From: an uncultured Phycisphaerales bacterium
GTDB lineage: Bacteria > Planctomycetota > Phycisphaerae > Tepidisphaerales > Tepidisphaeraceae
Direction: 5' to 3'
DNA length: 64,000 nucleotides
NCBI GenBank assembly: GCA_963758525.1
Contig: CAVWVQ010000003.1
Span: forward strand, 4,480,001-4,544,000
The position numbers were made by a program, and so were the translations under genes. Positions 1 through 64,000 of the stretch are shown piece by piece. Within the stretch, counting starts at the first letter, position 1; each line of letters starts with the position of its first letter. The notes under the pieces were generated by a model that did no database searches, was not told where the DNA came from, and was given only the letters and a program-made list of their open reading frames with translations.

Positions 1-1319
1 TGGCTTGCCTTCGAATTTCGCGGCCAGCTGGCGATAGAAATGCGCCGATTTTCCCGGCTGCGCCGATTCCCGCAGATATCGGTTGGCCAGATCCACGACC
101 AGGGGCAATACCTCGAGATTGAACCGGCACCGATGCTTTCCTTCCAATTGTCGGCGGACGCTGAAGAGAATCTGCCGGGTTTGGGATTCGGCGGCGGGAC
201 GAATTGGGAGGATATGAAAGAGATCGGCAAACCCGCGATCCCGCTCCCGCAGCGCGCGGAGGGCTGCGGGGGTGATTTCCGCCAGCAGGCGAAAGTCCTG
301 TCGCTCGATGTACGGCTTGATCACATGTGCCACCGTGAGGTCCGAATCGCGCGAAAGCCCGGCATAATACAGGCCAAGCAGATCGTCGAAGTAGAGAATG
401 TGATCCTGCTTGATCGATTCCTCCACGATCGCAGTGACGCGGTTCTCCCATTGTCCGACATACATCATCCCCGCGATGAGCCGTTGAGGCGCCAACAACC
501 AGAAATTGTTGCGGGAGGTATGCGGAGTCTTCCTTTTGTTCACCCGGTGATAAACGCACTCGTGGATGACAGAGGTCTTTCCCACCTGGGGCTCGCCCAC
601 CAGGAGCACCGGACGCCGCTGCTTTCCGGAAAGCACCTTTTGCAACTCCTCCACCTCGGCGTTGCGCAGAACCGGGCGATCGAGTTCGTCGGGATAAAGC
701 CAATCGAGGCACCGGCCCACTTTCTGCAACTCCGCCCGCCCGGTCATCCGCCTGGCGGACCCGAGCATCGCCATGAGGTCATTTTCCTCTTTTTCCAACT
801 CCGGCTCGACGGAGATGGAGAGATCAACCGGCGTGACCCATTGCCGATGGCTGGAAGTGAATTCCGCCGGAACCTGAAACTTGCCGGATTCTTTTTGCAT
901 CGCGGTGAAATGATCGACCAGGATATCGCGGGCGCGATCCAGCACGCGCTGCCCGCGGGTGATGTCGAACCATCTGCCGGGCAGTGCAGGGATCATTGCG
1001 ATGCGCCGGCCGAGCGCCTGGAAGGAGATCACCAGCACCCGGCAATCGGCCGTTCCGCGGTCGAGCAGCACTCGCGTCTTGAGGTGGTCTTCATCGATCT
1101 CCGGGCAAAACATCCAGCGGAGCAATTGGTCGTGGCGCGGATGCCTGGCGAGATTATCCAGAAGCTTCCGCAATTCGCGGGTGAGCTTTGCAGTCGCCCG
1201 GCTCAGTTGCTCATCCTGGGCATGGGGATTCGCGCAAAAAGCGGGCGCACGGTAAAGAGCGGCCCGGCAGTGTTTGGCCGACGAACTTCACTGACCAGCA
1301 GCGGTACTGTGATGTTCAT
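1..1319 (-). CDS. Atypical Clp-type AAA+ ATPase, N-terminal part (runs off the left edge; frameshifts near ~1235 and ~790)
   Basis: Manual minus-strand translation gives MNITVPLLVSEVRR..., Walker A PVLLVGEPQVGKT, WLLAPQRLIAGMMYVGQWENR, LYFDDLLGL, LLAEITP and QPGKSA. Clearly paralogous to the adjacent upstream gene. Not in the ORF track because it is truncated. Confidence 0.75.
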
Positions 1320-1347
1320 TGATCCATCACCATCATGGGTTGCGCAG

Positions 1348-4300
1348 TCACGACTCCATTACCGCCCAGGCAGCCTGGCGAAGCTGTCTCTCGACGGCAT
1401 CCTCCAACACCGCTGTGAAATCGCGGGTAAAGCGGAGCTCGGCCTGCAATAATTCATCCTTCACGATCCCGGCGTCGCAAGAATAGGTACGCCGGGCATG
1501 ACTTGCCGGTATATCAGTCGGCCAGTCCTCCCTCGCCATGGGAATATATTTGCTGAGCGACTCCGCCTCGCTTTCGACGATGCAATGGACGGTGCTGGTG
1601 TTCCCCCGAAAAATGTGAATTCCCCGCTCCGCGGCAAAACGAAGCCGGGCATGCATTCCGGCGATGGAAAGCCCGATGCCGATTGCGGACGGCTCCGGCG
1701 CTGCAAGATATTTGGCGATCTCCTTGATCGGACTCCGGCGAAAACCCTCTTTTCCGCGGGATTCGTACCAGCAGGCATCGACCGCATAGGAATGCGTCGC
1801 GGCGATGCCGCAATAGACCGCTGCCAGCTCGTGAACGCGGGCGCGGTCACCGAGAATGCCGATGACGACATTGTGCGGCCTGGCAGTTTGCATCGCCAGC
1901 AGCGACAGCAGCAACGCTTCGAAGCGAACCCGCAACCGGTTGATCTCTTCGCGCTGACCAGAGAGCCCGGCGGGATTGGATTGGTAGAATGCCGACAGGC
2001 AGGCATTTTCGATCAGATCGATCGATTGGGAGAGGTGCTCCAGCGCGTCTGTAATCTGGCGAAGCAACTTCATGCGCCCAGCGCGGGCCTCATTGAAGAT
2101 CGGTTTTTCTTTGGATTTGCGCCGGGCTTGCTGGCGAGCCTCTTCCTGTTCGAGGCGGAAGAGCTGATTGACGACTGTCAGCACCGCGGCGCAGCGCTGG
2201 CATTTCTGCACGTCGCGGCGGACCTGTGCGCAATCATCCGCCATGGTTCCGATGATCGCCGGCGGTGCCGTGGCGCCGCTATGCGCTGCGCTCGCACGGT
2301 GATTCGGATCGCGCCGTTTTCGGCGGTGGCGTCGGCTTCCAGCGGGAGATCGGGCGAATATGCATTGACGGCATCGGCGAGCGGCGCGAGAAGCTCGCGC
2401 TCGACGGCGCGCTTCAGCGGTCGGGCGCCGTAGCGGATGTCATATCCGCTTTTGGCCAGATGGGTCAGCACTTCAGCAGATAATCGCAAGGTCATCCCGC
2501 GAAGCTTGACGCCGTCCCGCTGCGCAACGAGTTCGATTTCCCGCCTGGCGATCTGCTCGATGACATCCCGCTCCAACGGCAGGAAGGGGACGATGCGATC
2601 GATGCGGTTGAAAAGTTCGGGTCGGACGAAATCACGGACTTCATCGGTGAAATGGCGTTCGGCGTCAGGCTGGCCCGTCGGGCCGGATGGGCCGGTGGTT
2701 CGATTGAGACCGAAGTTCCCGCGGCCAAAGGATGCCGTTCCAAGGTTGGAGGTCATGATGACGATGGTGTTCGAGAAATCAGCCAGCCGGCCGGCGGCAT
2801 CGGTCAGTCGCCCCTCGCCGAGCACCTGCAGCAGCAGATCGAGGAATGCCGGGTGAACTTTTTCAAATTCATCGAACAGGATGACGGAAAACGGCTGCTC
2901 GCGCACTTTGGCGGTGAGCAGGCCTTCGTTGCCATGTGAAGTCCCGATCAGCCGTTCGACGGCGGCGGGCCCGGCGAACTCGCTCATGTCGAAGCGGGTG
3001 AGGCGCGCGCGGTCGCTGAAGAAATATTCGGCCAATGCCTTGGCCATTTCGGTTTTGCCAACGCCGGTTGGCCCGATGAACAGCAGTGATGCGATCGGCC
3101 GATTCGGGCGCGTGAGAGAAGCTTTAACGGTTGCCAGCAGATCCACCACAAGTTCGATTGCGCAACTGGCCGATCAGTCGGGCGGCGAACCAGTCGTGCG
3201 CTGCGCACAGATCAAGCGGCACGCGCGGATCGAGCATGAATCGCGGCAAACCGGTTTCTCTGGCGAACGCATCAATGACATCAGCCGGCGTCAGCGCGCG
3301 ATCGGCGGGAACGTCCTTGAGGAGATTGAGCAGGAACCGCGCCGGCCGCCCGGGGTACGCGGAATACGTGGCAAAGCGCCGATGCAGGCGGTCGAGGGCG
3401 GGCAGCCAATCGTCCTCAATCGTCACCGGGCGCTGCTCCCCTTCGGCGATGCTGCGGAGGATCCTGCGGCCGGTGGGAATATCGGGTTCTTCGACGCGTA
3501 ATTGACGGAACAGCTCCAGCAAATAGGGATCGAGACGCTCGATGAAAGGCAATTGCTCAGGCGTGCATTCGGCAATCACGAGGACTTCGCCACGGCCGAT
3601 ATATTGCCGGAGAAATCCCGCGATTCCGCCGCCGCCACCAACTCGACCCACCTGCATGAGTTCGATGAGATTGCCGACGTGGAGGATGGCGTTTTCGCGG
3701 GCCGCTTCTTTGCACAAACGTTGCGTGCGCTGCTCCCACATGCCGTAACCGCTCATTCCGGCGATCAGGCGCGCCCCGCTGGTAGACCAGACCGGCGATC
3801 CTGCCCGCAACGATTTCCACCGGCGGACGAGTTGCTCGACGATGGCCGTCTTTCCGCAGCCGGACGGGCCGATCAGCAGCACGCTGCGCGGCCCGGTAGC
3901 GCCCAGCGCGTCTGCCAGATCATCCACAATGCCATCCACTTCGTAGGCCGGGCGCAGCGGTTTTTCGCCGAGCACAAGCCCGACCTGCTCGATCACGAGT
4001 TTGCCCTTGGATTGGCCGTCGCTCTGGTCGTCCTGCTCCCGCTGGCGCGCGGTCTTCAGTTGCACGGGAAAACTGAGCGGAATGACCTCGGTCTTGCTCG
4101 TGCGCTGCGATAAAGCAAGTTCAAAGAGCGATTCGACGATTTTTAAACGCTTGATTGCCGCGAGGATCTGATCCTTCAGCAGGGCGGACATTTCGGGTTC
4201 GCGCCGGCAAATCACTTCGATGCCAAGAACCGGGACGTACGCGAGAAATCCCTCGCTTGCGTGTCGCCAGCGAACGATATCGAAGCGCAGCGCAATCGGA

Positions 4301-4566
4301 TTCTCCCAGTCGGGCATTCGCGCCGGAGGATCGAGCATGATCTCGATCGACTCGACGCGCGCATCCGACGGCACAACTCTTCGATGCAGTTCGAGCGCGG
4401 GAATTTTCAGCAGGATCTGGCCGGCCAGTCGGGTGATGGTGGCGGTGGCGCGAGCGGGATTGCGGTCGCAGCACAACAGTTCGGGAAACAACATCGGCTC
4501 AGCCGCGACGGTGTCTTCGTCGAGGGATTGGGAAATGAGCGTGATGGTCCAGTTGCGCACGGGCAT
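1348..4566 (-). CDS. Atypical ClpA/B-like double AAA+ ATPase with C-terminal release-factor (PCRF)-like domain; split by frameshifts at ~3150 and ~2240
   Basis: Joined from ORFs 3124..4626, 2178..3149 and 1348..2244. D1 Walker A GPSGCGKT; D2 has FIGPTGVGKTE, RFDMSEF, ILFDEFEKVHP, GRLTD, RPELFNRID and YGARPLKR. Probable start at MPVRNW (4566). Confidence 0.85.
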
Positions 4567-4668
4567 GGTGAGCTTTATATCTGGAGCAGGCGGTGCAGTC
4601 GCCAGGCAGGGCCGATGCGGCGGCACCCCGTTCCATCATGTGCGGGGGGACGGCGGAAAATTGCGGTG

Positions 4669-4769
4669 GTAGGGCGGGATTCATCCCGCCGTTTTCGCGG
4701 GCGGCCACAAATCGGCGGGATAGATCCCGCCCTGCTCGGAGCCGACCGCTACTTTCGGGCGCTACACCC
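4669..4769. repeat. Partial (right-end) copy of the 143-bp REP-containing MITE-like element
   Basis: GTAGGGCGGGATTCATCCCGCC...GGCGGGATAGATCCCGCCCTGC...GCTACACCC matches the copies at 12224 and 44683; the left end is absent. Confidence 0.8.
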
Positions 4770-4893
4770 ATTGAGGGCGGCGGACGCCGCGGGAGCCGCG
4801 ATGCGGTGATAATTGTGGTAAGCTCCAAAACGTACGCCGCGCTGAGGAGCAGGGGAAGCAGGGACAACGATAAACGTTTTGCCAGGGATCTGC

Positions 4894-5643
4894 ATGCCGC
4901 TTGGACCCGATGAAATCTCGCTGGCGGCGCAGCTCGGTTTTGAGACTGAAGTGGCGGAGCTATTCGGGGCTGCCACTAAGAGTCAACTGAGCCCGTTCCG
5001 CGAGGCAAGTGGTGAACTGGCCGGGGTTGCCGCCCGGGTGATTGACGGAGAGGCTGCTGAAACCATTCTGAAAACTATCCAGCCGGATCTGATCCAACGA
5101 GGCTACCGCGCTTTTTGGACCCACCTGCATGAGCCTGACGGGCTCAAAACCGGCGACGCTTTAGCGCTCCTGCGCTCAACCGATCATTTCGCAATCCTTG
5201 ACGCGACCACTCCCTGCGCCGAGCACCACAGCGGGCCGGAGGTGATTCGCGAGAAGCTCAAGTACTACGAAAGGCTTTGCGATCTGGAGATCGTCGGCGC
5301 CTCCACGGATTGGGTGGCTGTGACATTCCGATCCCTTCCGGGCGATCTCTGCGGCTTTGCGGAGGATGTCTATCTATTTCGCCCTGACTCGTGCGATCTT
5401 CATTCCGGTATTGGCTCAAAACGAAGGTATACGAAGGAAGTTCGTGCCGCCGCAAAGGCGCTCTGCCCTGCTGTCTCCGAAAGCTGCTTACAGCAGATTA
5501 CTGCCAGGTACTGCAATGGCCCCGCTGCAGCCCATCTTCCTGCGGAATTCCTCGACATGCTCCTCAAAGACGTTCAGTGGAACGTCCGTTTGGTGGCTTG
5601 GGAACTGAAGCAGAAAATGTACTTTTTCTTTTGGTGGGACTGA
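4894..5643 (+). CDS. DUF4253-family protein
   Basis: C-terminal FFFWWD plus LEIVGASTDWV and FAEDVYLFRPD motifs typical of DUF4253. Confidence 0.7.
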   Translation: MPLGPDEISLAAQLGFETEVAELFGAATKSQLSPFREASGELAGVAARVIDGEAAETILKTIQPDLIQRGYRAFWTHLHEPDGLKTGDALALLRSTDHFAILDATTPCAEHHSGPEVIREKLKYYERLCDLEIVGASTDWVAVTFRSLPGDLCGFAEDVYLFRPDSCDLHSGIGSKRRYTKEVRAAAKALCPAVSESCLQQITARYCNGPAAAHLPAEFLDMLLKDVQWNVRLVAWELKQKMYFFFWWD

Positions 5644-5679
5644 AGAGACTCGAAACGCGGCGACCCGGGAGCGACGACT

Positions 5680-6135
5680 ATGGGAAACACACTTTACATT
5701 GCCACGAGCCAACCACTCGATGTCGAGATGAACAACGAGCGGCGGATCTTGGCAAGACTTGTTGGTGATCACCGACCCATGGAGGCATTGTGTGCGAAAC
5801 TGAGAGTGCCATCGCTCACCGGCTTTCAGAGCTACGATCCGCAGGGACTTGCTGAGTTCATCGATGATCCCGACGAGTTGAAGCAAGCTATCGCTAAGGC
5901 CGCACCTATTCAGTGGTTCGAGCCAGCGGACGCGCTACCAACAATCAGAGCCCTGCAAACGCACTACGCGGAAGCCCGAGTGATCATCCCGAAGGGGCGG
6001 AAGCCCGCGGGCCAGCGAGCATGGCAGCCTGCCGACGTTACTGAGCGACTGTTGGCCGAGCTCAAAGATCTGGAGGGCATCCTCGCTCAAGCACTGAAGG
6101 CTGGCGCTAAGTTCCGCATTTATCTGGTTGCTTAA
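5680..6135 (+). CDS. Hypothetical protein (151 aa)
   Basis: Clean ORF with protein-like composition, co-oriented with the DUF4253 gene. Confidence 0.6.
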   Translation: MGNTLYIATSQPLDVEMNNERRILARLVGDHRPMEALCAKLRVPSLTGFQSYDPQGLAEFIDDPDELKQAIAKAAPIQWFEPADALPTIRALQTHYAEARVIIPKGRKPAGQRAWQPADVTERLLAELKDLEGILAQALKAGAKFRIYLVA

Positions 6136-6516
6136 GACCGCGAAGAGGCGATGTATGTGCTTCTTGGAATGTCCAGATCACCGTCAACAATTCAATGAAC
6201 GCGCGCGGGTACGTGCCACGTGCCGCGGCTATCCTACCCTCTGTTAGTTGGCTAAAAGTGGTTGCGGATGGCGCCTGAGTGCGCAACGTCATTTTGTCGC
6301 AAACTCCGCCCCGTCCGACTTGGCATCAACTTTTCTCAGGCAAGCCGCTGCGGAGCTTTGGCCGCCGCGCGACGATCTCCCCGTCGTCATGCCACCACGG
6401 CTCCCGGATGTTATTAAAGCTGAGTCAAATGCAATAACGAATTGTCAAATGCGTTATAGACGCGAAGATATGTGGACGGAGGCAGCTATGCCCACCGATT
6501 CCGAAGGAGACGTCCA

Positions 6517-7894
6517 ATGCAAAGAATTGGATCGATAATGCTTGCCGCGGTGCTCGCGGCCGCGTCGGCGTTTGTTTTTGTCAGCCGGCATGCACCGGCG
6601 GCGACGCTTGCCGATCATTCCGCGTTGACGCCGATGCCGGGCACGGGAGACGTAACGTTCGCGAAGAACATCGCGCCGATCGTCTTTTCAAACTGCGTGA
6701 CCTGCCATCGCCCCGGCGAAGTTGCGCCGTTTTCGCTGATGACGTATCAGGAGGTGCGCAAGCATGCGGATGACATTGCGTCCGTCACGGACGACCGACT
6801 GATGCCTCCGTGGAAGGCGGCGCCGGACTTTGGCGACTTCGTCGGGATTCGACGTCTTACCGACGATCAGATCGCGACGATCGATGCATGGGTCAAGGCG
6901 GGGAAGCCCGAGGGAAATCCGGCGGACATGCCGCCGGCACCGACGTTTGCGTCGGGCTGGCAGCTTGGCGAGCCGGACCTGGTTGTGAAGGTGCCCAGGC
7001 CGTTCACGGTTCCCGCGGAAGGGCGGGATGTCTACCGGTGTTTTGTGATTCCGCTGAATCTCGATGTCATGAAGTATGTCGCTGCCGTGGATTTCCGGCC
7101 GAGCAACCCTGCGCGTTTTGCATCACGCGATCTTTTATCTCGACAACAATGGCAACGGCCGACGTCTCAAAGCGCAAGCCAAGGACGGTCAGCCGGGCTA
7201 TTGGCATTCAGGCGGTCCGGGCTTTATGCCGTCGGGCGGCTTGGGCGGATGGGCGCCGGGATATCAGCCGCAGTTCCTGCCCGACGATGTCGGCCGGGCG
7301 ATCCGCCCGGGAGCGGACCTGGTGGTGCAGACGCACTTTCATCCGACGGGCAAGCCCGAGCAGGAGCAATCGACGGTCGGAATCTATTTCAAAAAGAACG
7401 TGCCGAGCAAGTTGCTGGTGAGCTATCCGCGCAGCGTTCGGCGAATCGACATCCCCGCAGGCGACAGCGATTACCGCCTTCACGATCAATTCACGCTTCC
7501 AAACCAGGTGACGCTCGAAGGGATTACGCCGCACGCTCACCTGCTGTGTCAGGAAATCAAAGTCGTGGCGACGCTGCCGGACGGCACGGTCAAGCCGCTG
7601 ATTTGGATTCCCAAGTGGGACTGGAGCTGGCAGGAGCAGTACCAATATCGCCGGGCAATGACGATTCCCGCCGGCACGCGGGTGGACATCGATTACCGAT
7701 ACGACAATTCCGCCAACAATCCGAGGAACCCGCATGAGCCGCCGCAACGCGTTCGCTACGGCGAGCAGACTGGCGACGAAATGGGCATCGTGTTCTTCCA
7801 GCTTGAGATGACGCGCGGCGACCTGGCGGCGTTCATGGCGCAGGCGATCCGTCGTCGCATGCAGCAACCGCCAACCACTGCGCCGGCGAACTGA
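6517..7894 (+). CDS. Secreted cytochrome c / copper type II (peptidylglycine-monooxygenase-like) domain protein; frameshift at ~7110
   Basis: RBS GAAGGAGA, signal peptide, heme motif CVTCH, MPPWKA, LHHAI, THFHPTGK, PHAHLL, WDWSWQEQY and GDEM. ORFs 6472..7737 and 7076..7894 join. Confidence 0.8.
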
Positions 7895-7920
7895 CATGAG
7901 TTACGACATCCCAATCAAGC

Positions 7921-7960
7921 CCCCACCCTAACCCTCCCCCGGAGCACCAGGGGCGGGGAA
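7921..7960. repeat. CCCTCACCCC-A-CCCTCTCCCGGAGTACCGGGAGAGGG-type REP-like hairpin repeat
   Basis: Related copies at ~12090, ~20648, ~20739, ~25495, ~25570, ~29608, ~36123, ~37545 and ~37645, often as inverted pairs. Confidence 0.8.
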
Positions 7961-8018
7961 AAGAGAGGCCGCGGAAAATGTCACCCTTGGCTAACCGCGC
8001 CAATTGCATATGGCGGTT

Positions 8019-8076
8019 TTGTGGTGCAGGCTTCCAGCCTGCTGCCTGGGAAGCAGGCTGGAAGCCTGCACCACAA
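8019..8076. repeat. GTGGTGCAGGCTTCCAGCCTGC REP doublet (inverted repeat)
   Basis: 25-bp perfect inverted repeat; a second copy lies at 12703-12759. Confidence 0.8.
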
Positions 8077-8293
8077 TTGGAGATCGTCCTTCCAGAGGGC
8101 AGATGCAATTGCCCGGCTTGGCTACCGCGGAGGAGCGAAGCAGCGTTGCCATTCGGTGCCGCGCGTCGTTATATTTTGTATTAGAGACTCGGCCGATGGG
8201 TGAGGGGCCGACGCGATGTGGCACAAGAAAAGATCCGACCGGCTATTTCGTAAGGGGGAGCATTTATTTTCGAGCACAAGATTGGGTGAATGC

Positions 8294-11200
8294 ATGTTCA
8301 ACCCGCGTTGTTTCGGTTGCGCAAGTCGTTCGCTTCGCCGCGCGATTGTCCCTGCGTTGGAGGTGTTGGAGAGCCGTCTATTGCTGAGCGGGGCTTCGGT
8401 GCAGATCAACCCCCCGGCCGCCATCCAGGGAGCCGGGGTGTTTGAAATCGATGTGGTGCTCACCGATTCGTCGCGACTGATTCCCGCCGGAATTTCTCCG
8501 TCCAACATCGTGGTAAGCGGGTCGTCCGGCCCGCTCAAAGTGCTCGGCGACCAGTCGCGCTCGTTCGCCGGCGGTACCACATATGACGTCAGCTACTTTG
8601 TCCAATCACCCGGAGGCGTCTGGGATTCGGACGCCAACGGGAATTATTCAATCGCCTTTCAATCCGGCCAGGTGTTCGATGTCTCGGGCCAGTCGGCTCC
8701 CGCCACGTCGGTCCAATTTAGCGCGACCGGTCTGCAGCCGCTCTCCGGGCCGCTGGCGGTGGCGTTTGAGCCCAGCGCCGATTTCAACGTCAATGTTCCC
8801 GGAACCACCGGCAGAACCCTTGAGGTGACCTATTCCGATCCGACCGGAATCGACATCTCCTCAATCAGCAACAATAACCTCGTCAGCTTCGTCGGCTCGC
8901 TCACGAGCTCGCTCAAATCAGTCAACGCACTCGACGGTGGAAAGATCGTCGACGCGACTTATTTTCTGGGAGCACCAGGCGGCGCGTTTTTCGCTTCCGC
9001 GGACACGGGCTACCACGTCGTGCTCAATCCCAACGACCCGGTGACCAACACCAGCGGCCAGGATGTTGTTCCTTCTGGCGCTGTCCTGGCGCTCTATGAA
9101 GTCAACATCGACCCGTTTAATTCCAGTTTCGCGTTCACCGGATCGAGCAATCCGAATTTCGTCGCCCAGGCGATCGGACATCAGAGCGACGGCGACATCA
9201 TCCTCGCCGGACTCCAGGGGGACACCGGCGCGGGCGACGCCCAACTGGTGATTGAGCGTCTCCTCCCTGACGGCAGTCTGGATACGACATTCGCCGCCAA
9301 CGGCCTCTACGTCTCGCCCGCCGGCAATAACGACGCGGCGTTTGCGCTAGCCGTCGAGAGCGACAACTCCATTCTCGTGGCCGGCACCAGCGGGAATCAT
9401 TTTCTGCTGGCGCACTTTGGCGCCAACGGAACGCTGGATACAAGCTTCGGCCCCAGCCACAGCGGCGACGTTACGACGACAATCAACCAATTCGCGTCTT
9501 CTGAAGTTGCCTACTCCGTGGCGGTAGCGCCCGACGGGACCATCGTCACGGCGGGCGGTTCCGACGGCTCGTGGGCGTTTGCACGCTATTCCGCCACCGG
9601 CTCACCCTTGAACAGTTTTGAGGTTGTGTTGCCCATACCGACAGGCGCGCAACACCCCAACGAAGGGGAAGTGGGTCAGATTGCAGTCAGATCCGATGGC
9701 ACGATCGTCGCGGCGGGTTCTGATGGAGCGAATGTTGATGTTGCCGAAGTCGATACGGTCGGGACATTGCTGCCCGGCTTTAATCACAGCCAGGTGGAGC
9801 AACTTTCCGCTCTGGGAGTGCGGACCGATCTCTCTTCAGGGCTGGATCATTCCATTGGGCTGGCCCTGGACGAGTCGGGCCGCATCGTCGTGGCGAATCG
9901 AACACCCGCGGCGACCGCGGATTTTGCAATCGAACGTCTCAACACTGACGGCACCGCCGACACGTCATTCGGCGCCAGCGGCACCGGCCTGGTCACCTCC
10001 AATTTCGGCGGCGATGACGATGCCGACAGCGTCGCCATCCAACCCGGCGGCCAAATCGTGGTCAGCGGCACCAGCACCGACGCTTCCGGAAATGTGCAAC
10101 TGGCCGTGGCCGCGTTCAACGCCGACGGCACGGTTGATGATGAAAATCTCGTGAACGGCCAGCAACTTTCCCCAACAAATGCCAGCACGGCCGCTGCTAC
10201 ACCCGGACTGATTGGTCCCGATGTCAGTGCCAGCGGCCAGGGCATTACCAGTTCCTTTGGCGATGCCAGCGGCGACAACGTCAATGTCGGCTCGGCGGAA
10301 CAATCGAGCTCCGGCGGTGGGACCAGCGCTCAATCACTCCAATTGCCCGGGATCGTGCCGACGCTCTCAGCAAGCCCGCTGACTTCGTCCGCAGCAACGT
10401 ATTCTTTTACGGTTGTGTATGCCGACAACTCCGACTTGAGTTCCGCCTCACTGCAGTCCGCCGGTGCGGTCAGTGTCGCGCGGATTGCAACGCCGCCCGC
10501 CAGCGGCGTGGCCGCTCCGGCTGTTGCAACGACACTTCCGGTAGTGAGCGCGGTCGTTGACACCAATAGCAATGGCTCCCCGCGCACCGTCACGTATACC
10601 GTCGCCGCTCCATCGGGTGCGTTCAACAGTTCAGATAATGGAACCTACTCGATCGAATTGAACGGCAATGCAATCACAGATGTACACGCCAATCATGCTT
10701 CAAGCGGGGAGCTGGGAAATTTTTCGGTCAGCGTCGCATCCGCCGGCGAGCTTTCCATTTCCGGCACCGTCTTCGATGACCAAAACGACGATGGAGTGCA
10801 AAACGCCGGTGAAGCGGGTATATCCGGCGTCGTTGTCTACGCCGATGTCAACGGCACGGGTGATCCCACCGGTCAACCGCAGGCTGTGACCGACGCCTCC
10901 GGCAATTACACCATCGCCGGTCTTCCCGCCGATCAGACGTACCTGATCCGCGAGGTCTTCCCCGCCGGGTTCAGCCAGACGTTCCCCTCATCGGACGCCG
11001 GCAACAGCGTGGCGCTCACCAACGCTTCTGTCGAAGGTGAAAACTTCGGCGTGATTCTCGGAACCGCCCCCGCAAGCCTCTCCGGACAGGTTTACAACGG
11101 ACTCACAGGCGCCCTTCTGAGTGGTGTCACCGTCTTCCTCGACGCCAATCAGAACGGCACGCTCGACGCCGGGGAAACCAGCACCACCACCGACGCCACC

Positions 11201-12084
11201 GGCAGCTACCGCTTCAGCAACCTCTCCGCCGGCACGGACACCGTCACAGAAATTCCCCCCGCCGCGCAGACAGCTCTCACCCCAGCCGTGAATGTCACTG
11301 TCACCACCGGCGCAGCCGTCGGCCCTTCGTTCGCGGATGTGCCCAATGGAGCGCCAGCCGGCACGCTGGCGCCCAATCTCACCGGCAAGTTCCTGACATC
11401 CCCGCCGGCCACCGTCGTCGGCGGGTCCAAGGGCAAGCTCACGCTTCAGCTCAACAACACCGGGACAGCCACCGCCCATGGACGCGTCACGATCACGCTC
11501 TTTGCCTCAAGCACGCAGACGCTGCTGGGCGCGACCAAAATCATCGACGTTCCGCTTCGGCTGCAGCTCAAGCAGGGACGCGCCACGAAGGTGAATTTGC
11601 ATTTCAAATATCCCGCCGGGCTGGTGAACGGCGCCTATTCGATCATCGCGTCGATTGACCCCGCCAACGCGATCACCGAGAGCACCAAGACCGACAATCT
11701 GGCGATCAGTGCTCCAACGACGATCTCCGCGCCCACCGTCACTCTGCGCGCGCCCTCAGGTCGCCCGCCGCGATCAAACGCGGGAAATCCGCAACGCTGG
11801 TGCTGAATCTCGCCAACGTCGGCAACTCCGCCGCCATCGGCACGTCGATCGTCCGGATTTTCGCTTCTTCCGATCAAATGTTGGACGGGACCGGCACGCA
11901 GATCGCGAGTTTCCGCGCCCGCCTGAACATCAAACCGTCGCGCTCCCGCGTTTACCGCTTTAACCTGAAGACTAAAGCCAGCGTCCTGCAGGCTGGAAAC
12001 GTCTATCTGATCGCGCAGGTCGGCGCGGCGGGTTTGATCCCGGTCACGACGGTGGTTGCTCCGTCGCAGACAGCGGTGAGTTGA
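8294..12084 (+). CDS. Large secreted planctomycete-type protein: LEPR-XLL leader, delta-60 (DUF5122) beta-propeller repeats, SdrD-B-like and CARDB-like domains; frameshift at ~11760
   Basis: ALEVLESRLLLS; repeated DGSLDTTF/NGTLDTSFG/DGTADTSFG; SISGTVFDDQNDDGVQNAGEAGISGVVVY; IDPANAITESTKTDN. Confidence 0.85.
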
Positions 12085-12089
12085 GCGTC

Positions 12090-12131
12090 ACCCTCACCCC
12101 AACCCACTCCCGGAGTACCGGGAGAGGGGGT
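12090..12131. repeat. CCCTCACCCC-type REP hairpin immediately after the stop codon
   Basis: CCCTCACCCCAACCCACTCCCGGAGTACCGGGAGAGGGGG. Confidence 0.8.
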
Positions 12132-12223
12132 AATGCAACGAGCTCTTGGTTTACAGGCCCGTTCAGAAACTTCGAGCTCGACTTGCCCCTTGGGCGTACG
12201 CGATGATCGCCCGCTCGGGAAGG

Positions 12224-12366
12224 GGGTGTAACTTTTATTTGTGGCGATTGCAGATTTTGCGATCGTAAGGCGGGATTCATCCCGCCGTTTTCTCAGCCGG
12301 CCAACAAATCGGCGGGATGAATCCCGCCCTACTCGGAGCCGATCGCCACTTTCGAGCGCCACACCC
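12224..12366. mobile_element. 143-bp MITE-like element carrying a GTAG-REP doublet
   Basis: Imperfect TIRs GGGTGT...GTGGCGAT / ATCGCCAC...ACACCC. Flanked by CGGGAAGG on both sides (one extra C). Differs from the 44683 copy at about one base. Confidence 0.75.
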
Positions 12367-12420
12367 CCGGGAAGGAGGAATCTCGCATCGGGTACATTTG
12401 CAGAGGGGAAGCTTGGTACA

Positions 12421-12678
12421 ATGCTGGACATGAACACAGCCCCGATTCCCTTGGAGACGCACGGCAGCACCGGCTTCATCGCGCGATCGGACGAGACGGC
12501 CGGCGGGATCCTGCCGCCGGGGGAGCACGCCAGACGATTCCGATATCTCTCCGTCTCCAACGTCTCGCCGGAGGCGCTCGTGACGGACATCAACCAATAC
12601 TCCACGCAAGGATGGGAAGTCGCCCAGATCCTTCTCAACGGCGGGACGTTCGTGGCGTTTCTCAAACGCCCGCATTAG
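12421..12678 (+). CDS. Small DUF4177-like protein
   Basis: FRYLSV...DINQYSTQGWEV...FVAFLKRP pattern. Confidence 0.55.
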   Translation: MLDMNTAPIPLETHGSTGFIARSDETAGGILPPGEHARRFRYLSVSNVSPEALVTDINQYSTQGWEVAQILLNGGTFVAFLKRPH

Positions 12679-12702
12679 AGCCGTCTTCAGGTTCATGTGA
12701 CG

Positions 12703-12759
12703 TTGTGGTGCAGGCTTGCAGCCTGCCTCTGGGGAGCAGGCCTGAAACCCGCACCACAA
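12703..12759. repeat. Second GTGGTGCAGGC REP doublet
   Basis: TTGTGGTGCAGGCTTGCAGCCTGC...GCAGGCCTGAAACCCGCACCACAA. Confidence 0.75.
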
Positions 12760-12778
12760 CCAGCTACAATGCTCACTC

Positions 12779-13516
12779 ATGGGCCTTACCATCCATTACA
12801 GCTTGCGTTCCACCGCCCGCGCCGCCGAAGAAGCTCGCGCGCTGGTCGAGCAGCTTCGTCAGCGCACCACGGAGCTTCCGTTCGAGCGCGTCGGCAAGAC
12901 GTTCGAGTTGTCGGGCGAGGCGTGTGATTGGCAGAAACCATTTCACGAAGCAGACCAGCACTGGCTGCTGATTCAGGCAAGTCAATATGTGGAGCGGGAT
13001 GACCGGCGCGTCGATGTTGCGCCCGATCACGTGATCGCATTTACAACATTGCCGGGGAAGGGATCCGAAGCAGCCAACTTCGGTCTGTGCCGATACCCCG
13101 GCACGGCCAATGCTGATTTGGGCGATGGGGTCGAGCCAGTGCGGACCGGACTCCCTTCGGACTGGATGTGGCAGTCGTTTTGCAAGACGCAGTACGCGTC
13201 GAACCCCGGCAACGGCGACCTCGAAAACTTCCTGCGCTGTCATCTGGCGATCGTGAGCCTGCTCGATCACGCGCGTGATCTGGGCATCCTTCACGAGGTT
13301 TCCGATGAGGGCGAATATTGGGAGAAGCGCGACGTCGAGGCGCTGGCGAAGACCGTCGGGCAGTGGAACGCCATGATCGCCGGGTTCGTCGGCGGCGTGA
13401 AGGATCTGCTGGGCGGTCAAAAAGTGCAGGCGGAGATCACCAGGTTTCCGAACTTCGAGCATCTCGAAGCGGAAGGGCGGGCGGAATCCACAGAAGAAGA
13501 CGATACCGAATCGTGA
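12779..13516 (+). CDS. Conserved hypothetical protein (MGLTIHY... family)
   Basis: 245-aa ORF with globular composition (FCKTQYAS, VSDEGEYWE); no function recognised. Confidence 0.7.
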   Translation: MGLTIHYSLRSTARAAEEARALVEQLRQRTTELPFERVGKTFELSGEACDWQKPFHEADQHWLLIQASQYVERDDRRVDVAPDHVIAFTTLPGKGSEAANFGLCRYPGTANADLGDGVEPVRTGLPSDWMWQSFCKTQYASNPGNGDLENFLRCHLAIVSLLDHARDLGILHEVSDEGEYWEKRDVEALAKTVGQWNAMIAGFVGGVKDLLGGQKVQAEITRFPNFEHLEAEGRAESTEEDDTES

Positions 13517-13518
13517 CG

Positions 13519-14526
13519 TTACGTCTCACGATCTCTCTGAACAACGATCTCTTTGACCGCCTCGACGACTTCATGATGAGCGATGCCTTGCTGCGCGCGG
13601 GCCTCCTCGGTGATCGGCACGGCGATCGCTTCGGGCTCCACCGGCGCGCCGGTTTGGCGAGAATAGGCTTTGGTGAACTCGGCGCCGAGATAAAGAATCT
13701 GGGCTGAGAAATAAACCCAGACCAGAATCACCACCAATGAGCCGGTCGCGCCGTAGCGATCGCCGATGCTGCTCTTGCCGAGGTATTCCCCGATCGCATA
13801 TCTGCCGAGCGTGAAAAGCCCGGCGGTAATCAGGGCGCCGATCCAGACATCCCGCCAGCGAACAGTCACATCCGGCAGAATTTTGTAAATCAACGCAAAG
13901 ACAAGGGCGCTCGCCCCGACCCACGCGACCGCGCTGAGCACTGTCCACGCGGCGGAGAGTCCTTGAAACTGCCGGTCGGCGTAGTGGCGCAGCGCCGATA
14001 ATGCCGCGCTGATCACCAGCGAAACCAGCAGGAGGAAACAGATGCCCAGGACCATCGCGAAGGAGAGGAGCCGCTTCCGGAGGAAGGAGAACCATCGCGC
14101 CGGCCCGGGTTTGGGGGCGACCTCCCAGATCGTGTCGAGCGCTTCCTGCAATTCGGCAAACACCCCCGATGCGCCGAACAGCAGCACTCCGATGCTGAGG
14201 ATCCGCGCCGCCGGACCTGTCGTTCCGCCATGGCGGCCGACGGCGGAGAGAACATCATCGACGGCCCTGGCGCCCTGCTCGCCGATCAGTTGCGCAAACT
14301 CCTGGCGGATCTCGCTGCGCGCCTCGCTCGGATTACCAAGAATGGCCGAAGCCAGCGGGGTCACCAGCACCAGCACCGGCGCCAACGCGAGCACGGTGTA
14401 ATACGCCAGAGCGGCGCCAAGGCGCGGCGCGCGATCTTCCCACCAGCCGGCGAACGTTTCGACGAGGAGCCCGCGCCAGTGACGAACGCCCCGAACACCG
14501 AATCCCGTCAGGCCGCCTTGGAACAT
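13519..14526 (-). CDS. YihY/BrkB family inner-membrane protein
   Basis: DRAPRLGAALAYYTVL, ASGVFAELQEALDTIW, YGATGSLVVILVWVYFSAQILYLGAEF. Confidence 0.9.
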   Translation of the reverse strand: MFQGGLTGFGVRGVRHWRGLLVETFAGWWEDRAPRLGAALAYYTVLALAPVLVLVTPLASAILGNPSEARSEIRQEFAQLIGEQGARAVDDVLSAVGRHGGTTGPAARILSIGVLLFGASGVFAELQEALDTIWEVAPKPGPARWFSFLRKRLLSFAMVLGICFLLLVSLVISAALSALRHYADRQFQGLSAAWTVLSAVAWVGASALVFALIYKILPDVTVRWRDVWIGALITAGLFTLGRYAIGEYLGKSSIGDRYGATGSLVVILVWVYFSAQILYLGAEFTKAYSRQTGAPVEPEAIAVPITEEARAQQGIAHHEVVEAVKEIVVQRDRET

Positions 14527-14580
14527 TTACCAATACTCCGGATTCGAATGACCGAGCCGTGGCATCTTACCCATTCGGCC

Positions 14581-16395
14581 TTATCGGTCGCTGGCTCTTC
14601 GGCGTGCGCCGGTGTCAATTGACGCCGGGCCTGCGGTCATGCCGCTGACTACGGCGATGACTGGATCGAAAGGGTCCGGCGATCGCTCCATGCAGGTCTG
14701 CGCCAGTTGCAGCAATCTCCGCGAGGGAAGATCGGCCGTTCTGTCCGACGCGCCGGAGCTGACCAGCGGAGCAAGAACCTGACATGCCTCCCGCCATTGT
14801 TTCGATTCATACAGTGCCAACGCCTTCTCGTATGCCTCACGGCGGGCGAGCCATTCGGGCTGCGCGCGCTCCCCATGAAATTCGTAGAGCATCATTGGCA
14901 CGCTCACGTCGGCGAGACGCACCTGGCCGAGCCGGCGGGTGTAGAGTGACGCCGGCAACTGCTGGCACGTGGAGGCGGTGATCAGCAGCGGGATGCCAAG
15001 CTTCTTGGTGGCGTCCTGCACCCGGCTGGCAGCGTTGACGGTGTGCCCGTGCGGGCCGTATTTGAACTTGCGCGTGCTGCCGGTATTGCCGACCTGCGCC
15101 GAACCGGAATTGATGCCGATGCCCAAAATAAGGGGACCGGTTTCGGCGGCCCAACGCTCGTTGAGTCCGGGAAGTTCGCCGATCATGCTGAGCGCGGCCT
15201 GGCAGGCGCAGAGCGCGTGGTCGCTTTGCTTCGCGGGCGCGTTCCACATCGCCATGATCCCGTCGCCGGAGTAGTCGACGATGACGCCGCCGTAGGCGAC
15301 GATCTGGTTGGACAGCGCCTCCATCATGTCGCGAATCAGCCGGCAGGTTTTCTCCGCGCCGAGGCGCTGCGAGAGGGCGGTGAAGCCGCGAAGGTCGCTG
15401 AAGAGCAGCGTGACCTCTTCGGAACGCGCTTCGAGCAGATTGGGATCACGCTCCAGTTCGCTCACCAGTTCCGGGGAGAAGAACTGCTCGAACTGAACCC
15501 GCGTGCGGACGGCGGCGGCCCGGGCCAGATTCGCGCCGACGGCGGCGGAAAGAAGCTGAACCAGTTGCGCCTCCATTGGGTCGATCCCTCGCGCCGCCAG
15601 GCCGGCGCCGCGCGACCCGTACAGAACGCCGATAATTTCGTCGTGGAGTCCGAAGACGGGCGACGCCACCGCCGCCTGCACGTCCTCCAGGCTCGCGGCC
15701 TGCTGCCGGAGTTGCTTCAGGTCCTCGAAGAATGTCTGCCGTCGCGTCGTGACATGCTTGACCAGCGTGCGGCTGTAGCGGAATTCAACGTCGTCGGCTT
15801 TTCTCGCCGTGCCGATCATGGCCCACTCATCATTTTTCAAAAGCAGTACCAATCCAAGGTCCATACCGATCAGATCGACGAGCGCGCGGGCGACGCGCGT
15901 ATAGAACTCAGAAGACCCGGCCGGCATGCGATCCAGCTCGATGACCGTGTGCATCCACTCGGCCAGCCGATCGGAAGCGGGGACGTGAAGCGTGCGGGGG
16001 ATGGGGACAAATTCCTGCGTTTCCTGAAGATGCGTCGTCGAGGCAACGGCTGAGTCGACAGGCGCATCCGCCGGCTCGATGATAAGTTTCACCTGGCCGA
16101 TTGACAGCTCAGCCGGCAGCGTCAACTCGCGCGATTGGCCCGCGCAAGGGCCCCGGATGCCACGAGACCGACGGGCATGCGCTGACTCAGATTCTCCGCT
16201 CTTAGAAGGCCGCCGCCCAGTTCCAGAATTCGCAGGTGATCCTGCGAAACCGTGGCATCGTCGATCCGGCACCGTCTGGCCTCGCGTGCGCCCTGCGCCC
16301 GAACTCCAGCGGGCCGCTCGGATGCTTGAACTCCTGACGCGGAGCACTGCCGGTGATCACCTGAACTCGCAATGCCACGACTGCTTGCCTTTCAT
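14581..16395 (-). CDS. Class III adenylate/guanylate cyclase with N-terminal FHA-like and GAF domains; frameshifts in the 5' ~250 bp
   Basis: LLFSDLRGFT, VDYSGDGIMAMW, GIGINSG and HGHTVNAASRVQ; GAF-like ASPVFGLHDEIIGVLY; FHA-like PLEFGR and DDATVSQDHL in other frames. Start is approximate. Confidence 0.8.
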
Positions 16396-16498
16396 CTCCC
16401 TGCGCGAGGTGATCGTACTTTCAGCGCAGGCCGCAAACAATCAACTCTGATCGGCTGTGCGCAATCCCGCCCGGTCCGGAGATCCGGGTAATGCAGAA

Positions 16499-16535
16499 CA
16501 CGAATCAACACGAATTCGCACGAATCTTCACGAAG
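16499..16535. repeat. Short CACGAA tandem repeat
   Basis: cacgaatcaacacgaattcgcacgaatcttcacgaa in the intergenic region. Confidence 0.6.
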
Positions 16536-16804
16536 CAGATTGCAATGATTTGGATGCCAGCGGAGGTCGGCTCCCCAGTAGCACAGCCGTCCGGGCTGTG
16601 ATTCCACGGCCACAGCCGAGACGGCGCCGAGACGGCCGTGCTACCTGATCGCGTGACTCGAAGTTTTAGAATTGATCGAGTTATTCAAGCGTAAGCACTT
16701 GGCGGCAGGGCGCCGGCGCGAGCGTCGTCGAATAGCGTGGGCTCGGGAACAGGCCCAGGTGGAATCTTTGAATCTTCGGTCTCGGTCCATAGGATCGCGA
16801 TCCG

Positions 16805-19800
16805 GTGAAACACGTAAATCGGCCGTTTCTTCGATATCTGTTCCCGGCCCGGGCCGCAAAGCTGGCGATCCTCTGGGCGGCCGGGGTGGCCGCGGCCGCA
16901 TTGTCGCTGGTGATGCCGTTCGTGATCGGACGGCTCACCCATCTTTGCAGCGTTGGCGGGAAGGGGAATGCGCCGCATGTGGACATGGGCGTCGTCACCA
17001 AATGGATCCTGATCCTGTTCGGTTCGCAACTGGCGTTTGCAGGGGTCAACTACTGGAGAAAATGGATTGAGGGCCGCCTGCAGGAGGAGGTGGCGCGGCA
17101 TCTCATGCTCGACACATTCGCGCGGGTCGTCCGCTTTTCGGCCGATTTTTTTCGCGACCGGGAAGTGGAGAAAATCAATTCGCGCGTGCTGGATGACGCC
17201 AACGCGGTGGGACGTGTGCTGGTGAACGCGGCGGTCACCGCGCCGGTGGCGGTGATGAGCATGGTCATCTTCGGCGCGGTGATGATGTCGCACAATTTGT
17301 TCCTCGGCGCCTGCATGATCCCGCTCGCGCTGCTCAGCCGCTATTACACGTTTTTTGATCCAACGGTGCAGCGGATCAGCAAACGGACGCGTGAGGTGTG
17401 GGACACCATCCGCGCACAGGGGAGCGAAGTGGTGACCCTGACGCCGGAATTGCGGGGACATTACGCGTTTGACTATGGCCTGGCAGGTCTGAAGCGATCC
17501 TTCGATCGCTATCGAGTCGTGCTGCAGGACATGGCGCAAATTCAGGCGTTGTTCCAGGCAATCACGCCGCTGGTGGGTGTCGTGCAGTACGGCACGCTCT
17601 TCTGGCTGGGGGCGGCACTCTGCTCCGACCATTCGGCGCTCCTGAAGATCGCGCGGCCGATGGACTGGGGCGGCGTGATCGAATTCATGCTGATCGTGCA
17701 GCTCTTTCAGAAGCCGTCAATGGAACTGGGGCTGTTTCTCATCGAATGGCGGATGACGCGGGAGAATGTGCGGCGAGTGGCCGAATATTTCGAGCAGCCG
17801 CTGGTGTTCGATCGCGCCAAGGCGAGCCTGCCGTTGCCGGACAGATCTGACGTGGCGTATGACGACGTGAGCGTCTGGACCGGCTCCGGGTCGAAGATTC
17901 TCAACGGTGTGAAGCTGACGATTGCTGCAGGCGAGCACGTCGCGTTTTGCGGTCCGGCAGGATGCGGCAAGACGACCGCGATGCAACTGGTGGTGCGCGG
18001 GGTTGAACCCTCGTCGGGACGGCTGCGGCTCGCGGGGCAGGGCATCGACGAATACGACATTCTGCGGATCGCTCAACGTGTTGCGTTTGTCGCGCAGAAG
18101 CCGCTGCTGATGGATGCGAGTCTTCGCAACAACATCCTGCTGGGATTGCGTCGGGAGACAGAAGGGTGCTTGCATGATGACGACGGGCCGCTTGATGTCT
18201 CGCGTTTGTCGGGCGCGAAGGACGCGGCCGGCCTCGATGCTGAGCTGCTGCGGATCATCCGGCTGGTAGCCCTGGAAGACGACGTGCTTCGCAAATGCCT
18301 GGATAACCCCGCGCCGGCCGGCACTCATGCCGACGCACTTGGGTCGCACGGAAGCGCGCTGAAAAAAGCGGTCGCCGAAGCGCTGGGGAACGCCGGCAGC
18401 GCCGAGATGATCGCATTCGACGTCGACGGGTGGATTCCCGGAACGCTGCGCGACAATCTGCTGGGGCCCGGGGCCGCTGCGGACGACGACTGGCGGGCGA
18501 TGAACGTGCTGGCCGGGGATGATTTTCTCGAAGAGCTCATTCACCTCGGAACCCGGCGGCTTCGCGCGGAACGGTTGCTGGCCGTCAAAGTGGCTCAGCA
18601 GGCGCCGGCGCTGCTGCAGTTTCTTCCGACCTATCTCGACGCCGGCGGACGCGTGGAAATGGAGGATCTTTCGTCCGCGAAAGTGGGCGAACTCTCGCTG
18701 TCGGTGCGGCAGACGTTGCTGGGCGTCGCGCTAGGCGTCGATGCGGAAGTCGCGCTCTCGCACCTCCGCGACGAGACGGCGTCGGCTCCATTCCGAGACC
18801 GGGCGATCGCTGCGCAAAACGCTCATCGCCGGTGAGGCAGTCTTCCGGCAGCGGTGGGATGACTTGATGTCGCGCCGTGACGTGGAAGGGCTGCCGGTTC
18901 GGGAAAATCTGCTGGGAGGTCGTGTGAACGCGCGCGTGCTCGGCGCGGCGGAGCGAGTCGATGCGGTGCTGCGCCGGGTTCTGGAACAATCGGGGCTGTT
19001 GCCGGCTGCGCTGCTGATGGGACTCGAATTTCGCGTCGGAGAAGGAGGCAAGTACCTGTCCGGCGGCCAACGGCAGAAGGTGAGCATCGCGCGGGCCATC
19101 GTCAAGAATCCGAGCATCCTCCTGATGGACGAGGCAACCGCGAGCCTCGATGAGTCGTCGCAGGCCAGGGTGGTGGAAATGATCCGCGACGGATTCAAGG
19201 GCAAAACCGTCGTTTCGATCTCGCACCGTCTCTCGACCATCCGCGACTTCGACAAGGTGGTGGTGCTGGACCGCGGTGAAATCGCCCAGTCTGGAACGTA
19301 TCAGGATCTTGCGGTGGCCGACGGCGTCTTCCGTGAGCTGGTCAATCAGGAGCGCGGAATTGCGTCCCAGCCGGGGGCGAAGCAGACGACGGCAGCGCCC
19401 TCGCTGCAAGATCTGCAGCGGCAACTGGCGCTCAGCGACGTCTTCGGCTCGATGAACGAGGAGCAATTGACGTTTCTCGCCCGCGCCGCGCGCGTCGTGG
19501 ACTGCCGGCCCGGCGAGGTGCTGTTCCGCCGGGGGGACAGCGGCGCGGAGCTCTATCTCATTCTGGAAGGAAGCATGGCTTTCTCCACGGATCGTCCGGC
19601 GGCCTCCGAGGGTGAAGCAGCGTCAGACGCTCATCCGCCGGAACCTCCAACTGTCGTTGCCACCTACGGCCCGGGAAGGGTCTTCGGGGAGTTGGCGCTG
19701 TTCGGCCACGGCTTAAGAACATTGACGGCCCGCGCCGGCGCCGCGACCCGCCTGATGGCCCTGGGCCGGGAAGATCTCATTCGCCTGATGACCGCGGATC

Positions 19801-19916
19801 ATCACATCGCCATCGGGCTGCTCAGCGCGATCTCAAGGCGCATGATTGAGGCTGACGAACGCCGATTTGCGGTTCCGCAGTCAAGCTCGGCGCGGCCCGC
19901 GCCGTCATCGCAGTAG
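16805..19916 (+). CDS. ABC exporter (TMD plus NBD with a large insertion) fused to a C-terminal cyclic-nucleotide-binding domain; frameshift at ~18790
   Basis: TM region; Walker A GPAGCGKT; then LSGGQRQKV, ILLMDE and SHRL about 300 aa later; cNMP motifs GEVLFRRGDSG and FGELAL...RTLTARA. Confidence 0.85.
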
Positions 19917-19969
19917 AAGCAGCGGCGCCATGATCCTCGCGCCATCTTCGCAGTCGAAGCATTTCAGAA

Positions 19970-19991
19970 GCCTCGGATGTACATCCGAGGC
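19970..19991. repeat. Perfect 22-bp palindrome GCCTCGGATGTACATCCGAGGC
   Basis: A related palindrome AGCCGCGGATGTACATCCGCGGCT lies at 21574-21597; both follow CAGAAG. Confidence 0.75.
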
Positions 19992-20056
19992 ACCGTAAGC
20001 GCGCAATATGTTGTCGATCAACAACTTGCGAAAATTATCGCGGGCGCAATTTCGTC

Positions 20057-20082
20057 TGTAAGGGTTAGACAACCCCTCCGTA
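20057..20082 (+). promoter_or_regulatory. Putative ECF-sigma promoter TGTAAGG-N15-CGTA (copy 1)
   Basis: Same motif and spacing at 20939, 36300 and 36461; CGT-type -10 is typical of ECF promoters. Confidence 0.7.
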
Positions 20083-20083
20083 A

Positions 20084-20140
20084 CACCGGGTGAGAAGCAG
20101 ATCGCTTCTCACGCTGAAGGAAACAGCGAACAGTTTCCAA
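20084..20140 (+). promoter_or_regulatory. Conserved structured 5' leader with two hairpins (copy 1)
   Basis: CACCGG GTGAGAAGC-AGATC-GCTTCTCAC ... GGAAAC-AGCGAACA-GTTTCC; homologues at 20966 and 36488. Confidence 0.65.
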
Positions 20141-20166
20141 AAGACACGGTGCCAGGGAGCGAAATC

Positions 20167-20439
20167 ATGTTTACCAGCCTGCACAATCGAATCACGAAAA
20201 TTCTGGTCGTCGCCATCGGACCGGCCTGCCTCGGCCTGCTGCTGATGAGCCACAGGTTTGCAACAGTGGACGCGCAAGTCGACAGCTTCCAGGACAGCGG
20301 ATCGGCCAACAGCGTGGCCGCTTCCGAAAGCGCCGCCAACGATGACGGCCCGGGACTTGGCGGCGGGTATGCCTCGATCGATCCCGGCCCCATCGCTCTC
20401 GATGGTCCCGGCGGCAGCACCCCGTATCTCATCTTTTAA
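20167..20439 (+). CDS. Small secreted precursor-like peptide 1 (90 aa) with DDGPGLGGGY and DGPGG cores
   Basis: RBS GGGAG; signal-like N-terminus MFTSLHNRITKILVVAIGPACLGLLL; homologous to 21067..21459; own promoter and terminator. Confidence 0.8.
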   Translation: MFTSLHNRITKILVVAIGPACLGLLLMSHRFATVDAQVDSFQDSGSANSVAASESAANDDGPGLGGGYASIDPGPIALDGPGGSTPYLIF

Positions 20440-20494
20440 GTGGGTGCCGAGAAGCGGATGACCCAGCAACTCAACAATCCAACAACGTCGCCAT

Positions 20495-20528
20495 ACACAC
20501 CACTCCGCTCTGGCGGAGTGGTGTGTTT
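20495..20528 (+). terminator. Hairpin terminator after peptide 1
   Basis: ACACACCACTCCGC-TCTG-GCGGAGTGGTGTGT then TT; core shared with the hairpin after peptide 2. Confidence 0.65.
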
Positions 20529-20647
20529 GCGCATCACCAACAATCGGCGATACGAATCGGCGGGTCCAACATCCAAACACGCGGTCGCTTATTTGACACG
20601 CTGGACCATGTCCTGGGTGCGGGAGACTTTCGGCAGGCTCTCTTTTC

Positions 20648-20778
20648 CCCTCCCCTGGTACTCCGAGGGAGGGTTAGGGTGGGGGCCCGGCTGTGTAAGG
20701 GCGCGGAGAGCCGATGGAGCGCTTGCGTACAACACAGCCCCCACCCCAGCCCTCCCCCGGAGTACCAGGGGAGGGGGA
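20648..20778. repeat. Inverted pair of CCCTC/GGAGTACC REP-like repeats
   Basis: CCCTCCCCTGGTACTCCGAGGGAGGG...CCCTCCCCCGGAGTACCAGGGGAGGG. Confidence 0.75.
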
Positions 20779-20938
20779 AAGACCAGCGTTGCTGAAAGTG
20801 TCACGCACCCTTGTCTTCCCCACGTCCTTTCGAGCAGAAAGAGAGATTGCCGCGACGAAACTCAAAAAATGCAAAAAAACACCCTTGATCCCGAAGCGGC
20901 AAGCCGGGGAACCCGCTCCGGAATTTCTTGAATTGATC

Positions 20939-21020
20939 TGTAAGGCTTGGTGATCGGCCGCGTAGCACCGGGTGAGAAGCAGATCGCTTCCGACGCCCAC
21001 GGAAACGGCGAAAAGTTTCC
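20939..21020 (+). promoter_or_regulatory. ECF-type promoter TGTAAGG-N15-CGTA plus conserved two-hairpin leader (copy 2)
   Basis: TGTAAGG CTTGGTGATCGGCCG CGTA GCACCGGGTGAGAAGCAGATCGCTTCC...GGAAACGGCGAAAAGTTTCC. Confidence 0.7.
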
Positions 21021-21066
21021 AGCAATCGAACGGGTTCTTCAAACCCGAAATACCAAGGAGCCTCTC

Positions 21067-21459
21067 ATGTTTTCCATCCTGAGCAATCGCATCCATCGCG
21101 TTTTGGCCGCTGCCGTCGTACCGGCCGGCCTCGGACTGGTTCTGGTGGGCAACGGTTTCGCGCAGGCCCATTCGCAACTCGACGCTTTCCACGCTGACGG
21201 CCCCGGCGGTTCGGGCTACTGCCTGACAGCACATCTCGCCGCCGACGACGATGGCCCCGGCCTCGGCGGCGGGTATGCGTCGCTCGTTCGCAAGCCCCCG
21301 GTTGCCCGTGATGACGATGGCCCGGGTCTGGGCGGCGGATATGCCGCTTCCCTCCGTTTGAGCCATGAGATCGTGGCGGACAGCGGTCCCGGCAACGACG
21401 GTTACGGCAAGCCTATGTCCGACGGTCCCGGGAGCAACGTGCCATACGCTCTTGCTTGA
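21067..21459 (+). CDS. Small secreted multi-core precursor-like peptide 2 (130 aa) with five (D/S)GPG...Y repeats
   Basis: RBS AAGGAG; signal peptide ending AQA; cores DGPGGSGY, DDDGPGLGGGY x2, DSGPGNDGY and DGPGSNVPY. Confidence 0.85.
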   Translation: MFSILSNRIHRVLAAAVVPAGLGLVLVGNGFAQAHSQLDAFHADGPGGSGYCLTAHLAADDDGPGLGGGYASLVRKPPVARDDDGPGLGGGYAASLRLSHEIVADSGPGNDGYGKPMSDGPGSNVPYALA

Positions 21460-21492
21460 ACGACCTTCGCCAAGCTTCAATCTCGCAGTCAC

Positions 21493-21522
21493 AGACAACT
21501 CCGCCCTCGGCGGAGTTGTCTT
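21493..21522 (+). terminator. Hairpin terminator after peptide 2
   Basis: AGACAACTCCGCC-CTC-GGCGGAGTTGTCT. Confidence 0.65.
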
Positions 21523-21675
21523 GATGCGCGACTGCGTCATCCCTCGTTCAAGCGCAGCCGATGAGCGCACAGAAGCCGCGGATGTACATCCGCGGCTCCC
21601 GTAATGCCTGAGCGGGTGATCCAACGCGGATCGGCGTCGGCGACGCCGACTACATGAGAATCGGCCGCTGATGGT

Positions 21676-24600
21676 TTAGTTCGGATTGCCGAGATAAATG
21701 AACGGGGCCCAGAAGAACGGCTCGGGATATTCTTGGCGGAGCTGCTTTCGCGCGGCGGTGAACGCGGCAAGCTTCGATGGACAACCGGGAGACTGCAGAT
21801 TGCGATAGAAATCCTCCATCAGCCTGGCGGTGCTCTCATCCTGCACTTCCCACTCACTGGCGACGACCGCCGGACAACCGGCGTACCAGAAGCCCCAGGG
21901 AAGGCCGAAGACGCCTTCATCGGTGACGGCGTTGCCTTTGCCGCTATCAATTCCCTGAGAATCGCAGGCGCTGAGCACCACCAGCTCCGTGCCGGAAAGC
22001 TTGCCGCCCCAATGATCAAACAAATCCTCCAGCGTCAGCAGCCCGGTATCCTGTGCGGTGACCACCCGCGGCTGGGTCAGGATAATGCTGCTGTAAATCG
22101 CGTCCTGTCCGGACCTGGCCAGGCCGTGCGTGGCCAGGTGAAGATACCGCGTCCCGACTGCGGCCTCCGCCAGTCGCTTTGCGGTGGCGTCTTCGCCCAA
22201 GAGGACCAGGACCGAATCGTCGTGCCCGGGGGAATATCCGCGGCCCGTGAGCTTCTCGTAGATTCCCATGATTTCTTTGCGCGTTCCGGGAAGCGGCGAG
22301 AGCGCGCCATAGCCGCCGAGGCCGGCATTTCTGGTCTGGCCTGACGGCGCTGCAGACCGACCCAGGTCTCTGGCTTCCCGCTGCAGCACCGGGTCGCCCA
22401 ACAGAACGGCCTGGTGCGTGTAATGCTTCGGCGCGCTGGAGGCCGGTGGCGCGCAGAGCTTGAGCAGCGCGGTGGCGGAAGCGCCGTAACAAATCGCCGG
22501 CCCCTGATCGAGCCAGTAACGGCAATCTTTTGCATCGGGGCTGGCGGGGTTCTGGACGATCAAGGTTTCCAGCGGCAATCCGTTCATCCCCGCATCGGGA
22601 ACGACATAAATCAACTGGTCGTCCTGGATCTGTTGCCAGATCGACGAAGGCATGAGCCGGGACCAGAGTTCGTACCCCTTGCGGGTCATGTCGTCAGCCG
22701 GGGCTTTGGTTGCACCGTCTTCGACGAGCTTTGCCCCGCGCGTGAATGTCTGGTTGTGCGCAACCACCGACTGCTGATAGTCCACGATGCGCCGCTCCAG
22801 GGCCGTGCCGGACAACACGGTTTTGCCATCCGGCTCGGTCAGCAGCGCGCCGGTGATGGGCTGGCCGGCGGGAGGGATCAGGATGACCATGATGTCGCGA
22901 TCGGTAATCGAATACATCAGCAGATGCTGGCGCGGCTTCAGAAGCGCCTGCATCTGCAACGCCGATGCAGGCTCTGCAAACGTCGTTGCGCCGGCGACAT
23001 TGAACAATCGGCGATGCGCGGCGGCGTAGCGCGCGCAGGCGTCATCCAGCTTCGGCTGCAGCAGATCGATCTGAGAATTGCCATCGTCATTGTTCAAGGA
23101 GCGCGCGAAATTGATCTGCGAGGTGAGCTCGCGAACCTGTTCATCGGCATCGGATGTCGCCTTACCGGCCTGCTCGAGCTGCGCCAGCAGTTGCGTATCG
23201 TGGGCTTCCCGCGCCTGCGCTTCGAGCGGCGCCAGCAGATCTCCGCCGTTGCGGCGTTCGGCGCGCTCCAGGACATCCAGAAGACTTCGAGCCCGTCCGC
23301 GATCGAGGTACTCCGCAGCCCGGTCCGGATGCCCCAGCATCAGCTCCACCCGCACGATCGCCACGGGTGCGTCGCAGTCGTCCTGCGCATCGATGAACTT
23401 CATCCGATCCTGGTCGTCGCCACCCAGAATCGCCCGGGCCCGCTCGAAAGCGCCGATCGATTTCTCGTACGCAGCCTCGGCGTCTGCGAGTTGGTTCAGC
23501 GCCAGCAGGCAATCTCCCAGATTCGAGCAGTAGCGATAGAGATCGGGATCGCTCAGACGCTCGGCAAGTGCCACAGCCTTCTGGAACATCGGCAGCGCCT
23601 CCTGCTTTTTTCCCAGCGCGGAGAGACACGAGCCGAGTTTTGCCATGTTCCACGCGACAATCGGATGGTCGCGGCCCTTATAGATGCGCTCCTGCATTTG
23701 GAGCGCTTCGCGGCAGAAGGGAAGCGCCTCGCCAGGATGGTCCAGCGACATGAGACATCCGCCAAGCAGAGCGAGATTGATCGCAATATCCGGACGATCC
23801 TGATTCCCGCTCAACCGGCGGCGCATCGCCAATGCCGCCTGATACATCGGCAGCGCCTCGGCCGATCGCCCCAGATTATCCAGCGAGAGCGCCACGTTGC
23901 TCGTGGCAGTCGCAACATCCGGATGGTCCTGGTCCTTGTAGAGGCGCTTCCACATTTCCAGCGCCGACTGCTGGGTCGACAGCGCGTCGGCGAAGCGGCC
24001 GAGAGACGTGAAACAGGAAGCCTCGTTGTTGAGGGACTCGGCGATGTCGGGGTGATCCATGCCGTTGTACATCCGCCGTCTCATTTCCAGTGCCGCTTGA
24101 TGATCGGGCAACGCCTCGGCGCAGCGTCCCAAATCGTCGAGGCAACTGGCGATGTTCGCCAGAGCGGTCGCCACGTCCGGGGAGTCCTGACCCTTGTGGA
24201 TGCGGTCGAGCATATCGTGCGACAACTGGAAGTCGGCCAGCGCTTCCTGATGGCGGCCCAGAAATGCCAGGCAGGTCGCCAGATCGTTCAACGATGAGGC
24301 AACATCGGTATCGTCCTTCCCCTGGTAGATCCGCCGGCGCATCTCCAGCGCCGCCTGAAACATCGGCAGCGCTTCGTTGCCGCGTCCCAGCGACTCCATG
24401 CACCCAGCGACATTGTCCATCACCACGGCGAGGTCGGCGCTGTCCTGGTTCTTGAAAATCCGGCGAGTCGATTCCAGTGCAGACTGATATACAACCAGCG
24501 CATCGGAGTCGCGTCCCAGCGCGCTGAGACACTTGGCGAGGTTGTTCATGCTCGCCACTACATCGATCTGATCGTCCTGCTGATAGATGCGCCGGCGCAT

Positions 24601-25697
24601 CTCCAGCGTCGCCTGGAAGACCTTGAGCGCTTCGTCGTAGCGCCCAGCGCGAAGAGGCAGAACGCAACGCTATTCTGGGTCGTGGCCACATCGGCGTCGT
24701 CCGCCCCTTTGTTCAGTCGCTGCTTCATCTGTAGTGCGGCCTGGAGGTTGGTCAGCGCATCCGCCGGCCGGCCCAGATCCTGCAGGCACCCGCCCAGGTT
24801 GCAGTAGGCCTCGGCGACGTCCGCGTCGTCCTGCCCCTTGTGCATCCGCCCGCGCATTTCCAAAGCCTTCTGGTAGAGCGGCAAGGCGTCCTCGTTACGG
24901 TCGAGGGCCGCCAGGCGCCGGGCGACGCTGGTCATGCTCCAGGCGACGTCTGGCGAATCCTCACCCTTTGCCAGGCGCTGGCGCATCTCCAGCGCGGCTT
25001 GGTCGAGCGGTAATGCCTCGTCGTTGCGGCCCAGATTCGCCAGGCAATTGGCCAGATTTGCCATCGCGGTCGCCAGATCCTCGTCGTCCTCGTTCTTGTG
25101 AAGGCGCAGGCAGATCTCGGTTGCCCGTTTGAACTTCGGAAGGGCGTCCGCATCGCGACCAAGTTGTGCCAGCGCAAATCCCTCGCCCGTGAGGCAGGCG
25201 GCGGCTTCGGTTGTTTCACCGGTTCCCTGTGCTTTCAGATAGATCTCGGATGCCGACTGATATTTCGCCAGGGCATCTTCCGGTTTGCCGGCAGACCGGT
25301 CGTCCAACGCGGCTGAGAGAAGTTCGTTGGCATGCGCAAGCGGGTCCGAAGCCGGAGCCGAGGCTGGCGCGGTGGTCGATTGATCTGCTAAAGCGATCGA
25401 CGGATTCCATGCCGCGACGCAGATGCACGCGATCGTGCAAAGGAGTCCGCTTACGACTGACCTGCGGAGGCGATTCGCGGAACCGCCTCGGGTCCCTTCT
25501 CCCGGTACTCCCGGAGAGGGATAGGGTGAGGGTGTTTTCGAGCACCGGGGACGCTCAGAATTCCAAATCACCCTCACCCCAACCCTCTCCCGGGGTACCG
25601 GGAGAGGGGGCTGGAAGGCGACTCGCTGCGATGGGGCGTGATACCTGCACGACCTCGCAAGGTCAGCAACTGCCGCAATGTCTTTCCAGCGAATCAT
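21676..25697 (-). CDS. TPR-CHAT caspase-like protease C (signal peptide, many kinesin-light-chain-type TPRs, CHAT domain, no PDZ); frameshift at ~24640; start uncertain
   Basis: Repeats such as DHPDIAESLNN...QAALEMRRR; catalytic HLATHG and LSACDS; C-terminal PFFWAPFIYLG. Confidence 0.85.
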
Positions 25698-25781
25698 GAT
25701 TATCAGTAACGCGGAATTCATCCCGTTGTTTTTATGCCGCAACATTTCGCCACGTCGCGCGGGATGAATCCCGCGCCACGC

Positions 25782-26526
25782 GGCGATCTCAATTCGGATC
25801 ACCCAGATAGATGAACGGCGCCCAGAAAAACGGCTCGGGGTAATCCAGCTTCAACTGCTTGCGGGCGGCGGTGAACGCCGAGAGCTTGTTGGTTCCCGGC
25901 GCGGCCCGCAGATCGGCGTAAAACTTTTGCATCAACTCGGCAGTGCTCGCATCCTGCACTTCCCACAAACTGGCGACCACCGCGGGACTGCCGGCGTACA
26001 TGAATCCCCAGGGCAATCCGAAGACGCCTTCGCCGCCGCGGGCGTTGGTTCCCTGGGCGTCGAGCCCCTGCGAATCGCAGGCGCTGAGCACCACGAGTTC
26101 GGTTCCGTCCAACCGGCCCCACCAGTGATCGAACAAATCCTGCAGCGTGAGCAGGCCGGTATCCTGCGGCGTGATGACCAGCGGTTGGCTCAAGACGACG
26201 CTGCTGTAGATCGCGTTGGCGCCCGGCTCCACCAGGCCGTGGGTGGCCAGGTGGAGGTAACGCGTTCCCTTTGCAGCCTCGGCGAGGCGCTGACCGGTGG
26301 CGTCTTCGCCCAGGAGCACCATCACCGGATCGTCGGCGTGCTGCGCGTAGGCCTTGCCGGTGAGCACCTGGTAAATCCCCTGCACTTCCCGGCGGGTGCC
26401 GGGAAGGGGAGTCAGCGCGCCGTAGCGCGTGAGGCTCGCGTCGCGCAGCGCGACCGAACTCGGCTCTGGTTTTTGCGGAGACGGCGTCAGTTGCGCCGCC
26501 AACTCCGGAGTCATGTCTTTCAGCTC
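25782..26526. repeat. ~745-bp near-identical direct repeat (3' end of CHAT-B), partner at 29772-30516
   Basis: Offset 3990 bp; roughly a dozen visible substitutions, nearly all synonymous. Confidence 0.9.
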
Positions 26527-29500
26527 CACGCCCGGCGCTGTGTCCAGCGAGAGTTCGCGCTCGACCATCTGTCCATCGAGCCAGAACTTGAGCCTGGGAG
26601 TTTGACTGAGCTTTCCGTGAAAGCGCAGCAGTTCGAGTTTATCCACTGCGCTGTCGAACGAATCCTTGGAGACCACATTCACCGGGCCATACGCGACGAC
26701 AATTGCGCCGATCCGCAGGCCGATCGAGGCGGCGGTCGATCCGGGCTGCACGCTGGTGACCATCGCGCCCGATGATGGCGCGGGCACGCGCTGCTGATCG
26801 GCCGGATTGCGCTGCAACACGGGATCGCCCAGCAGCACCGCCTCGCGGGCGTAGGTTTTCTGGCCGCGATCCGGCTCCTGACGACGAAGCTCCAGCAGCG
26901 CCGCCGCTGACGGTCCGTAGCAAAGAAGCGGGCCGGCGTCGAGCCAGTAGGTATTGTCTTTGGCGCTGGAAGCGTGCATAGCGGAAGTTTGCGGCCTTTG
27001 GACGACCAGCATTTCTATCGGCAGGCCGCTCATTGCCGAGTCCGGAACCACGTAAACAATCTGGTCGTCCTTGATCTGGTTCCAGACTTGCTCGGGCATC
27101 AACTCGCGGAAGAGTTCATATCCCTCGGCTGGGATGTCGGATTGGGGGCGAGTTGCAGGCTCGGTCTGCGCGATCCTGAGGCCGCGCACCGAATCCAGAC
27201 CATGCTGCACCACGGCGCGGCGGTAGTTGCCGATCAACCCACCAATCCGGCTGCCCGATAGCGGCGTCCTCCCATCTGATTGGACCAGGGACATACCAAT
27301 GATCGGCTGACCGGAAGGGGGAACGACCAGGAGGACCGCGTCATAACGTGTAATCGAATACATCAGAAGATGCTGATGCGGCTGCAGCAGAGATTGAATC
27401 TGCACCGAAGTGGTTGCCTCGGTGAACGTCGTCCGACCGGCAAGGTTGAATTTACGGCGATGGGCGTCGGCGTATTGCTGGCATGCCAGGTTCAACTGCG
27501 GCTGGAGCTGTTTGATTTGCGCGAGTCCTTCGTCACTGTTGAGCGATCGCGCGTGATTGATCTGCGAAGTCAACTGCCGAACCTGGTCGTCGGCAACATT
27601 CAAGGCGGTTCTGGCTTCGGCGATGCGCTGCAATTCGCCAGTATCGTTGGCGAGCCTGGCTTTCTTCTCCAGAGGATCGAGCAGATCGCCGTTTGTGAGC
27701 CGCTCTCCCCGTTCGAGGATATCGAGCAGGCTCTTGGCGCGTCCGCGATCCAGGTATTCCGCCGCGGAGTCCGCGTGCCCCAATGCGAGCTGCGCAGGAC
27801 CATCCCGCTGAACGGGTCTATGTCGCGATTGGCGCTCATGAAACCCATGCGGTCCTGATCGTCGCCCCCCAGCGTCGTTCTGGCTTGTTCCAAGGCGTCG
27901 ATCGATTCCTCGTACGCCTTGGCGGCGCCCGCGAAATCGTGCGAGTAGAAGAGCATATCTCCCAGAACGCAGCAGTCGCGGAACAGATCAGGGCTCCCGA
28001 GTCGCTCGGCCATCTGAACGCAGGCGCGGGACAGCGGAATTGCCTCCTTCGTGCGCCGCAGGATCGCCAGCTCATACGCGACGTCGTTCATGCTCGAGAC
28101 AATTTCGGGATGGTCCTGATCGCCATAGATGCGACGCCGCATTTCCAGCGCCGCCTGATGAAACGGCAGCGCGTCTGCGAAGCGGCCGAGATCACACAGA
28201 CAACTTCCAACGGAATTGAAGCTGTCAGCCAACTCCGGGTGATTCTGGCCTTTGTAGATGCGCCCGCGCATCTGAAACGCGGCCAGATGCATCGGCAGCG
28301 CCTGTGCCGAACGGCCCAGGCTGTCGAGGCACGCCGCGACGCTGTCCATGCTCTCGGCGACATCGGAGGAATCCTTCCCTTCCGCAAGCCGCTGCCGCAT
28401 CCGCAGGGCGGCCTGGAGCATCGGCAGCGATTCAGCCTCGCGTCCCAGGGCGCCGATGCACTGCGCGACGTTGCTCATGTCCGTCGCCAGATCCCGATGA
28501 TCTTTGCCGTTCTGCAGGCGCTGCTCCATTTGCATCGCGGCTTCGTACATCGGAAGCGCTTCGGCGCTGCGACCCAGGTTATCCAGGCAGGAGGCCAGGT
28601 CATTGAGGCTTGCGGCGATATCGAACGCGTCACGCCCTCCGAAAGTCCGCCGCCTCATGTCCAGAACGGCGCGGAACATCGGCAGCGCCTCGGCGCTGCG
28701 CCCAGATCGTCAAGACAGCCGGCAACGTCCTCCTCGGTCTGCGCCACATCCCAAAAATCCACGCCTTTGTGAAGGCGTCTGCGCATTTCAAGCTCCGCCT
28801 GATACACAGGCAGAGCCTCAGCGCTGCGGCCCAGATTCTTCAAGCAGGTGGCAACATCGTCCTGGCTCTGCGCCAGATCGAATTGGTCGCGACCGCCACA
28901 AAGACGGCGTTTCATTTCAAACGCGTCCTGGAACGGCTTGAGCGCCTCGTCATATCGCTCCAGCGCGGTCAGACACTTTCCAAGCGTCTGGAATTCGTTG
29001 GCGATCGAAGCGTCATCCTTTCCCTTGAGAATGCGCTGCTGCATCGCCACGCCGTCCTGGCAATACTGCAAAGCTTCCTCGTCGCGGTTCAGACTGTGGA
29101 GGCACCAGCCGAAGTTGCTCATGGCAAGTCCGAACTCCAGGCGGTCCTGCTTTTGGTAGAGCCGCTGGCACATCTCCAATGCCGCCGCGAATCTTGGCAG
29201 CGACTCATCGAGCCGGTTCAATCGCGCGAGGCACCATGCCTCGCCGGTCAGACAGCGGGACACGTCAGGGTTGTCCTGCTTGCCATAGACCTTCTGATAG
29301 AGAGCGAGCGCTGACTGATCCTCATTGAACGCGCTATCGAACTTGCCCATCGTCCACGCCGCGTTGGCCGATGCCCAATGGGCGCGGGCCTGCGCGAGTG
29401 CTGCGTCGCGGTCGGTTGGGGCGGGCTGGGTTGATGAAGCGGAGGTTCCCTCATCTGCTGATGCAATCGCCGGCAGCGGCAACTGGATGCCGATGCAGGC

Positions 29501-29728
29501 GATCATGCAAAGGAGCACGCTTGCGAGAAATTGTTGAACTCTGTTTAGCCGCGCCGCGCAACGAAGCGTGTCCAGCGGCGCAGTCTGACGGGCGCCGTTC
29601 GGAGCCAAGCCCTCCCCCGGAGTACCAGTGGACGGAGAAAGAGTTGTCGGGGCCGTAGTAGTTACCAGCGCCCGAAAGATCGGGCACGCATGCGGCGTAA
29701 TTCCGTGCTTGAATGACGTAATCTTCAT
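25789..29728 (-). CDS. TPR-CHAT caspase-like protease B with PDZ-like insertion; frameshifts at ~28700 and ~27795; start uncertain
   Basis: ORFs 28655..29782, 27600..28679 and 25789..27783. PDZ-like GAMVTSVQPGSTAASIGLRIGAIVVAY; HLATHG and LSACDS. Confidence 0.85.
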
Positions 29729-29778
29729 CCAATGCTCATGGAACGAATGGTTCCCAATTCGCCAGCGCGTTGGCGATC

Positions 29779-32700
29779 TCAATTCGGATCACCCAGATAG
29801 ATGAACGGCGCCCAGAAAAACGGCTCGGGGTAATCCAGCTTCAACTGCTTGCGGGCGGCGGTGAACGCCGAGAGCTTGTTGGTTCCCGGCGCTGCCCGCA
29901 GATCGGCGTAAAACTTTTGCATCAGCTCGGCAGTGCTCGCATCCTGCACTTCCCACAAACTGGCGACCACCGCGGGGCTGCCGGCGTACATGAATCCCCA
30001 GGGCAATCCGAAGACGCCTTCGCCGCCGCGGGCGTTGGTTCCCTGGGCGTCGAGCCCCTGCGAATCGCAGGCGCTGAGCACCACGAGCTCGGTTCCATCC
30101 AACCGGCCCCACCAGTGATCGAACAAATCCTGCAGCGTGAGCAGGCCGGTATCCTGCGGAGTGATGACCAGCGGCTGACTCAAGACGACGCTGCTGTAGA
30201 TCGCGTTGGCGCCCGGCTCCACCAGGCCGTGGGTGGCCAGGTGGAGGTAACGCGTTCCCTTTGCAGCCTCGGCGAGGCGCTGGCCGGTGGCGTCTTCGCC
30301 CAGGAGCACCATCACCGGATCGTCGGCGTGCTGCGCGTAGGCCTTGCCGGTGAGCACCTGGTAAATCCCCTGCACTTCCCGGCGGGTGCCGGGAAGGGGA
30401 GTCAGCGCGCCGTAGCGCGTGAGGCTCGCATCGCGCAGCGCGACCGAACTCGGCTCTGGTTTTTGCGGAGACGGCGTCAGTTGCGCCGCCAACTCCGGAC
30501 TCATGTCCTTCAGCTCGACTCCCGGGCTCGACTCAATCGGCAGATCACGCTCCAGCATCTGCCCCTCGAGCCAGAACTTCAGCTTTGGAGTTTGGTCGAG
30601 CTTTCCGTGAAAATGAAGCAGCGCGAGCTTGTCAACTGCCGTATCGAACTGGTCCTTCGAGCCAACTTCGATCGACCCGTAGCCCACGATCACTGCGCCG
30701 CGCGGAGTCCGATTCCCTCCCCGGTCGAACCCGCCTGCACGCGCGTTACCAGCGCGCCGGACTGCGGCGCCGGCAGACGCGGTCGGGCATCATCATTCCG
30801 CTGCAGGACAGGATCGCCGAGCAACACCGCTTCGTGCGCGTAGGTTCTTCCCTCCCGATTGGTTTCCTGTCTGCGCAGCTCGAGCAATGCGGCCGCGGAC
30901 GGGCCGTAGCAGAGCAGCGGGCCGTGGTCGAGCCAGTAAACGTTATCCCTGGCGTCCGCGGTTCTCGGCTTTTGCGTGATCAGCATCTCCAGCGGCAGCC
31001 CGCTCATCGACGCGTCGGGCACCACGTACACCAGGGAGTCGCGCTGAATCTCCCGCCAGACGGCGTCGGGCAAGAGCTGGCGGAACAGTTGATACCCTTC
31101 ATCGGAGGTGTCTTGCGTCGGATGCGTTGTCGCTTCGGTCTCGGCCAATCGCACTCCGCGAATCAGATTCATTCCGCGCTGCACGACCGTCCTGCGATAA
31201 CTTTGAATCAGTCGCTGAAGCGATTCTCCCGAAAGGCGCGTCTTGCCGTCGGCTTCCGTCAGATACATTCCGCTGATCGTCCCTCCCGGCGGCGGAATCA
31301 GCAGCACGACGGCGCTTCGAGGGGTGATCGAATACATCAGCAGATGCTGCCCCGGCTGCACGAGAGATTGAATCTGAAGCGACGTCGTTGCCTCGGTAAA
31401 TGTCGTCCTTCCGGCGAGGTTGAATTCCTGCCGGTGAGCGTTGGCATACTCCTGCCAGGCGGTGTTCAGTTTCGGCTGCAACTCTCTGATATCTTGCAGC
31501 CCCTGGGCGTTATTCATCGCGCGGGCATGGTTAATGCGCGAGGTGAGCTGCCGCACCTGATCCTCCGCCGCCGCCAGTGCCGTTCGATCGCCGAGGATCA
31601 GCTTCAGTTGCTGCTTGTCGTTCGTAAGCCTGGCCTTCTTCTCCAGGGGATCGAGCAGATCGCCATCGGAAAGGCGTTCCCCGCGCTCGAGAATATCGAG
31701 CAGGCTCTTGGCTCGTCCGCGATCGAGATACTCCGCGGCGGTGTCCGCGTGCCCCAGTTCGAGTTGCGCCCGGACCATGCCGCCAAACGGATCGCGTGAC
31801 TGCATGGTGGAACTCATGAATCCCATCCGGTCCTGATCGTCGCCGCCCATGGTCGCGCGGAACTGCTCGAGCGAATCGATCGATTCCCCGAATTCTTTGG
31901 CCGCTTCGGCTGCGTGACCGGTCATCAGGAGGATGACTCCCAGATCGTTGCAGTAGTTGAATAAGTCAGGACTTCTGAGCCGCTCGGCCATCGCATTCGC
32001 ACCGCGGCCCATCGCCAGGGCTTCCTCGCCGCGACTCACCCGCATCAGTTCCACCGCCAGTTGATCCATGCACGCTGCCGTTGCCGGATGGTCGCGGCCC
32101 TTCCAGATGCGCTGATCCATTTCCAGCGCATCGTGGAACAGCGGAAGCGCTTCGGCGTGACGATTCAAAGCGCTGAGGCATTCCGCAGCCTGAAGCAGCC
32201 CGCCTGCGGTAGCGGGATTGTCCTGGTCATGATACATACGCCGGCTCATCGCCAGTGCCTCCTGATACATCCCAAGCGCCTCCAAAGCGCGGTCCAGACT
32301 TTGGAGGCAATAGGCGACGTTCTGCAGGTTCATCGCAATAAACGGATGATCCTGATTTTTGAAGATCCTCCGATGCATTTGCAAAGCCGCCTGGAGATAT
32401 CGCAACGCCTCGGCGCGACGGCCCAGTGGGTGCAGGCACGCGGCGAGGTTATTCATGTTGTTGGCGACGTCCAGGTTGTCGTAGCCCTTGTGAATTCGCT
32501 GGTTCATCGCGACGGCCATCTGCAACATCGGCAGCGCCTGTGCAAGCCGGCCGAGTTTCGTGAATTCGAACCCAACCGTGTTGAGGCTGTTTGCAATCGC
32601 AGGATTGTCATGTGCGCCGTACAGACGGACCCTCATCTCCAGCGCAGCCATGTAATAGGGGAGCGCCTGCATGCTGCGTCCCGCTCCGTCGAGATAAATG

Positions 32701-33263
32701 CCCAGCGTATTCTCAATAACGGCGACGTTGGGATCGTCACGATTGTTGGAGAGCCTTCGCTCGATGCTCAAGGCGGTCCGCCCGGCGACCAACGCGTCGT
32801 CGCAACGACCCAGGGCAAACAGAGCTTTCGAAAGATTCATGAACATCAGGCCCATCTCCAAGCTGTCCTTGCCTTTTGACAGTCGCTGCTCCATCTCGCA
32901 AGCCGCCTGCAGGTTCGGCAGCGCCTCCGGGTCGCGGCCGGCAGCATGCAGATCGCATCCGTACGTGTGCAGTGCGTTGGCCAGCACCTCCTGATCCTGA
33001 TCTTGGTACACCCGCCGATACAGCACGATCGCCGCCTTGAACGTCGGAAGCGCCAGCTCCATCCGATTGGTGGAGGCAAAAGTCAACGCTTGCCGGTAGA
33101 GGAAATTGGCGGCGGAAAGGTTCCATCGATCGCGAGCTTGCGCAGACTTCGCGTCGTCAGTCGTCGCCGCAGCCGCTTGGGAGGGAATCGTTGTGGGAAG
33201 CGTGGCGGGAGACGCTTGGGCGGGAAGTCCAAATAGAAGGAACGCAATGACTGCCCCGAGCAT
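29779..33263 (-). CDS. TPR-CHAT caspase-like protease A with PDZ-like insertion; frameshift at ~30695 (alternative start 33476)
   Basis: Signal-like MLGAVIAFLLFGLPAQA; TPRs; GALVTRVQAGSTGEGIGLR PDZ-like segment; HLATHG and LSACDS. Confidence 0.85.
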
Positions 33264-33310
33264 GAAGCGGCGTTCTTTCCTCTGCCCCTTGTACTGGTGC
33301 CAGAGAAGAA

Positions 33311-33360
33311 GAAATGGCCAAGGCCCAATGGCCAACAAAATCCCAAGCCCCAATGACCAA
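33311..33360. repeat. CCAA(T/G)G heptamer-type repeat, duplicated at 36181-36229
   Basis: AAATGGCCAAGGCCCAATGGCCAACAAAATCCCAAGCCCCAATGACCAA in both places, upstream of CHAT-A and of the ECF gene. Confidence 0.75.
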
Positions 33361-33514
33361 TGCGAGACCCGCGCGCGGTCCCTCCGTCCCCTCCCCACAA
33401 CTCCCCCGCTGGGTCGAAGCACTCGCCGGCAGTGACCGATCGATGCTGATTCGGCTTGGTTGCTGAGCAGATCCATTGCGATGCTCCATGCGCAGCACGT
33501 TTCGCTTGACGTGT

Positions 33515-35249
33515 TTACTGCTGCGGATCCTGATGCGCGACTGCAATGCCGGTGAAAAAATAACCGTGATCTTTCAGCTTCTTGCTCAGGTCATCCAATG
33601 GGACCGAAACCCCCGAGCAACTGTCGGCGGTTTCGGCGCCGGGTCGCGCGATCGTTCGCCGCCGTCAAGGAAACGCGCGTGGGCACCGGCCGCGTCGACC
33701 AGCACCGCGCCGGTTGGCGGCAGTTCCGCCAGGGAACGGCTCGCGAAGAAGCTCTGCAACTGCGACTTGAGCGCATCGACGTTTTGCGGGTTGTCCAAAT
33801 CGCGGCCCGCAACCATCAGCAGAAACTCCGTCCCGGCCGGACCAGTAAGTGCGGTCGTGCGCGCCTCGCCAGGGCTGATGACATGATCGAACTGGTCGGC
33901 GCCATGCACCTGCGAGTCGGGCACGCGGAAAACCTGTCCCGCGGAACCGACCCAGAAAACCACCGCCGGCGTATCGCGCGGCACAACCCCTTCGATCTTC
34001 AGTTTCTCCCCGGTGACCAGCGGCAGATGGCCGTCAAGGCTGCTCAGCCCATCTGGCGTGATGAGTAACTGCCCGGTCGCGGGAATCGGAGCCGGCTTGG
34101 GCCACAACCACGCGGTCGCGCTCACGACCGCGACCACGGCCGCCGCCGGGATCGCGCGCCGCAGCAGTCGGCGCCGCGCCGCCGCGTGATTTACCGACTC
34201 CAGGGCCTCGGCCATCTCCCTGGCGCCGGCGAATCGATCCTGCGGCATTGCCGCCATCGCTTTAAGGGCGATCTGCTTCAATCGCGGGGAGACTTCCGCC
34301 TTCTCCAGGATGCCGCGATCAAACTGGCAACTTGCAGCACGCGCCAGCAGCTCGTCCCGCGCCGCCCCGGCAAATGGAGGTGTCCCCGTAATCAGGAAAT
34401 AAAGGACCGCGCCAAGGGCAAAGACGTCGCTGAGGCCCGTGATTGCCGTGAACTCAGATCGGGCCTGCTCGGGAGACATGTACTGGATCGTGCCGCCCAG
34501 GGGCTGGCGCTGGCCGTCGGTCCAGGCGCCGTTCAGCCGGGCCATTCCGAAGTCGATCAGCTTCGGCTCTCCGTGTTCATCGATCACGATGTTCTGCGGC
34601 TTCACATCCTGGTGCACGATGCCGAACCGATGCGCCGCTTCCAGCGCCCGCGCCACCTTTGCAGTCAAAGCGGCGATCTCCGGCGAGGTGAGACGAATGC
34701 GATCGCGGACGTACTGATCCACGCCCGCCCCCGCACGTACTCCATGACCAGAAACGGTCGGCGTTCAAAAAAGTCCAGATCGTAGATCCGCCCGATGTTT
34801 GCATGCTTCAACTGGACCAGGATGCGTCCCTCGCCGATCAAACGATCGTTCTTGGCAAAATCCCCGTCAGCCGTTGTTCGTGAAGAGAGTTTCAGCACGA
34901 CTTGCTCGTCGAGCGTGGGATGGACGGCGCGGTAGACGCTCGCCTGGCCGCCGCTGCCCAGCGCGCCGATGACGAGATATTTGCCGATCTTCTCGGGAGT
35001 CGAAGAGGGAGGCGTCGCCGCCGGTGAATCTGAAGGGACCTGCGTGATCACTGGAGTTTCGGTTGGCAGGACGTGCCCGGGCTCGGCGGGTATGAATGCT
35101 TTCTGCAGTCCCCGCACTTCCAGCCGCAGCCCGCTGATTTTGCGGATGCAGCGCCCGCATTCGAGCAGATGTGATTCCAATTCAGCCGACGGCTCGTCGC
35201 CGGTGGCGACCGCCAGCAATTCCTCTTCGCTTGGACACACCGTGATCAT
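33515..35249 (-). CDS. Membrane Ser/Thr protein kinase with N-terminal ZAS-like HxxxCxxC motif and extracytoplasmic C-terminal domain; frameshifts at ~34725 and ~33640
   Basis: CPSEEEL...HLLECGRC; LGSGGQASVY, VVLK, HQDVKPQN, DFGMA, GTIQYMSPEQ and SDVFALG; TM AIPAAAVVAVVSATAWLW. The shifted frame ends ...LSKKLKDHGYFFTGIAVAHQDPQQ*. Confidence 0.9.
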
Positions 35250-35299
35250 GGCAGGATCGGTTTACAGCCCGTTCCAGAACCTTAAGGTATTTCGTTACC

Positions 35300-35408
35300 G
35301 TTTAGCCGCGCCGCGCAGCGAAGCGTCCAGCGGCACTTTCCGCGAGTTGGACGCAAGCCGTCAAATACGCGCTCTTGGACGCGCTTCGCTGCGCGGCGCG
35401 GCTAAACA
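35300..35408. repeat. GTTTAGCCGCGCCGCG REP-like inverted pair between sigma and kinase genes
   Basis: GTTTAGCCGCGCCGCGCAGCGAAGCG...CGCTTCGCTGCGCGGCGCGGCTAAAC; a single copy lies at ~29543-29580. Confidence 0.75.
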
Positions 35409-35425
35409 GGTTCTGAAACCGCCTC

Positions 35426-36025
35426 TTATGCCAGCTCTTCGTCGTGCCGTGCACACAACTCGCGGATCTTCTCAAGTACGCGGTGCGCATTAGTATAGAC
35501 CGCGTTCACGCTCAAGCCTAATTCCTCGGCCACCTCCGGCCCGGAACGGCCGCGCAGCGTGCGTTGCTCGAAGCAGGCCCACGTCTTAGGTTCGAACGAT
35601 TCCTGACTTTTTTTCATCGCAAACTGCATGATTTGTTCGTGATGCAGTTGCTCCCACTCCCGGCTCAGTTCCTCGGTGACTGACGGAACAATCGGCCCGG
35701 TGAAGTTGCTCTCCTGCCCAAACGCCGGCGGCTGGTTTTGCCGCCGTCGCGCCCAATCGCGGATGGCGTTGATCGTGACTTCAAACAGCCAGGTTCGAAA
35801 GCGGCCCCGCTGACGATCCAAGTCGAACTTTGCCATCGCCGGGCGAAGCTTGTTCAGAAAGATGTCCTGCACCAGGTCCTCGGCGTCGTGCTCGCGCACA
35901 TCATGTTTGCGGACATACCGGATCAGCAGCGGGTGGTAGATCTCGTAGAACTCACCCCAGCTTTGTTTGTCGTTGGGGTCGTGGAGGCCTCGAAGCAGCG
36001 ACGATCTGGTCTGGTCGGCGTCCAT
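35426..36025 (-). CDS. ECF sigma-70 factor of the planctomycete kinase-associated type (199 aa)
   Basis: TRSSLL...SWGEFYEIYHPLL, DAEDLVQDIF, RGRFRTWL and region 4 EVAEELGLSVNAVY; directly upstream of an STK gene. Confidence 0.92.
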   Translation of the reverse strand: MDADQTRSSLLRGLHDPNDKQSWGEFYEIYHPLLIRYVRKHDVREHDAEDLVQDIFLNKLRPAMAKFDLDRQRGRFRTWLFEVTINAIRDWARRRQNQPPAFGQESNFTGPIVPSVTEELSREWEQLHHEQIMQFAMKKSQESFEPKTWACFEQRTLRGRSGPEVAEELGLSVNAVYTNAHRVLEKIRELCARHDEELA

Positions 36026-36299
36026 TTTCGGTGCAAGTTTATCCCGTCCTCCGGTCGGCCGTCCATCAAATTGCGATTGTCCGCAAGGCGGGGGGGCCGT
36101 GGCGCTCTCGGCGAGCGGATTTCCCCCTCCCCTGGTACTCGGGGGGAGGGCTGGCGTGGGCGGTGGGGGCAGAGACTCAGAAATGTCCAAGGCCCAATGG
36201 CCAACAAAATCCCAAGCCGCAATGACCAAGGCGAATGAACCTTGGGCCTTGGGGTTTGGTGCGTTGTTAGCCATTGAAGCCTTAAAAATTCGCCGGCTC

Positions 36300-36325
36300 T
36301 GTAAGGGTTGTCGTGCCCTTGCGTA
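36300..36325 (+). promoter_or_regulatory. ECF-type promoter TGTAAGG-N15-CGTA (copy 3)
   Basis: TGTAAGG GTTGTCGTGCCCTTG CGTA. Confidence 0.65.
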
Positions 36326-36330
36326 CCACG

Positions 36331-36410
36331 GATGACGAGGCGAACGAGCCGCCAACGAATCAGAGTTCCGCCCCGGCATCCCTGCCCTACGTTGGGTGGG
36401 GATGCTTTTT
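36331..36410 (+). ncRNA. Candidate ~80-nt small RNA
   Basis: Starts just after promoter copy 3 and ends at the hairpin GCATCCC...GGGATGC followed by TTTTT. Confidence 0.4.
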
Positions 36411-36460
36411 GCGCATGTTTCACTCACCAGATCCAACGCCAGTTCAAAAGTTTCAAAGGC

Positions 36461-36545
36461 TGTAAGGATTCGCCTTCTCCCCCGTACCACCGGGCGAGAA
36501 GCAAACGCTTTTCACGCTAATCGGAACGGCGAACAGTTCCAAAAA
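36461..36545 (+). promoter_or_regulatory. ECF-type promoter plus conserved two-hairpin leader (copy 4)
   Basis: TGTAAGG ATTCGCCTTCTCCCC CGTA CCACCGGGCGAGAAGCAAACGCTTTTCAC...GGAACGGCGAACAGTTCC. Confidence 0.7.
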
Positions 36546-36585
36546 ACACGGGTTACTACAACCCAGCATCGTGAAGGAGTCCATC

Positions 36586-37176
36586 ATGTTTACTTTCCTC
36601 AATTGTCGTGCGACCAAAGCCATTTCCGCCGCCGTCGTCTCTTTGAACTTCGGCCTCGGGTTGGCCAGCCCGAGCTTCGGGCATGCGGTGCAATCGGCTA
36701 ACGTCGATTTTGGTCAGCCAGGGCCGGACCAGACCGGCGAGCTGACTGCCGAGACTCTCGGCGGGATGCTCCAGAGCATGCACCTTTCTATCAACCAGGT
36801 GAATGACAACGGCCAGATCTACTATCAGGTGAATATTCCCGCGCTCAAGGGAAACCCGGCCGTCGCGTTCTTCGTGGCGGTCTCCCCCAACAAGAAGTAC
36901 GTCAACATCTGGTACACCGTGGCACAGTTGGGCCAGCAGAACTCTCCGCCTGCACCGGTGCTGCTCGCGATGCTCCAGTCCAACGACAAGACGCTGCCAT
37001 CGTATCTCGGCATCGAAGGCAACTACATCGTGCTTCGCGACAACCTCGACAACAGCGGCGTCACCGCGGCCGAGCTGATGGAGCAGTTGAAGCTGTTCTA
37101 CACCGCGATCCAGCAGACCCGGCCCATCTGCGTCGCCCCCGTCGAAACCCCCGCGCCCTCCAACCCGTTCGAATGA
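36586..37176 (+). CDS. Secreted protein with a YbjN / T3SS-chaperone-like domain; signal peptide homologous to peptides 1 and 2
   Basis: RBS AAGGAG; MFTFLNCRATKAISAAVVSLNFGLGL; LLAMLQSND...YLGIEGNYIVLRDNLDNSGVTAAELMEQL resembles the YbjN fold. The fold call is tentative. Confidence 0.65.
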   Translation: MFTFLNCRATKAISAAVVSLNFGLGLASPSFGHAVQSANVDFGQPGPDQTGELTAETLGGMLQSMHLSINQVNDNGQIYYQVNIPALKGNPAVAFFVAVSPNKKYVNIWYTVAQLGQQNSPPAPVLLAMLQSNDKTLPSYLGIEGNYIVLRDNLDNSGVTAAELMEQLKLFYTAIQQTRPICVAPVETPAPSNPFE

Positions 37177-37216
37177 ACCTCGAACGTGATCGGCACGAGC
37201 GTGTGGTCAATCAGAA

Positions 37217-37251
37217 TCCCCGCCCGGAACATCGGGCGGGGATGTTCTTTC
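37217..37251 (+). terminator. Hairpin terminator
   Basis: TCCCCGCCCG-GAACAT-CGGGCGGGGA followed by TGTTCTTT. Confidence 0.6.
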
Positions 37252-37542
37252 TCAGTCCACCGCGTCCGGCCGGCAAGCAACGGATCACCTCAACTTCGCT
37301 CACGCCAGGTTCGCGGGCCACTCGACCGGTCAACTTCCGGCGATTGAGTTCGGGAGTCTTGCGGATCACTTCGATGGTTTCCTCTTGAGCGGCTTGCGAC
37401 GCGAACTCCAGCTTACGTTGTAACGCGCGAGGAGGCGCGTGGACGTCCCGAACGCCGAGGGTGCTTGCACCCTCGGTCTGCAAGCGAGACGGCTATTAAT
37501 AAAGGATTCGGAGGGATGGCGCACGCATCGGGATGCGGTATT

Positions 37543-37682
37543 CGGCGAGAGGGCGGGGGTGAGGGCGATTTCGAGCGGAAAAAGTCGCTGGGATGCTCGA
37601 AGGACGTTCACGCGGATACGAAAGAGTTTCCTACGTTCGAAATCACCCTCACCCCCTCTCCCGGAGATACCGGGAGAGGGGG
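37543..37682. repeat. Inverted pair of CCCTCACCCC REP-like repeats
   Basis: GAGAGGGCGGGGGTGAGGGCGATTTCGA...TCGAAATCACCCTCACCCCCTCTCCCGGAGATACCGGGAGAGGG. Confidence 0.7.
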
Positions 37683-37803
37683 TAGCGCGAAGAGACGGTC
37701 GTGCACCCCGGTGTGTTTGCCCGTTTGCAACGCTGGCGCGCGACGATAAGCTGTCGCGGACAGAAACGGTTTCGCGCTTCCCTTTGCGGCTGGAAGATCC
37801 GGT

Positions 37804-38619
37804 TTGATTGCGGAGGTCGCAGGTGTCGCCCGCTTGGATCGCCGCTTGTATCAGGCAGACCATTACATCTCCCTCCGTCAGATTCGAATGGTCTACGGGA
37901 GCCGGCGCGTCTTTGATTCGCTCTCGTGCAACTTTCCGCGCGGGAAAATCTCGGTCATTCTCGGCGGAAGCGGGCTTGGCAAGAGCACGATTCTTCGACT
38001 CATCGGCGGGCTGATTCGGCCGCAGGCGGGGGAAGTGATCGTTGACGGGCAGGATATCACCCGCCTTTCGCAGCGCGGGTTGAATGTGGTGCGTCGCAAG
38101 ATGGGAATGATGTTTCAGGAAGGCGCTCTCCTCGATTCGTATTCGGTGTTTGAAAATGTGGCGTTGCCGCTGCGCGAGCACCGGCGGCATAGCGAGCAGG
38201 ATATCGCCGGCGCGGTGCATGGCATTCTCAATGCGGTCGGCGTCGACGACGCGGATCACCTGCGGCCGCGGGAGCTTTCGGGCGGCATGCTGCGCCGGGT
38301 GGCGCTGGCGCGTGCCATCGTTGGCAAGCCGGGCGTGTTGCTCTGCGATGAGCCATTTTCAGGGTTGGATCCGCCGTCCATTCGACGGATGGAGGCGCTG
38401 CTGGTAAAGATCAACCAGCGGTTCGGAATGACGATGATCGTTGTGTCCCACGACATTCACTCGACGCTGCGGATGGCAGACCATATTTTGCTGATTCTCG
38501 AAGGCCGGGTTCTGGAAGGATCGCCGGCGGAGCTGTTGCGGACCGACGCGCCCGAGGCGCTGGAGTTTCTTCAAGAGGGGATCGAAAGCCTGCAAGGGAC
38601 AAAAATCGCTCATGGCTAA
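37804..38619 (+). CDS. mlaF: Mla/Mce ABC ATP-binding protein
   Basis: GGSGLGKST, MFQEGALLDS, LSGGMLRRVALARA, CDEPFSGLDP; start uncertain. Confidence 0.88.
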   Translation: MIAEVAGVARLDRRLYQADHYISLRQIRMVYGSRRVFDSLSCNFPRGKISVILGGSGLGKSTILRLIGGLIRPQAGEVIVDGQDITRLSQRGLNVVRRKMGMMFQEGALLDSYSVFENVALPLREHRRHSEQDIAGAVHGILNAVGVDDADHLRPRELSGGMLRRVALARAIVGKPGVLLCDEPFSGLDPPSIRRMEALLVKINQRFGMTMIVVSHDIHSTLRMADHILLILEGRVLEGSPAELLRTDAPEALEFLQEGIESLQGTKIAHG

Positions 38620-39388
38620 CCCTGTTTCAATGGTGGGCTTCCGGGCGGTCCGGCTCGTCGAGGAGCTGGGCGAGATGGCGGCATTTGCCGTCGATCTGGC
38701 GCGCACGGCGGTGATGCCACCGCTGCGAATCGAGGCGCTTGCGCGTGAGCTGTACAAGCTGGGCGTGCGGTCGCTGTTCATCATTTGCGTTTGCGGGCTT
38801 GCGGTGGGAATGGTTCTGGGCTTGCAGGGGCATCACACGCTGACGCGGTTCGGAGCGCAGCGGTCGCTGGGAGAGGTGGTGGGCCTGAGCCTGATCCGCG
38901 AGCTGGGGCCGGTGCTCACCGCGCTGCTGTTCGCAGGCCGGGCCGGCTCGGCGACGACCGCGGAGATTGGCACGATGGTGGCGACGGAACAATTGGATGG
39001 CTTGCGAATGTTGTCGATCGATCCGATCAGTCTGATCGTCAAGCCCAAGGCGGCGGCGATGCTGATCTCGATGCCGCTGCTGACGGCACTCTTTATCGTA
39101 TGCGGGATCTATGGAGGATATCTGGTGGGCGTGGGCACCTTCGGCGGCGATCCGGGCAGCTATATGTCGAGCCTGCGATGGGCGGTGGATTTTCGTCACG
39201 ATATTGCGTGCAGCATCGTCAAGAGCGGCATTTTTGGCCTGTTGCTCGGACTGATTGCGACGTTTCGAGGATATACCAGCGCTCCCACCGCCGAAGGCGT
39301 GAGCGCGGCAACCACGTCGAGCGTGGTCATCAGCTCGGTCACGGTTCTGCTGACCGATTACATCATTACCGCAGCCTGGGGAATTTGA
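38612..39388 (+). CDS. mlaE: Mla ABC permease
   Basis: LIRELGPVLTALLFAGRAGSATTAEIGTMVATEQLDGL. Confidence 0.92.
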   Translation: MANPVSMVGFRAVRLVEELGEMAAFAVDLARTAVMPPLRIEALARELYKLGVRSLFIICVCGLAVGMVLGLQGHHTLTRFGAQRSLGEVVGLSLIRELGPVLTALLFAGRAGSATTAEIGTMVATEQLDGLRMLSIDPISLIVKPKAAAMLISMPLLTALFIVCGIYGGYLVGVGTFGGDPGSYMSSLRWAVDFRHDIACSIVKSGIFGLLLGLIATFRGYTSAPTAEGVSAATTSSVVISSVTVLLTDYIITAAWGI

Positions 39389-39391
39389 ATT

Positions 39392-39898
39392 ATGGATCGT
39401 TCTCCGACGCGGGACTTTGTCATCGGTCTGTTCGTGCTTGCCGGCCTGTGCGCGATCGCGTATCTGTCGGTCAGCATCGGCGGGTTCAATTGGCGCCAGC
39501 CCAATTGGCTGAAGGTTTCTGCCGCCTTTGATGAGACGGGCGGATTAACCAAGGGCGCGCCGGTGGTGATTGGGGGAGTGCGCGTGGGGGAAGTTTCGGC
39601 AATCTCGCTGCAGGATGATTTCCGGGCGAAAGTGGAGATGGATCTGAACGCGACGCTCAAATTGCCGACCGATACTTCCGCATCGATTGTCACGGCTGGC
39701 GTGCTGGGCGACCGGTATATCGAATTGCAGCCCGGCGGCGACGAGAAGCTGCTCAAAAACGGAGATCAGATTACGTTCACGGAATCGGCGGTGCTGCTGG
39801 AGCGTCTGATCGGGCAGTTGGTGTACGGCAGGACCAAAGCTCAGCCGGCGGATAAAAGTTCCAGTTCGGCCACGACTTTGCCCGACAAGGCTCCATAA
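39392..39898 (+). CDS. mlaD: MCE-domain protein
   Basis: GGLTKGAPVVIGGVRVGEV, ASIVTAGVLGDRYIELQPGG. Confidence 0.92.
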   Translation: MDRSPTRDFVIGLFVLAGLCAIAYLSVSIGGFNWRQPNWLKVSAAFDETGGLTKGAPVVIGGVRVGEVSAISLQDDFRAKVEMDLNATLKLPTDTSASIVTAGVLGDRYIELQPGGDEKLLKNGDQITFTESAVLLERLIGQLVYGRTKAQPADKSSSSATTLPDKAP

Positions 39899-39929
39899 AG
39901 TCCCGAGTTGGACACCAACGGGAACGACT

Positions 39930-40565
39930 ATGAACCGAATCGCGCTCACACTGGTATTGACGAGTTTGACCTTGACGTTTTGGGGCGCTCCCATGGCACG
40001 CGCCGCGGATGAGCCGGGCGCCGCGCAGACGCCGCGCGCGGTGATGGAAAAAGTGATTCACGACGCGCTGGCGATCCTGCGAGATCAATCGCTGTCTGCC
40101 GAGCAGAAGCGCACGAAGGTCCAGCAGATTGCGTACGACAACATGAATTTTGAAGTGATGGGGCGGCTGAGTCTCGGGAGATTCTATCGCGGGCTGAGCG
40201 ACGCGCAGCGGACGCAATATCAGAAGGAATACAAGCAGCTCCTGACCAACACCTACGGCCATACCACTGATGATTACACCGATGAGGACGTGAAAGTCAC
40301 CGGGGAGCAGCCCGAGTCGGACGGCGACGTGACGGTGGCGACCCATATCACCGGCACCAAAAACGGCAAGTCGGGCCAGGATGTTGCAACCGTGAATTAC
40401 CGGCTGCGCAAGCAGGACAGCCAGTGGAAAGTGATCGACTTCACCATCGATGGGGTCAGCATCGTGCAGAATTACCGCTCGCAGTTTCAGGATATCATGA
40501 CCAACGGGGGGATCGACCAACTTCTCAAGATGCTGCATGACAAGAATGCGGCCAACGGGAAATAA
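39930..40565 (+). CDS. mlaC: Periplasmic phospholipid-binding protein (Ttg2D family)
   Basis: Signal peptide; WKVIDFTIDGVSIVQNYRSQF...GGIDQLL. Confidence 0.9.
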   Translation: MNRIALTLVLTSLTLTFWGAPMARAADEPGAAQTPRAVMEKVIHDALAILRDQSLSAEQKRTKVQQIAYDNMNFEVMGRLSLGRFYRGLSDAQRTQYQKEYKQLLTNTYGHTTDDYTDEDVKVTGEQPESDGDVTVATHITGTKNGKSGQDVATVNYRLRKQDSQWKVIDFTIDGVSIVQNYRSQFQDIMTNGGIDQLLKMLHDKNAANGK

Positions 40566-40605
40566 TTCTGATCGACACATTGGGAATCGGGCAGGAAGGT
40601 TTCGA

Positions 40606-41382
40606 ATGTTGATTCCAGCGGGTTGGCGGACAAGGGCGGTCGTACTGTTGATCCTGGCGGCAGGTCTGTCGGGCGGATGCGCCAACGGACCCAATCCCGC
40701 CGACCCGTGGGAAAAGACCAATCGAAGCATCTACAACTTGAACGAGGGGATCGACCGCGTGGCCCTCAAACCGCTGGCCGACGGATACACGAAGGTCATT
40801 CCCAAGCCGATTCGCACCGGCATCGGCAACGGCTTCGACAACCTGATTTATTTCAATGTCGTCTTTAACGACCTGCTCCAGGCGAAATGGAACCAGGGAC
40901 TTGGCGATGCCGGGCGCATGGCCGTGAACAGCACGATCGGCATCGCCGGCATTTTCGACGTCGCAACTCCCTGGTCGTTACCCGCGCACGACAATGACTT
41001 CGGCATCACCCTGCGCAAGTGGGGGGTCAAACCGGGGCCGTATCTGGTGTTGCCGTTGCTCGGCCCCTCCACCCTCACGGATGCGCCGGGGGTCGGAGTG
41101 AAGTACCTGGCGACGCCTACGACATGGCTCGATCTGCCGCTGCTGATCACCGTCCCGCTCTACGTTACCGACACGGTGGACCTGCGCTCGCGGTTCGACA
41201 CCGTCGTGCGCTTCCGAAACGATACGGCGATCGACCCATACGTCTTCACGCGCGAGGCATATCTCCAATACCGTCAGGCGAAGGTCCAGGAAGGCAAGCC
41301 TGCGACGGGACCGAGCATTTACGATGAAGACGCCGATACCGCGCCAGTTGCGACGCAACCGGCAGCGGCGCCCGACAAATAG
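40606..41382 (+). CDS. mlaA: VacJ/MlaA lipoprotein
   Basis: Lipobox LSGGC, DPWEKTNR, NSTIGIAGIFDVA, GPYLVLPLLGPST, DPYVFTREAY. Confidence 0.92.
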   Translation: MLIPAGWRTRAVVLLILAAGLSGGCANGPNPADPWEKTNRSIYNLNEGIDRVALKPLADGYTKVIPKPIRTGIGNGFDNLIYFNVVFNDLLQAKWNQGLGDAGRMAVNSTIGIAGIFDVATPWSLPAHDNDFGITLRKWGVKPGPYLVLPLLGPSTLTDAPGVGVKYLATPTTWLDLPLLITVPLYVTDTVDLRSRFDTVVRFRNDTAIDPYVFTREAYLQYRQAKVQEGKPATGPSIYDEDADTAPVATQPAAAPDK

Positions 41383-41474
41383 TCGTCGGTTAATGCAGCA
41401 GTCGGCATGTGCATCACCAGGGCGGCGGCTCGTACATGCTGTCGACCCGACTTGCCGCTTGCTATACTCCCGAC

Positions 41475-41696
41475 ATGCGGAAGATCATCATCGATCCTGA
41501 CATCTGCAACGGCCAGCCGGTCATCGAAGGTACGCGCATCACCGCCAGCACCGTGCTGGAGTTTCTTTCCGCCGGCGACAGCATCAATGACGTGCTCGCG
41601 GGCTATCCAACGCTCACGCGCGACGACGTGCTCGCATGCCTGGCCTATTCCGCGCGGTTGCTCAAGCATCATTTCGAGGTGGGAGCCGTTGCGTGA
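41475..41696 (+). CDS. DUF433 antitoxin
   Basis: IIIDPDICNGQPVIEGTRIT...YPTLTRDDVLACLAY. Confidence 0.9.
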   Translation: MRKIIIDPDICNGQPVIEGTRITASTVLEFLSAGDSINDVLAGYPTLTRDDVLACLAYSARLLKHHFEVGAVA

Positions 41697-42037
41697 AGGG
41701 CTTCCTCTTCGACGAAAACGTCCCGATACCGCTGTGTTTCGTTCCGTCCCTGCCCGTCACTCACGCCACGTCACTTGGCCCCAGTCCTTCGGACCGTGAA
41801 TTGTGGACCTATGCCGCGCAACGCGCGCTCGTGATCGTCAGCAAGGACACCGACTTCGCCGACCGCGTCATGGACTCAACTTCGCCCCCATGGGTCGTCC
41901 ATTTGCGTTTTGGCAATGTCCGAAGAGCGGCGTTCGAGACGCTTCGTGCCAACGCGTGGCCACGTGTCGAGTCGCTGCTGCCGCTGCATAAACTCATCCG
42001 GATCTTCGCCGATCGAATCGAGTCGGTTCGCGATTGA
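41693..42037 (+). CDS. DUF5615 PIN-like toxin
   Basis: GTG start overlapping the antitoxin stop; FLFDENVP, SDRELW, VSKDTDF, LRFGN. Confidence 0.88.
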   Translation: MKGFLFDENVPIPLCFVPSLPVTHATSLGPSPSDRELWTYAAQRALVIVSKDTDFADRVMDSTSPPWVVHLRFGNVRRAAFETLRANAWPRVESLLPLHKLIRIFADRIESVRD

Positions 42038-42058
42038 TAAGGAGACAGGAGCACACCC

Positions 42059-42831
42059 ATGAACTTCACAGGCAACACGATCCTGATCACCGGCGGCGGT
42101 TCCGGCATCGGCCGCGGACTGGCCGAGGCGTTTCAACGGGCGGGCAATCAAGTGGTGATCGCCGGGCGGCGGCGGGGGCGCTCGAAGAGGTCACCTCCGC
42201 CAACCCCGGCATGAAGGCCTTCACACTGGACATCGCAGATCCCGCAAGCATTGAAGCCGCGGGAAGACAACTGGCAAGCGACCTGCCGACGCTCAACGTC
42301 GTGATTCACAACGCCGGCATCATGCGCCCGGAGAATCTCCTGGCCCCGTCGCCCGGACTTTCCGACGCCGAGGCGATGATCGCCACCAATCTGCTGGGAC
42401 CCATGCGCCTGACCGCCGCCTTGCTTCCGCTCCTGCGAAAGCAGCCGCGCTCCACGATTATGACCGTCTCCTCCGGACTGGCGTTTCTTCCGCTGGCGAT
42501 GACACCCACGTATTGCGCGACCAAAGCCGCGATTCATTCGTGGACCTTGTCGCTCCGCTGGCAATTGAGGGAAACGACAACAGAGGTCATCGAACTGATT
42601 CCTCCTTACGTCCAGACGCATCTGATGGGCCCGCACCAGGCAGAGGATCCCCGGGCGATGCCTCTTGACGACTTTCTGAACGAGGTCATGCACATCCTCC
42701 AGACGCAGCCGGCCGTCACCGAGATTTGCGTCCAGCGCGTCATGCCTCTTCGTTTCGCAGCCGAAACTGGCAAGTTCGACGCGACGTTCCAGGGCTTGAA
42801 TCAGGCGATGCCAGCGACGAGTTCCGAATAA
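42059..42831 (+). CDS. SDR oxidoreductase (DltE-like); frameshift at ~42170
   Basis: [18 protein letters not shown] in one frame; NAGI, SSGLAF and YCATK in the next. Confidence 0.85.
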
Positions 42832-42968
42832 TGAGATTGGAATCAAAACGCCGAAAGAGCTAGAATCGAAACTCAAGATCAAATTGAGACGGTCATCGCG
42901 CGGTCAACGATTGCAGCATATCGTAAGCGTTCTGATGAGCCGGTCATTTTGCAATCGGCGGAGGAGCC

Positions 42969-43427
42969 TTGCCGCAGTTACTTTCCGTGGTGTATCTGAT
43001 CATCACCGCCGCGGTGTTTGCCCGGCTTGAAATCGAAATCGAAGGTCCGCACGGATGGGCGGCCAATCTGCCCACCTGGCGCCTCGATAACCGCTGGACG
43101 CGCCTCTTTTACGGCTCGCGCCCGCTGACCGGCTATCACCTCTGGATGCAGATCTTCGTCCTGCTGATGATTCACGTTCCGCTGGCGATTCAGCCGTCGA
43201 TCCGGTCGTGGGGGGTGGAATTGCGAGTGGCCAGCTTCTACCCCTTATTTTTTATCGCGGAAGACTTTCTGTGGTTCGTCATCAACCCGGCCTTCGGCGT
43301 CTCGCGCTTCCGCCGGGAGCACATCTGGTGGCACGCGCCGTCGTGGTGGTGGATCATGCCCCGCGACTATTGGGTCTTTGGCCTGCTCGGGCTATTCGGG
43401 TATGCGCTGTCGTGGCGTATCGGCTGA
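42969..43427 (+). CDS. Hypothetical membrane protein
   Basis: Hydrophobic; EIEIEGPHGWAANLPTW, EDFLWFVINP. Confidence 0.7.
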   Translation: MPQLLSVVYLIITAAVFARLEIEIEGPHGWAANLPTWRLDNRWTRLFYGSRPLTGYHLWMQIFVLLMIHVPLAIQPSIRSWGVELRVASFYPLFFIAEDFLWFVINPAFGVSRFRREHIWWHAPSWWWIMPRDYWVFGLLGLFGYALSWRIG

Positions 43428-43773
43428 ACTGAATCGCTCCGGCAAGTCGCGACCGCATGACAAATGCCGCTTGCGGCGTCATCGACGGCTCGCTCGTCCA
43501 ACCCGGATTATCTCCAACGTATTCCCTTCGCTTCTGTCTTCGCTGCTTCGCGTCTTCGCGGCTCTTTATTCTTTCTTGCCAAAATCTTCTCATCTCAGCA
43601 CATAGAGTGCAGCGTACTGGGAGTGCGGTCTCAGAGGAGCTGCCTGCCGATAAGAAACTGTTTGCCACCATTGATGCCATTTTCACTTTGCCCGCTGCGC
43701 CGATGCTGAAGCGCCCCGCTTCAGATGGACGCGGCGCGATCCGAAAGAATGAGAGGTTCTGCAGGATTGCGTC

Positions 43774-44677
43774 ATGGCATCAAAGTATTATTCATGGGGC
43801 GAAGCCCAAATCCATTACCGCCAAAGCGGCCTGGGCGATCCGATCCTGCTGGTGCACGGCTTATATCCTGGCGCCAGCAGCGAAGAATTCGACCACAACA
43901 TTCGCGCTGAGCCGGGATTTCAGGGTGTATGCCATCGATCTTCTGGGCTTTGGAATGAGCGACGCGCCGCAGATCCGGTATCGGGCGAAGTTGTATCCGC
44001 TGTTGCTGGGCGACTTCATCCGAGACGTGATCGGTGAACCCGCCGGCGTCGTCACGGCCGGAGAGAGCGGTCCGTTTCTGGCCGCACTGGCGGCGGAGGA
44101 ACCCGACCTGGTATCGAAGTTGGTGTTCATTTCGCCGCAACACTCCCGCTCGACCTTCGGCCGAGCCGGATGGCTCTGGGAAATGGGCCGCGAGCTGGTG
44201 CGTATGCTGCTATTGTTTCCTCCGCTGCACCTGCTTTTTCAGGAAGTGATGGCCGGGGAATGGGAGATCGGGGAAATGTTGCGCCGCTCGTTCCGCGAGA
44301 AGCGAGTGATTGCGCAAGGCCAGGTTGTGCGCTTGAGCGAATTGGCTCGCATGCCTGGGGTGCTCGATGCATATGCGAGCCTTCAAGTCGGCCTCTTGTC
44401 GATGCCATTTGATCCAACGCTGGCGCGGATTGCGGCGCAGACTCTCTTTATCTGCGGCACGTGCGTGGCCCCTGAGACCGCCGAAGACGTTGAATACCTT
44501 TGCCGCCTTGCGCCGAACGGCCGGTTGGAATGGGTCGAACATGCCGCCGAGTGGGTTCACTACGAAATGGCGAGCCGCGCCAATCGTCTGATCGCCAGCT
44601 TTCTGGGAAACGCGCAGGCGTGCGATGTCGGGTCCGACCAGGAAATTTCCGGTCGGTCGGTGCTTGCGGTGGCGTGA
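43774..44677 (+). CDS. Alpha/beta hydrolase fold protein; frameshift at ~43905
   Basis: PILLVHG in the 43774 frame; VYAIDLLGFGMSD and WVHYE in the 43457 frame; no canonical GxSxG seen. Confidence 0.75.
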
Positions 44678-44682
44678 TGAAC

Positions 44683-44825
44683 GGGTGTAACTTTTATTTG
44701 TGGCGATTGCAGATTTTGCGATCGTAGGGCGGGATTCATCCCGCCGTTTTCTCAGCCGGCCAACAAATCGGCGGGATGAATCCCGCCCTACTCGGAGCCG
44801 ATCGCCACTTTCGAGCGCCACACCC
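44683..44825. mobile_element. 143-bp MITE-like element with an exact 8-bp target-site duplication
   Basis: TGATGAAC at 44675-44682 and 44826-44833; TIRs GGGTGT/ACACCC; internal GTAG-REP doublet. Confidence 0.85.
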
Positions 44826-44883
44826 TGATGAACAGACGCGGTCAAACTTGCTTGTCGGGTCCGCGGCGACTAGCTATTGTTAG

Positions 44884-45087
44884 ATGATGAGTACGTTAGC
44901 TGAGATTGAAGCCGCCGCGGAGGCGCTGCCAGCGGAGCAGAAGCAGGAATTGCTCCTATTTTTAGCCGAACGACTCCGGGTATCGGGTGGCCCACGCCCC
45001 GAGCCACGGAAATTTTCCGGCGAACTCATTGCCTCCTGGATTCGCGAGGACGAAGCTGAGATGCTGCGCTTTCGCGAGGGGAAGTGA
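44884..45087 (+). CDS. Small putative antitoxin
   Basis: MSTLAEIEAAAEALPAEQKQELL; overlaps the downstream PIN gene. Confidence 0.65.
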   Translation: MMSTLAEIEAAAEALPAEQKQELLLFLAERLRVSGGPRPEPRKFSGELIASWIREDEAEMLRFREGK

Positions 45088-45502
45088 AGATCTTCCTGGA
45101 TACCAGCGTTTGCTTTCCGCCTGCGGTTCCGCCAGCGGCGCTTCCCGAGAACTTTTTCGCAGGGCTTCGTCAAACGGGTGGATTCTGATGGTGACACCCT
45201 ACGCGTTTGAGGAAGTACGAAGGAATCGACCTGGCCTTCCACCCTGTGCTACCGGTGAGTGGGAAGCTCTTCAGGAGCAGTTATCCCTTGTGCCCGACGT
45301 ATTCACGGTCGACCGGCCAGTAATCTTCGAGCCGGGAAAAGACCGACCGATTCTGTTCAGTGCCCTCGCCTGGGCAGACGTTCTGGTCACGCTCGATCAA
45401 GCCGATTTCGGCGGTCTGATGGACAAGCCGTTCTACGGGCTTCGTGTTGTACGCCCCGGCACTTTTCTCGAAACGGAGCGATCCGCCGGAAGATTGGCAT
45501 AA
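45084..45502 (+). CDS. PIN-domain toxin; frameshift at ~45110
   Basis: GTG-KIFLDTSV, then EEVRRN, KDRPILFSAL and LVTLDQADF. Confidence 0.75.
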
Positions 45503-45527
45503 TCGTTTCAAGATACCCCCCGACACG

Positions 45528-46079
45528 TTATTTCAACAACGCATCCACCATCAGCCGCCATCCCGGCACGGCGGGTTCGGCGTCGGCGATTTCGCCAGTG
45601 CGATAGATGACAGGAACATCTGGCCGGTCCGGCGTGTATTTGCGGATCAAGTCATGGCCCAGCAAGTCCACATCCCAGACCACGCGCGTACCTGCGGCAA
45701 AATAGTCTCGGATCTTTTCCGCGATTTCGCGCTCGGCAAGCGGACCGTAATCCCCTTCGCTTCGCACTTCAACGGCGAAGGCTGGCGCGCCGCTGAGGAA
45801 ACTCATATCGATCGTGGGTCCCGTGTACCAGGCCGCATCCGGGCTGAAAGACTGTCTGTTGGGAAGATTAACGAGGAACCCCGCATTATCAGGCAGCGCG
45901 AAGCCGCCGCCATGCTCCTCTTCGTGCCGAAGCAGGCTGGCGTAAATCTTGCCACCCGCGCGTGCCGGGCGGCCTCCGGTTGGACTCATGAGCTTCACCT
46001 TTCCGTCAACCAATTCGGCTTTGCCGTGACCCGGCACACGACGTAATTCTTCCACGCCTGCGGCTTGTTTCAATTTCAT
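45528..46079 (-). CDS. Uma2-family endonuclease
   Basis: ELVDGKVKLMSP, FSPDAAW, PAFAVEVRS, KIRDYFAAGTRVVW, PAVPGW. Confidence 0.9.
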   Translation of the reverse strand: MKLKQAAGVEELRRVPGHGKAELVDGKVKLMSPTGGRPARAGGKIYASLLRHEEEHGGGFALPDNAGFLVNLPNRQSFSPDAAWYTGPTIDMSFLSGAPAFAVEVRSEGDYGPLAEREIAEKIRDYFAAGTRVVWDVDLLGHDLIRKYTPDRPDVPVIYRTGEIADAEPAVPGWRLMVDALLK

Positions 46080-46143
46080 GGGAAACCTCAGTCACGTGGT
46101 CGATCCATACATCGTAACGCCGGCGGCAACGTCAGCGACATCT

Positions 46144-47316
46144 TTAGCGAGCAGGCAGCGGCGCGTCCTTCGAACCTCCAACTGGATACCCCCGCCATAC
46201 ATACTCCAGCGCCTCCGGCAAGATCTGTTGTTTCATGCTCCCATCGCAGTGCCCCGCGTTGCGCACGAATACGAACTGGTAATGGTATCCCTTGGCGGCC
46301 AGCGCTTTGGCCATGTTCTCGTTGGCGAGCACCCAGTCATGCATGTTGTCGCGCATGATATTCGGATTCAGTAGATCTCTGTCGCCCACTTCCATCCAGA
46401 TGCGCAGCGGCTTGGCCGGGCTGTCTGGGATCAGGTGCTCATGCAGTTCCCATGCGCCATGGGGCGCCGCCGGATTGCTTGGCCATTGCTGATTCACATA
46501 CGTGCCGGAAAAGGTGAGAACGCGGTGGTAGAGATCGGGGTGATACCAAGCCATGATCATCGCACACGAGCCGCCGGAACTGCATCCCATCGTCGCCCGG
46601 CCTTCGGGATCTTTGGTGAGCTTTACATTGCACTGGCGCTCCACGAGCGGCAGCACCTCTGTCTCGACAAACTCGGCGTATGTGCCGGACATGGTGTCAT
46701 ATTCCAGCCCGCGTTCGCTCCCCTGGGCATCTCCGCTGCCGTTGCCGATGGAGATCGCGATCATCACCGGGACGCGGTGCGCGGCGATGAGATTATCCAG
46801 AGCCGTGAAGAGATTATGGTCGGGCCCATCTGCTCCCACGATGAAAGGCGCGGTTGTGCCGGCGGCATATTGTTTGGGGACGTAGACAGCCACTTTGCGC
46901 GTATATGGCGCTGGATGGCTGCTGCTCACCAACAGCTTGTCCGGGTCGGCTGGATCAACCGTGCCAAAAGTATTCGGTTCGCGCGCGATCCCAGGATAAA
47001 TCTTGCTGTCGGCCGACTTCATGGTGAAGTTAACCACAGTCCCTTGCGGCACGCCCGCCTGCGCACTCATTTCCGGCGCGCGTGCGTGAGTCGGGCCGAT
47101 GATGAAATTTCCGTCCGCGTCCGCCGGCGGAAGAGTGCCGTCGGGCAGTTCCTTGGCCGTCACAAACCCTGGCACGTTCGGATCGCGCGTGGGCGGCGTC
47201 GGCCGCGCCCGGCGTGTGGCCGCCGGGCGAGTTTGCGGCGCATCCGCCGCAATTGCGGGGCATGTGCAAAGGAGCAGACCCACCAACAACGCAATTCTCA
47301 AAATTTTCAAATTCAT
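46144..47316 (-). CDS. Secreted enterochelin-esterase-like (Fes family) alpha/beta hydrolase
   Basis: Signal peptide; RKVAVYVPKQY, RGLEYD, GCSSGG, AGH. Confidence 0.85.
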   Translation of the reverse strand: MNLKILRIALLVGLLLCTCPAIAADAPQTRPAATRRARPTPPTRDPNVPGFVTAKELPDGTLPPADADGNFIIGPTHARAPEMSAQAGVPQGTVVNFTMKSADSKIYPGIAREPNTFGTVDPADPDKLLVSSSHPAPYTRKVAVYVPKQYAAGTTAPFIVGADGPDHNLFTALDNLIAAHRVPVMIAISIGNGSGDAQGSERGLEYDTMSGTYAEFVETEVLPLVERQCNVKLTKDPEGRATMGCSSGGSCAMIMAWYHPDLYHRVLTFSGTYVNQQWPSNPAAPHGAWELHEHLIPDSPAKPLRIWMEVGDRDLLNPNIMRDNMHDWVLANENMAKALAAKGYHYQFVFVRNAGHCDGSMKQQILPEALEYVWRGYPVGGSKDAPLPAR

Positions 47317-47729
47317 AGGTATACAGAAAGGGGACCGTGTATCGATCGACTGATGGCTTTCGCCTTGTTCGCTTCAGCGGGCCGTCCGAATTGGCGGGCA
47401 TCATTTCTCCCGCGGGAACTTTCAAACTCGGTACGGACGCCGCGTAAACGATTATTCTTGATCGCGCGGGCGATATCAAATGTCGCGCGATCCCGGTGGT
47501 TGTGGGGCGTGCTCAATCGGATGACAACCGCGCATCCCCAAAGCCAACGGATTGCCATCCGTTGCGAATTTTCCGGGAGCGGAGAAACACACGGAAAGCG
47601 GGGACCGACGGATGGCAATCCGTTGGCTTTCAATGGAAAACCTCGACGCCGTCGAACCCCCGCGCGTTCATTTGCCGGGTCGCATATCATTCGTCCGACC
47701 ATGAGCCGAGCAGTTGGCAACGCACCAAT

Positions 47730-49598
47730 ATGATGAAGCCCGAGAACAACTTCACAGCCCTCTGGAATCTGGCCTGCGGGCATCGCCGGCGATTCTTGCT
47801 GGCGATGATCGCGATGTTCTGCGGCGTGGCGATGCTGTACGTAACCCCGCTCGTTACCCGCGCCACGATCGATGGCGTGATCACAACGCATCCAACTGCC
47901 GGCATATCCCCCGCGGCAAGCTTTCTGGCTCATCGCAAGCAGCAGTGGGGAACCGAACTGACGCTCTGGCTGGCGGCGGCCGCGGTGGCGGTTGTGACGG
48001 CTTCCGCGGCGGTCTGCATGAACCTGCAGGGCAGACTCTCCGGAATCGCGAGCGAAACAATCGCCCGGCAACTTCGCGATCGGCTCGCGGCGCATCTGCA
48101 GCAGGTGCCAATGTCCTGGCATGACAAGGTGGCGACCGGCGACATCGTGCAGCGCTGCACGAGCGATGTTGACACGGTTCGGCTGTTTTATCGCGAGCAG
48201 GTCATCGAAATCGCCCGAACCTCCTGGCGCATCGCGATCGGATTTCCGATTCTCCTGTGGCTGGATTGGAGGATGGCGCTGTGTGCGACGGCGCTGATGC
48301 CGGTGATCGTCGGGTTTGCGATCGTCTTTTTCAGGAAAGTCCATGGATCGTTCAGAAAAACGGAGGAGGCCGAGGGCGTCATGACCGCGGCGCTGCAGGA
48401 AAACCTGACTGGCGTACGGGTTGTGCGCGCCTTTGCGCGCCAGGATTTCGAGATCGAGCGGTTCACGAAGAAGAACGCGGCGTATCGCGACAGGCACTGG
48501 CATCTTTTCAAAATCCTGGCCGTGTACTGGTCGACGTCCGACCTCCTGTGCATATGTCAGTTTGCGGCGGTCGTCTTTGTCGGCGCATGGCGCGCGTCAA
48601 AAGGAACGATGACGATCGGCACGATGATCGCCTTCGTCTCCTATGCGCAGATGTTCATCTGGCCCATCAGGGAAGTGGGGAGGGTGCTGACAGAATTGGG
48701 AAAGACCCTGGTCGCGATCACGCGAATCAAGGAGGTGCTCGACGTTCCTGAGGAAACGTCCCCAGGGCATCCTATTGCCGAGCCCGCTCGGGTTCGCGGC
48801 CGGATCGAACTTTCGCACGTCAGCTTCCACTACGGCGACAAACAGGTGCTCACCGACGTTTCATTGTCCATTCCCGCTGGAAAAACATTGGCACTCATCG
48901 GCCCGTCCGGCTCTGGAAAGACTACGCTCGTGAACCTGCTGCTTCGGCTGTACGACTACGATACCGGCACCATCACGCTTGACGGCATCGAGCTCCAATC
49001 GCTCGACCGCAAGTATGTGCGAAGCCAGTTCGGGGTCGTGCTGCAGGAGCCGTTCCTCTATTCCAAAACGCTGCGGGAGAACATCAAGCTTGGGCGGCAC
49101 TGGGCGCTCGACGAGGAGATGATCCTGGCGGCGCGAACGGCGGCAATTCACGAATCGATCGAATCGTTCGATGCCAGGTACGACACGCTGATCGGCGAGC
49201 GCGGCGTCACCCTCTCGGGCGGCCAGCGGCAACGGGCGGCGATCGCACGCGCACTGCTGAAGGACGCGCCGATTGTCATTCTCGATGACGCGCTGAGCGC
49301 GGTGGACATGAACACCGAACGTTCCATCCTCAATCAACTGCGCCGCCGAAGTCGAAATACCACGACGATCATCATCGCCCACCGGCTTTCGACACTCATG
49401 CACGCCGACCGGATCGCGGTCATGGAAAAAGGACGCATCATTCAACTGGGGACGCACGATGAGCTTGTCGCGCAGGAAGGGCTCTATCGCCGGCTCTGGC
49501 AGATTCAGGGGGTTCTCGCGGAAGACCTGCGTCTGGAAATGGCGGCCGACACCAACGGCACGGCAACGGAGCCAGCAGCGATGGAGCAAGTCCAATGA
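47730..49598 (+). CDS. ABC exporter, TMD-NBD subunit 1
   Basis: GPSGSGKT, LSGGQRQR, degenerate Walker B ILDDALSAVD, AHRL. Confidence 0.9.
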   Translation: MMKPENNFTALWNLACGHRRRFLLAMIAMFCGVAMLYVTPLVTRATIDGVITTHPTAGISPAASFLAHRKQQWGTELTLWLAAAAVAVVTASAAVCMNLQGRLSGIASETIARQLRDRLAAHLQQVPMSWHDKVATGDIVQRCTSDVDTVRLFYREQVIEIARTSWRIAIGFPILLWLDWRMALCATALMPVIVGFAIVFFRKVHGSFRKTEEAEGVMTAALQENLTGVRVVRAFARQDFEIERFTKKNAAYRDRHWHLFKILAVYWSTSDLLCICQFAAVVFVGAWRASKGTMTIGTMIAFVSYAQMFIWPIREVGRVLTELGKTLVAITRIKEVLDVPEETSPGHPIAEPARVRGRIELSHVSFHYGDKQVLTDVSLSIPAGKTLALIGPSGSGKTTLVNLLLRLYDYDTGTITLDGIELQSLDRKYVRSQFGVVLQEPFLYSKTLRENIKLGRHWALDEEMILAARTAAIHESIESFDARYDTLIGERGVTLSGGQRQRAAIARALLKDAPIVILDDALSAVDMNTERSILNQLRRRSRNTTTIIIAHRLSTLMHADRIAVMEKGRIIQLGTHDELVAQEGLYRRLWQIQGVLAEDLRLEMAADTNGTATEPAAMEQVQ

Positions 49599-51457
49599 GC
49601 GCTCCCGCCATGGAAGACGATGTGTTCACGGGCAAAATGGATTTTGCCCTGTGGCGGAAGATCCTGAAGTTCGCGCTCCCGCATAAGGGGAAAATTCTTG
49701 CCGTCATGACGGCAGGAGCAGTGGTCTCCTGCTTCGATATTTGCCTGCCGTTCCTCACCGGCCGGATCGTGGACGCGGTCATGGCTCACGGCACCGCGAC
49801 CGTGCTGCGCGGCTACATGTGGGCGTATGCCCTGGTCATCGCGGGATTTTGCACCTGCATACTCAGTTTCATCGCCCTTGCGGGACGCATCACCGTCAGC
49901 ATCAGCTACGACGTTCGGCAGACCTGTTTCGATAAACTGCAGCGACTCCCGTTTGCGTATTACGATCGCAAAGCCGTCGGCTGGCTCGTGGCTCGGATGA
50001 CCAGCGACTGCTCAAATCTGTCACGCGTGATGGCGTGGTCGCTGCTCGACTTGACATGGGGATCCTGCACGCTGATCGGCATTACGCTGTTGATGTTTTC
50101 GCTGGCGTGGCGTCTGGCGCTGGTGGTGATCACGATCGGTCCGATTCTCATTGCCATCAGCAGGTACTACCAGGTTCGGCTCCTCAAGACTTCGCGGGCG
50201 CTGCGCAAGGCCAACTCGCAAACCACCGCCGCGTTCAATGAGGGCATCGTCGGCGTGAAAACCAGCAAATCGATGGTGCGCGAAGAGCGAAATGCCGAGG
50301 AATTCGCGCATCTCACGGAGACCATGTACGGCCACGCGGTGCGCAATGCGCTATATGCGTCCATGTTCTGGCCGATGATGCTCTCGGTCTGCGGGGTCGG
50401 CATCGCGCTGGCGCTGCGCTTCGGCGGCCTCGGCGTGATTCACGGACAGATGACGCTGGGCGCGCTGGCGACATTTCTGCAAATCGTTTTTTTCATCCAG
50501 TTTCCCGTGCAGGAACTCACCAACGCCATTACGCAGATTCAGGGCGCCCAGGCGTCGGCCGAGCGCGTGCAGGGCCTGCTCGACGCTGAAGTTGAAATCG
50601 AGGACTCGCCGTTGGTCATCGAGAAAATTCGCAAGCATGGCGCCAGCCCGCGCGCAAAGACCGCTGATCCGCACACTGCGATTGACGGGATGGATTCAAG
50701 AGTGCATTCCATCGAATTTCGCAATGTGGGCTTCTCCTATCGGGGGGGCCAAACGGTCTTGAGCGATTTCAATCTGCGCGTTCGGGCCGGCGAATCAATT
50801 GCCATCGTCGGCCCGACCGGGGGCGGCAAGACAACAATCGTCGGATTGGCCTGCCGATTTTATGAGCCAGCTTCAGGACAGATCCTGATCAACGGAATCG
50901 ATTACCGCGATCGTTCCTTGAAATGGCTTCAGTCGAACCTTGGCATGGTCTTGCAGCAGCCGTATCTGTTCAGCGGGACGGTGAAGGAAAACATTCGCTA
51001 CGGACGGCTCGGCGCAACCGATGAGGAAATTGTGCAGGCCGCGAAACTGACCGAAGCTCACGACTTCATCAAGCTGATGAAGGACGGCTACAACGCTGCC
51101 GTCGGCGAGGGGGGCAATCAGCTCTCAACCGGGCAAAAGCAGTTGATCGCACTCGCCCGGGCAATCATTGCCAACCCGCAGATTTTCGTCATGGACGAAG
51201 CGACCAGCTCGGTTGACACCCACACGGAACGCGCGATCCAGGCAGCAATCGATCGAATTCTGAAAAACCGAATCAGCTTCGTCATTGCCCACCGGCTTTC
51301 AACGATTAAGTCCGCCAGCCGCATCCTGGTTGTCGAGGCTGGCCGCATCATCGAAGATGGAAATCATCATTCACTGATCCGCCAGCGCGGGCATTATTGC
51401 GAGCTTTATACGAATCAGTTCACCCACGAGCGGGAGGAAGCGGTGCTTGGCGGGTAG
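49595..51457 (+). CDS. ABC exporter, TMD-NBD subunit 2 (heterodimer partner)
   Basis: GPTGGGKT, LSTGQKQ, MDEATSSVD; ATGA overlap with subunit 1. Confidence 0.9.
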   Translation: MSAPAMEDDVFTGKMDFALWRKILKFALPHKGKILAVMTAGAVVSCFDICLPFLTGRIVDAVMAHGTATVLRGYMWAYALVIAGFCTCILSFIALAGRITVSISYDVRQTCFDKLQRLPFAYYDRKAVGWLVARMTSDCSNLSRVMAWSLLDLTWGSCTLIGITLLMFSLAWRLALVVITIGPILIAISRYYQVRLLKTSRALRKANSQTTAAFNEGIVGVKTSKSMVREERNAEEFAHLTETMYGHAVRNALYASMFWPMMLSVCGVGIALALRFGGLGVIHGQMTLGALATFLQIVFFIQFPVQELTNAITQIQGAQASAERVQGLLDAEVEIEDSPLVIEKIRKHGASPRAKTADPHTAIDGMDSRVHSIEFRNVGFSYRGGQTVLSDFNLRVRAGESIAIVGPTGGGKTTIVGLACRFYEPASGQILINGIDYRDRSLKWLQSNLGMVLQQPYLFSGTVKENIRYGRLGATDEEIVQAAKLTEAHDFIKLMKDGYNAAVGEGGNQLSTGQKQLIALARAIIANPQIFVMDEATSSVDTHTERAIQAAIDRILKNRISFVIAHRLSTIKSASRILVVEAGRIIEDGNHHSLIRQRGHYCELYTNQFTHEREEAVLGG

Positions 51458-51477
51458 TATACGGCGAAGGAAACCCA

Positions 51478-52323
51478 ATGAATAAATCGATTGTCGGAGG
51501 ACGTTCGGTCGCGGCGCGTGCTCCCTATGAGTCGGGAATGATCGAGGCGCTCGAGAGCCGCCGGCTGCTATCGGTGTCGCCTGTCACTCACCTCGCGCCG
51601 TCGGCGTTGGCTGCGGCGATTACCCTCAAGCCCGCAACGCCGGCGAAGATTCTTGCGGGCAGAACCGGCTTTGAAACCGTCACGATCCGTAACTCCAGCG
51701 CCGCCAGCGAAACCCAGGACATCAGCATCACGCTCGCTCCGTCGCTGGACGGGACGACCGCAGCGGGAAGCTACAGCACGCCGGGGGTTACCGAGACACT
51801 GACCATCAAGGCGCACGGCAGCGCGACGGTCAAGGTTCCATTCATCCCGCCGGCCACGCTGGCCGCCGGCAGGTACCGCACGCTGGCGTACGTGCAAGTC
51901 GGTTTCAGCACCACACTCGCCACCGCGCCCGGCGCTTACACCCTGGTTCTCCCGCCCGGCTCCACCACCACGCCGAGCCTCATCGGGCATTACGCTGGCT
52001 TGATCCTCGCCACCAGCAGCACCGGCGGCGCCCATGGCACGCACTCGGCCGGATTCGGTTGGGAAACCACCGATCAAACGGACAGCACCCTGACCGGCCT
52101 CTTCGCCGTCGGGTCGGGTCAAGCCGCCGGCGTCATGACCGGCGCGGAACTGACCACTGGCGTCATTCAGTTCACGTTCACTTCCGATGACATCACCTAC
52201 ACCATCAAGGGCAAAGTCACCCCCGACGGCTCAAGAATATCCGGCACCTTCAAGGGCGTACTGCTGAACAACATTTTCAAGAAGCTCAACGGCAACTTCA
52301 GATTGAGCCGCCAGGCTTCGTAG
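51478..52323 (+). CDS. LEPR-XLL-type secreted protein
   Basis: IEALESRRLLS followed by a Thr/Gly-rich beta body. Confidence 0.7.
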   Translation: MNKSIVGGRSVAARAPYESGMIEALESRRLLSVSPVTHLAPSALAAAITLKPATPAKILAGRTGFETVTIRNSSAASETQDISITLAPSLDGTTAAGSYSTPGVTETLTIKAHGSATVKVPFIPPATLAAGRYRTLAYVQVGFSTTLATAPGAYTLVLPPGSTTTPSLIGHYAGLILATSSTGGAHGTHSAGFGWETTDQTDSTLTGLFAVGSGQAAGVMTGAELTTGVIQFTFTSDDITYTIKGKVTPDGSRISGTFKGVLLNNIFKKLNGNFRLSRQAS

Positions 52324-52568
52324 AATGGGAAGGGGCGAAGCGCGCGGCCACCAGATGTTGCGGAAGACCGCTCATGCTTCCTCCCGCGTAGCCGCGACGT
52401 TGCTCGCGGTTTCCCGAGCAGGCCATCACCTGCGGCTTCTCGCTGCTTCAGGGCCGCCGCCTTCCTCCGCCTTCCTGCGCGTTCCAGCTGCCGCGTTCCA
52501 GCTTGACACACCTGCTCCCGCAGATAGAGTTGTCAGCCGCTCGATTCGGCGGATCAGGCGCCGTTCTC

Positions 52569-52639
52569 GGGGCCATAGTGAAATGGGATCACGCGACCAT
52601 GGCATGGTTGAATTTGGGGTTCAAATCCCCATGGCTCCA
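52569..52639 (+). tRNA. tRNA-Ala(GGC), CCA not encoded
   Basis: Acceptor GGGGCCA/TGGCTCC with G3:U70; anticodon arm CGACC-ATGGCAT-GGTTG (A32-U38); T arm GGGG-TTCAAAT-CCCC. Confidence 0.9.
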
Positions 52640-52660
52640 ATCCCGACGCAGTCGGGATTA

Positions 52661-52797
52661 GAGCAGTGGAGCGGTAGAACAGTAGAGCAGTAGAAAAAAC
52701 GATACAGGCCAAACGACTCGGCCATCCGGGCGGGGCTCGCTCCACTGCGGTCTACTGCTCCACTGTTCTACTGCTCTTCCTCGGCCCTGGGGACTCC
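52661..52797. repeat. Inverted GAGCAGTAGA-type short repeats upstream of the four-helix-bundle gene
   Basis: GAGCAGTGGAGCGGTAGAACAGTAGAGCAGTAGAA ... CTACTGCTCCACTGTTCTACTGCTC. Confidence 0.65.
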
Positions 52798-52823
52798 TGT
52801 TCTTCTCCCGGCGGGCTCGGCAA

Positions 52824-53227
52824 ATGCCCTTCATGTTCGAAAACCTCCAAGTCTACCAGAAGTCCGTGGACCTCGCCGACCGCATCGCCGCCTTGACCCA
52901 GAACTTCCCCCGCGGCTACTACTTTCTCACCGATCAACTCAATCGTGCCGTTGTCTCCATCGCCACCAATCTGGCCGAGGGCAATGGTCGGTTCACCAAG
53001 GCTGATCGCCGCAATTTCTTCACCATCGCCCGCGGCTCCGTCCAGGAGTGCGTCCCTCTGCTGGAAATCTCTCGGCGGTCCTTGACGCCGATCATGACGC
53101 TCTCAAGAACAACCTCGAAGAAATTCCCAGAATGCTCTCCGGCCTCATTACCGGCTTGGACAAACGGGAGGGACCGCGAGAAGCCGGCAAGGCAAATGAA
53201 AGGAGCATTTTCAATAATCAATTGTGA
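52824..53227 (+). pseudogene. Four-helix-bundle (S23/IVS-type) protein gene with frameshift or deletion at ~53075
   Basis: FENLQVYQKS, LTDQLNRA, NLAEG, IARGSVQEC, then LEEIPRMLSGL in another frame; TTTTGCA repeats downstream. May be intact if the shift is a sequencing error. Confidence 0.7.
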
Positions 53228-53325
53228 CCCATTGCGACCCCTTTTGCATTTTTGCCTTTTGCATTTTCAGTAGTGAGCCCTTTTGCATTTTCCAGATTAA
53301 ATTCGATGCATTTCGCGTACTGCCT

Positions 53326-53415
53326 TCACAGTTGCGACCAACCGCCGTCGACGGGAAGTTCGGCACCGGTCGTGAAGGTCGCGTCGAACGCAAGGAAGAG
53401 GACGGCCTTCGCGAT
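53326..53415 (-). pseudogene. Orphan C-terminal fragment of an SDR gene
   Basis: Minus-strand translation [29 protein letters not shown] with no upstream SDR body. Confidence 0.65.
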
Positions 53416-53485
53416 CGCTTATGAACCATTTGGTACGATAATAGGTGCGATCGCCGCAATCTCCGCCCCTTCGGGACACCGCTTC

Positions 53486-54445
53486 TCAAGTTGCTGCGGG
53501 AGAGAAACCGACGCCAGAGACCTTGACGACGGCCTGCCACGCGGCTTCCTGGCTGGCGCGATCGTGGAGGTGTGGATGGCGCTGCGCCTCAATTGGGCCT
53601 GAGAACTTCCCTTGAGCCGAGGCGAAGAATTGCCCTGAGACGTCGGTCCCGAACTCCGACGCCTGCAGGTACCGACGGGCCGCGGTTTCCGGCGTCTGAT
53701 TCATGCCGGGAATGAGGTTCACGATTGGGATAAACACATACTTCAACAACGGGCCAGCGTTTCGCACCACCCTGGTGGCGGTCGCGCCACCGGGCGAGAC
53801 AGCGTATACGGCCATGCCGGAGGGTAAACGGCGAGCCAGCGCCGCGACCCACCAGGCGATAATGAGCTTCGCGTCGGCATACGCATTGTTGGGCACGTAC
53901 TTCACGTTCGGCCCGTTGCGAATCAGGGCTTCCACAGCGGCGGTTCGGTCACCCTGGTGGTATTTGGCGGCGAAGGCTGGCACGTCGGTGTACTTGAACA
54001 TGGGGACGCCCCCGCGGGCTGGCTCTGCGCCGGCGACAACAATTCTCGCGGTGGGGCTAAGAAGGTTGGCGCGAAGCAGCCCGACAGTCAGTTGATGATG
54101 GCCGATCAGCGGGGCCTGAGAAGCCTCGACGCCTGCGGCCGTGATCACGCGCGCCTTGGTAGGGACCAGCCCGGCATTGAGCAGCAGGAAATCGATCGGT
54201 TGACCTAGCTTGACCAGTTCGGCCAAAGCGGACTGAACGCTTGTCGGCGAACCCAGGTCCAACTCCAGCGGCGTGAAGACCTGTGTCTTTGTCTCGGCCG
54301 CAAGCTGAGAAACTGTTTTCTGGACCTGAGACAGGCTGCGGCCGGTGACGATGACCTGACGGTAGCCCTTGTTGGCGAGCAGGCTTGCTGCCGCATAACC
54401 CAGCCCGGAGGTGGTCCCGGTGACGAGAGCGATCGAATGTTCCAT
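53486..54445 (-). CDS. SDR oxidoreductase
   Basis: LVTGTTSGLG, LNAG, YADAK. Confidence 0.85.
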   Translation of the reverse strand: MEHSIALVTGTTSGLGYAAASLLANKGYRQVIVTGRSLSQVQKTVSQLAAETKTQVFTPLELDLGSPTSVQSALAELVKLGQPIDFLLLNAGLVPTKARVITAAGVEASQAPLIGHHQLTVGLLRANLLSPTARIVVAGAEPARGGVPMFKYTDVPAFAAKYHQGDRTAAVEALIRNGPNVKYVPNNAYADAKLIIAWWVAALARRLPSGMAVYAVSPGGATATRVVRNAGPLLKYVFIPIVNLIPGMNQTPETAARRYLQASEFGTDVSGQFFASAQGKFSGPIEAQRHPHLHDRASQEAAWQAVVKVSGVGFSPAAT

Positions 54446-54573
54446 TGGGCGTCTCCGTGGCAAAGGGTGAAGGTCGAGTCGTGAGGCCCCGCGAGGACAG
54501 AGCCAGCTTGCCGATTTTGAACTATTCGGTTATATATTGGTGCGATGGCCCCAGTCAAGGAGTATTGAACTAA

Positions 54574-55209
54574 ATGTTTCAAAATACCGCCAGGACGCGT
54601 GGACGGCCGCGCAGCTTCGACGAGAGCGACGCTCTGAAAAAGGCGACCCAGGTATTCTGGTCGAAGGGCTACGACGGAGTGACGATTGACGATCTCGTCG
54701 CCGGGATGGGTGTGGGACGGCCGAGCCTGTATTCAGTCTTCGGCGACAAGCGGAAGTTATTCTTGCGCGTCCTCAAGGATTATGCGGAGAAGAAAGGCGC
54801 TCTCGCCGCGAAGGCGCTGCTGTCGCCGCAGACGCTTCGCGACTCGGTCACGGGCTTTCTGAGGTACGCGGTCGAAAGTGCGACCGAGAAACGGTCCGCA
54901 CGGGGCTGCCTTCTGGTGTGCGTCGCGCCGCTTGTGGACGACGCTGAGGTTCAGCGGTTCATGCAAAAAGCGGCCGCCGGTGGCGCCGCGCTGGTGGAAG
55001 GTCGTTTCCGGGCCGCAATCATCGCTGGAGAAATCCCATCGGACTTTCCCGTAGCCGTGCGCGCGATCCAGGTCACGGACTTTGCTCGTGGCCTGACCAT
55101 GCGTGCGAAGTTAGGGACGCCGCGCAAGACGCTTCTCAGGGATGCCGAAGAAGCGGCCGACTTGGTGCTCCAGCCGCGACTGAAGGCCATCGGCGAGCAG
55201 AAGCTATAG
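54574..55209 (+). CDS. TetR/AcrR regulator divergent from the SDR
   Basis: RGRPRSFD, FWSKGY, SLYSVFGDKRKLF, RGCLL. Confidence 0.9.
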   Translation: MFQNTARTRGRPRSFDESDALKKATQVFWSKGYDGVTIDDLVAGMGVGRPSLYSVFGDKRKLFLRVLKDYAEKKGALAAKALLSPQTLRDSVTGFLRYAVESATEKRSARGCLLVCVAPLVDDAEVQRFMQKAAAGGAALVEGRFRAAIIAGEIPSDFPVAVRAIQVTDFARGLTMRAKLGTPRKTLLRDAEEAADLVLQPRLKAIGEQKL

Positions 55210-55280
55210 CGAGCCCTCACATTTCTCTTTCGGGTTCATGCCGTTATAAATCCGGATCGCGCTGCAAAGGAAGCGGCACT

Positions 55281-55883
55281 ATGGATGAACCCATCCCCGG
55301 ATACGCCTTCGGCTCCGCGGGTATTCCACACGCCCGGATCACACTGGCGGAGCTGGCCGCGCTGCGACTCAGCGTCGGCTTGAGCTCTCAAGATTGCCAG
55401 GCCCTGTCACGTGCGGGAGATATCCTTGCCGGCCAGACGCATCAGATCGTGCAGCACTGGCGGGCCGGGATTATCGCGTCAATTCCTCATCTGGCGCGGC
55501 ACTCCAGATCACTCGATGATCAACCGCTGCCCGACTACCTCAAACGCAGCAACCGTCGATTCGAACAGTGGATCCTCGACACGTGCCGCCGTCCGTACGA
55601 CCAGGACTGGCTGAATTACCAGATGGAGATCGCACGCAGGCATACGCCGGCGAAGAAGAACCAGACGGACGGCGTGCAATCAACGCCGTTCGTGCCGCTC
55701 CGCGACATCATCGGCTTCGTCGCCGTGATGAACCAGACGATCAAACCGTATCTCGGCAGCACTGGCGCGTCCGCCGCAGACATCGAGCAAATGCACCAGG
55801 CCTGGTGTAAGTCCTTGCAATTGCAGATTGCGCTCTGGGCGAAACTTTACGCTGATCCGGACGCCGCGCCGGGTCAGTGGTGA
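55281..55883 (+). CDS. Protoglobin
   Basis: IPGYAFG, RFEQWILDT, YDQDWLNYQMEIARRHT..KKNQTD, AWCKS. Confidence 0.88.
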   Translation: MDEPIPGYAFGSAGIPHARITLAELAALRLSVGLSSQDCQALSRAGDILAGQTHQIVQHWRAGIIASIPHLARHSRSLDDQPLPDYLKRSNRRFEQWILDTCRRPYDQDWLNYQMEIARRHTPAKKNQTDGVQSTPFVPLRDIIGFVAVMNQTIKPYLGSTGASAADIEQMHQAWCKSLQLQIALWAKLYADPDAAPGQW

Positions 55884-55913
55884 TGGCCAATATCCAATCG
55901 GAGAACCCTTATC

Positions 55914-57314
55914 GTGAACGTTGAAAGCTACCGCAACGTGATCATCGGCAGCGGCGAAGGGGGCAAGAGCCTTGCCTGGCACTTCGCCGCACAGGGCGAG
56001 CGCACGATCGTCATTGAACGCCGCTGGGTGGGCGGGTCGTGCCCCAATACGAACTGCCTGCCGAGCAAAAATGAGATTTGGAGCGCAAAGGTGGCCGACC
56101 TGGTCCGCCACGGGGCGCAATTCGGCGTGACCATACCGCAGTTCTCGATCGACATGAAGGCGGTGGTCCAATGGAAGCGCCGCATGGTGGCCGATCTGGT
56201 TCGGATCCACCTCGAAAAATACCGAGCAACCGGAGCGGAACTGGTCATGGGCACTGCGCGCTTCGTCGGGCCGAAGACGACCGAAATCGCATTGAACCAC
56301 GGCGGTACGCGGACGGTGGCGGGCGAGCGCCTCTTTCTGAATCTGGGCACCCGGCCGGCACTCCCGGCGGTGGCCGGCCTGGCGGATGCGGGGCCGCTCA
56401 CGCACATTGAGATGCTCGAGCTGGATCATCTGCCCGAGCACCTTATCGTCGTCGGCGGCGGGTACGTGGGCCTGGAGTTCGCGCAGGCGTACCGCCGGTT
56501 TGGAAGCGACGTCACGATTGTTCAGCACGGGCCGCAACTGCTGGCAGGTCAGGATCCCGACGCGGCCGAGGCCGTTCGGCAACTGCTGGTCGACGAGGGA
56601 ATCAACGTTCTCGTCTCCACCGAAATGGCCGGCGTGACGGGCAAATGCGGTGAGAGCGTTGCCGTCACTCTGCGGACCGCCGCTGGCGAGCGGGTGGTCC
56701 GCGGCACGCACCTGATGGTGGCCACGGGCAGAATCCCCAACACAGCCGGGATCGGCCTCGAGCAACTGGGTGTCGAATTGGACGCCCGCGGATGGCTGAA
56801 AGTGAACGATCGACTCGAAACGACTGCCCCCGAGGTGTGGGGCATCGGCGAATGCGCCGGCACGCCGCAGTTCACGCACGTGTCGTACGACGACTACCGG
56901 ATCATTCGCGACAACCTCGGCGGGGGAAGCCGGACCACCGCGGATCGCGTGATCCCGTCCTGCCTATACACCGATCCGCCGCTGGCGCATATCGGCCTGA
57001 CGGAAACACAAGGCCAGCGGAGCGGTAGGCGCTTGCGGGTGGCCCGTATCCCGATGGGCGCGGTGCTTCGCAGCCGGACGTTGGACGAAACGCGCGGGTT
57101 CATGAAAGCGTTGATCGGAGATGACGACCGCATTCTCGGCTTCACGATGTTCGGCCCCGAGGCCGGCGAAGTGATGGCCGTCGTGCAGACGGCCATGCTT
57201 GCGGGGCTTGCGTACACCGCCCTGCGTGACGCGGTGCTGGCCCACCCGACCATGGCCGAGGGGCTCAACGTTCTGTTCTCCGGCGTCCGGCCGGTGGGCT
57301 CCGTGGCCCATTGA
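55914..57314 (+). CDS. Pyridine nucleotide-disulfide oxidoreductase (RclA/YkgC/MerA-like, no C-terminal Cys pair)
   Basis: IIGSGEGG, GGSCPNTNCLPSK, VGGGYVGLEF, HPTMAEGL. Confidence 0.9.
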   Translation: MNVESYRNVIIGSGEGGKSLAWHFAAQGERTIVIERRWVGGSCPNTNCLPSKNEIWSAKVADLVRHGAQFGVTIPQFSIDMKAVVQWKRRMVADLVRIHLEKYRATGAELVMGTARFVGPKTTEIALNHGGTRTVAGERLFLNLGTRPALPAVAGLADAGPLTHIEMLELDHLPEHLIVVGGGYVGLEFAQAYRRFGSDVTIVQHGPQLLAGQDPDAAEAVRQLLVDEGINVLVSTEMAGVTGKCGESVAVTLRTAAGERVVRGTHLMVATGRIPNTAGIGLEQLGVELDARGWLKVNDRLETTAPEVWGIGECAGTPQFTHVSYDDYRIIRDNLGGGSRTTADRVIPSCLYTDPPLAHIGLTETQGQRSGRRLRVARIPMGAVLRSRTLDETRGFMKALIGDDDRILGFTMFGPEAGEVMAVVQTAMLAGLAYTALRDAVLAHPTMAEGLNVLFSGVRPVGSVAH

Positions 57315-57427
57315 AAGACGCGGGCGTGAATTGGTTCCACCTGGAACCCCATGATGCTGTTAAGCCGCCGTAAATTTGTTGCCTTCACCACCGCAACAGT
57401 ACCTCCGTTTTCCTCAAGGAGCTGATT

Positions 57428-58072
57428 ATGTCCAAGGTTCGTGTCGCAGGTTTCTCGATATCCATTGATGGCTTCGGTGCGGGACCCAACCAACGCCTCG
57501 AAGACCCGCTCGGGCAGCGCGGCCCCGAGCTTTTCCAGTGGTTCTTTCCAACCGCGTTCTTTTGCGACATGATCGGTAAGGGTGGAGGCGAGACGGGCGT
57601 GGACAATGATCACGCGGCGCGGTCGATGAGCAACTTCGGGGCTTTTATCCTCGGCCGCAACATGTTCGGGCCGGTGCGCGGGCCATGGCCGAACGAAGAA
57701 TGGAAAGGGTGGTGGGGCGAAAACCCTCCGTACCACGCGCCGACATTTATCCTCACACACTACGCCCGCGCACCGATCACGCTGCAGGGCGGAACGACGT
57801 TCTACTTCGTGACCGACGGCATCGAGTCGGCTCTCCGGCAGGCGAAAGCGGCCGCGGGCGACAAGGATGTCAAGATCGGCGGCGGCGTTGCGACGGTGCG
57901 ACAATATCTCGAAATCGACGCGATCGACGAGATGCAGTTAGCAGTTTCGCCTGTTGTTCTCGGGCGCGGCGAGAATTTATTAGCGGGCATTGATCTGGCC
58001 ACGATGGGTTTCAAGGTGATCGAACACACGCCAACGGCTCGGGCTACGCACATCCTGCTCTCCAAAGCCTGA
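57428..58072 (+). CDS. Dihydrofolate-reductase-like (RibD C-terminal) protein
   Basis: SISIDGF, ILGRNMF, WWGENPPY, IGGGVAT, PVVLGRG. Confidence 0.88.
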   Translation: MSKVRVAGFSISIDGFGAGPNQRLEDPLGQRGPELFQWFFPTAFFCDMIGKGGGETGVDNDHAARSMSNFGAFILGRNMFGPVRGPWPNEEWKGWWGENPPYHAPTFILTHYARAPITLQGGTTFYFVTDGIESALRQAKAAAGDKDVKIGGGVATVRQYLEIDAIDEMQLAVSPVVLGRGENLLAGIDLATMGFKVIEHTPTARATHILLSKA

Positions 58073-58160
58073 AGGCTGATAGCGCAACTCGTCAGTCGTT
58101 CTACCCATTTCATCGTGGTAGCCGCCCAGGTCGGCGCAGTATCGATGCAGTGAGAAATAA

Positions 58161-59582
58161 ATGAACAGGAAAAGAGCAAGGGTAAAATTACCATCGGTCT
58201 TTCTGTGTTGCGCATTGGCTATGGCAGGGTCGGCCGCTCTCGCAGATGCGCCGGTTCACTTGGTTGTCACCGTTGATCCGCAGGCGAGCAAGAGTGAGAT
58301 TTCCACCGAGGCCGAAGGACTGAGCTACGAATCTGCCGTACTCCAGCCCGACCGGGAAGGCGGCCATTACTTCAGTCCCCGCAACACCACGTTGATTCGC
58401 CTGTTCCGCACCGTCGGCGTCAAGAGCTTGCGTCTGGGGGGCGTCACCGTCGATTTGCCAAACCTCGTCATCACTCAAGCAGACATTGATGAGTTGTTCG
58501 AGTTCGCCCGGGCGGCGGATGTGAAGGTCATCTACAGCTTCCGCCTCAAAGACGGCGATATCCAGGCGATCAAGCCGTTGGCCAGGCATATCTTCGATCG
58601 TTACGCGGCGAACCTAGATTGCATCGCCTTCGGCAATGAGCCGAACGAGTTCATGGCAAACTACGCGATGTACGAAAAGGCTTGGATGCCCTTCCTTGAT
58701 GCCGTCAGCCAGGAGAATCCAGGAATGAAGTTTTGCGGCCCCAGCGCTTGGAAAGAGGATTGGGCGCGTCAGTTCGCCATCGACATCAGCGATGAACGGG
58801 CAAAGAGGATAGCCTTCGTCGCGCAGCATGTGTATGCCTTCGGCCCCCAAAAACTGGTGAAAGACAACACCTCCGCTCGAGACCGCATGTTGTCCGTCCG
58901 CGACTACGATAACTCGTACCGTCGGTTCGTTCCGACGATACTCGAACGCGGGCTGCATTACCGGATCGAAGAATCCAGCAATTACTCCAACGGGGGCCGG
59001 GAAGATGTCAGCGACACTTATGCCGCGGCGCTGTGGGCGCTGGACTATCTTTACTGGTGGTGCGCGCACGATTCCCTGGGCGTCAACTTCCACACCGGCG
59101 ACCGCCAGCACTACTCAGCGTTCAAGACCGCGGCTGACGGATATGAAATCCGCCCGCTGTCCTACGGCCTGCTCGCCTTCAGTCTAGGCGGACACGGCCG
59201 ATTCATCGCAACGAAAACCGAAATGCCTGGAGATCCTCTTCCGTCAGACCTCAGGGTATATGCGACGAAGACCGTGACAGATGATATTTTCGTTACGCTT
59301 ATCAACCGTTCTCACGGCGTTGCCGGGCGTGCAGCCCAGGTTTCAGTAGTGCTGCCCGACTCGTTTTCTAAAATGCACGCCGAAGTGTGCTACCTGGCTG
59401 CACCGAACAGTAACATTTCCGCTAAGATCGGCATCACCATTGGAGGTGCTGAAATCGGTCGCGATGGTGGTTGGAACGGCAAGTGGTCGGTCCTGGCCGC
59501 TTCGGTCGACGAGCACCAGATTCAGATCAATGTTCCGGCAGCTTCCGCGGCCATGCTGAAACTCACCAAAGCGGAGCGGTAA
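58161..59582 (+). CDS. Secreted glycoside hydrolase, GH79-like (clan A)
   Basis: Signal peptide; LRLGG, GNEPN acid/base, IEESSN..NGG...VSDT nucleophile region, AALWALDY. Confidence 0.75.
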   Translation: MNRKRARVKLPSVFLCCALAMAGSAALADAPVHLVVTVDPQASKSEISTEAEGLSYESAVLQPDREGGHYFSPRNTTLIRLFRTVGVKSLRLGGVTVDLPNLVITQADIDELFEFARAADVKVIYSFRLKDGDIQAIKPLARHIFDRYAANLDCIAFGNEPNEFMANYAMYEKAWMPFLDAVSQENPGMKFCGPSAWKEDWARQFAIDISDERAKRIAFVAQHVYAFGPQKLVKDNTSARDRMLSVRDYDNSYRRFVPTILERGLHYRIEESSNYSNGGREDVSDTYAAALWALDYLYWWCAHDSLGVNFHTGDRQHYSAFKTAADGYEIRPLSYGLLAFSLGGHGRFIATKTEMPGDPLPSDLRVYATKTVTDDIFVTLINRSHGVAGRAAQVSVVLPDSFSKMHAEVCYLAAPNSNISAKIGITIGGAEIGRDGGWNGKWSVLAASVDEHQIQINVPAASAAMLKLTKAER

Positions 59583-59626
59583 GAAGAGAATAGCAACCAT
59601 GCGATGCCGCTTTGATGCAAATAACA

Positions 59627-61270
59627 TCATGAAGACGTGCGAGATTTTCCCCTACGGCTGGCGGCGAAGATGCTGGCAGCCACGGCGAGCAATTCGGATG
59701 CTTCAACGGGTTTTGGCAGGTGCATCTGAAAGCCGGCCATGAGGGCGCGGCGCCGATCTTCGGAGCGGGCGAACGCCGTGAGCGCGACGGCTGGCGTGTC
59801 GCCGCCTTCGGCGTCGGAGAGCTGACGGAGCTTCGAGAGAAACTCGTAACCATCTTCGCCGGGCATCCCGATGTCGCTGAGGATCATATCGGGGCGATGC
59901 TTTCTAACGGCTTCAAGACCTTCAGCGGCGCTGGCGGCGCTGGTGACAGCGGCACCGCAGGTGCTAAGCATGTGCTGGATCATCGTCCGTGCATCCGGCT
60001 CATCGTCAACAACCAGAACATGGAATCCGTCAAGATCCGGACACTTTATCGCCCCCGATGATGCAGAAGGCGCGGGCGTCAAGGGGGCTTCGTCTTGTGC
60101 GGGGTGAAGCACGGTAAGCGGCAGGGATACGGTAAACGTGGCACCTTGATTGACGCCGAGGCTGGAAGCTTTGACGGTCCCACCGTGCAATTCAACGAGT
60201 GATTTCACCAGCGCCAATCCCAACCCCAATCCCCCGTGCCGGCGTGCTTCTGACGTCTCAGCTTGCGAGAAGCGGGTGAACAAATGGGGAAGGAAGTCGG
60301 CTGATATCCCCTGGCCGGAGTCGGTGACGGTAATCTCGGTGTGAGAATTCACCCGGCGAAGGAAGACCTGAATTCGCCCGCCACGCGGAGTAAACTTGAC
60401 GGAATTGGACAGCAGGTTCCAGAGGACCTGGTGGAGGCGGTTGGGGTCGCCGGTGATCAGCCCGCCGCGCGGATCGAGCACTTTGGTGAGGCGAATGCCC
60501 TTGGCCTGGGCGGCGGGACGAAACGACTCGATGGCTTCCGATACCACGGCCGGAAGATCAACCGGCTGGACTTCCAATCGCAACTTGCCGTTCATGATCC
60601 GCGACATATCGAGAAGTTCTTCGATGAGTTGGGCCTGTGCGCGTGCGTTGCGTTCGATCGTTTCCAGCCCCTGCTGAAGGTCTTCGGGGGCCGACGCGCC
60701 GTCGGAGCGAAGAATGCTGGCCCAGCCGAGGATCGCATTGAGGGGCGTGCGCAGCTCGTGCGAGAGGGTTGCTAGAAATTCGTCCTTCACGCGTCCGATG
60801 CGTTCGGCTTCTGCCCGGGCAGCTTTCTCCCGTTCGAGCAGATCCTCACGTTCGCGAAGAACGCGCTTGATGCTGGTGATGTCGCGGGCAATTTTAGAGA
60901 CCCCGATGACGCGCCCTGAGGGGTCTTTCACGGGGGAGATGGTGACGGAGATATCCAACTGGCGTCCGTCCTTGTGGACGCGGACGGTTTCGAAGTGATC
61001 GACGCGTTGTCCGCGACGAAGCTGCTCGAGGATCTTCGGCTCCTCATCCAGGCGATCGGGGGGAAATAGAACGGTGATGGACTTCCCGATCATTTCCTCG
61101 GCTGTATAGCCGAACATCCGCTCGGCAGATGGATTCCAGCTTCGAACAATGCCTTGAAGATCCTTGCTGATGATCGCGTCGTCGGAAGACGCGATGATAG
61201 CCGAGAGTAACGCTTGCGCTTCCTCAATGGAGCCAAGCTCGGCGTCGTAAATCGGCTCATTATGATCCAT
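59627..61270 (-). CDS. PAS-domain hybrid histidine kinase/response regulator
   Basis: PAS SSDDAIISKDL; HELRTPL; NLLSNSVKFT; GLGLGL; receiver VVDDE...SDIGMP...KP. Confidence 0.93.
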   Translation of the reverse strand: MDHNEPIYDAELGSIEEAQALLSAIIASSDDAIISKDLQGIVRSWNPSAERMFGYTAEEMIGKSITVLFPPDRLDEEPKILEQLRRGQRVDHFETVRVHKDGRQLDISVTISPVKDPSGRVIGVSKIARDITSIKRVLREREDLLEREKAARAEAERIGRVKDEFLATLSHELRTPLNAILGWASILRSDGASAPEDLQQGLETIERNARAQAQLIEELLDMSRIMNGKLRLEVQPVDLPAVVSEAIESFRPAAQAKGIRLTKVLDPRGGLITGDPNRLHQVLWNLLSNSVKFTPRGGRIQVFLRRVNSHTEITVTDSGQGISADFLPHLFTRFSQAETSEARRHGGLGLGLALVKSLVELHGGTVKASSLGVNQGATFTVSLPLTVLHPAQDEAPLTPAPSASSGAIKCPDLDGFHVLVVDDEPDARTMIQHMLSTCGAAVTSAASAAEGLEAVRKHRPDMILSDIGMPGEDGYEFLSKLRQLSDAEGGDTPAVALTAFARSEDRRRALMAGFQMHLPKPVEASELLAVAASIFAASRRGKSRTSS

Positions 61271-61431
61271 TGTTTTAAAAACCGGGCTTCCACGCAGCCG
61301 CCAGATGCCGTCTGAAAATAACCAGACTTGGACATTGCGCCTATGTGGAAATTGCGCTGGCCAACAGACAGTCTAATGTAAGGGGCCTGGACGGTTAATC
61401 TTACCACGGGCACCAGTCAGTTGAGCGCAAC

Positions 61432-61470
61432 AAAAACCCCGGGACCGTCCGACTAGGTCCCGGGGCTTTC
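61432..61470 (-). terminator. Intrinsic terminator of the large minus-strand gene (possibly bidirectional)
   Basis: AAAAA CCCCGGGACC...GGTCCCGGGG CTTTC. Confidence 0.7.
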
Positions 61471-61489
61471 TAGTGCTCTGTTTGAGACG

Positions 61490-64000
61490 TTAAGCCACTA
61501 CGTCCATCGCAAACACTTTGACGTTGCCGTTGTTGGGCAGCGTGATGCTTTCCACCGTCTTCAATGGATTCAAAGCGAAGCTGTATCCATACACCCGGCG
61601 CGTGCCGGTTTGCTTCGTTCCTGCAGCGGTGTCGAAGTATGGCATGCTCAGCGCGACTGATTCGCCCGAGTTGGTCGAACTCGAAGCCCAGTCGCTGATG
61701 CTTTGTGTCACGGTCTGGGTCGTGCCGTCAGTGTAGTGGATGGTAAAGACCTGGTTGCCCTGACCACCTCTGGCGGCTGTAGCGAGGATCTGCAGAGAAC
61801 TGTAATTGCCGGTGGGCAGAGTCAACGTCTGCCCGAGACCCACGACAAGATCGCTTGTGCCGGGCGAACCGATGTTGAAGACGTTGCCATTCCAGTTGAC
61901 CGAGGTGCCCAGGAGACTCGCGGAGAAGGAACTGCCGCCATAATCGAGGCTGTTGCCATTGGAAAACGTCGAACCATCGGTGGCAATCCCCGTGTTGGTA
62001 AAGGCGGAAGACAAGTTGGTCTGTACGCGAGACAGCTGCAAATCGGTGAAGGTAGCGGTGCACAATCCGTTGTTGTTGTGATTGGTCACGGACAGGCCAA
62101 CTTGGGCTGTTGTGGCCATTGTGATCGTCTGAGTCGTGCCGACCTGGACCCAATCCGTCGAGGCCGGGTTCGCAACGGTTGTGTAGTATGCGGAGAAGGC
62201 GTTACCGCTACGAACCAGCTTGAGCCAGACGGGCCCGCTCACGCCACTGATGTAGCTTTGAGAGGTGCTGCCTCCGGCGGTGCTGCGCCACTGGAAGCTC
62301 ACATTACCACCCGGGGTCTGGAGGACGTTGGCAAATGCAGCGTTCGCAGAGGTGTCATTGCGGAACATAAGTCCGGACTTGGCCCACGCCTGGCTGTTGC
62401 TGCTGCTGACGGAAGTTTCCCGGGCGGTGATGGTTTCGTCGCCGGTGACGGCCGTGGATACGAAGTGGAACTTATCGGACCCGCCCCAGATATCGCTGCC
62501 GCCGCCGACAACGGTATACGTGGAGCCGTCGAACTTGCCCGACCCTGCCTGACCCGGCGAGCCGATGTCGAGCGTGCTGCTGAACGCGCCGAGCGGGGCG
62601 TACGGGTTGGTAAGGGTTAACTGAATCGGGATGTTGGAGAAGGTGGTGCCCGCCTGGTCTTTATAAGTGACACCGGGGAGGACGATGTAGTACGAACCGT
62701 CGGTGCGCTGATTAACCGTCGCCGCCTGAAGCTGGGCGCCGGTGAAGCTCTGGCTGAATGAAGTAGGCCCGCCGGACGGATCGAAGAACGAACCGGTGAG
62801 GGTATATCCGTTCGCCTCGGCCGCAAGTGGCAGCATTAGCGTCAGCGGAGAAGAGGGTGTGAAGGCGGGTGTCACCGGATTGACGTCCGCGAACACCGGG
62901 AACGACACCAACAGTCCGTTGACCGTGCGGGTCAGCAGATTCCAACCGTTGACAAGCGTTGAGGCGGTGGTTTCGTTGACACGAGTTCCGTTCTGATCCG
63001 TGTATTGCAACAGGTAACTGCTGCCCGACACGTATTCTTTGCTGACGCGAGCAGGCGACCTGAAGGGGGATGCCGCACCAAGCAGGCCATTCGACAGCGG
63101 CATGGCGGTGGCGTTGGCCGGCGCCGCTTGGTTACCGACGGCAATGCCGTACTGCGCCATCAGCTGCGCGTTGGTCTTATCGAGCATCGTCGCGGGAATC
63201 GTTGCCAGTGCGGTGCCGGTGGCGAACGGAACATAATTCGCAGCCTGCTCTGGGAAGTAGAGTTGCTGCCCGGCATTCGGGCCGCCCGTGAAAGTAATCG
63301 CGGTGGCGAAGAAGTCTCGCTGGATGTCGTATTCAGAAACCCAACCATTGCCGTTGAAGTCGTACTGGTAATGGGTCTTCCCGTTCAGGGCCGCGGCACT
63401 GAGGGTGACAAACTGTGTAGTGCCGTCGAAGGGAATGAAGTTGTTTCCGTCGTACCCGCCGGTTTGGCCATTTTGTGCCGGTCGTGTGAAGTAGAAGTCA
63501 GTGATGTTCTCGAAGGTGCCGCCGTTCACGGCATTGAGGCCGTGACTATCCACGCCCCAGCCGGTGTTGAAACCCTCGACGGTCATGTTATCCAGCTCCA
63601 TATCGCCCGTATTGGTGTTGCCTGAAATGCCCTGGCCGGATGGGGCATTCAGATTGCCGAGGAGCGTGAGGTTCTGCAAGATGATGTTGGTGTGGGGCCC
63701 GCCAATTGCGTTGTAGGAGTACGGGGCGAAGAAGCCGTTATTCACATTCCACGCCGTCGAATTCTTGAACACATTCACGTTTTTGGTGTGATCGTAGACG
63801 GCTTCAAAACCATTGCCCGAGGCGTAGGTCGTATTGCCATCAAAATCGCGGACGCCAACTTCCCATGCCGGGACGCTGGTTGCCCCAGGAAACGCTGCCG
63901 CCGCATCGGAATCAAAATTTGCCGCGGCAATGTCGATCTCACTCTGGTGGTCGAACTGCATGCCGTTGAGCGGGTAGTAGACGAATCCCGCTTCGGGCAT
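61490..64000 (-). CDS. C-terminal part of a large secreted protein: beta-helix-like region, concanavalin/DUF1349-like module and C-terminal carbohydrate-binding-like module
   Basis: Open across the right edge; GGSDIWGGSDKFHF...WAKSGLMFR...PVWLKLVRSGNAFSAYY; FTIHYTDGT...SISDW...VESITLPNNGNVKVFAM. Confidence 0.75.
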   Translation of the reverse strand: MPEAGFVYYPLNGMQFDHQSEIDIAAANFDSDAAAAFPGATSVPAWEVGVRDFDGNTTYASGNGFEAVYDHTKNVNVFKNSTAWNVNNGFFAPYSYNAIGGPHTNIILQNLTLLGNLNAPSGQGISGNTNTGDMELDNMTVEGFNTGWGVDSHGLNAVNGGTFENITDFYFTRPAQNGQTGGYDGNNFIPFDGTTQFVTLSAAALNGKTHYQYDFNGNGWVSEYDIQRDFFATAITFTGGPNAGQQLYFPEQAANYVPFATGTALATIPATMLDKTNAQLMAQYGIAVGNQAAPANATAMPLSNGLLGAASPFRSPARVSKEYVSGSSYLLQYTDQNGTRVNETTASTLVNGWNLLTRTVNGLLVSFPVFADVNPVTPAFTPSSPLTLMLPLAAEANGYTLTGSFFDPSGGPTSFSQSFTGAQLQAATVNQRTDGSYYIVLPGVTYKDQAGTTFSNIPIQLTLTNPYAPLGAFSSTLDIGSPGQAGSGKFDGSTYTVVGGGSDIWGGSDKFHFVSTAVTGDETITARETSVSSSNSQAWAKSGLMFRNDTSANAAFANVLQTPGGNVSFQWRSTAGGSTSQSYISGVSGPVWLKLVRSGNAFSAYYTTVANPASTDWVQVGTTQTITMATTAQVGLSVTNHNNNGLCTATFTDLQLSRVQTNLSSAFTNTGIATDGSTFSNGNSLDYGGSSFSASLLGTSVNWNGNVFNIGSPGTSDLVVGLGQTLTLPTGNYSSLQILATAARGGQGNQVFTIHYTDGTTQTVTQSISDWASSSTNSGESVALSMPYFDTAAGTKQTGTRRVYGYSFALNPLKTVESITLPNNGNVKVFAMDVVA

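What the first reader, a model, noticed from the sequence alone, without database searches (positions are those of the whole stretch)
20057..37251. Candidate new signalling system: ECF sigma, ZAS-Ser/Thr kinase, three secreted TPR-CHAT proteases and a co-regulated set of repeat-core secreted peptides
Seen: a minus-strand run ECF -> STK -> CHAT-A -> CHAT-B -> CHAT-C, each protease with an intact His/Cys dyad and a signal-like N-terminus. It is bracketed on both sides by plus-strand units that share a promoter motif; three of them also share a structured leader and a homologous signal peptide. Known: kinase-associated ECF sigmas occur in planctomycetes, TPR arrays bind peptides, and CHAT domains are caspase-clan proteases. 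Inference: the sigma drives export of multi-core precursors that are cut or sensed by the TPR-CHAT proteins, and the signal returns through the kinase ectodomain to the sigma. That would be a peptide autoinduction or conflict circuit. The shared cis-elements link genes 16 kb apart, which an annotation pipeline would miss.
Basis: partly seen in the sequence, partly recalled or inferred. Interest (0 to 1): 0.92.

Follow-up and report, generated by a model that had tools for sequence, protein, structure and literature searches.

The report
Repeat-peptide regulon of protease-gated sigma
A few uncultured planctomycetes carry a conserved gene set joining a sigma factor, a membrane kinase and caspase-like proteases with small, likely exported peptides built of repeated Gly-Pro-Gly...Tyr units, whose genes share one promoter-like motif and RNA-like leader, which likely forms an undescribed cell-envelope signalling loop.

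Summary
The observation largely holds. ECF sigma, zinc-finger Ser/Thr kinase and three TPR-CHAT proteases (His/Cys intact) are present. TGTAAG-N16-CGTANCAC occurs 4 times genome-wide, all here (0.014 expected). Among 141 family genomes, the sigma orthologue, the DDGPGxGGGY peptides and the two-hairpin leader occur in the same 5 genomes.

Corrections: only two ORFs are repeat peptides; the third leader unit is a YbjN/CesT-like protein. Kinase and proteases are frameshifted here, probably assembly error; most relatives' copies are intact. The sigma keeps DAED, so EcfP-type phospho-activation is unlikely. CHAT cutting the precursors into cores is unsupported: 9 of 100 cores follow Arg, and no caspase-type S1 arginines are evident.

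Best model (about 0.4): CHAT cuts a conserved R-D-P-G loop in the kinase ectodomain, the kinase's zinc finger releases the sigma, and the peptides are sigma outputs that likely feed back as uncut multivalent ligands. Relatives add lipoproteins, subtilase, C14 caspase, adenylate cyclase and a cNMP-ABC transporter. The GPG...Y motif also occurs in unrelated proteins. The scan noted similar ECF-kinase-CHAT cores on other DNA; the peptides, promoter and leader were found neither in scan notes nor in the papers searched.

The parts
14581..16400 (-). Adenylate/guanylate cyclase with GAF-like and weak FHA-like N-terminal region; 2 frameshifts; start approximate
   Evidence: Pfam Guanylate_cyc 1.5e-19; in the relative G819 FHA E 0.077, below cut-off; inside the locus in G847 and G819; breaks
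16805..19916 (+). ABC transporter with C-terminal cNMP-binding domain; one 1017-aa protein in relatives, 1 frameshift here
   Evidence: 76-82% orthologues beside the peptide gene in G819 and G847 and on L024
20057..20086 (+). Promoter-like site 1, TGTAAG-N16-CGTAACAC
20086..20145 (+). Two-hairpin 5' leader 1
20167..20439 (+). Repeat peptide 1, 90 aa: Sec-type signal plus 2 GPG...Y cores
20939..20968 (+). Promoter-like site 2
20968..21027 (+). Two-hairpin 5' leader 2
21067..21459 (+). Repeat peptide 2, 130 aa: signal plus 5 GPG...Y cores
21676..25802 (-). TPR-CHAT C, PDZ-less subtype; frameshift near 24646; true start probably downstream of 25802
25789..29782 (-). TPR-CHAT B with PDZ-like insert; frameshifts near 28704 and 27796; start uncertain
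   Evidence: (PDZ_6 E 1.8e-4, below cut-off)
29779..33476 (-). TPR-CHAT A with PDZ-like insert; last 238 aa identical to CHAT-B; frameshift near 30700; start uncertain
33515..35249 (-). Membrane Ser/Thr kinase: Cys...HxxxCxxC zinc finger, Hanks kinase with intact catalytic motifs, one TM helix, Ig-like DUF4384-like ectodomain with R-D-P-G loop; frameshifts near 34720 and 33644
35426..36028 (-). ECF sigma factor, intact, canonical DAED motif
36300..36329 (+). Promoter-like site 3, no leader, tandem with site 4
36461..36490 (+). Promoter-like site 4
36490..36548 (+). Two-hairpin 5' leader 3
36586..37176 (+). 196-aa protein with the peptides' signal sequence and a YbjN/CesT-like body ending NPFE; no repeat core

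Best explanation
This is a conserved ECF-kinase-TPR-CHAT locus in which the likely secreted proteases would cut an exposed Arg loop (R-D-P-G) in the kinase's outer domain, the kinase's zinc finger would then release the sigma, and the sigma would likely switch on the genes sharing the TGTAAG-N16-CGTANCAC motif, among them the repeat peptides, which likely feed back uncut as multivalent ligands. SHOWN: gene content, the cis-elements, co-occurrence across genomes, the conserved Arg loop, DAED in the sigma, protein-level conservation of the cores. INFERRED: (1) the motif is this sigma's promoter, about 0.8; (2) the kinase's zinc finger is the anti-sigma, about 0.6; (3) CHAT cuts after Arg in the kinase loop and in R[DG]-hydrophobic motifs of the co-encoded lipoprotein and subtilase linkers, about 0.5; (4) the peptides bind the TPR superhelix or the kinase ectodomain to amplify or damp the response, about 0.35.
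For: Profile concordance: sigma orthologues at 81-83% identity in G383, G819, G840, G847 plus G000, 5 of 141. The peptide is in the same 5 of 141. Leader hits of 38 bits or more occur only in those 5, with G819 not in the training set and next best 25 bits. All 10 promoter matches in the four other genomes lie in the system's loci. Related sites sit beside distant sigmas of this clade (38-41% identity) on L002 and L058. Four of 12 further kinase homologues share their longest-contig length with a peptide homologue. The ectodomain Arg is kept in at least 90% of 44 homologues as R-x-x-G, RDPG in 11 of 12 full-length close homologues. It lies in a low-confidence loop of an otherwise confident model (mean pLDDT 90.5). 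P0078 fuses kinase, this ectodomain, TPRs and CHAT in one chain. [STAV]R[DG][LIFP] is 21-fold enriched in lipoprotein and subtilase linkers, 20 in 1650 residues; the pattern was chosen after inspection. Cys...HxxxCxxC is present in 12 of 12 full-length kinases, with weak anti-sigma hits (TIGR03988 E 0.02; zf-HC2 E 0.059). DAED is intact in 5 of 5. The 20 core copies have 20 different DNA sequences. Precedent: periplasmic TPR-CHAT with proposed linker cleavage and a zinc anti-sigma domain in DdvA (PMC11506125).
Against: Nothing is shown biochemically. The separase S1 Asp position aligns to Ala here by my mapping, and known CHATs cut after Met or Leu, so Arg specificity is not established. The five genomes are 3 genera of one family and not independent. 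G841 and G842 (86% and 90% complete) hold CHATs, lipoproteins and subtilase-like genes with no sigma, kinase, peptide or promoter found, so the peptides track the sigma-kinase pair better than CHAT. GPG...Y repeats occur in unrelated architectures, including Zn-finger proteins without a signal peptide. No copy of the motif points into the sigma operon, so the sigma does not appear to autoregulate. The window's 196-aa protein lacks the Arg motif.
Confidence: 0.4

Rival explanations
1. The peptides are plain outputs of the sigma with no signalling role: an elastomer-like or matrix component, a metal binder, a modification substrate or a protease decoy.
For: The same GPG...Y motif appears in long secreted proteins, lipoproteins and Zn-finger or Lon-like proteins, with no CHAT or ECF on 6 contigs of 1.5-8.6 kb. 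The same promoter, leader and signal peptide also front unrelated cargo (131-134-aa and 76-aa proteins, YbjN-like proteins). GPGGY-type elastomeric repeats are recalled from silk proteins (from memory, not tested).
Against: The cores are fixed residue by residue while spacers and copy number (2-8) vary freely, which suits a specific binding partner. The peptide is the one cargo kept in all 5 genomes. No modifying enzyme was seen in the loci examined.
Confidence: 0.3
2. One reading: CHAT cuts the precursors into diffusible cores that act as autoinducers, and the kinase activates the sigma by phosphorylating it.
For: Signal peptide plus tandem cores preceded by Asp runs looks like a multi-core precursor. 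Nine cores follow Arg. The kinase is catalytically intact. The review leaves open that DAED-bearing groups could be phosphorylated nearby (PMC8999054 section 3.4). A subtilase and a C14 caspase in the system could process the precursors instead.
Against: DAED intact in 5 of 5. 91 of 100 cores do not follow Arg. The positions I map to caspase-3 Arg64 and Arg207 hold Glu and Gln (mapping by inference), which argues against cleavage after Asp.
Confidence: 0.15
3. Peptides or their fragments are moved by the adjacent cNMP-ABC transporter, and the main output is cAMP from the FHA-GAF cyclase downstream of the kinase.
For: Cyclase and transporter lie inside the locus next to the peptide gene in G000, G819 and G847, and the transporter also on L024.
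Against: Transporter orthologue not found in G383 (93% complete) or G840 (87%). The peptides carry Sec-type signals. The FHA hit is below cut-off. Paralogues at 41-42% exist without the system.
Confidence: 0.1
4. This genome's copy is a decaying relic: the frameshifts are real. This concerns this copy only, not the system in relatives.
For: 9 breaks in about 5,900 aligned aa inside the locus against 4 in 10,035 aa in 30 genes outside, 2 of them in the system's own satellite caspase (different method). Both same-genus genomes lack the locus.
Against: All 9 breaks are single-base-type (8 of -1, 1 of +1) with 0 in-frame stops. Seven of 9 lie within about 10 nt of GCGC (P 0.0016), as expected of motif-linked long-read errors. 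The other few-contig assembly (G847) is broken at different places, while G383, G819, G840 and G841 copies examined are intact.
Confidence: 0.15

Closest known systems
DdvA/DdvS of Myxococcus xanthus (PMC11506125; abstract, section 8 and first part of Discussion read)
   Same: ECF sigma controlled by a zinc-binding cytoplasmic domain, one TM helix and an extracytoplasmic TPR-CHAT; signal unknown; cleavage of a juxtamembrane loop is proposed
   Different: Here the TPR-CHAT is a separate, likely secreted protein in 1-3 copies per locus; a Ser/Thr kinase and an Ig-like ectodomain lie between zinc finger and periplasm; the regulon is exported peptides and proteins, not CBASS/CRISPR
ECF62 (and ECF59/61/217) kinase-associated planctomycete sigmas (PMC7826278 supplement part 15)
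   Same: Planctomycete ECF with a one-TM protein kinase at +1 bearing an N-terminal zinc finger
   Different: ECF62 kinases have WD40 ectodomains in the largest subgroups, no conserved promoter is reported, and no CHAT or peptide is mentioned; group assignment could not be run
ECF54 of Actinobacteria (PMC7826278 supplement passages; PMC8999054 passage)
   Same: ECF encoded near TPR-CHAT and a subtilase; proteolytic control proposed
   Different: Actinobacterial; no kinase; promoter GTATCAG/CTCC; no repeat peptides reported
ECF43 EcfP/PknT and EcfK/PknS (PMC8999054 section 3.4)
   Same: ECF plus transmembrane Hanks kinase
   Different: ECF43 sigmas lack DAED and need phosphorylation there; this sigma has DAED
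ECF-receptor kinase-secreted CHAT loci with a shared R-G-x-G peptide
   Same: Same three-gene core and an Arg loop in the kinase ectodomain
   Different: Here the kinase loop is RDPG while CHAT loops read RG[AVL]R and R[DN]A[SG]L, so they are not matching copies; a separate GPG...Y peptide family, promoter and leader are added

Membership tests
ECF43-type phospho-activated sigma | DAED motif replaced by a Ser/Thr motif in sigma 2.2 | tested here: not met
   DAEDLVQD in 5 of 5 orthologues; definition
ECF43-type phospho-activated sigma | Adjacent transmembrane Ser/Thr kinase | tested here: met
ECF62 | Kinase at +1, one TM helix, N-terminal zinc finger, Planctomycetes | tested here: met
   same family as a record titled Tepidisphaeraceae
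ECF62 | WD40 ectodomain (subgroups s1, s2) | tested here: not met
   Ectodomain is a 180-aa Ig-like sandwich
ECF62 | Score against the ECF62 group HMM or placement in the clade | not testable with these tools
   Group HMMs not held
ECF54 | TPR-CHAT and subtilase in the neighbourhood | tested here: met
   G819 locus; in G000 the subtilase lies about 490 kb away
ECF54 | Actinobacterial; promoter GTATCAG/CTCC | tested here: not met
DdvA-type anti-sigma | Zinc domain, TM and TPR-CHAT in one chain without kinase | tested here: not met
   Separate genes in all 5 genomes; the fusion P0078 includes a kinase
CHAT protease (PF12770) | Domain score above cut-off with His/Cys dyad | tested here: met
   E 5e-38 to 6e-43; dyads
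Separase-like Arg-specific protease | Acidic S1 residues binding P1 Arg | tested here: inconclusive
   LWEVQD aligns to LWDVTD; the Glu anchor appears kept and the helix-4 Asp aligns to Ala, by my mapping of PMC4626109 passages
DUF4384 (PF14326) | Pfam match of the ectodomain | tested here: inconclusive
   No Pfam hit; atlas neighbours at 0.88-0.89 are DUF4384 clusters, a lead only
RiPP multi-core precursor | Co-encoded modifying enzyme and leader-dependent processing | tested here: inconclusive
   No modifying enzyme seen in the loci read; Sec-type signal; no Pfam or NCBIfam hit for the peptides
Known Rfam cis-regulatory RNA | Match to a family model | tested here: not met
   No hit over the three leaders at E up to 5
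Structured RNA leader | Covariation | tested here: inconclusive
   One named pair switches GC/AU in 5 of 12 sequences, helix 1 shows only one-sided changes; RNAalifold finds 2 such pairs; sequences are related

The most novel reading that the evidence does not exclude
A bacterial protease-gated receptor kinase with its own multivalent peptide hormone: the sigma induces export of tandem D(D)GPGxGGGY peptides, which switch secreted TPR-CHAT proteases or cluster the kinase ectodomain, closing an extracellular feedback loop and firing a CHAT-subtilase-caspase cascade. The GPG...Y unit would be a widespread, unrecognised short ligand motif.
Probability: 0.25. Interest if true: 0.9.

Novelty: new variant of a known kind. 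Interest (0 to 1): 0.7.

Why it matters
The activating signal is unknown for extracytoplasmic TPR-CHAT proteases (stated for DdvA in PMC11506125). How DAED-bearing, kinase-linked planctomycete sigmas are controlled is also open (PMC8999054), and no conserved promoter is given for ECF62 in PMC7826278. This locus supplies a candidate promoter, regulon, cleavage loop and ligand in one small, reconstitutable set, so each step can be tested directly. It also defines an unannotated peptide family and a candidate cis-regulatory RNA.

Tried and rejected
(1) Complex prediction of TPR-CHAT (L016 residues 306-1264) with peptide P0003 residues 79-118 gave no answer: score 0.01, controls not folded; it counts neither way. 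The N-terminal TPRs and the kinase ectodomain were not tried as partners.
(2) Single-sequence folding of the ectodomain failed (pLDDT 37). With 44 sequences it worked, but Foldseek gave nothing at E 0.001 or better and VIA-align's best Z was 7.7 (rmsd 3.5, 127 aligned), only a common Ig-like arrangement.
(3) I first took the Asp of WEVQD for separase's S1 Asp and predicted Arg specificity; the alignment did not bear this out and I withdrew it.
(4) No sequencing runs could be obtained, so the frameshifts were judged indirectly. Names and contigs for the peptide clusters could not be looked up, so the taxa of the non-planctomycete-type motif proteins are undetermined.
(5) The leader pattern was found in no genome but G000 among 401 phylum genomes. 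The peptide profile hit 3 of 401 class genomes, one of them weak and not followed up (G031, E 1e-4). No plasmid match. The atlas gave nothing for the peptide (0.84). L019 held no core and was dropped.
(6) Rfam microRNA hits are genome-wide palindromic repeats.
(7) A first promoter scan used the wrong spacing and was redone.
(8) Literature searches without a description of this system: (GPGLGGGY, 0 papers). PMC7159879 has no CHAT mention. The 79-planctomycete paper with 30 new ECF groups is not held and could describe this sigma group. The supplement of PMC7826278 was cut when stored.

Full report
ANATOMY. The window lies on contig C3 of a 6.47-Mb, 6-contig assembly in the same family as a record titled Tepidisphaeraceae. 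On the minus strand lie an ECF sigma, a Ser/Thr kinase and three TPR-CHAT genes. All three CHATs have HLATHG and LSACD. A and B carry a PDZ-like insert (141 vs 35 residues in the C type; Pfam PDZ_6 below cut-off) and are recent duplicates, identical over the last 238 aa. The kinase has an N-terminal Cys...HxxxCxxC finger in 12 of 12 full-length homologues, intact catalytic motifs, one TM helix and a 180-aa Ig-like ectodomain with DUF4384 clusters as nearest atlas neighbours (0.89, a lead only).

FRAMESHIFTS. Kinase, CHATs, ABC transporter and cyclase carry 9 breaks: 8 of -1, 1 of +1, no in-frame stops (the first 171 reference residues of CHAT-A were not aligned). Seven of 9 lie within about 10 nt of GCGC (P 0.0016). 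Relatives G383, G819, G840 and G841 have intact copies where examined; G847, another few-contig assembly, is broken elsewhere. I read this as assembly error. Against it, break density is about four times that of 30 genes outside the locus (4 in 10,035 aa, different method), and no reads were available.

CIS-ELEMENTS. TGTAAG-N16-CGTANCAC occurs 4 times in the genome, all here, 0.014 expected. A matrix from 10 relatives' sites recovers exactly these four. In G383, G819, G840 and G847 all 10 matches lie in the system's loci; G001 has none; the reversed control pattern gave 2 matches in those 5 genomes. Five further genomes have none. Related sites flank distant sigmas of the clade on L002 and L058, which suggests this sigma reads the motif. 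All four sites point away from the sigma operon. Three are followed by a 60-nt two-hairpin leader: 88.6% of cells paired, one pair switching GC/AU in 5 of 12 sequences, no Rfam match. A model of it scores 38 bits or more only in the five system genomes, including held-out G819; 38 other genomes of 141 have weak hits of 25 bits or less.

PEPTIDES. Two window ORFs have a Sec-type signal and 2 or 5 cores of type D(D)GPGLGGGY, DGPGGSGY or DGPGSxxPY. Eighteen homologues came from the protein search and 45 proteins in all from the profile. In 24 precursors there are 100 cores, 2-8 each. Twenty core copies have 20 different DNA sequences, so this is a protein-level motif, not a DNA repeat; the lack of amino-acid changes there is built into how the copies were picked. 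No Pfam or NCBIfam family matches. The third leader unit is a YbjN/CesT-like protein, and in relatives the same promoter, leader and signal front other small cargo.

CO-OCCURRENCE. Of 141 family genomes, 5 have the sigma at 81% identity or more (2 more at 38-41%) and the same 5 have the peptide. CHAT orthologues are in those 5 plus G841 and G842, where sigma, kinase and promoter were not found (86% and 90% complete). Both same-genus genomes lack the system. Of the 17 loci carry the signal-peptide type (4 near-identical). Among them L016 has sigma, kinase and CHAT, L018 CHATs, cyclase and transporter, L023 sigma and kinase, L024 the transporter, L032 CHAT, and L025 is too short to tell. Six carry cores in other architectures with no CHAT or ECF on 1.5-8.6 kb, and 1 has no core. 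Four of 12 other kinase homologues share a longest-contig length with a peptide, indirect evidence; one pair is confirmed as G819. The genomes are kin and not independent.

WIDER SYSTEM. In G819 the order is CHAT, cyclase, cNMP-ABC, peptide, C14 caspase, S8 subtilase, lipoprotein, promoter site, sigma, kinase. G847 is similar. In G000 the lipoprotein-subtilase-caspase operon lies at C3:5.008-5.015 Mb without the promoter motif. The transporter orthologue is in 3 of the 5 genomes.

MECHANISM. The sigma keeps DAED in 5 of 5 orthologues, so it does not fit the EcfP/EcfK mechanism; the review says such groups may work differently (PMC8999054 section 3.4, read). The zinc finger offers an anti-sigma instead, as in DdvA (PMC11506125: abstract, section 8, first part of Discussion). 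The ectodomain has an Arg kept in at least 90% of 44 homologues as R-x-x-G in an exposed low-confidence loop, and one protein fuses kinase, ectodomain, TPR and CHAT. A similar R[DG]-hydrophobic motif is 21-fold enriched in lipoprotein and subtilase linkers (post hoc). These are the likeliest CHAT sites. Arg specificity is unproven: the separase helix-4 Asp maps to Ala here (PMC4626109 passages; mapping mine), and CHATs are known to cut after Met or Leu (bioRxiv 2021.06.07.447441 passages). The peptides mostly lack such sites (9 of 100), and caspase-type basic S1 residues are not evident, so I take them as uncut ligands or plain outputs. The protease-gated kinase reading was sharpened by earlier scan notes, which are unchecked AI notes and not independent evidence.

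KNOWN AND NEW. ECF plus zinc-finger kinase (ECF62), ECF near TPR-CHAT and subtilase (ECF54) (PMC7826278 passages and supplement) and periplasmic TPR-CHAT control of a sigma (DdvA) are in print. PMC13147305 was seen only as a listing and one passage. The three-gene core was noted by this scan on other DNA. The GPG...Y peptide family, this promoter and the leader were found neither in the papers searched nor in scan notes. Subscription papers, including the 79-planctomycete study, were not searchable. Verdict: a real, conserved, co-regulated module; a new variant of protease-linked ECF signalling with an undescribed peptide component; mechanism inferred. Interest 0.7.

Noticed in passing
G000:C3:5008480-5014822 (outside window): Satellite operon of the same system: two YbjN-like lipoproteins ending NPFQ, an S8 subtilase and a C14 caspase, without the promoter motif.
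   Followed up: partly
G000:C3:2428907-2432359 and C1:414089-417121: A fourth, divergent TPR-CHAT and a second cNMP-ABC paralogue (42%) with no peptide or promoter motif nearby.
   Followed up: partly
P0023-P0045; L026-L031: The DGPGxGGGY motif recurs in secreted proteins, lipoproteins, acidic proteins and Zn-finger proteins; L030:7043-8275 joins a Zn finger, over a dozen repeats and a Lon-protease-like C-terminus (recognised from memory; Pfam ChlI E 0.003). Possibly a widespread unrecognised motif.
   Followed up: partly
P0078: 1581-aa fusion of kinase, the same ectodomain, TPRs and CHAT.
   Followed up: no
L016:8803-9198, L016 about 9470-9700, L018:3087-3491: Other small cargo (131-134 aa beta-rich, 76 aa) behind the same promoter, leader and signal peptide; no family match above cut-off.
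   Followed up: partly
L018:7194-9632, L082:9925-14283, L084, L086: Conserved large membrane or secreted proteins ending NDPNR[FY]VQIPLR convergent on CHAT genes in genus g18; a transglutaminase-like gene lies in the G847 locus.
   Followed up: no
window 20641-20782, 25494-25609, 29541-29643, 35300-35407, 36120-36240: Several families of palindromic REP-like repeats (13-244 copies of the probes genome-wide) lie between genes and in the 5' regions of the CHAT and sigma genes, obscuring start codons.
   Followed up: partly
window 37804-41382: Mla-type ABC operon (ATPase, permease, MCE, MlaC-like, MlaA-like), recognised from the translations, not scanned.
   Followed up: no
L058:1120-2189: A distant sigma of the clade (38%) has a promoter-like site in front of a secreted trypsin-like protein.
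   Followed up: no

Follow-up and report, generated by a model that had tools for sequence, protein, structure and literature searches.

In the Phr/RRNPP pheromone systems of Bacillota, a propeptide exported through Sec gives rise to a short mature peptide that is recognised by a TPR receptor, and these receptors are cytoplasmic regulators (HTH or phosphatase) which the peptide reaches via Opp in monoderms. TPRs also occur on the periplasmic side of a sigma switch in Myxococcus xanthus, where the ECF sigma factor DdvS is paired with the membrane protein DdvA, and the signal activating the periplasmic TPR-CHAT part of DdvA is called elusive in the accessible portion of its description (PMC11506125). 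A cassette of Haliangium ochraceum joins SAVED-CHAT, PCaspase, PCc-sigma, PCi and PCk and, as far as the available text goes, is triggered by cA3 through SAVED and tied to CRISPR/CBASS (bioRxiv 2023.06.23.546230). Here we analyse a window of 64,000 nucleotides (the whole stretch of DNA studied) from an uncultured Phycisphaerales bacterium, in which two small repeat peptides, predicted to be exported, lie beside genes that may form a switch of the DdvA kind.

The repeat peptides and their promoter

A preliminary description of this DNA had reported two ORFs with repeated (D)DGPG...Y motifs. Both ORFs were located on the forward strand, and all 7 of the 7 quoted motifs were found as written. These ORFs (precursors A and B) and the elements around them are as follows.

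20057..20166, + strand: promoter TGTAAGG-N15-CGTA (ECF-type) and conserved two-hairpin leader of A
20167..20439, + strand: precursor A, 90 aa from ATG, signal-peptide-like N-terminus, 2 cores (DGPGLGGGY, DGPGGSTPY)
20492..20529, + strand: terminator-like hairpin after A
20939..21066, + strand: TGTAAGG-N15-CGTA promoter and two-hairpin leader of B
21067..21459, + strand: precursor B, 130 aa, signal-peptide-like N-terminus, 5 cores
21493..21521, + strand: terminator-like hairpin after B, a 13-bp perfect inverted repeat
36300..36410, + strand: fourth promoter, running directly into a terminator, gene-less
36461..37176, + strand: third promoter and leader, then a 196-aa exported protein (36586-37176) of YbjN/CesT fold

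The stretch DDGPGLGGGYA, earlier called invariant in three copies, does occur three times in ORFs A and B, and the three DGPGLGGGY copies differ pairwise at 4 of 27 nucleotides, all of these differences being synonymous. The pattern search that had been recommended for the repeat showed DGPG-x-GGGY to be confined to A and B in a six-frame scan of the 6.47-Mb genome (3 matches, against 0 for a reversed-pattern control). Both N-termini pass a basic-plus-hydrophobic test and are thus predicted signal peptides, the test being a crude Kyte-Doolittle heuristic. The layout had been likened to that of multi-core RiPP or pheromone precursors; the multi-core exported layout stands (2 and 5 cores behind predicted signal peptides), whereas the RiPP reading finds no enzyme to support it. 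Pfam was run on 47 ORFs picked out of the 187 window ORFs of at least 100 aa, and no RiPP tailoring family was found among the 47, in line with the earlier remark that no tailoring enzyme is adjacent. Precursors A and B themselves gave 0 Pfam matches and none to NCBIfam models, and 15 of 16 core carriers were without an NCBIfam match at E<=0.1, the remaining one having a sub-cutoff lipoprotein match. The ESM Atlas returned weak matches to unnamed clusters (top score 0.84).

Two repeats accompany the peptide genes. A REP-like hairpin with 46-nt arms (91% complementary) lies between them at 20641-20782 and has 584 blastn pieces genome-wide; an Rfam search of 19900-21700 gave nothing above the gathering score, its miRNA-like matches being this hairpin. 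A GGATGTACATCC-centred palindrome is present on either side of the pair, at 19965-19994 and 21570-21599, and its 70-78 blastn pieces genome-wide mark it as a dispersed repeat that is not peculiar to the cassette.

The 85-nt stretches 5' of A and of B are 80% identical and hold the same promoter, with the N15 spacing that is typical of ECF promoters. TGTAAGG-N15-CGTA was found 4 times in the genome against 0.41 expected, all 4 within this window, while the same half-sites at 17 other spacings (8 to 25) gave 3 genome matches altogether. A matrix trained on 12 sites of other loci ranked the four window sites at the top (29.3-31.6 bits), the next one scoring 18.4. Among 7 metagenome precursor loci, 6 have the promoter ahead of the precursor and the seventh (L015) has no upstream DNA; the promoter likewise stands ahead of the precursor in 3 of 3 genome loci (L023-L025) and in genome G502. 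In 14 aligned leaders 93.9% of the cells in the hairpins pair; one pair alternates between A-U and G-C, in 7 of the 14, and both sides change in 2 of 12 pairs, the rows being related. The third and fourth promoter copies point away from the ECF gene, and the fourth is probably a deletion remnant, because a small beta-protein gene of L023 ends in a sequence that matches its 3' part. For the 196-aa protein behind the third promoter the model has a pLDDT of 66 and Foldseek gives E ~5e-4 to the YbjN/CesT fold. The exported family to which it belongs (window 36586-37176; L025, L062, L087) consists largely of lipoprotein-like members; Arg-Asp/Gly motifs precede the domain, and NPF(Q/E/K) is found at the C-terminus. 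Two more small exported genes stand behind TGTAAGG-N15-CGTA in related loci (L023:8805-9198 and 9470-9700; L025:3090-3490), one encoding a beta-rich protein of ~130 aa and the other a 76-aa peptide without DGPG cores.

Homologues were collected at several levels. Of 171 candidates in a phmmer search, 19 passed E<=1e-3, a number that includes the two window proteins, and the core, whose conservation the preliminary description had left to be checked, is carried by 25 of 25 listed phmmer proteins; P0055 and P0056 (2 of 12 phmmer representatives) were dropped as they have no core. The profile search gave 53 proteins at E<=1 among 7,994 scored. One match, in G269, was set aside as a different repeat peptide: it is an unrelated multi-core precursor (L028:1238-2275) with ~14 TTxALGEEG repeats that adjoins an ATP-grasp-like ORF and resembles graspetide precursors. 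By taxon, one homologue is from Tepidisphaeraceae, and of three genome loci two are Tepidisphaeraceae and one Phycisphaerales. The protein search of 61 relatives yielded the genome's own peptides and 8 weak matches (E 0.01-0.09), and plasmids gave 0 tblastn matches. Viral contigs gave 13 single matches with no precursor among them, which were taken as chance.

In total 163 GPG-x3/4-Y cores were counted in 41 precursors of <=150 aa, leaving out P0024, P0050 and the carriers above 150 aa; these precursors are related sequences and not independent samples. Asp precedes GPG in 148 of the 163 cores, and the commonest middles are LGGG (64), GSG (22), AGGG (11) and SGGG, NGGG and GSTP (8 each). The last Tyr lies within 4 residues of the C-terminus in 32 of the 41 precursors, forming the C-terminus itself in 7, and 39 of 41 pass the signal-peptide heuristic. 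The number of cores per precursor ranges from 1 to 8, with spacers down to 2-4 residues, and one precursor of 54 aa has a single, C-terminal core. Five cores have Ala before GPG, 4 of them being first cores directly behind the signal peptide; in four related precursors, seemingly of one lineage, the first core begins at Gly right after an Ala that resembles a signal-peptidase site. Of the 9 core positions 8 are fixed while codons and spacers diverge. Beyond the core there is no conserved protease site, and the positions that flank it, before D and after Y, vary, so that a separate recognition sequence is absent. The synonymous-only change among the window copies, the conserved Asp and the ends near Tyr argue for selection on the peptide, as far as sequence comparison can tell. 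GPGLGGGY, GPGAGGGY and DGPGLGGG were absent from the literature searched, outside which most subscription journals lie, and DDGPG appeared only in unrelated papers; searches on planctomycete secreted repeat peptides and on CHAT, ECF and kinase in planctomycetes likewise found nothing there. The peptide family is thus real, conserved and undescribed in the literature searched.

The surrounding cassette and its distribution

The genes on both sides of the peptide pair are as follows.

14581..16347, - strand: adenylate/guanylate cyclase, divergent from the ABC-cNMP gene
16805..19916, + strand: ABC transporter fused to a cNMP-binding domain, one frameshift
21676..25802, - strand: TPR-CHAT protease 3, convergent on the peptides, His825/Cys879 dyad, one frameshift
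25789..29782, - strand: TPR-CHAT protease 2, PDZ insert, two frameshifts
29779..33476, - strand: TPR-CHAT protease 1, PDZ-like insert, one frameshift
33518..35249, - strand: membrane Ser/Thr kinase, N-terminal CHCC zinc anti-sigma motif, ectodomain with RSRDP, two frameshifts
35426..36028, - strand: ECF sigma factor, 200 aa

On comparison with intact orthologues, seven frameshifts are seen in five large cassette genes of this window, and the cyclase match begins at residue 64, the first 63 being missing. Breaks also affect 2 of 6 tested housekeeping genes, which makes indels in the assembly the simplest explanation, though the cassette may also be decaying in this strain. The kinase is intact in relatives, where kinase (578-584 aa) and TPR-CHAT (1264-1403 aa) are separate genes, and the intact TPR-CHATs have a signal-peptide-like start and CHAT at the end. 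The His-Cys dyad of CHAT (H825 and C879) is nearly invariant in 22 aligned rows, and for the TPRs of TPR-CHAT 3 kinesin light chain is the closest among solved structures. In the kinase, C5, H27, C31 and C34 are invariant in 6 of 6 sequences and RSRDP is present in 4 of 4 ectodomains; the ectodomain model has a pLDDT of 48, and we take this domain to resemble DUF4384, a likeness without support in Pfam. The catalytic loop of the kinase (window 33586-34722) reads HQD and not HRD in the window and in G541, G502 and G546; in eukaryotes, non-RD kinases are linked to pattern-recognition receptors. The window ECF keeps DAED in sigma region 2.2 (it reads HDAEDL).

In related loci the peptide is found in similar company. 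It adjoins ECF, kinase and TPR-CHAT in L023, and in G502 and G546 it occurs with the ABC-cNMP/cyclase pair, a subtilase and YbjN-like lipoproteins, to which G502 adds an exported caspase. The other half of the cassette (two YbjN-like lipoprotein genes, subtilase and exported caspase) is present in this genome at C3:5,008,480-5,014,822, ~0.5 Mb from the ECF part and without the TGTAAGG-N15-CGTA promoter. Neither a Cas nor a CD-NTase family came up in the Pfam scan of 47 window ORFs. A transglutaminase-like exported protein lies near the peptide in both lineages considered here (L025:15428-17227; L059:3182-6097); it matches NCBIfam anti-phage ProA partially (E 7.5e-13, far under the cutoff) and tblastn with it found nothing in this genome at E<=1e-12. 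A paralogous ABC-cNMP gene (39% identity) was located at C1:414086-417133 of this genome; its neighbourhood and that of the genome's fourth CHAT hold no similar peptide, and no ECF lies near the paralogue.

DGPG-x-GGGY is present in 5 of 141 family genomes, from three genera, and an ECF orthologue (81-83% identity) is present in the same 5, the other 136 being without a match at E<=1e-45. The earlier suggestion that the peptides are linked to the neighbouring TPR-CHAT and kinase genes is thereby put on firmer ground than the first reading could see, through the common promoter and the matching presence across genomes. Not every neighbour is constant. The ABC-cNMP gene adjoins the peptide in most loci but not in all, and as an obligate partner it was rejected, not being found with this query in G541 and G538 (93% and 87% complete), 2 of the 5 motif genomes. 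CHAT was rejected as an obligate neighbour as well, being non-adjacent in G084, where the CHATs are on other contigs, and in G223, where the nearest is ~200 kb away. These two genomes are the ones with the motif in the phylum sample (2 of 401 by pattern). In the second planctomycete family (f41) the motif occurs in 3 of 29 genomes and its ECF in the same 3 of 29; this is a different ECF, with 28% identity to the window ECF. In the f41 unit the peptide, with 1, 4 or 7 cores, is accompanied by a kinase-TM-TPR protein (G084, G223), an MFS-cNMP protein, a soluble kinase and the ECF, and all 3 of 3 peptide genes have an upstream motif, RACG-N13-GGTTCT, that is unlike the window promoter. Because the f41 units have no adjacent CHAT, ECF and kinase are the constant partners, which a TPR array and a transporter with a cNMP domain usually accompany, and since CHAT and ABC-cNMP are not constant the receptor may differ between lineages or be another protein. 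Co-occurrence among kin also fits a single cassette inherited as a block, and it leaves the peptide as a possible input or a possible output of the switch.

A proposed peptide circuit and the other readings

CHAT cleavage at Asp-Gly, raised in the preliminary description, has become doubtful on sequence grounds: the f41 peptide lies without an adjacent CHAT, and other exported cassette proteins carry sites of the form [STA]R[GD][LIV]. This motif, which was defined post hoc on these proteins and counted over related sequences, occurs 15 times in 4,195 aa of cassette YbjN-like, subtilase and caspase proteins against 1.6 expected; it occurs 0 times in the window's peptides and is not enriched in the CHAT/kinase set (2 against 3.2 expected). 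In the YbjN family the sites lie directly before the folded domain. Published CHAT specificities, in the accessible parts of the sources, are cleavage after Arg for separase and after Met or Leu for craspases (PMC11506125), and bacterial C14B enzymes cleave after basic residues (PMC6426788). Together with the Arg motif, these specificities point to Arg-directed proteolysis of other cassette proteins and not to Asp-Gly cutting.

As the precursors accompany one particular sigma factor and kinase in the genomes compared, a self-made peptide signal, of a kind not yet described, is likely, and we put at about even odds (a probability near 0.5) the reading that the cores are an autoinducing signal sensed by the TPR arrays of a DdvA-like sigma switch. 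The neighbouring ECF would transcribe the precursors from the promoter seen in the sequence, which this sigma likely reads, and the products would be exported via Sec behind their predicted signal peptides. They would then be trimmed to cores of 7-9 residues ending at or near Tyr, by a protease that is probably not CHAT cutting at Asp. The cores may bind a periplasmic TPR array, that of TPR-CHAT here and of kinase-TM-TPR in the second lineage. By analogy with DdvA/DdvS, the activated CHAT would cut Arg sites in the kinase (RSRD) and in the pro-regions of the subtilase, caspase and YbjN-like lipoproteins, whereupon the CHCC anti-sigma/kinase would let go of the ECF and more peptide would be made. 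Recognition of Tyr-containing cores by the TPRs is suggested by analogy only, kinesin-light-chain TPRs being described as binding short Tyr-plus-acid peptides in the part of the source available (PMC6214655); co-folding of residues 20-974 of TPR-CHAT 3 with residues 56-95 of precursor B gave a score of 0.01.

The precursors might instead act whole, either as a multivalent ligand or decoy, induced by the ECF, through which negative feedback would damp the cassette proteases or TPRs, or as pure regulon output. The variable flanks without a cleavage site, the shortest spacers of 2-4 residues and the spread from 1 to 8 cores would suit this, as would the small inhibitor PCi reported in a related sigma/kinase/CHAT/caspase operon (bioRxiv 2023.06.23.546230, available text). 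We nevertheless hold it to be rather unlikely, given that stops at Tyr are frequent, that a single-core version of 54 aa exists and that four related first cores start at Gly after a signal-peptidase-like Ala, as if the free peptide matters. An improbable variant is that the adjacent CHAT or the cassette caspase cuts each Asp-Gly bond and frees GPG...Y peptides. The dyad is there, Asp precedes GPG in nearly all cores (148/163), and 4 of the 5 Ala-preceded cores, seemingly of one lineage, sit just behind the signal peptide where an Asp cut is needless; against this stand the distant CHATs of G084 and G223, the Arg motif (15 against 1.6 expected in the other cassette proteins and 0 in the window's peptides, post hoc) and the published cuts at Arg, Met and Leu (PMC11506125) or, for C14B, at basic residues (PMC6426788).

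There is little probability, in our estimate, that the core is a structural low-complexity unit (a beta-turn plus glycine loop, perhaps Tyr cross-linked) of matrix or adhesive proteins under ECF control. One- and two-core proteins of 54-95 aa exist, fixed core positions amid diverging spacers and codons fit sequence-specific reading, and signalling genes are the neighbours in both lineages, although the Gly/Pro/Tyr composition and arrays of up to 11 copies in large proteins speak for it. The core may resemble silk and chorion repeats. A RiPP substrate, for example one cyclised from Asp to Tyr by an unlinked or unrecognised enzyme, is very improbable, as the scanned ORFs of the window and related loci include no RiPP enzyme family; a flexible middle between constant Asp and Tyr ends would fit it, Sec-exported and sigma-regulated RiPP precursors are known (bufferins, PMC11626156, available text), and the transglutaminase-like gene in two loci might be counted for it but for its missing tblastn match in this genome (E<=1e-12).

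Cores with diverged spacers are also found in larger proteins. They occur in the N-terminal extensions of three SecA-like proteins (P0075, P0077, P0083), in the C-terminal tail of a papain-family protease (P0062), in zinc-ribbon proteins with a BrxL-like C-terminus (P0057-P0059), one of which is from Acidobacteriota, in lipoproteins, and in an exported protein family of 360-480 aa (27 matches among 7,990 scored). No ECF, kinase or CHAT was seen among five ORFs scanned on the short contigs of the larger carriers L017 and L021. This suggests that a reader or enzyme of the core is more widespread than this cassette. The copies in larger proteins are the main argument for a structural role and are also the basis for reading DGPG-x-GGGY as a lineage-crossing signal, which distant planctomycetes would wire to different sigmas, kinases and cNMP transporters, and which unrelated bacterial proteins, including large exported acidobacterial ones, would send, mimic or jam; we offer this as a tentative and unlikely extension. 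If true, environmental diderm bacteria would have a peptide language in common, and a periplasmic TPR-CHAT sigma switch would for the first time have a named ligand; a core read across lineages would be a rare conserved peptide signal among diderms. With its 7-9-residue candidate ligand, its defined promoter and the Arg sites predicted to be cleaved, the locus can be put to the test without culturing the host, in a setting where kinase-linked planctomycete ECF groups are known mostly through gene context, according to the accessible text (PMC7826278).

Comparison with described systems

The likeness to Phr/RRNPP systems lies in a small, predicted Sec-exported propeptide beside a TPR protein; here, in contrast, the TPRs, predicted to be periplasmic, are joined to a protease or kinase, and the cores are rich in Gly and come in multiple copies. 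No HTH was seen among the top Pfam matches shown for the window and related loci. Bufferins share small Sec-exported precursors and neighbouring sigma/anti-sigma regulation with this locus, but they are Cys-based and modified by an adjacent MNIO enzyme in the available description (PMC11626156), whereas the cores here have no Cys and no MNIO enzyme was found.

Among the planctomycete kinase-associated groups (ECF59-62 and ECF217), ECF62 has a single-TM kinase at +1, as here, and differs by the WD40 sensors of its kinases in two subgroups (PMC7826278). ECF54 lies near subtilases and TPR-CHATs, as here, but is actinobacterial (PMC7826278; PMC8999054). The accessible text of these two sources mentions no peptide precursor for ECF59-62, ECF217 or ECF54. 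ECF43 (EcfP-type, phosphorylated) has no DAED in sigma region 2.2 in the text available (PMC8999054), unlike the window ECF. The Haliangium system unites CHAT, caspase, sigma and Ser/Thr kinase in one cassette, as does G502, yet the present locus has a TPR array in place of SAVED, proteases with signal-peptide-like N-termini, and repeat peptides (bioRxiv 2023.06.23.546230, available part).

The DdvS/DdvA system shares with this locus the ECF sigma, the membrane CHCC zinc anti-sigma motif and the periplasmic TPR-CHAT with its His-Cys dyad (PMC11506125), and the CHCC residues of DdvA (C6/H28/C32/C35), compared by sequence, have the same spacing as those of the kinase (C5/H27/C31/C34). Since this spacing matches and the ECF keeps DAED, the cassette can be read as a switch of the DdvA kind in which the anti-sigma/kinase and the exported TPR-CHATs are proteins of their own; in DdvA the anti-sigma part, TM helix and TPR-CHAT form one chain, whereas here the anti-sigma part is fused to a Ser/Thr kinase. 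DdvS controls CBASS/CRISPR genes, while of the four promoters here two stand before the precursors, one before a YbjN-like gene and one before a remnant. The accessible part of the DdvS/DdvA description mentions no peptide precursor (PMC11506125), whereas precursors are present at this locus, whose switch would be a new variant of the DdvA-like kind with the function proposed above.
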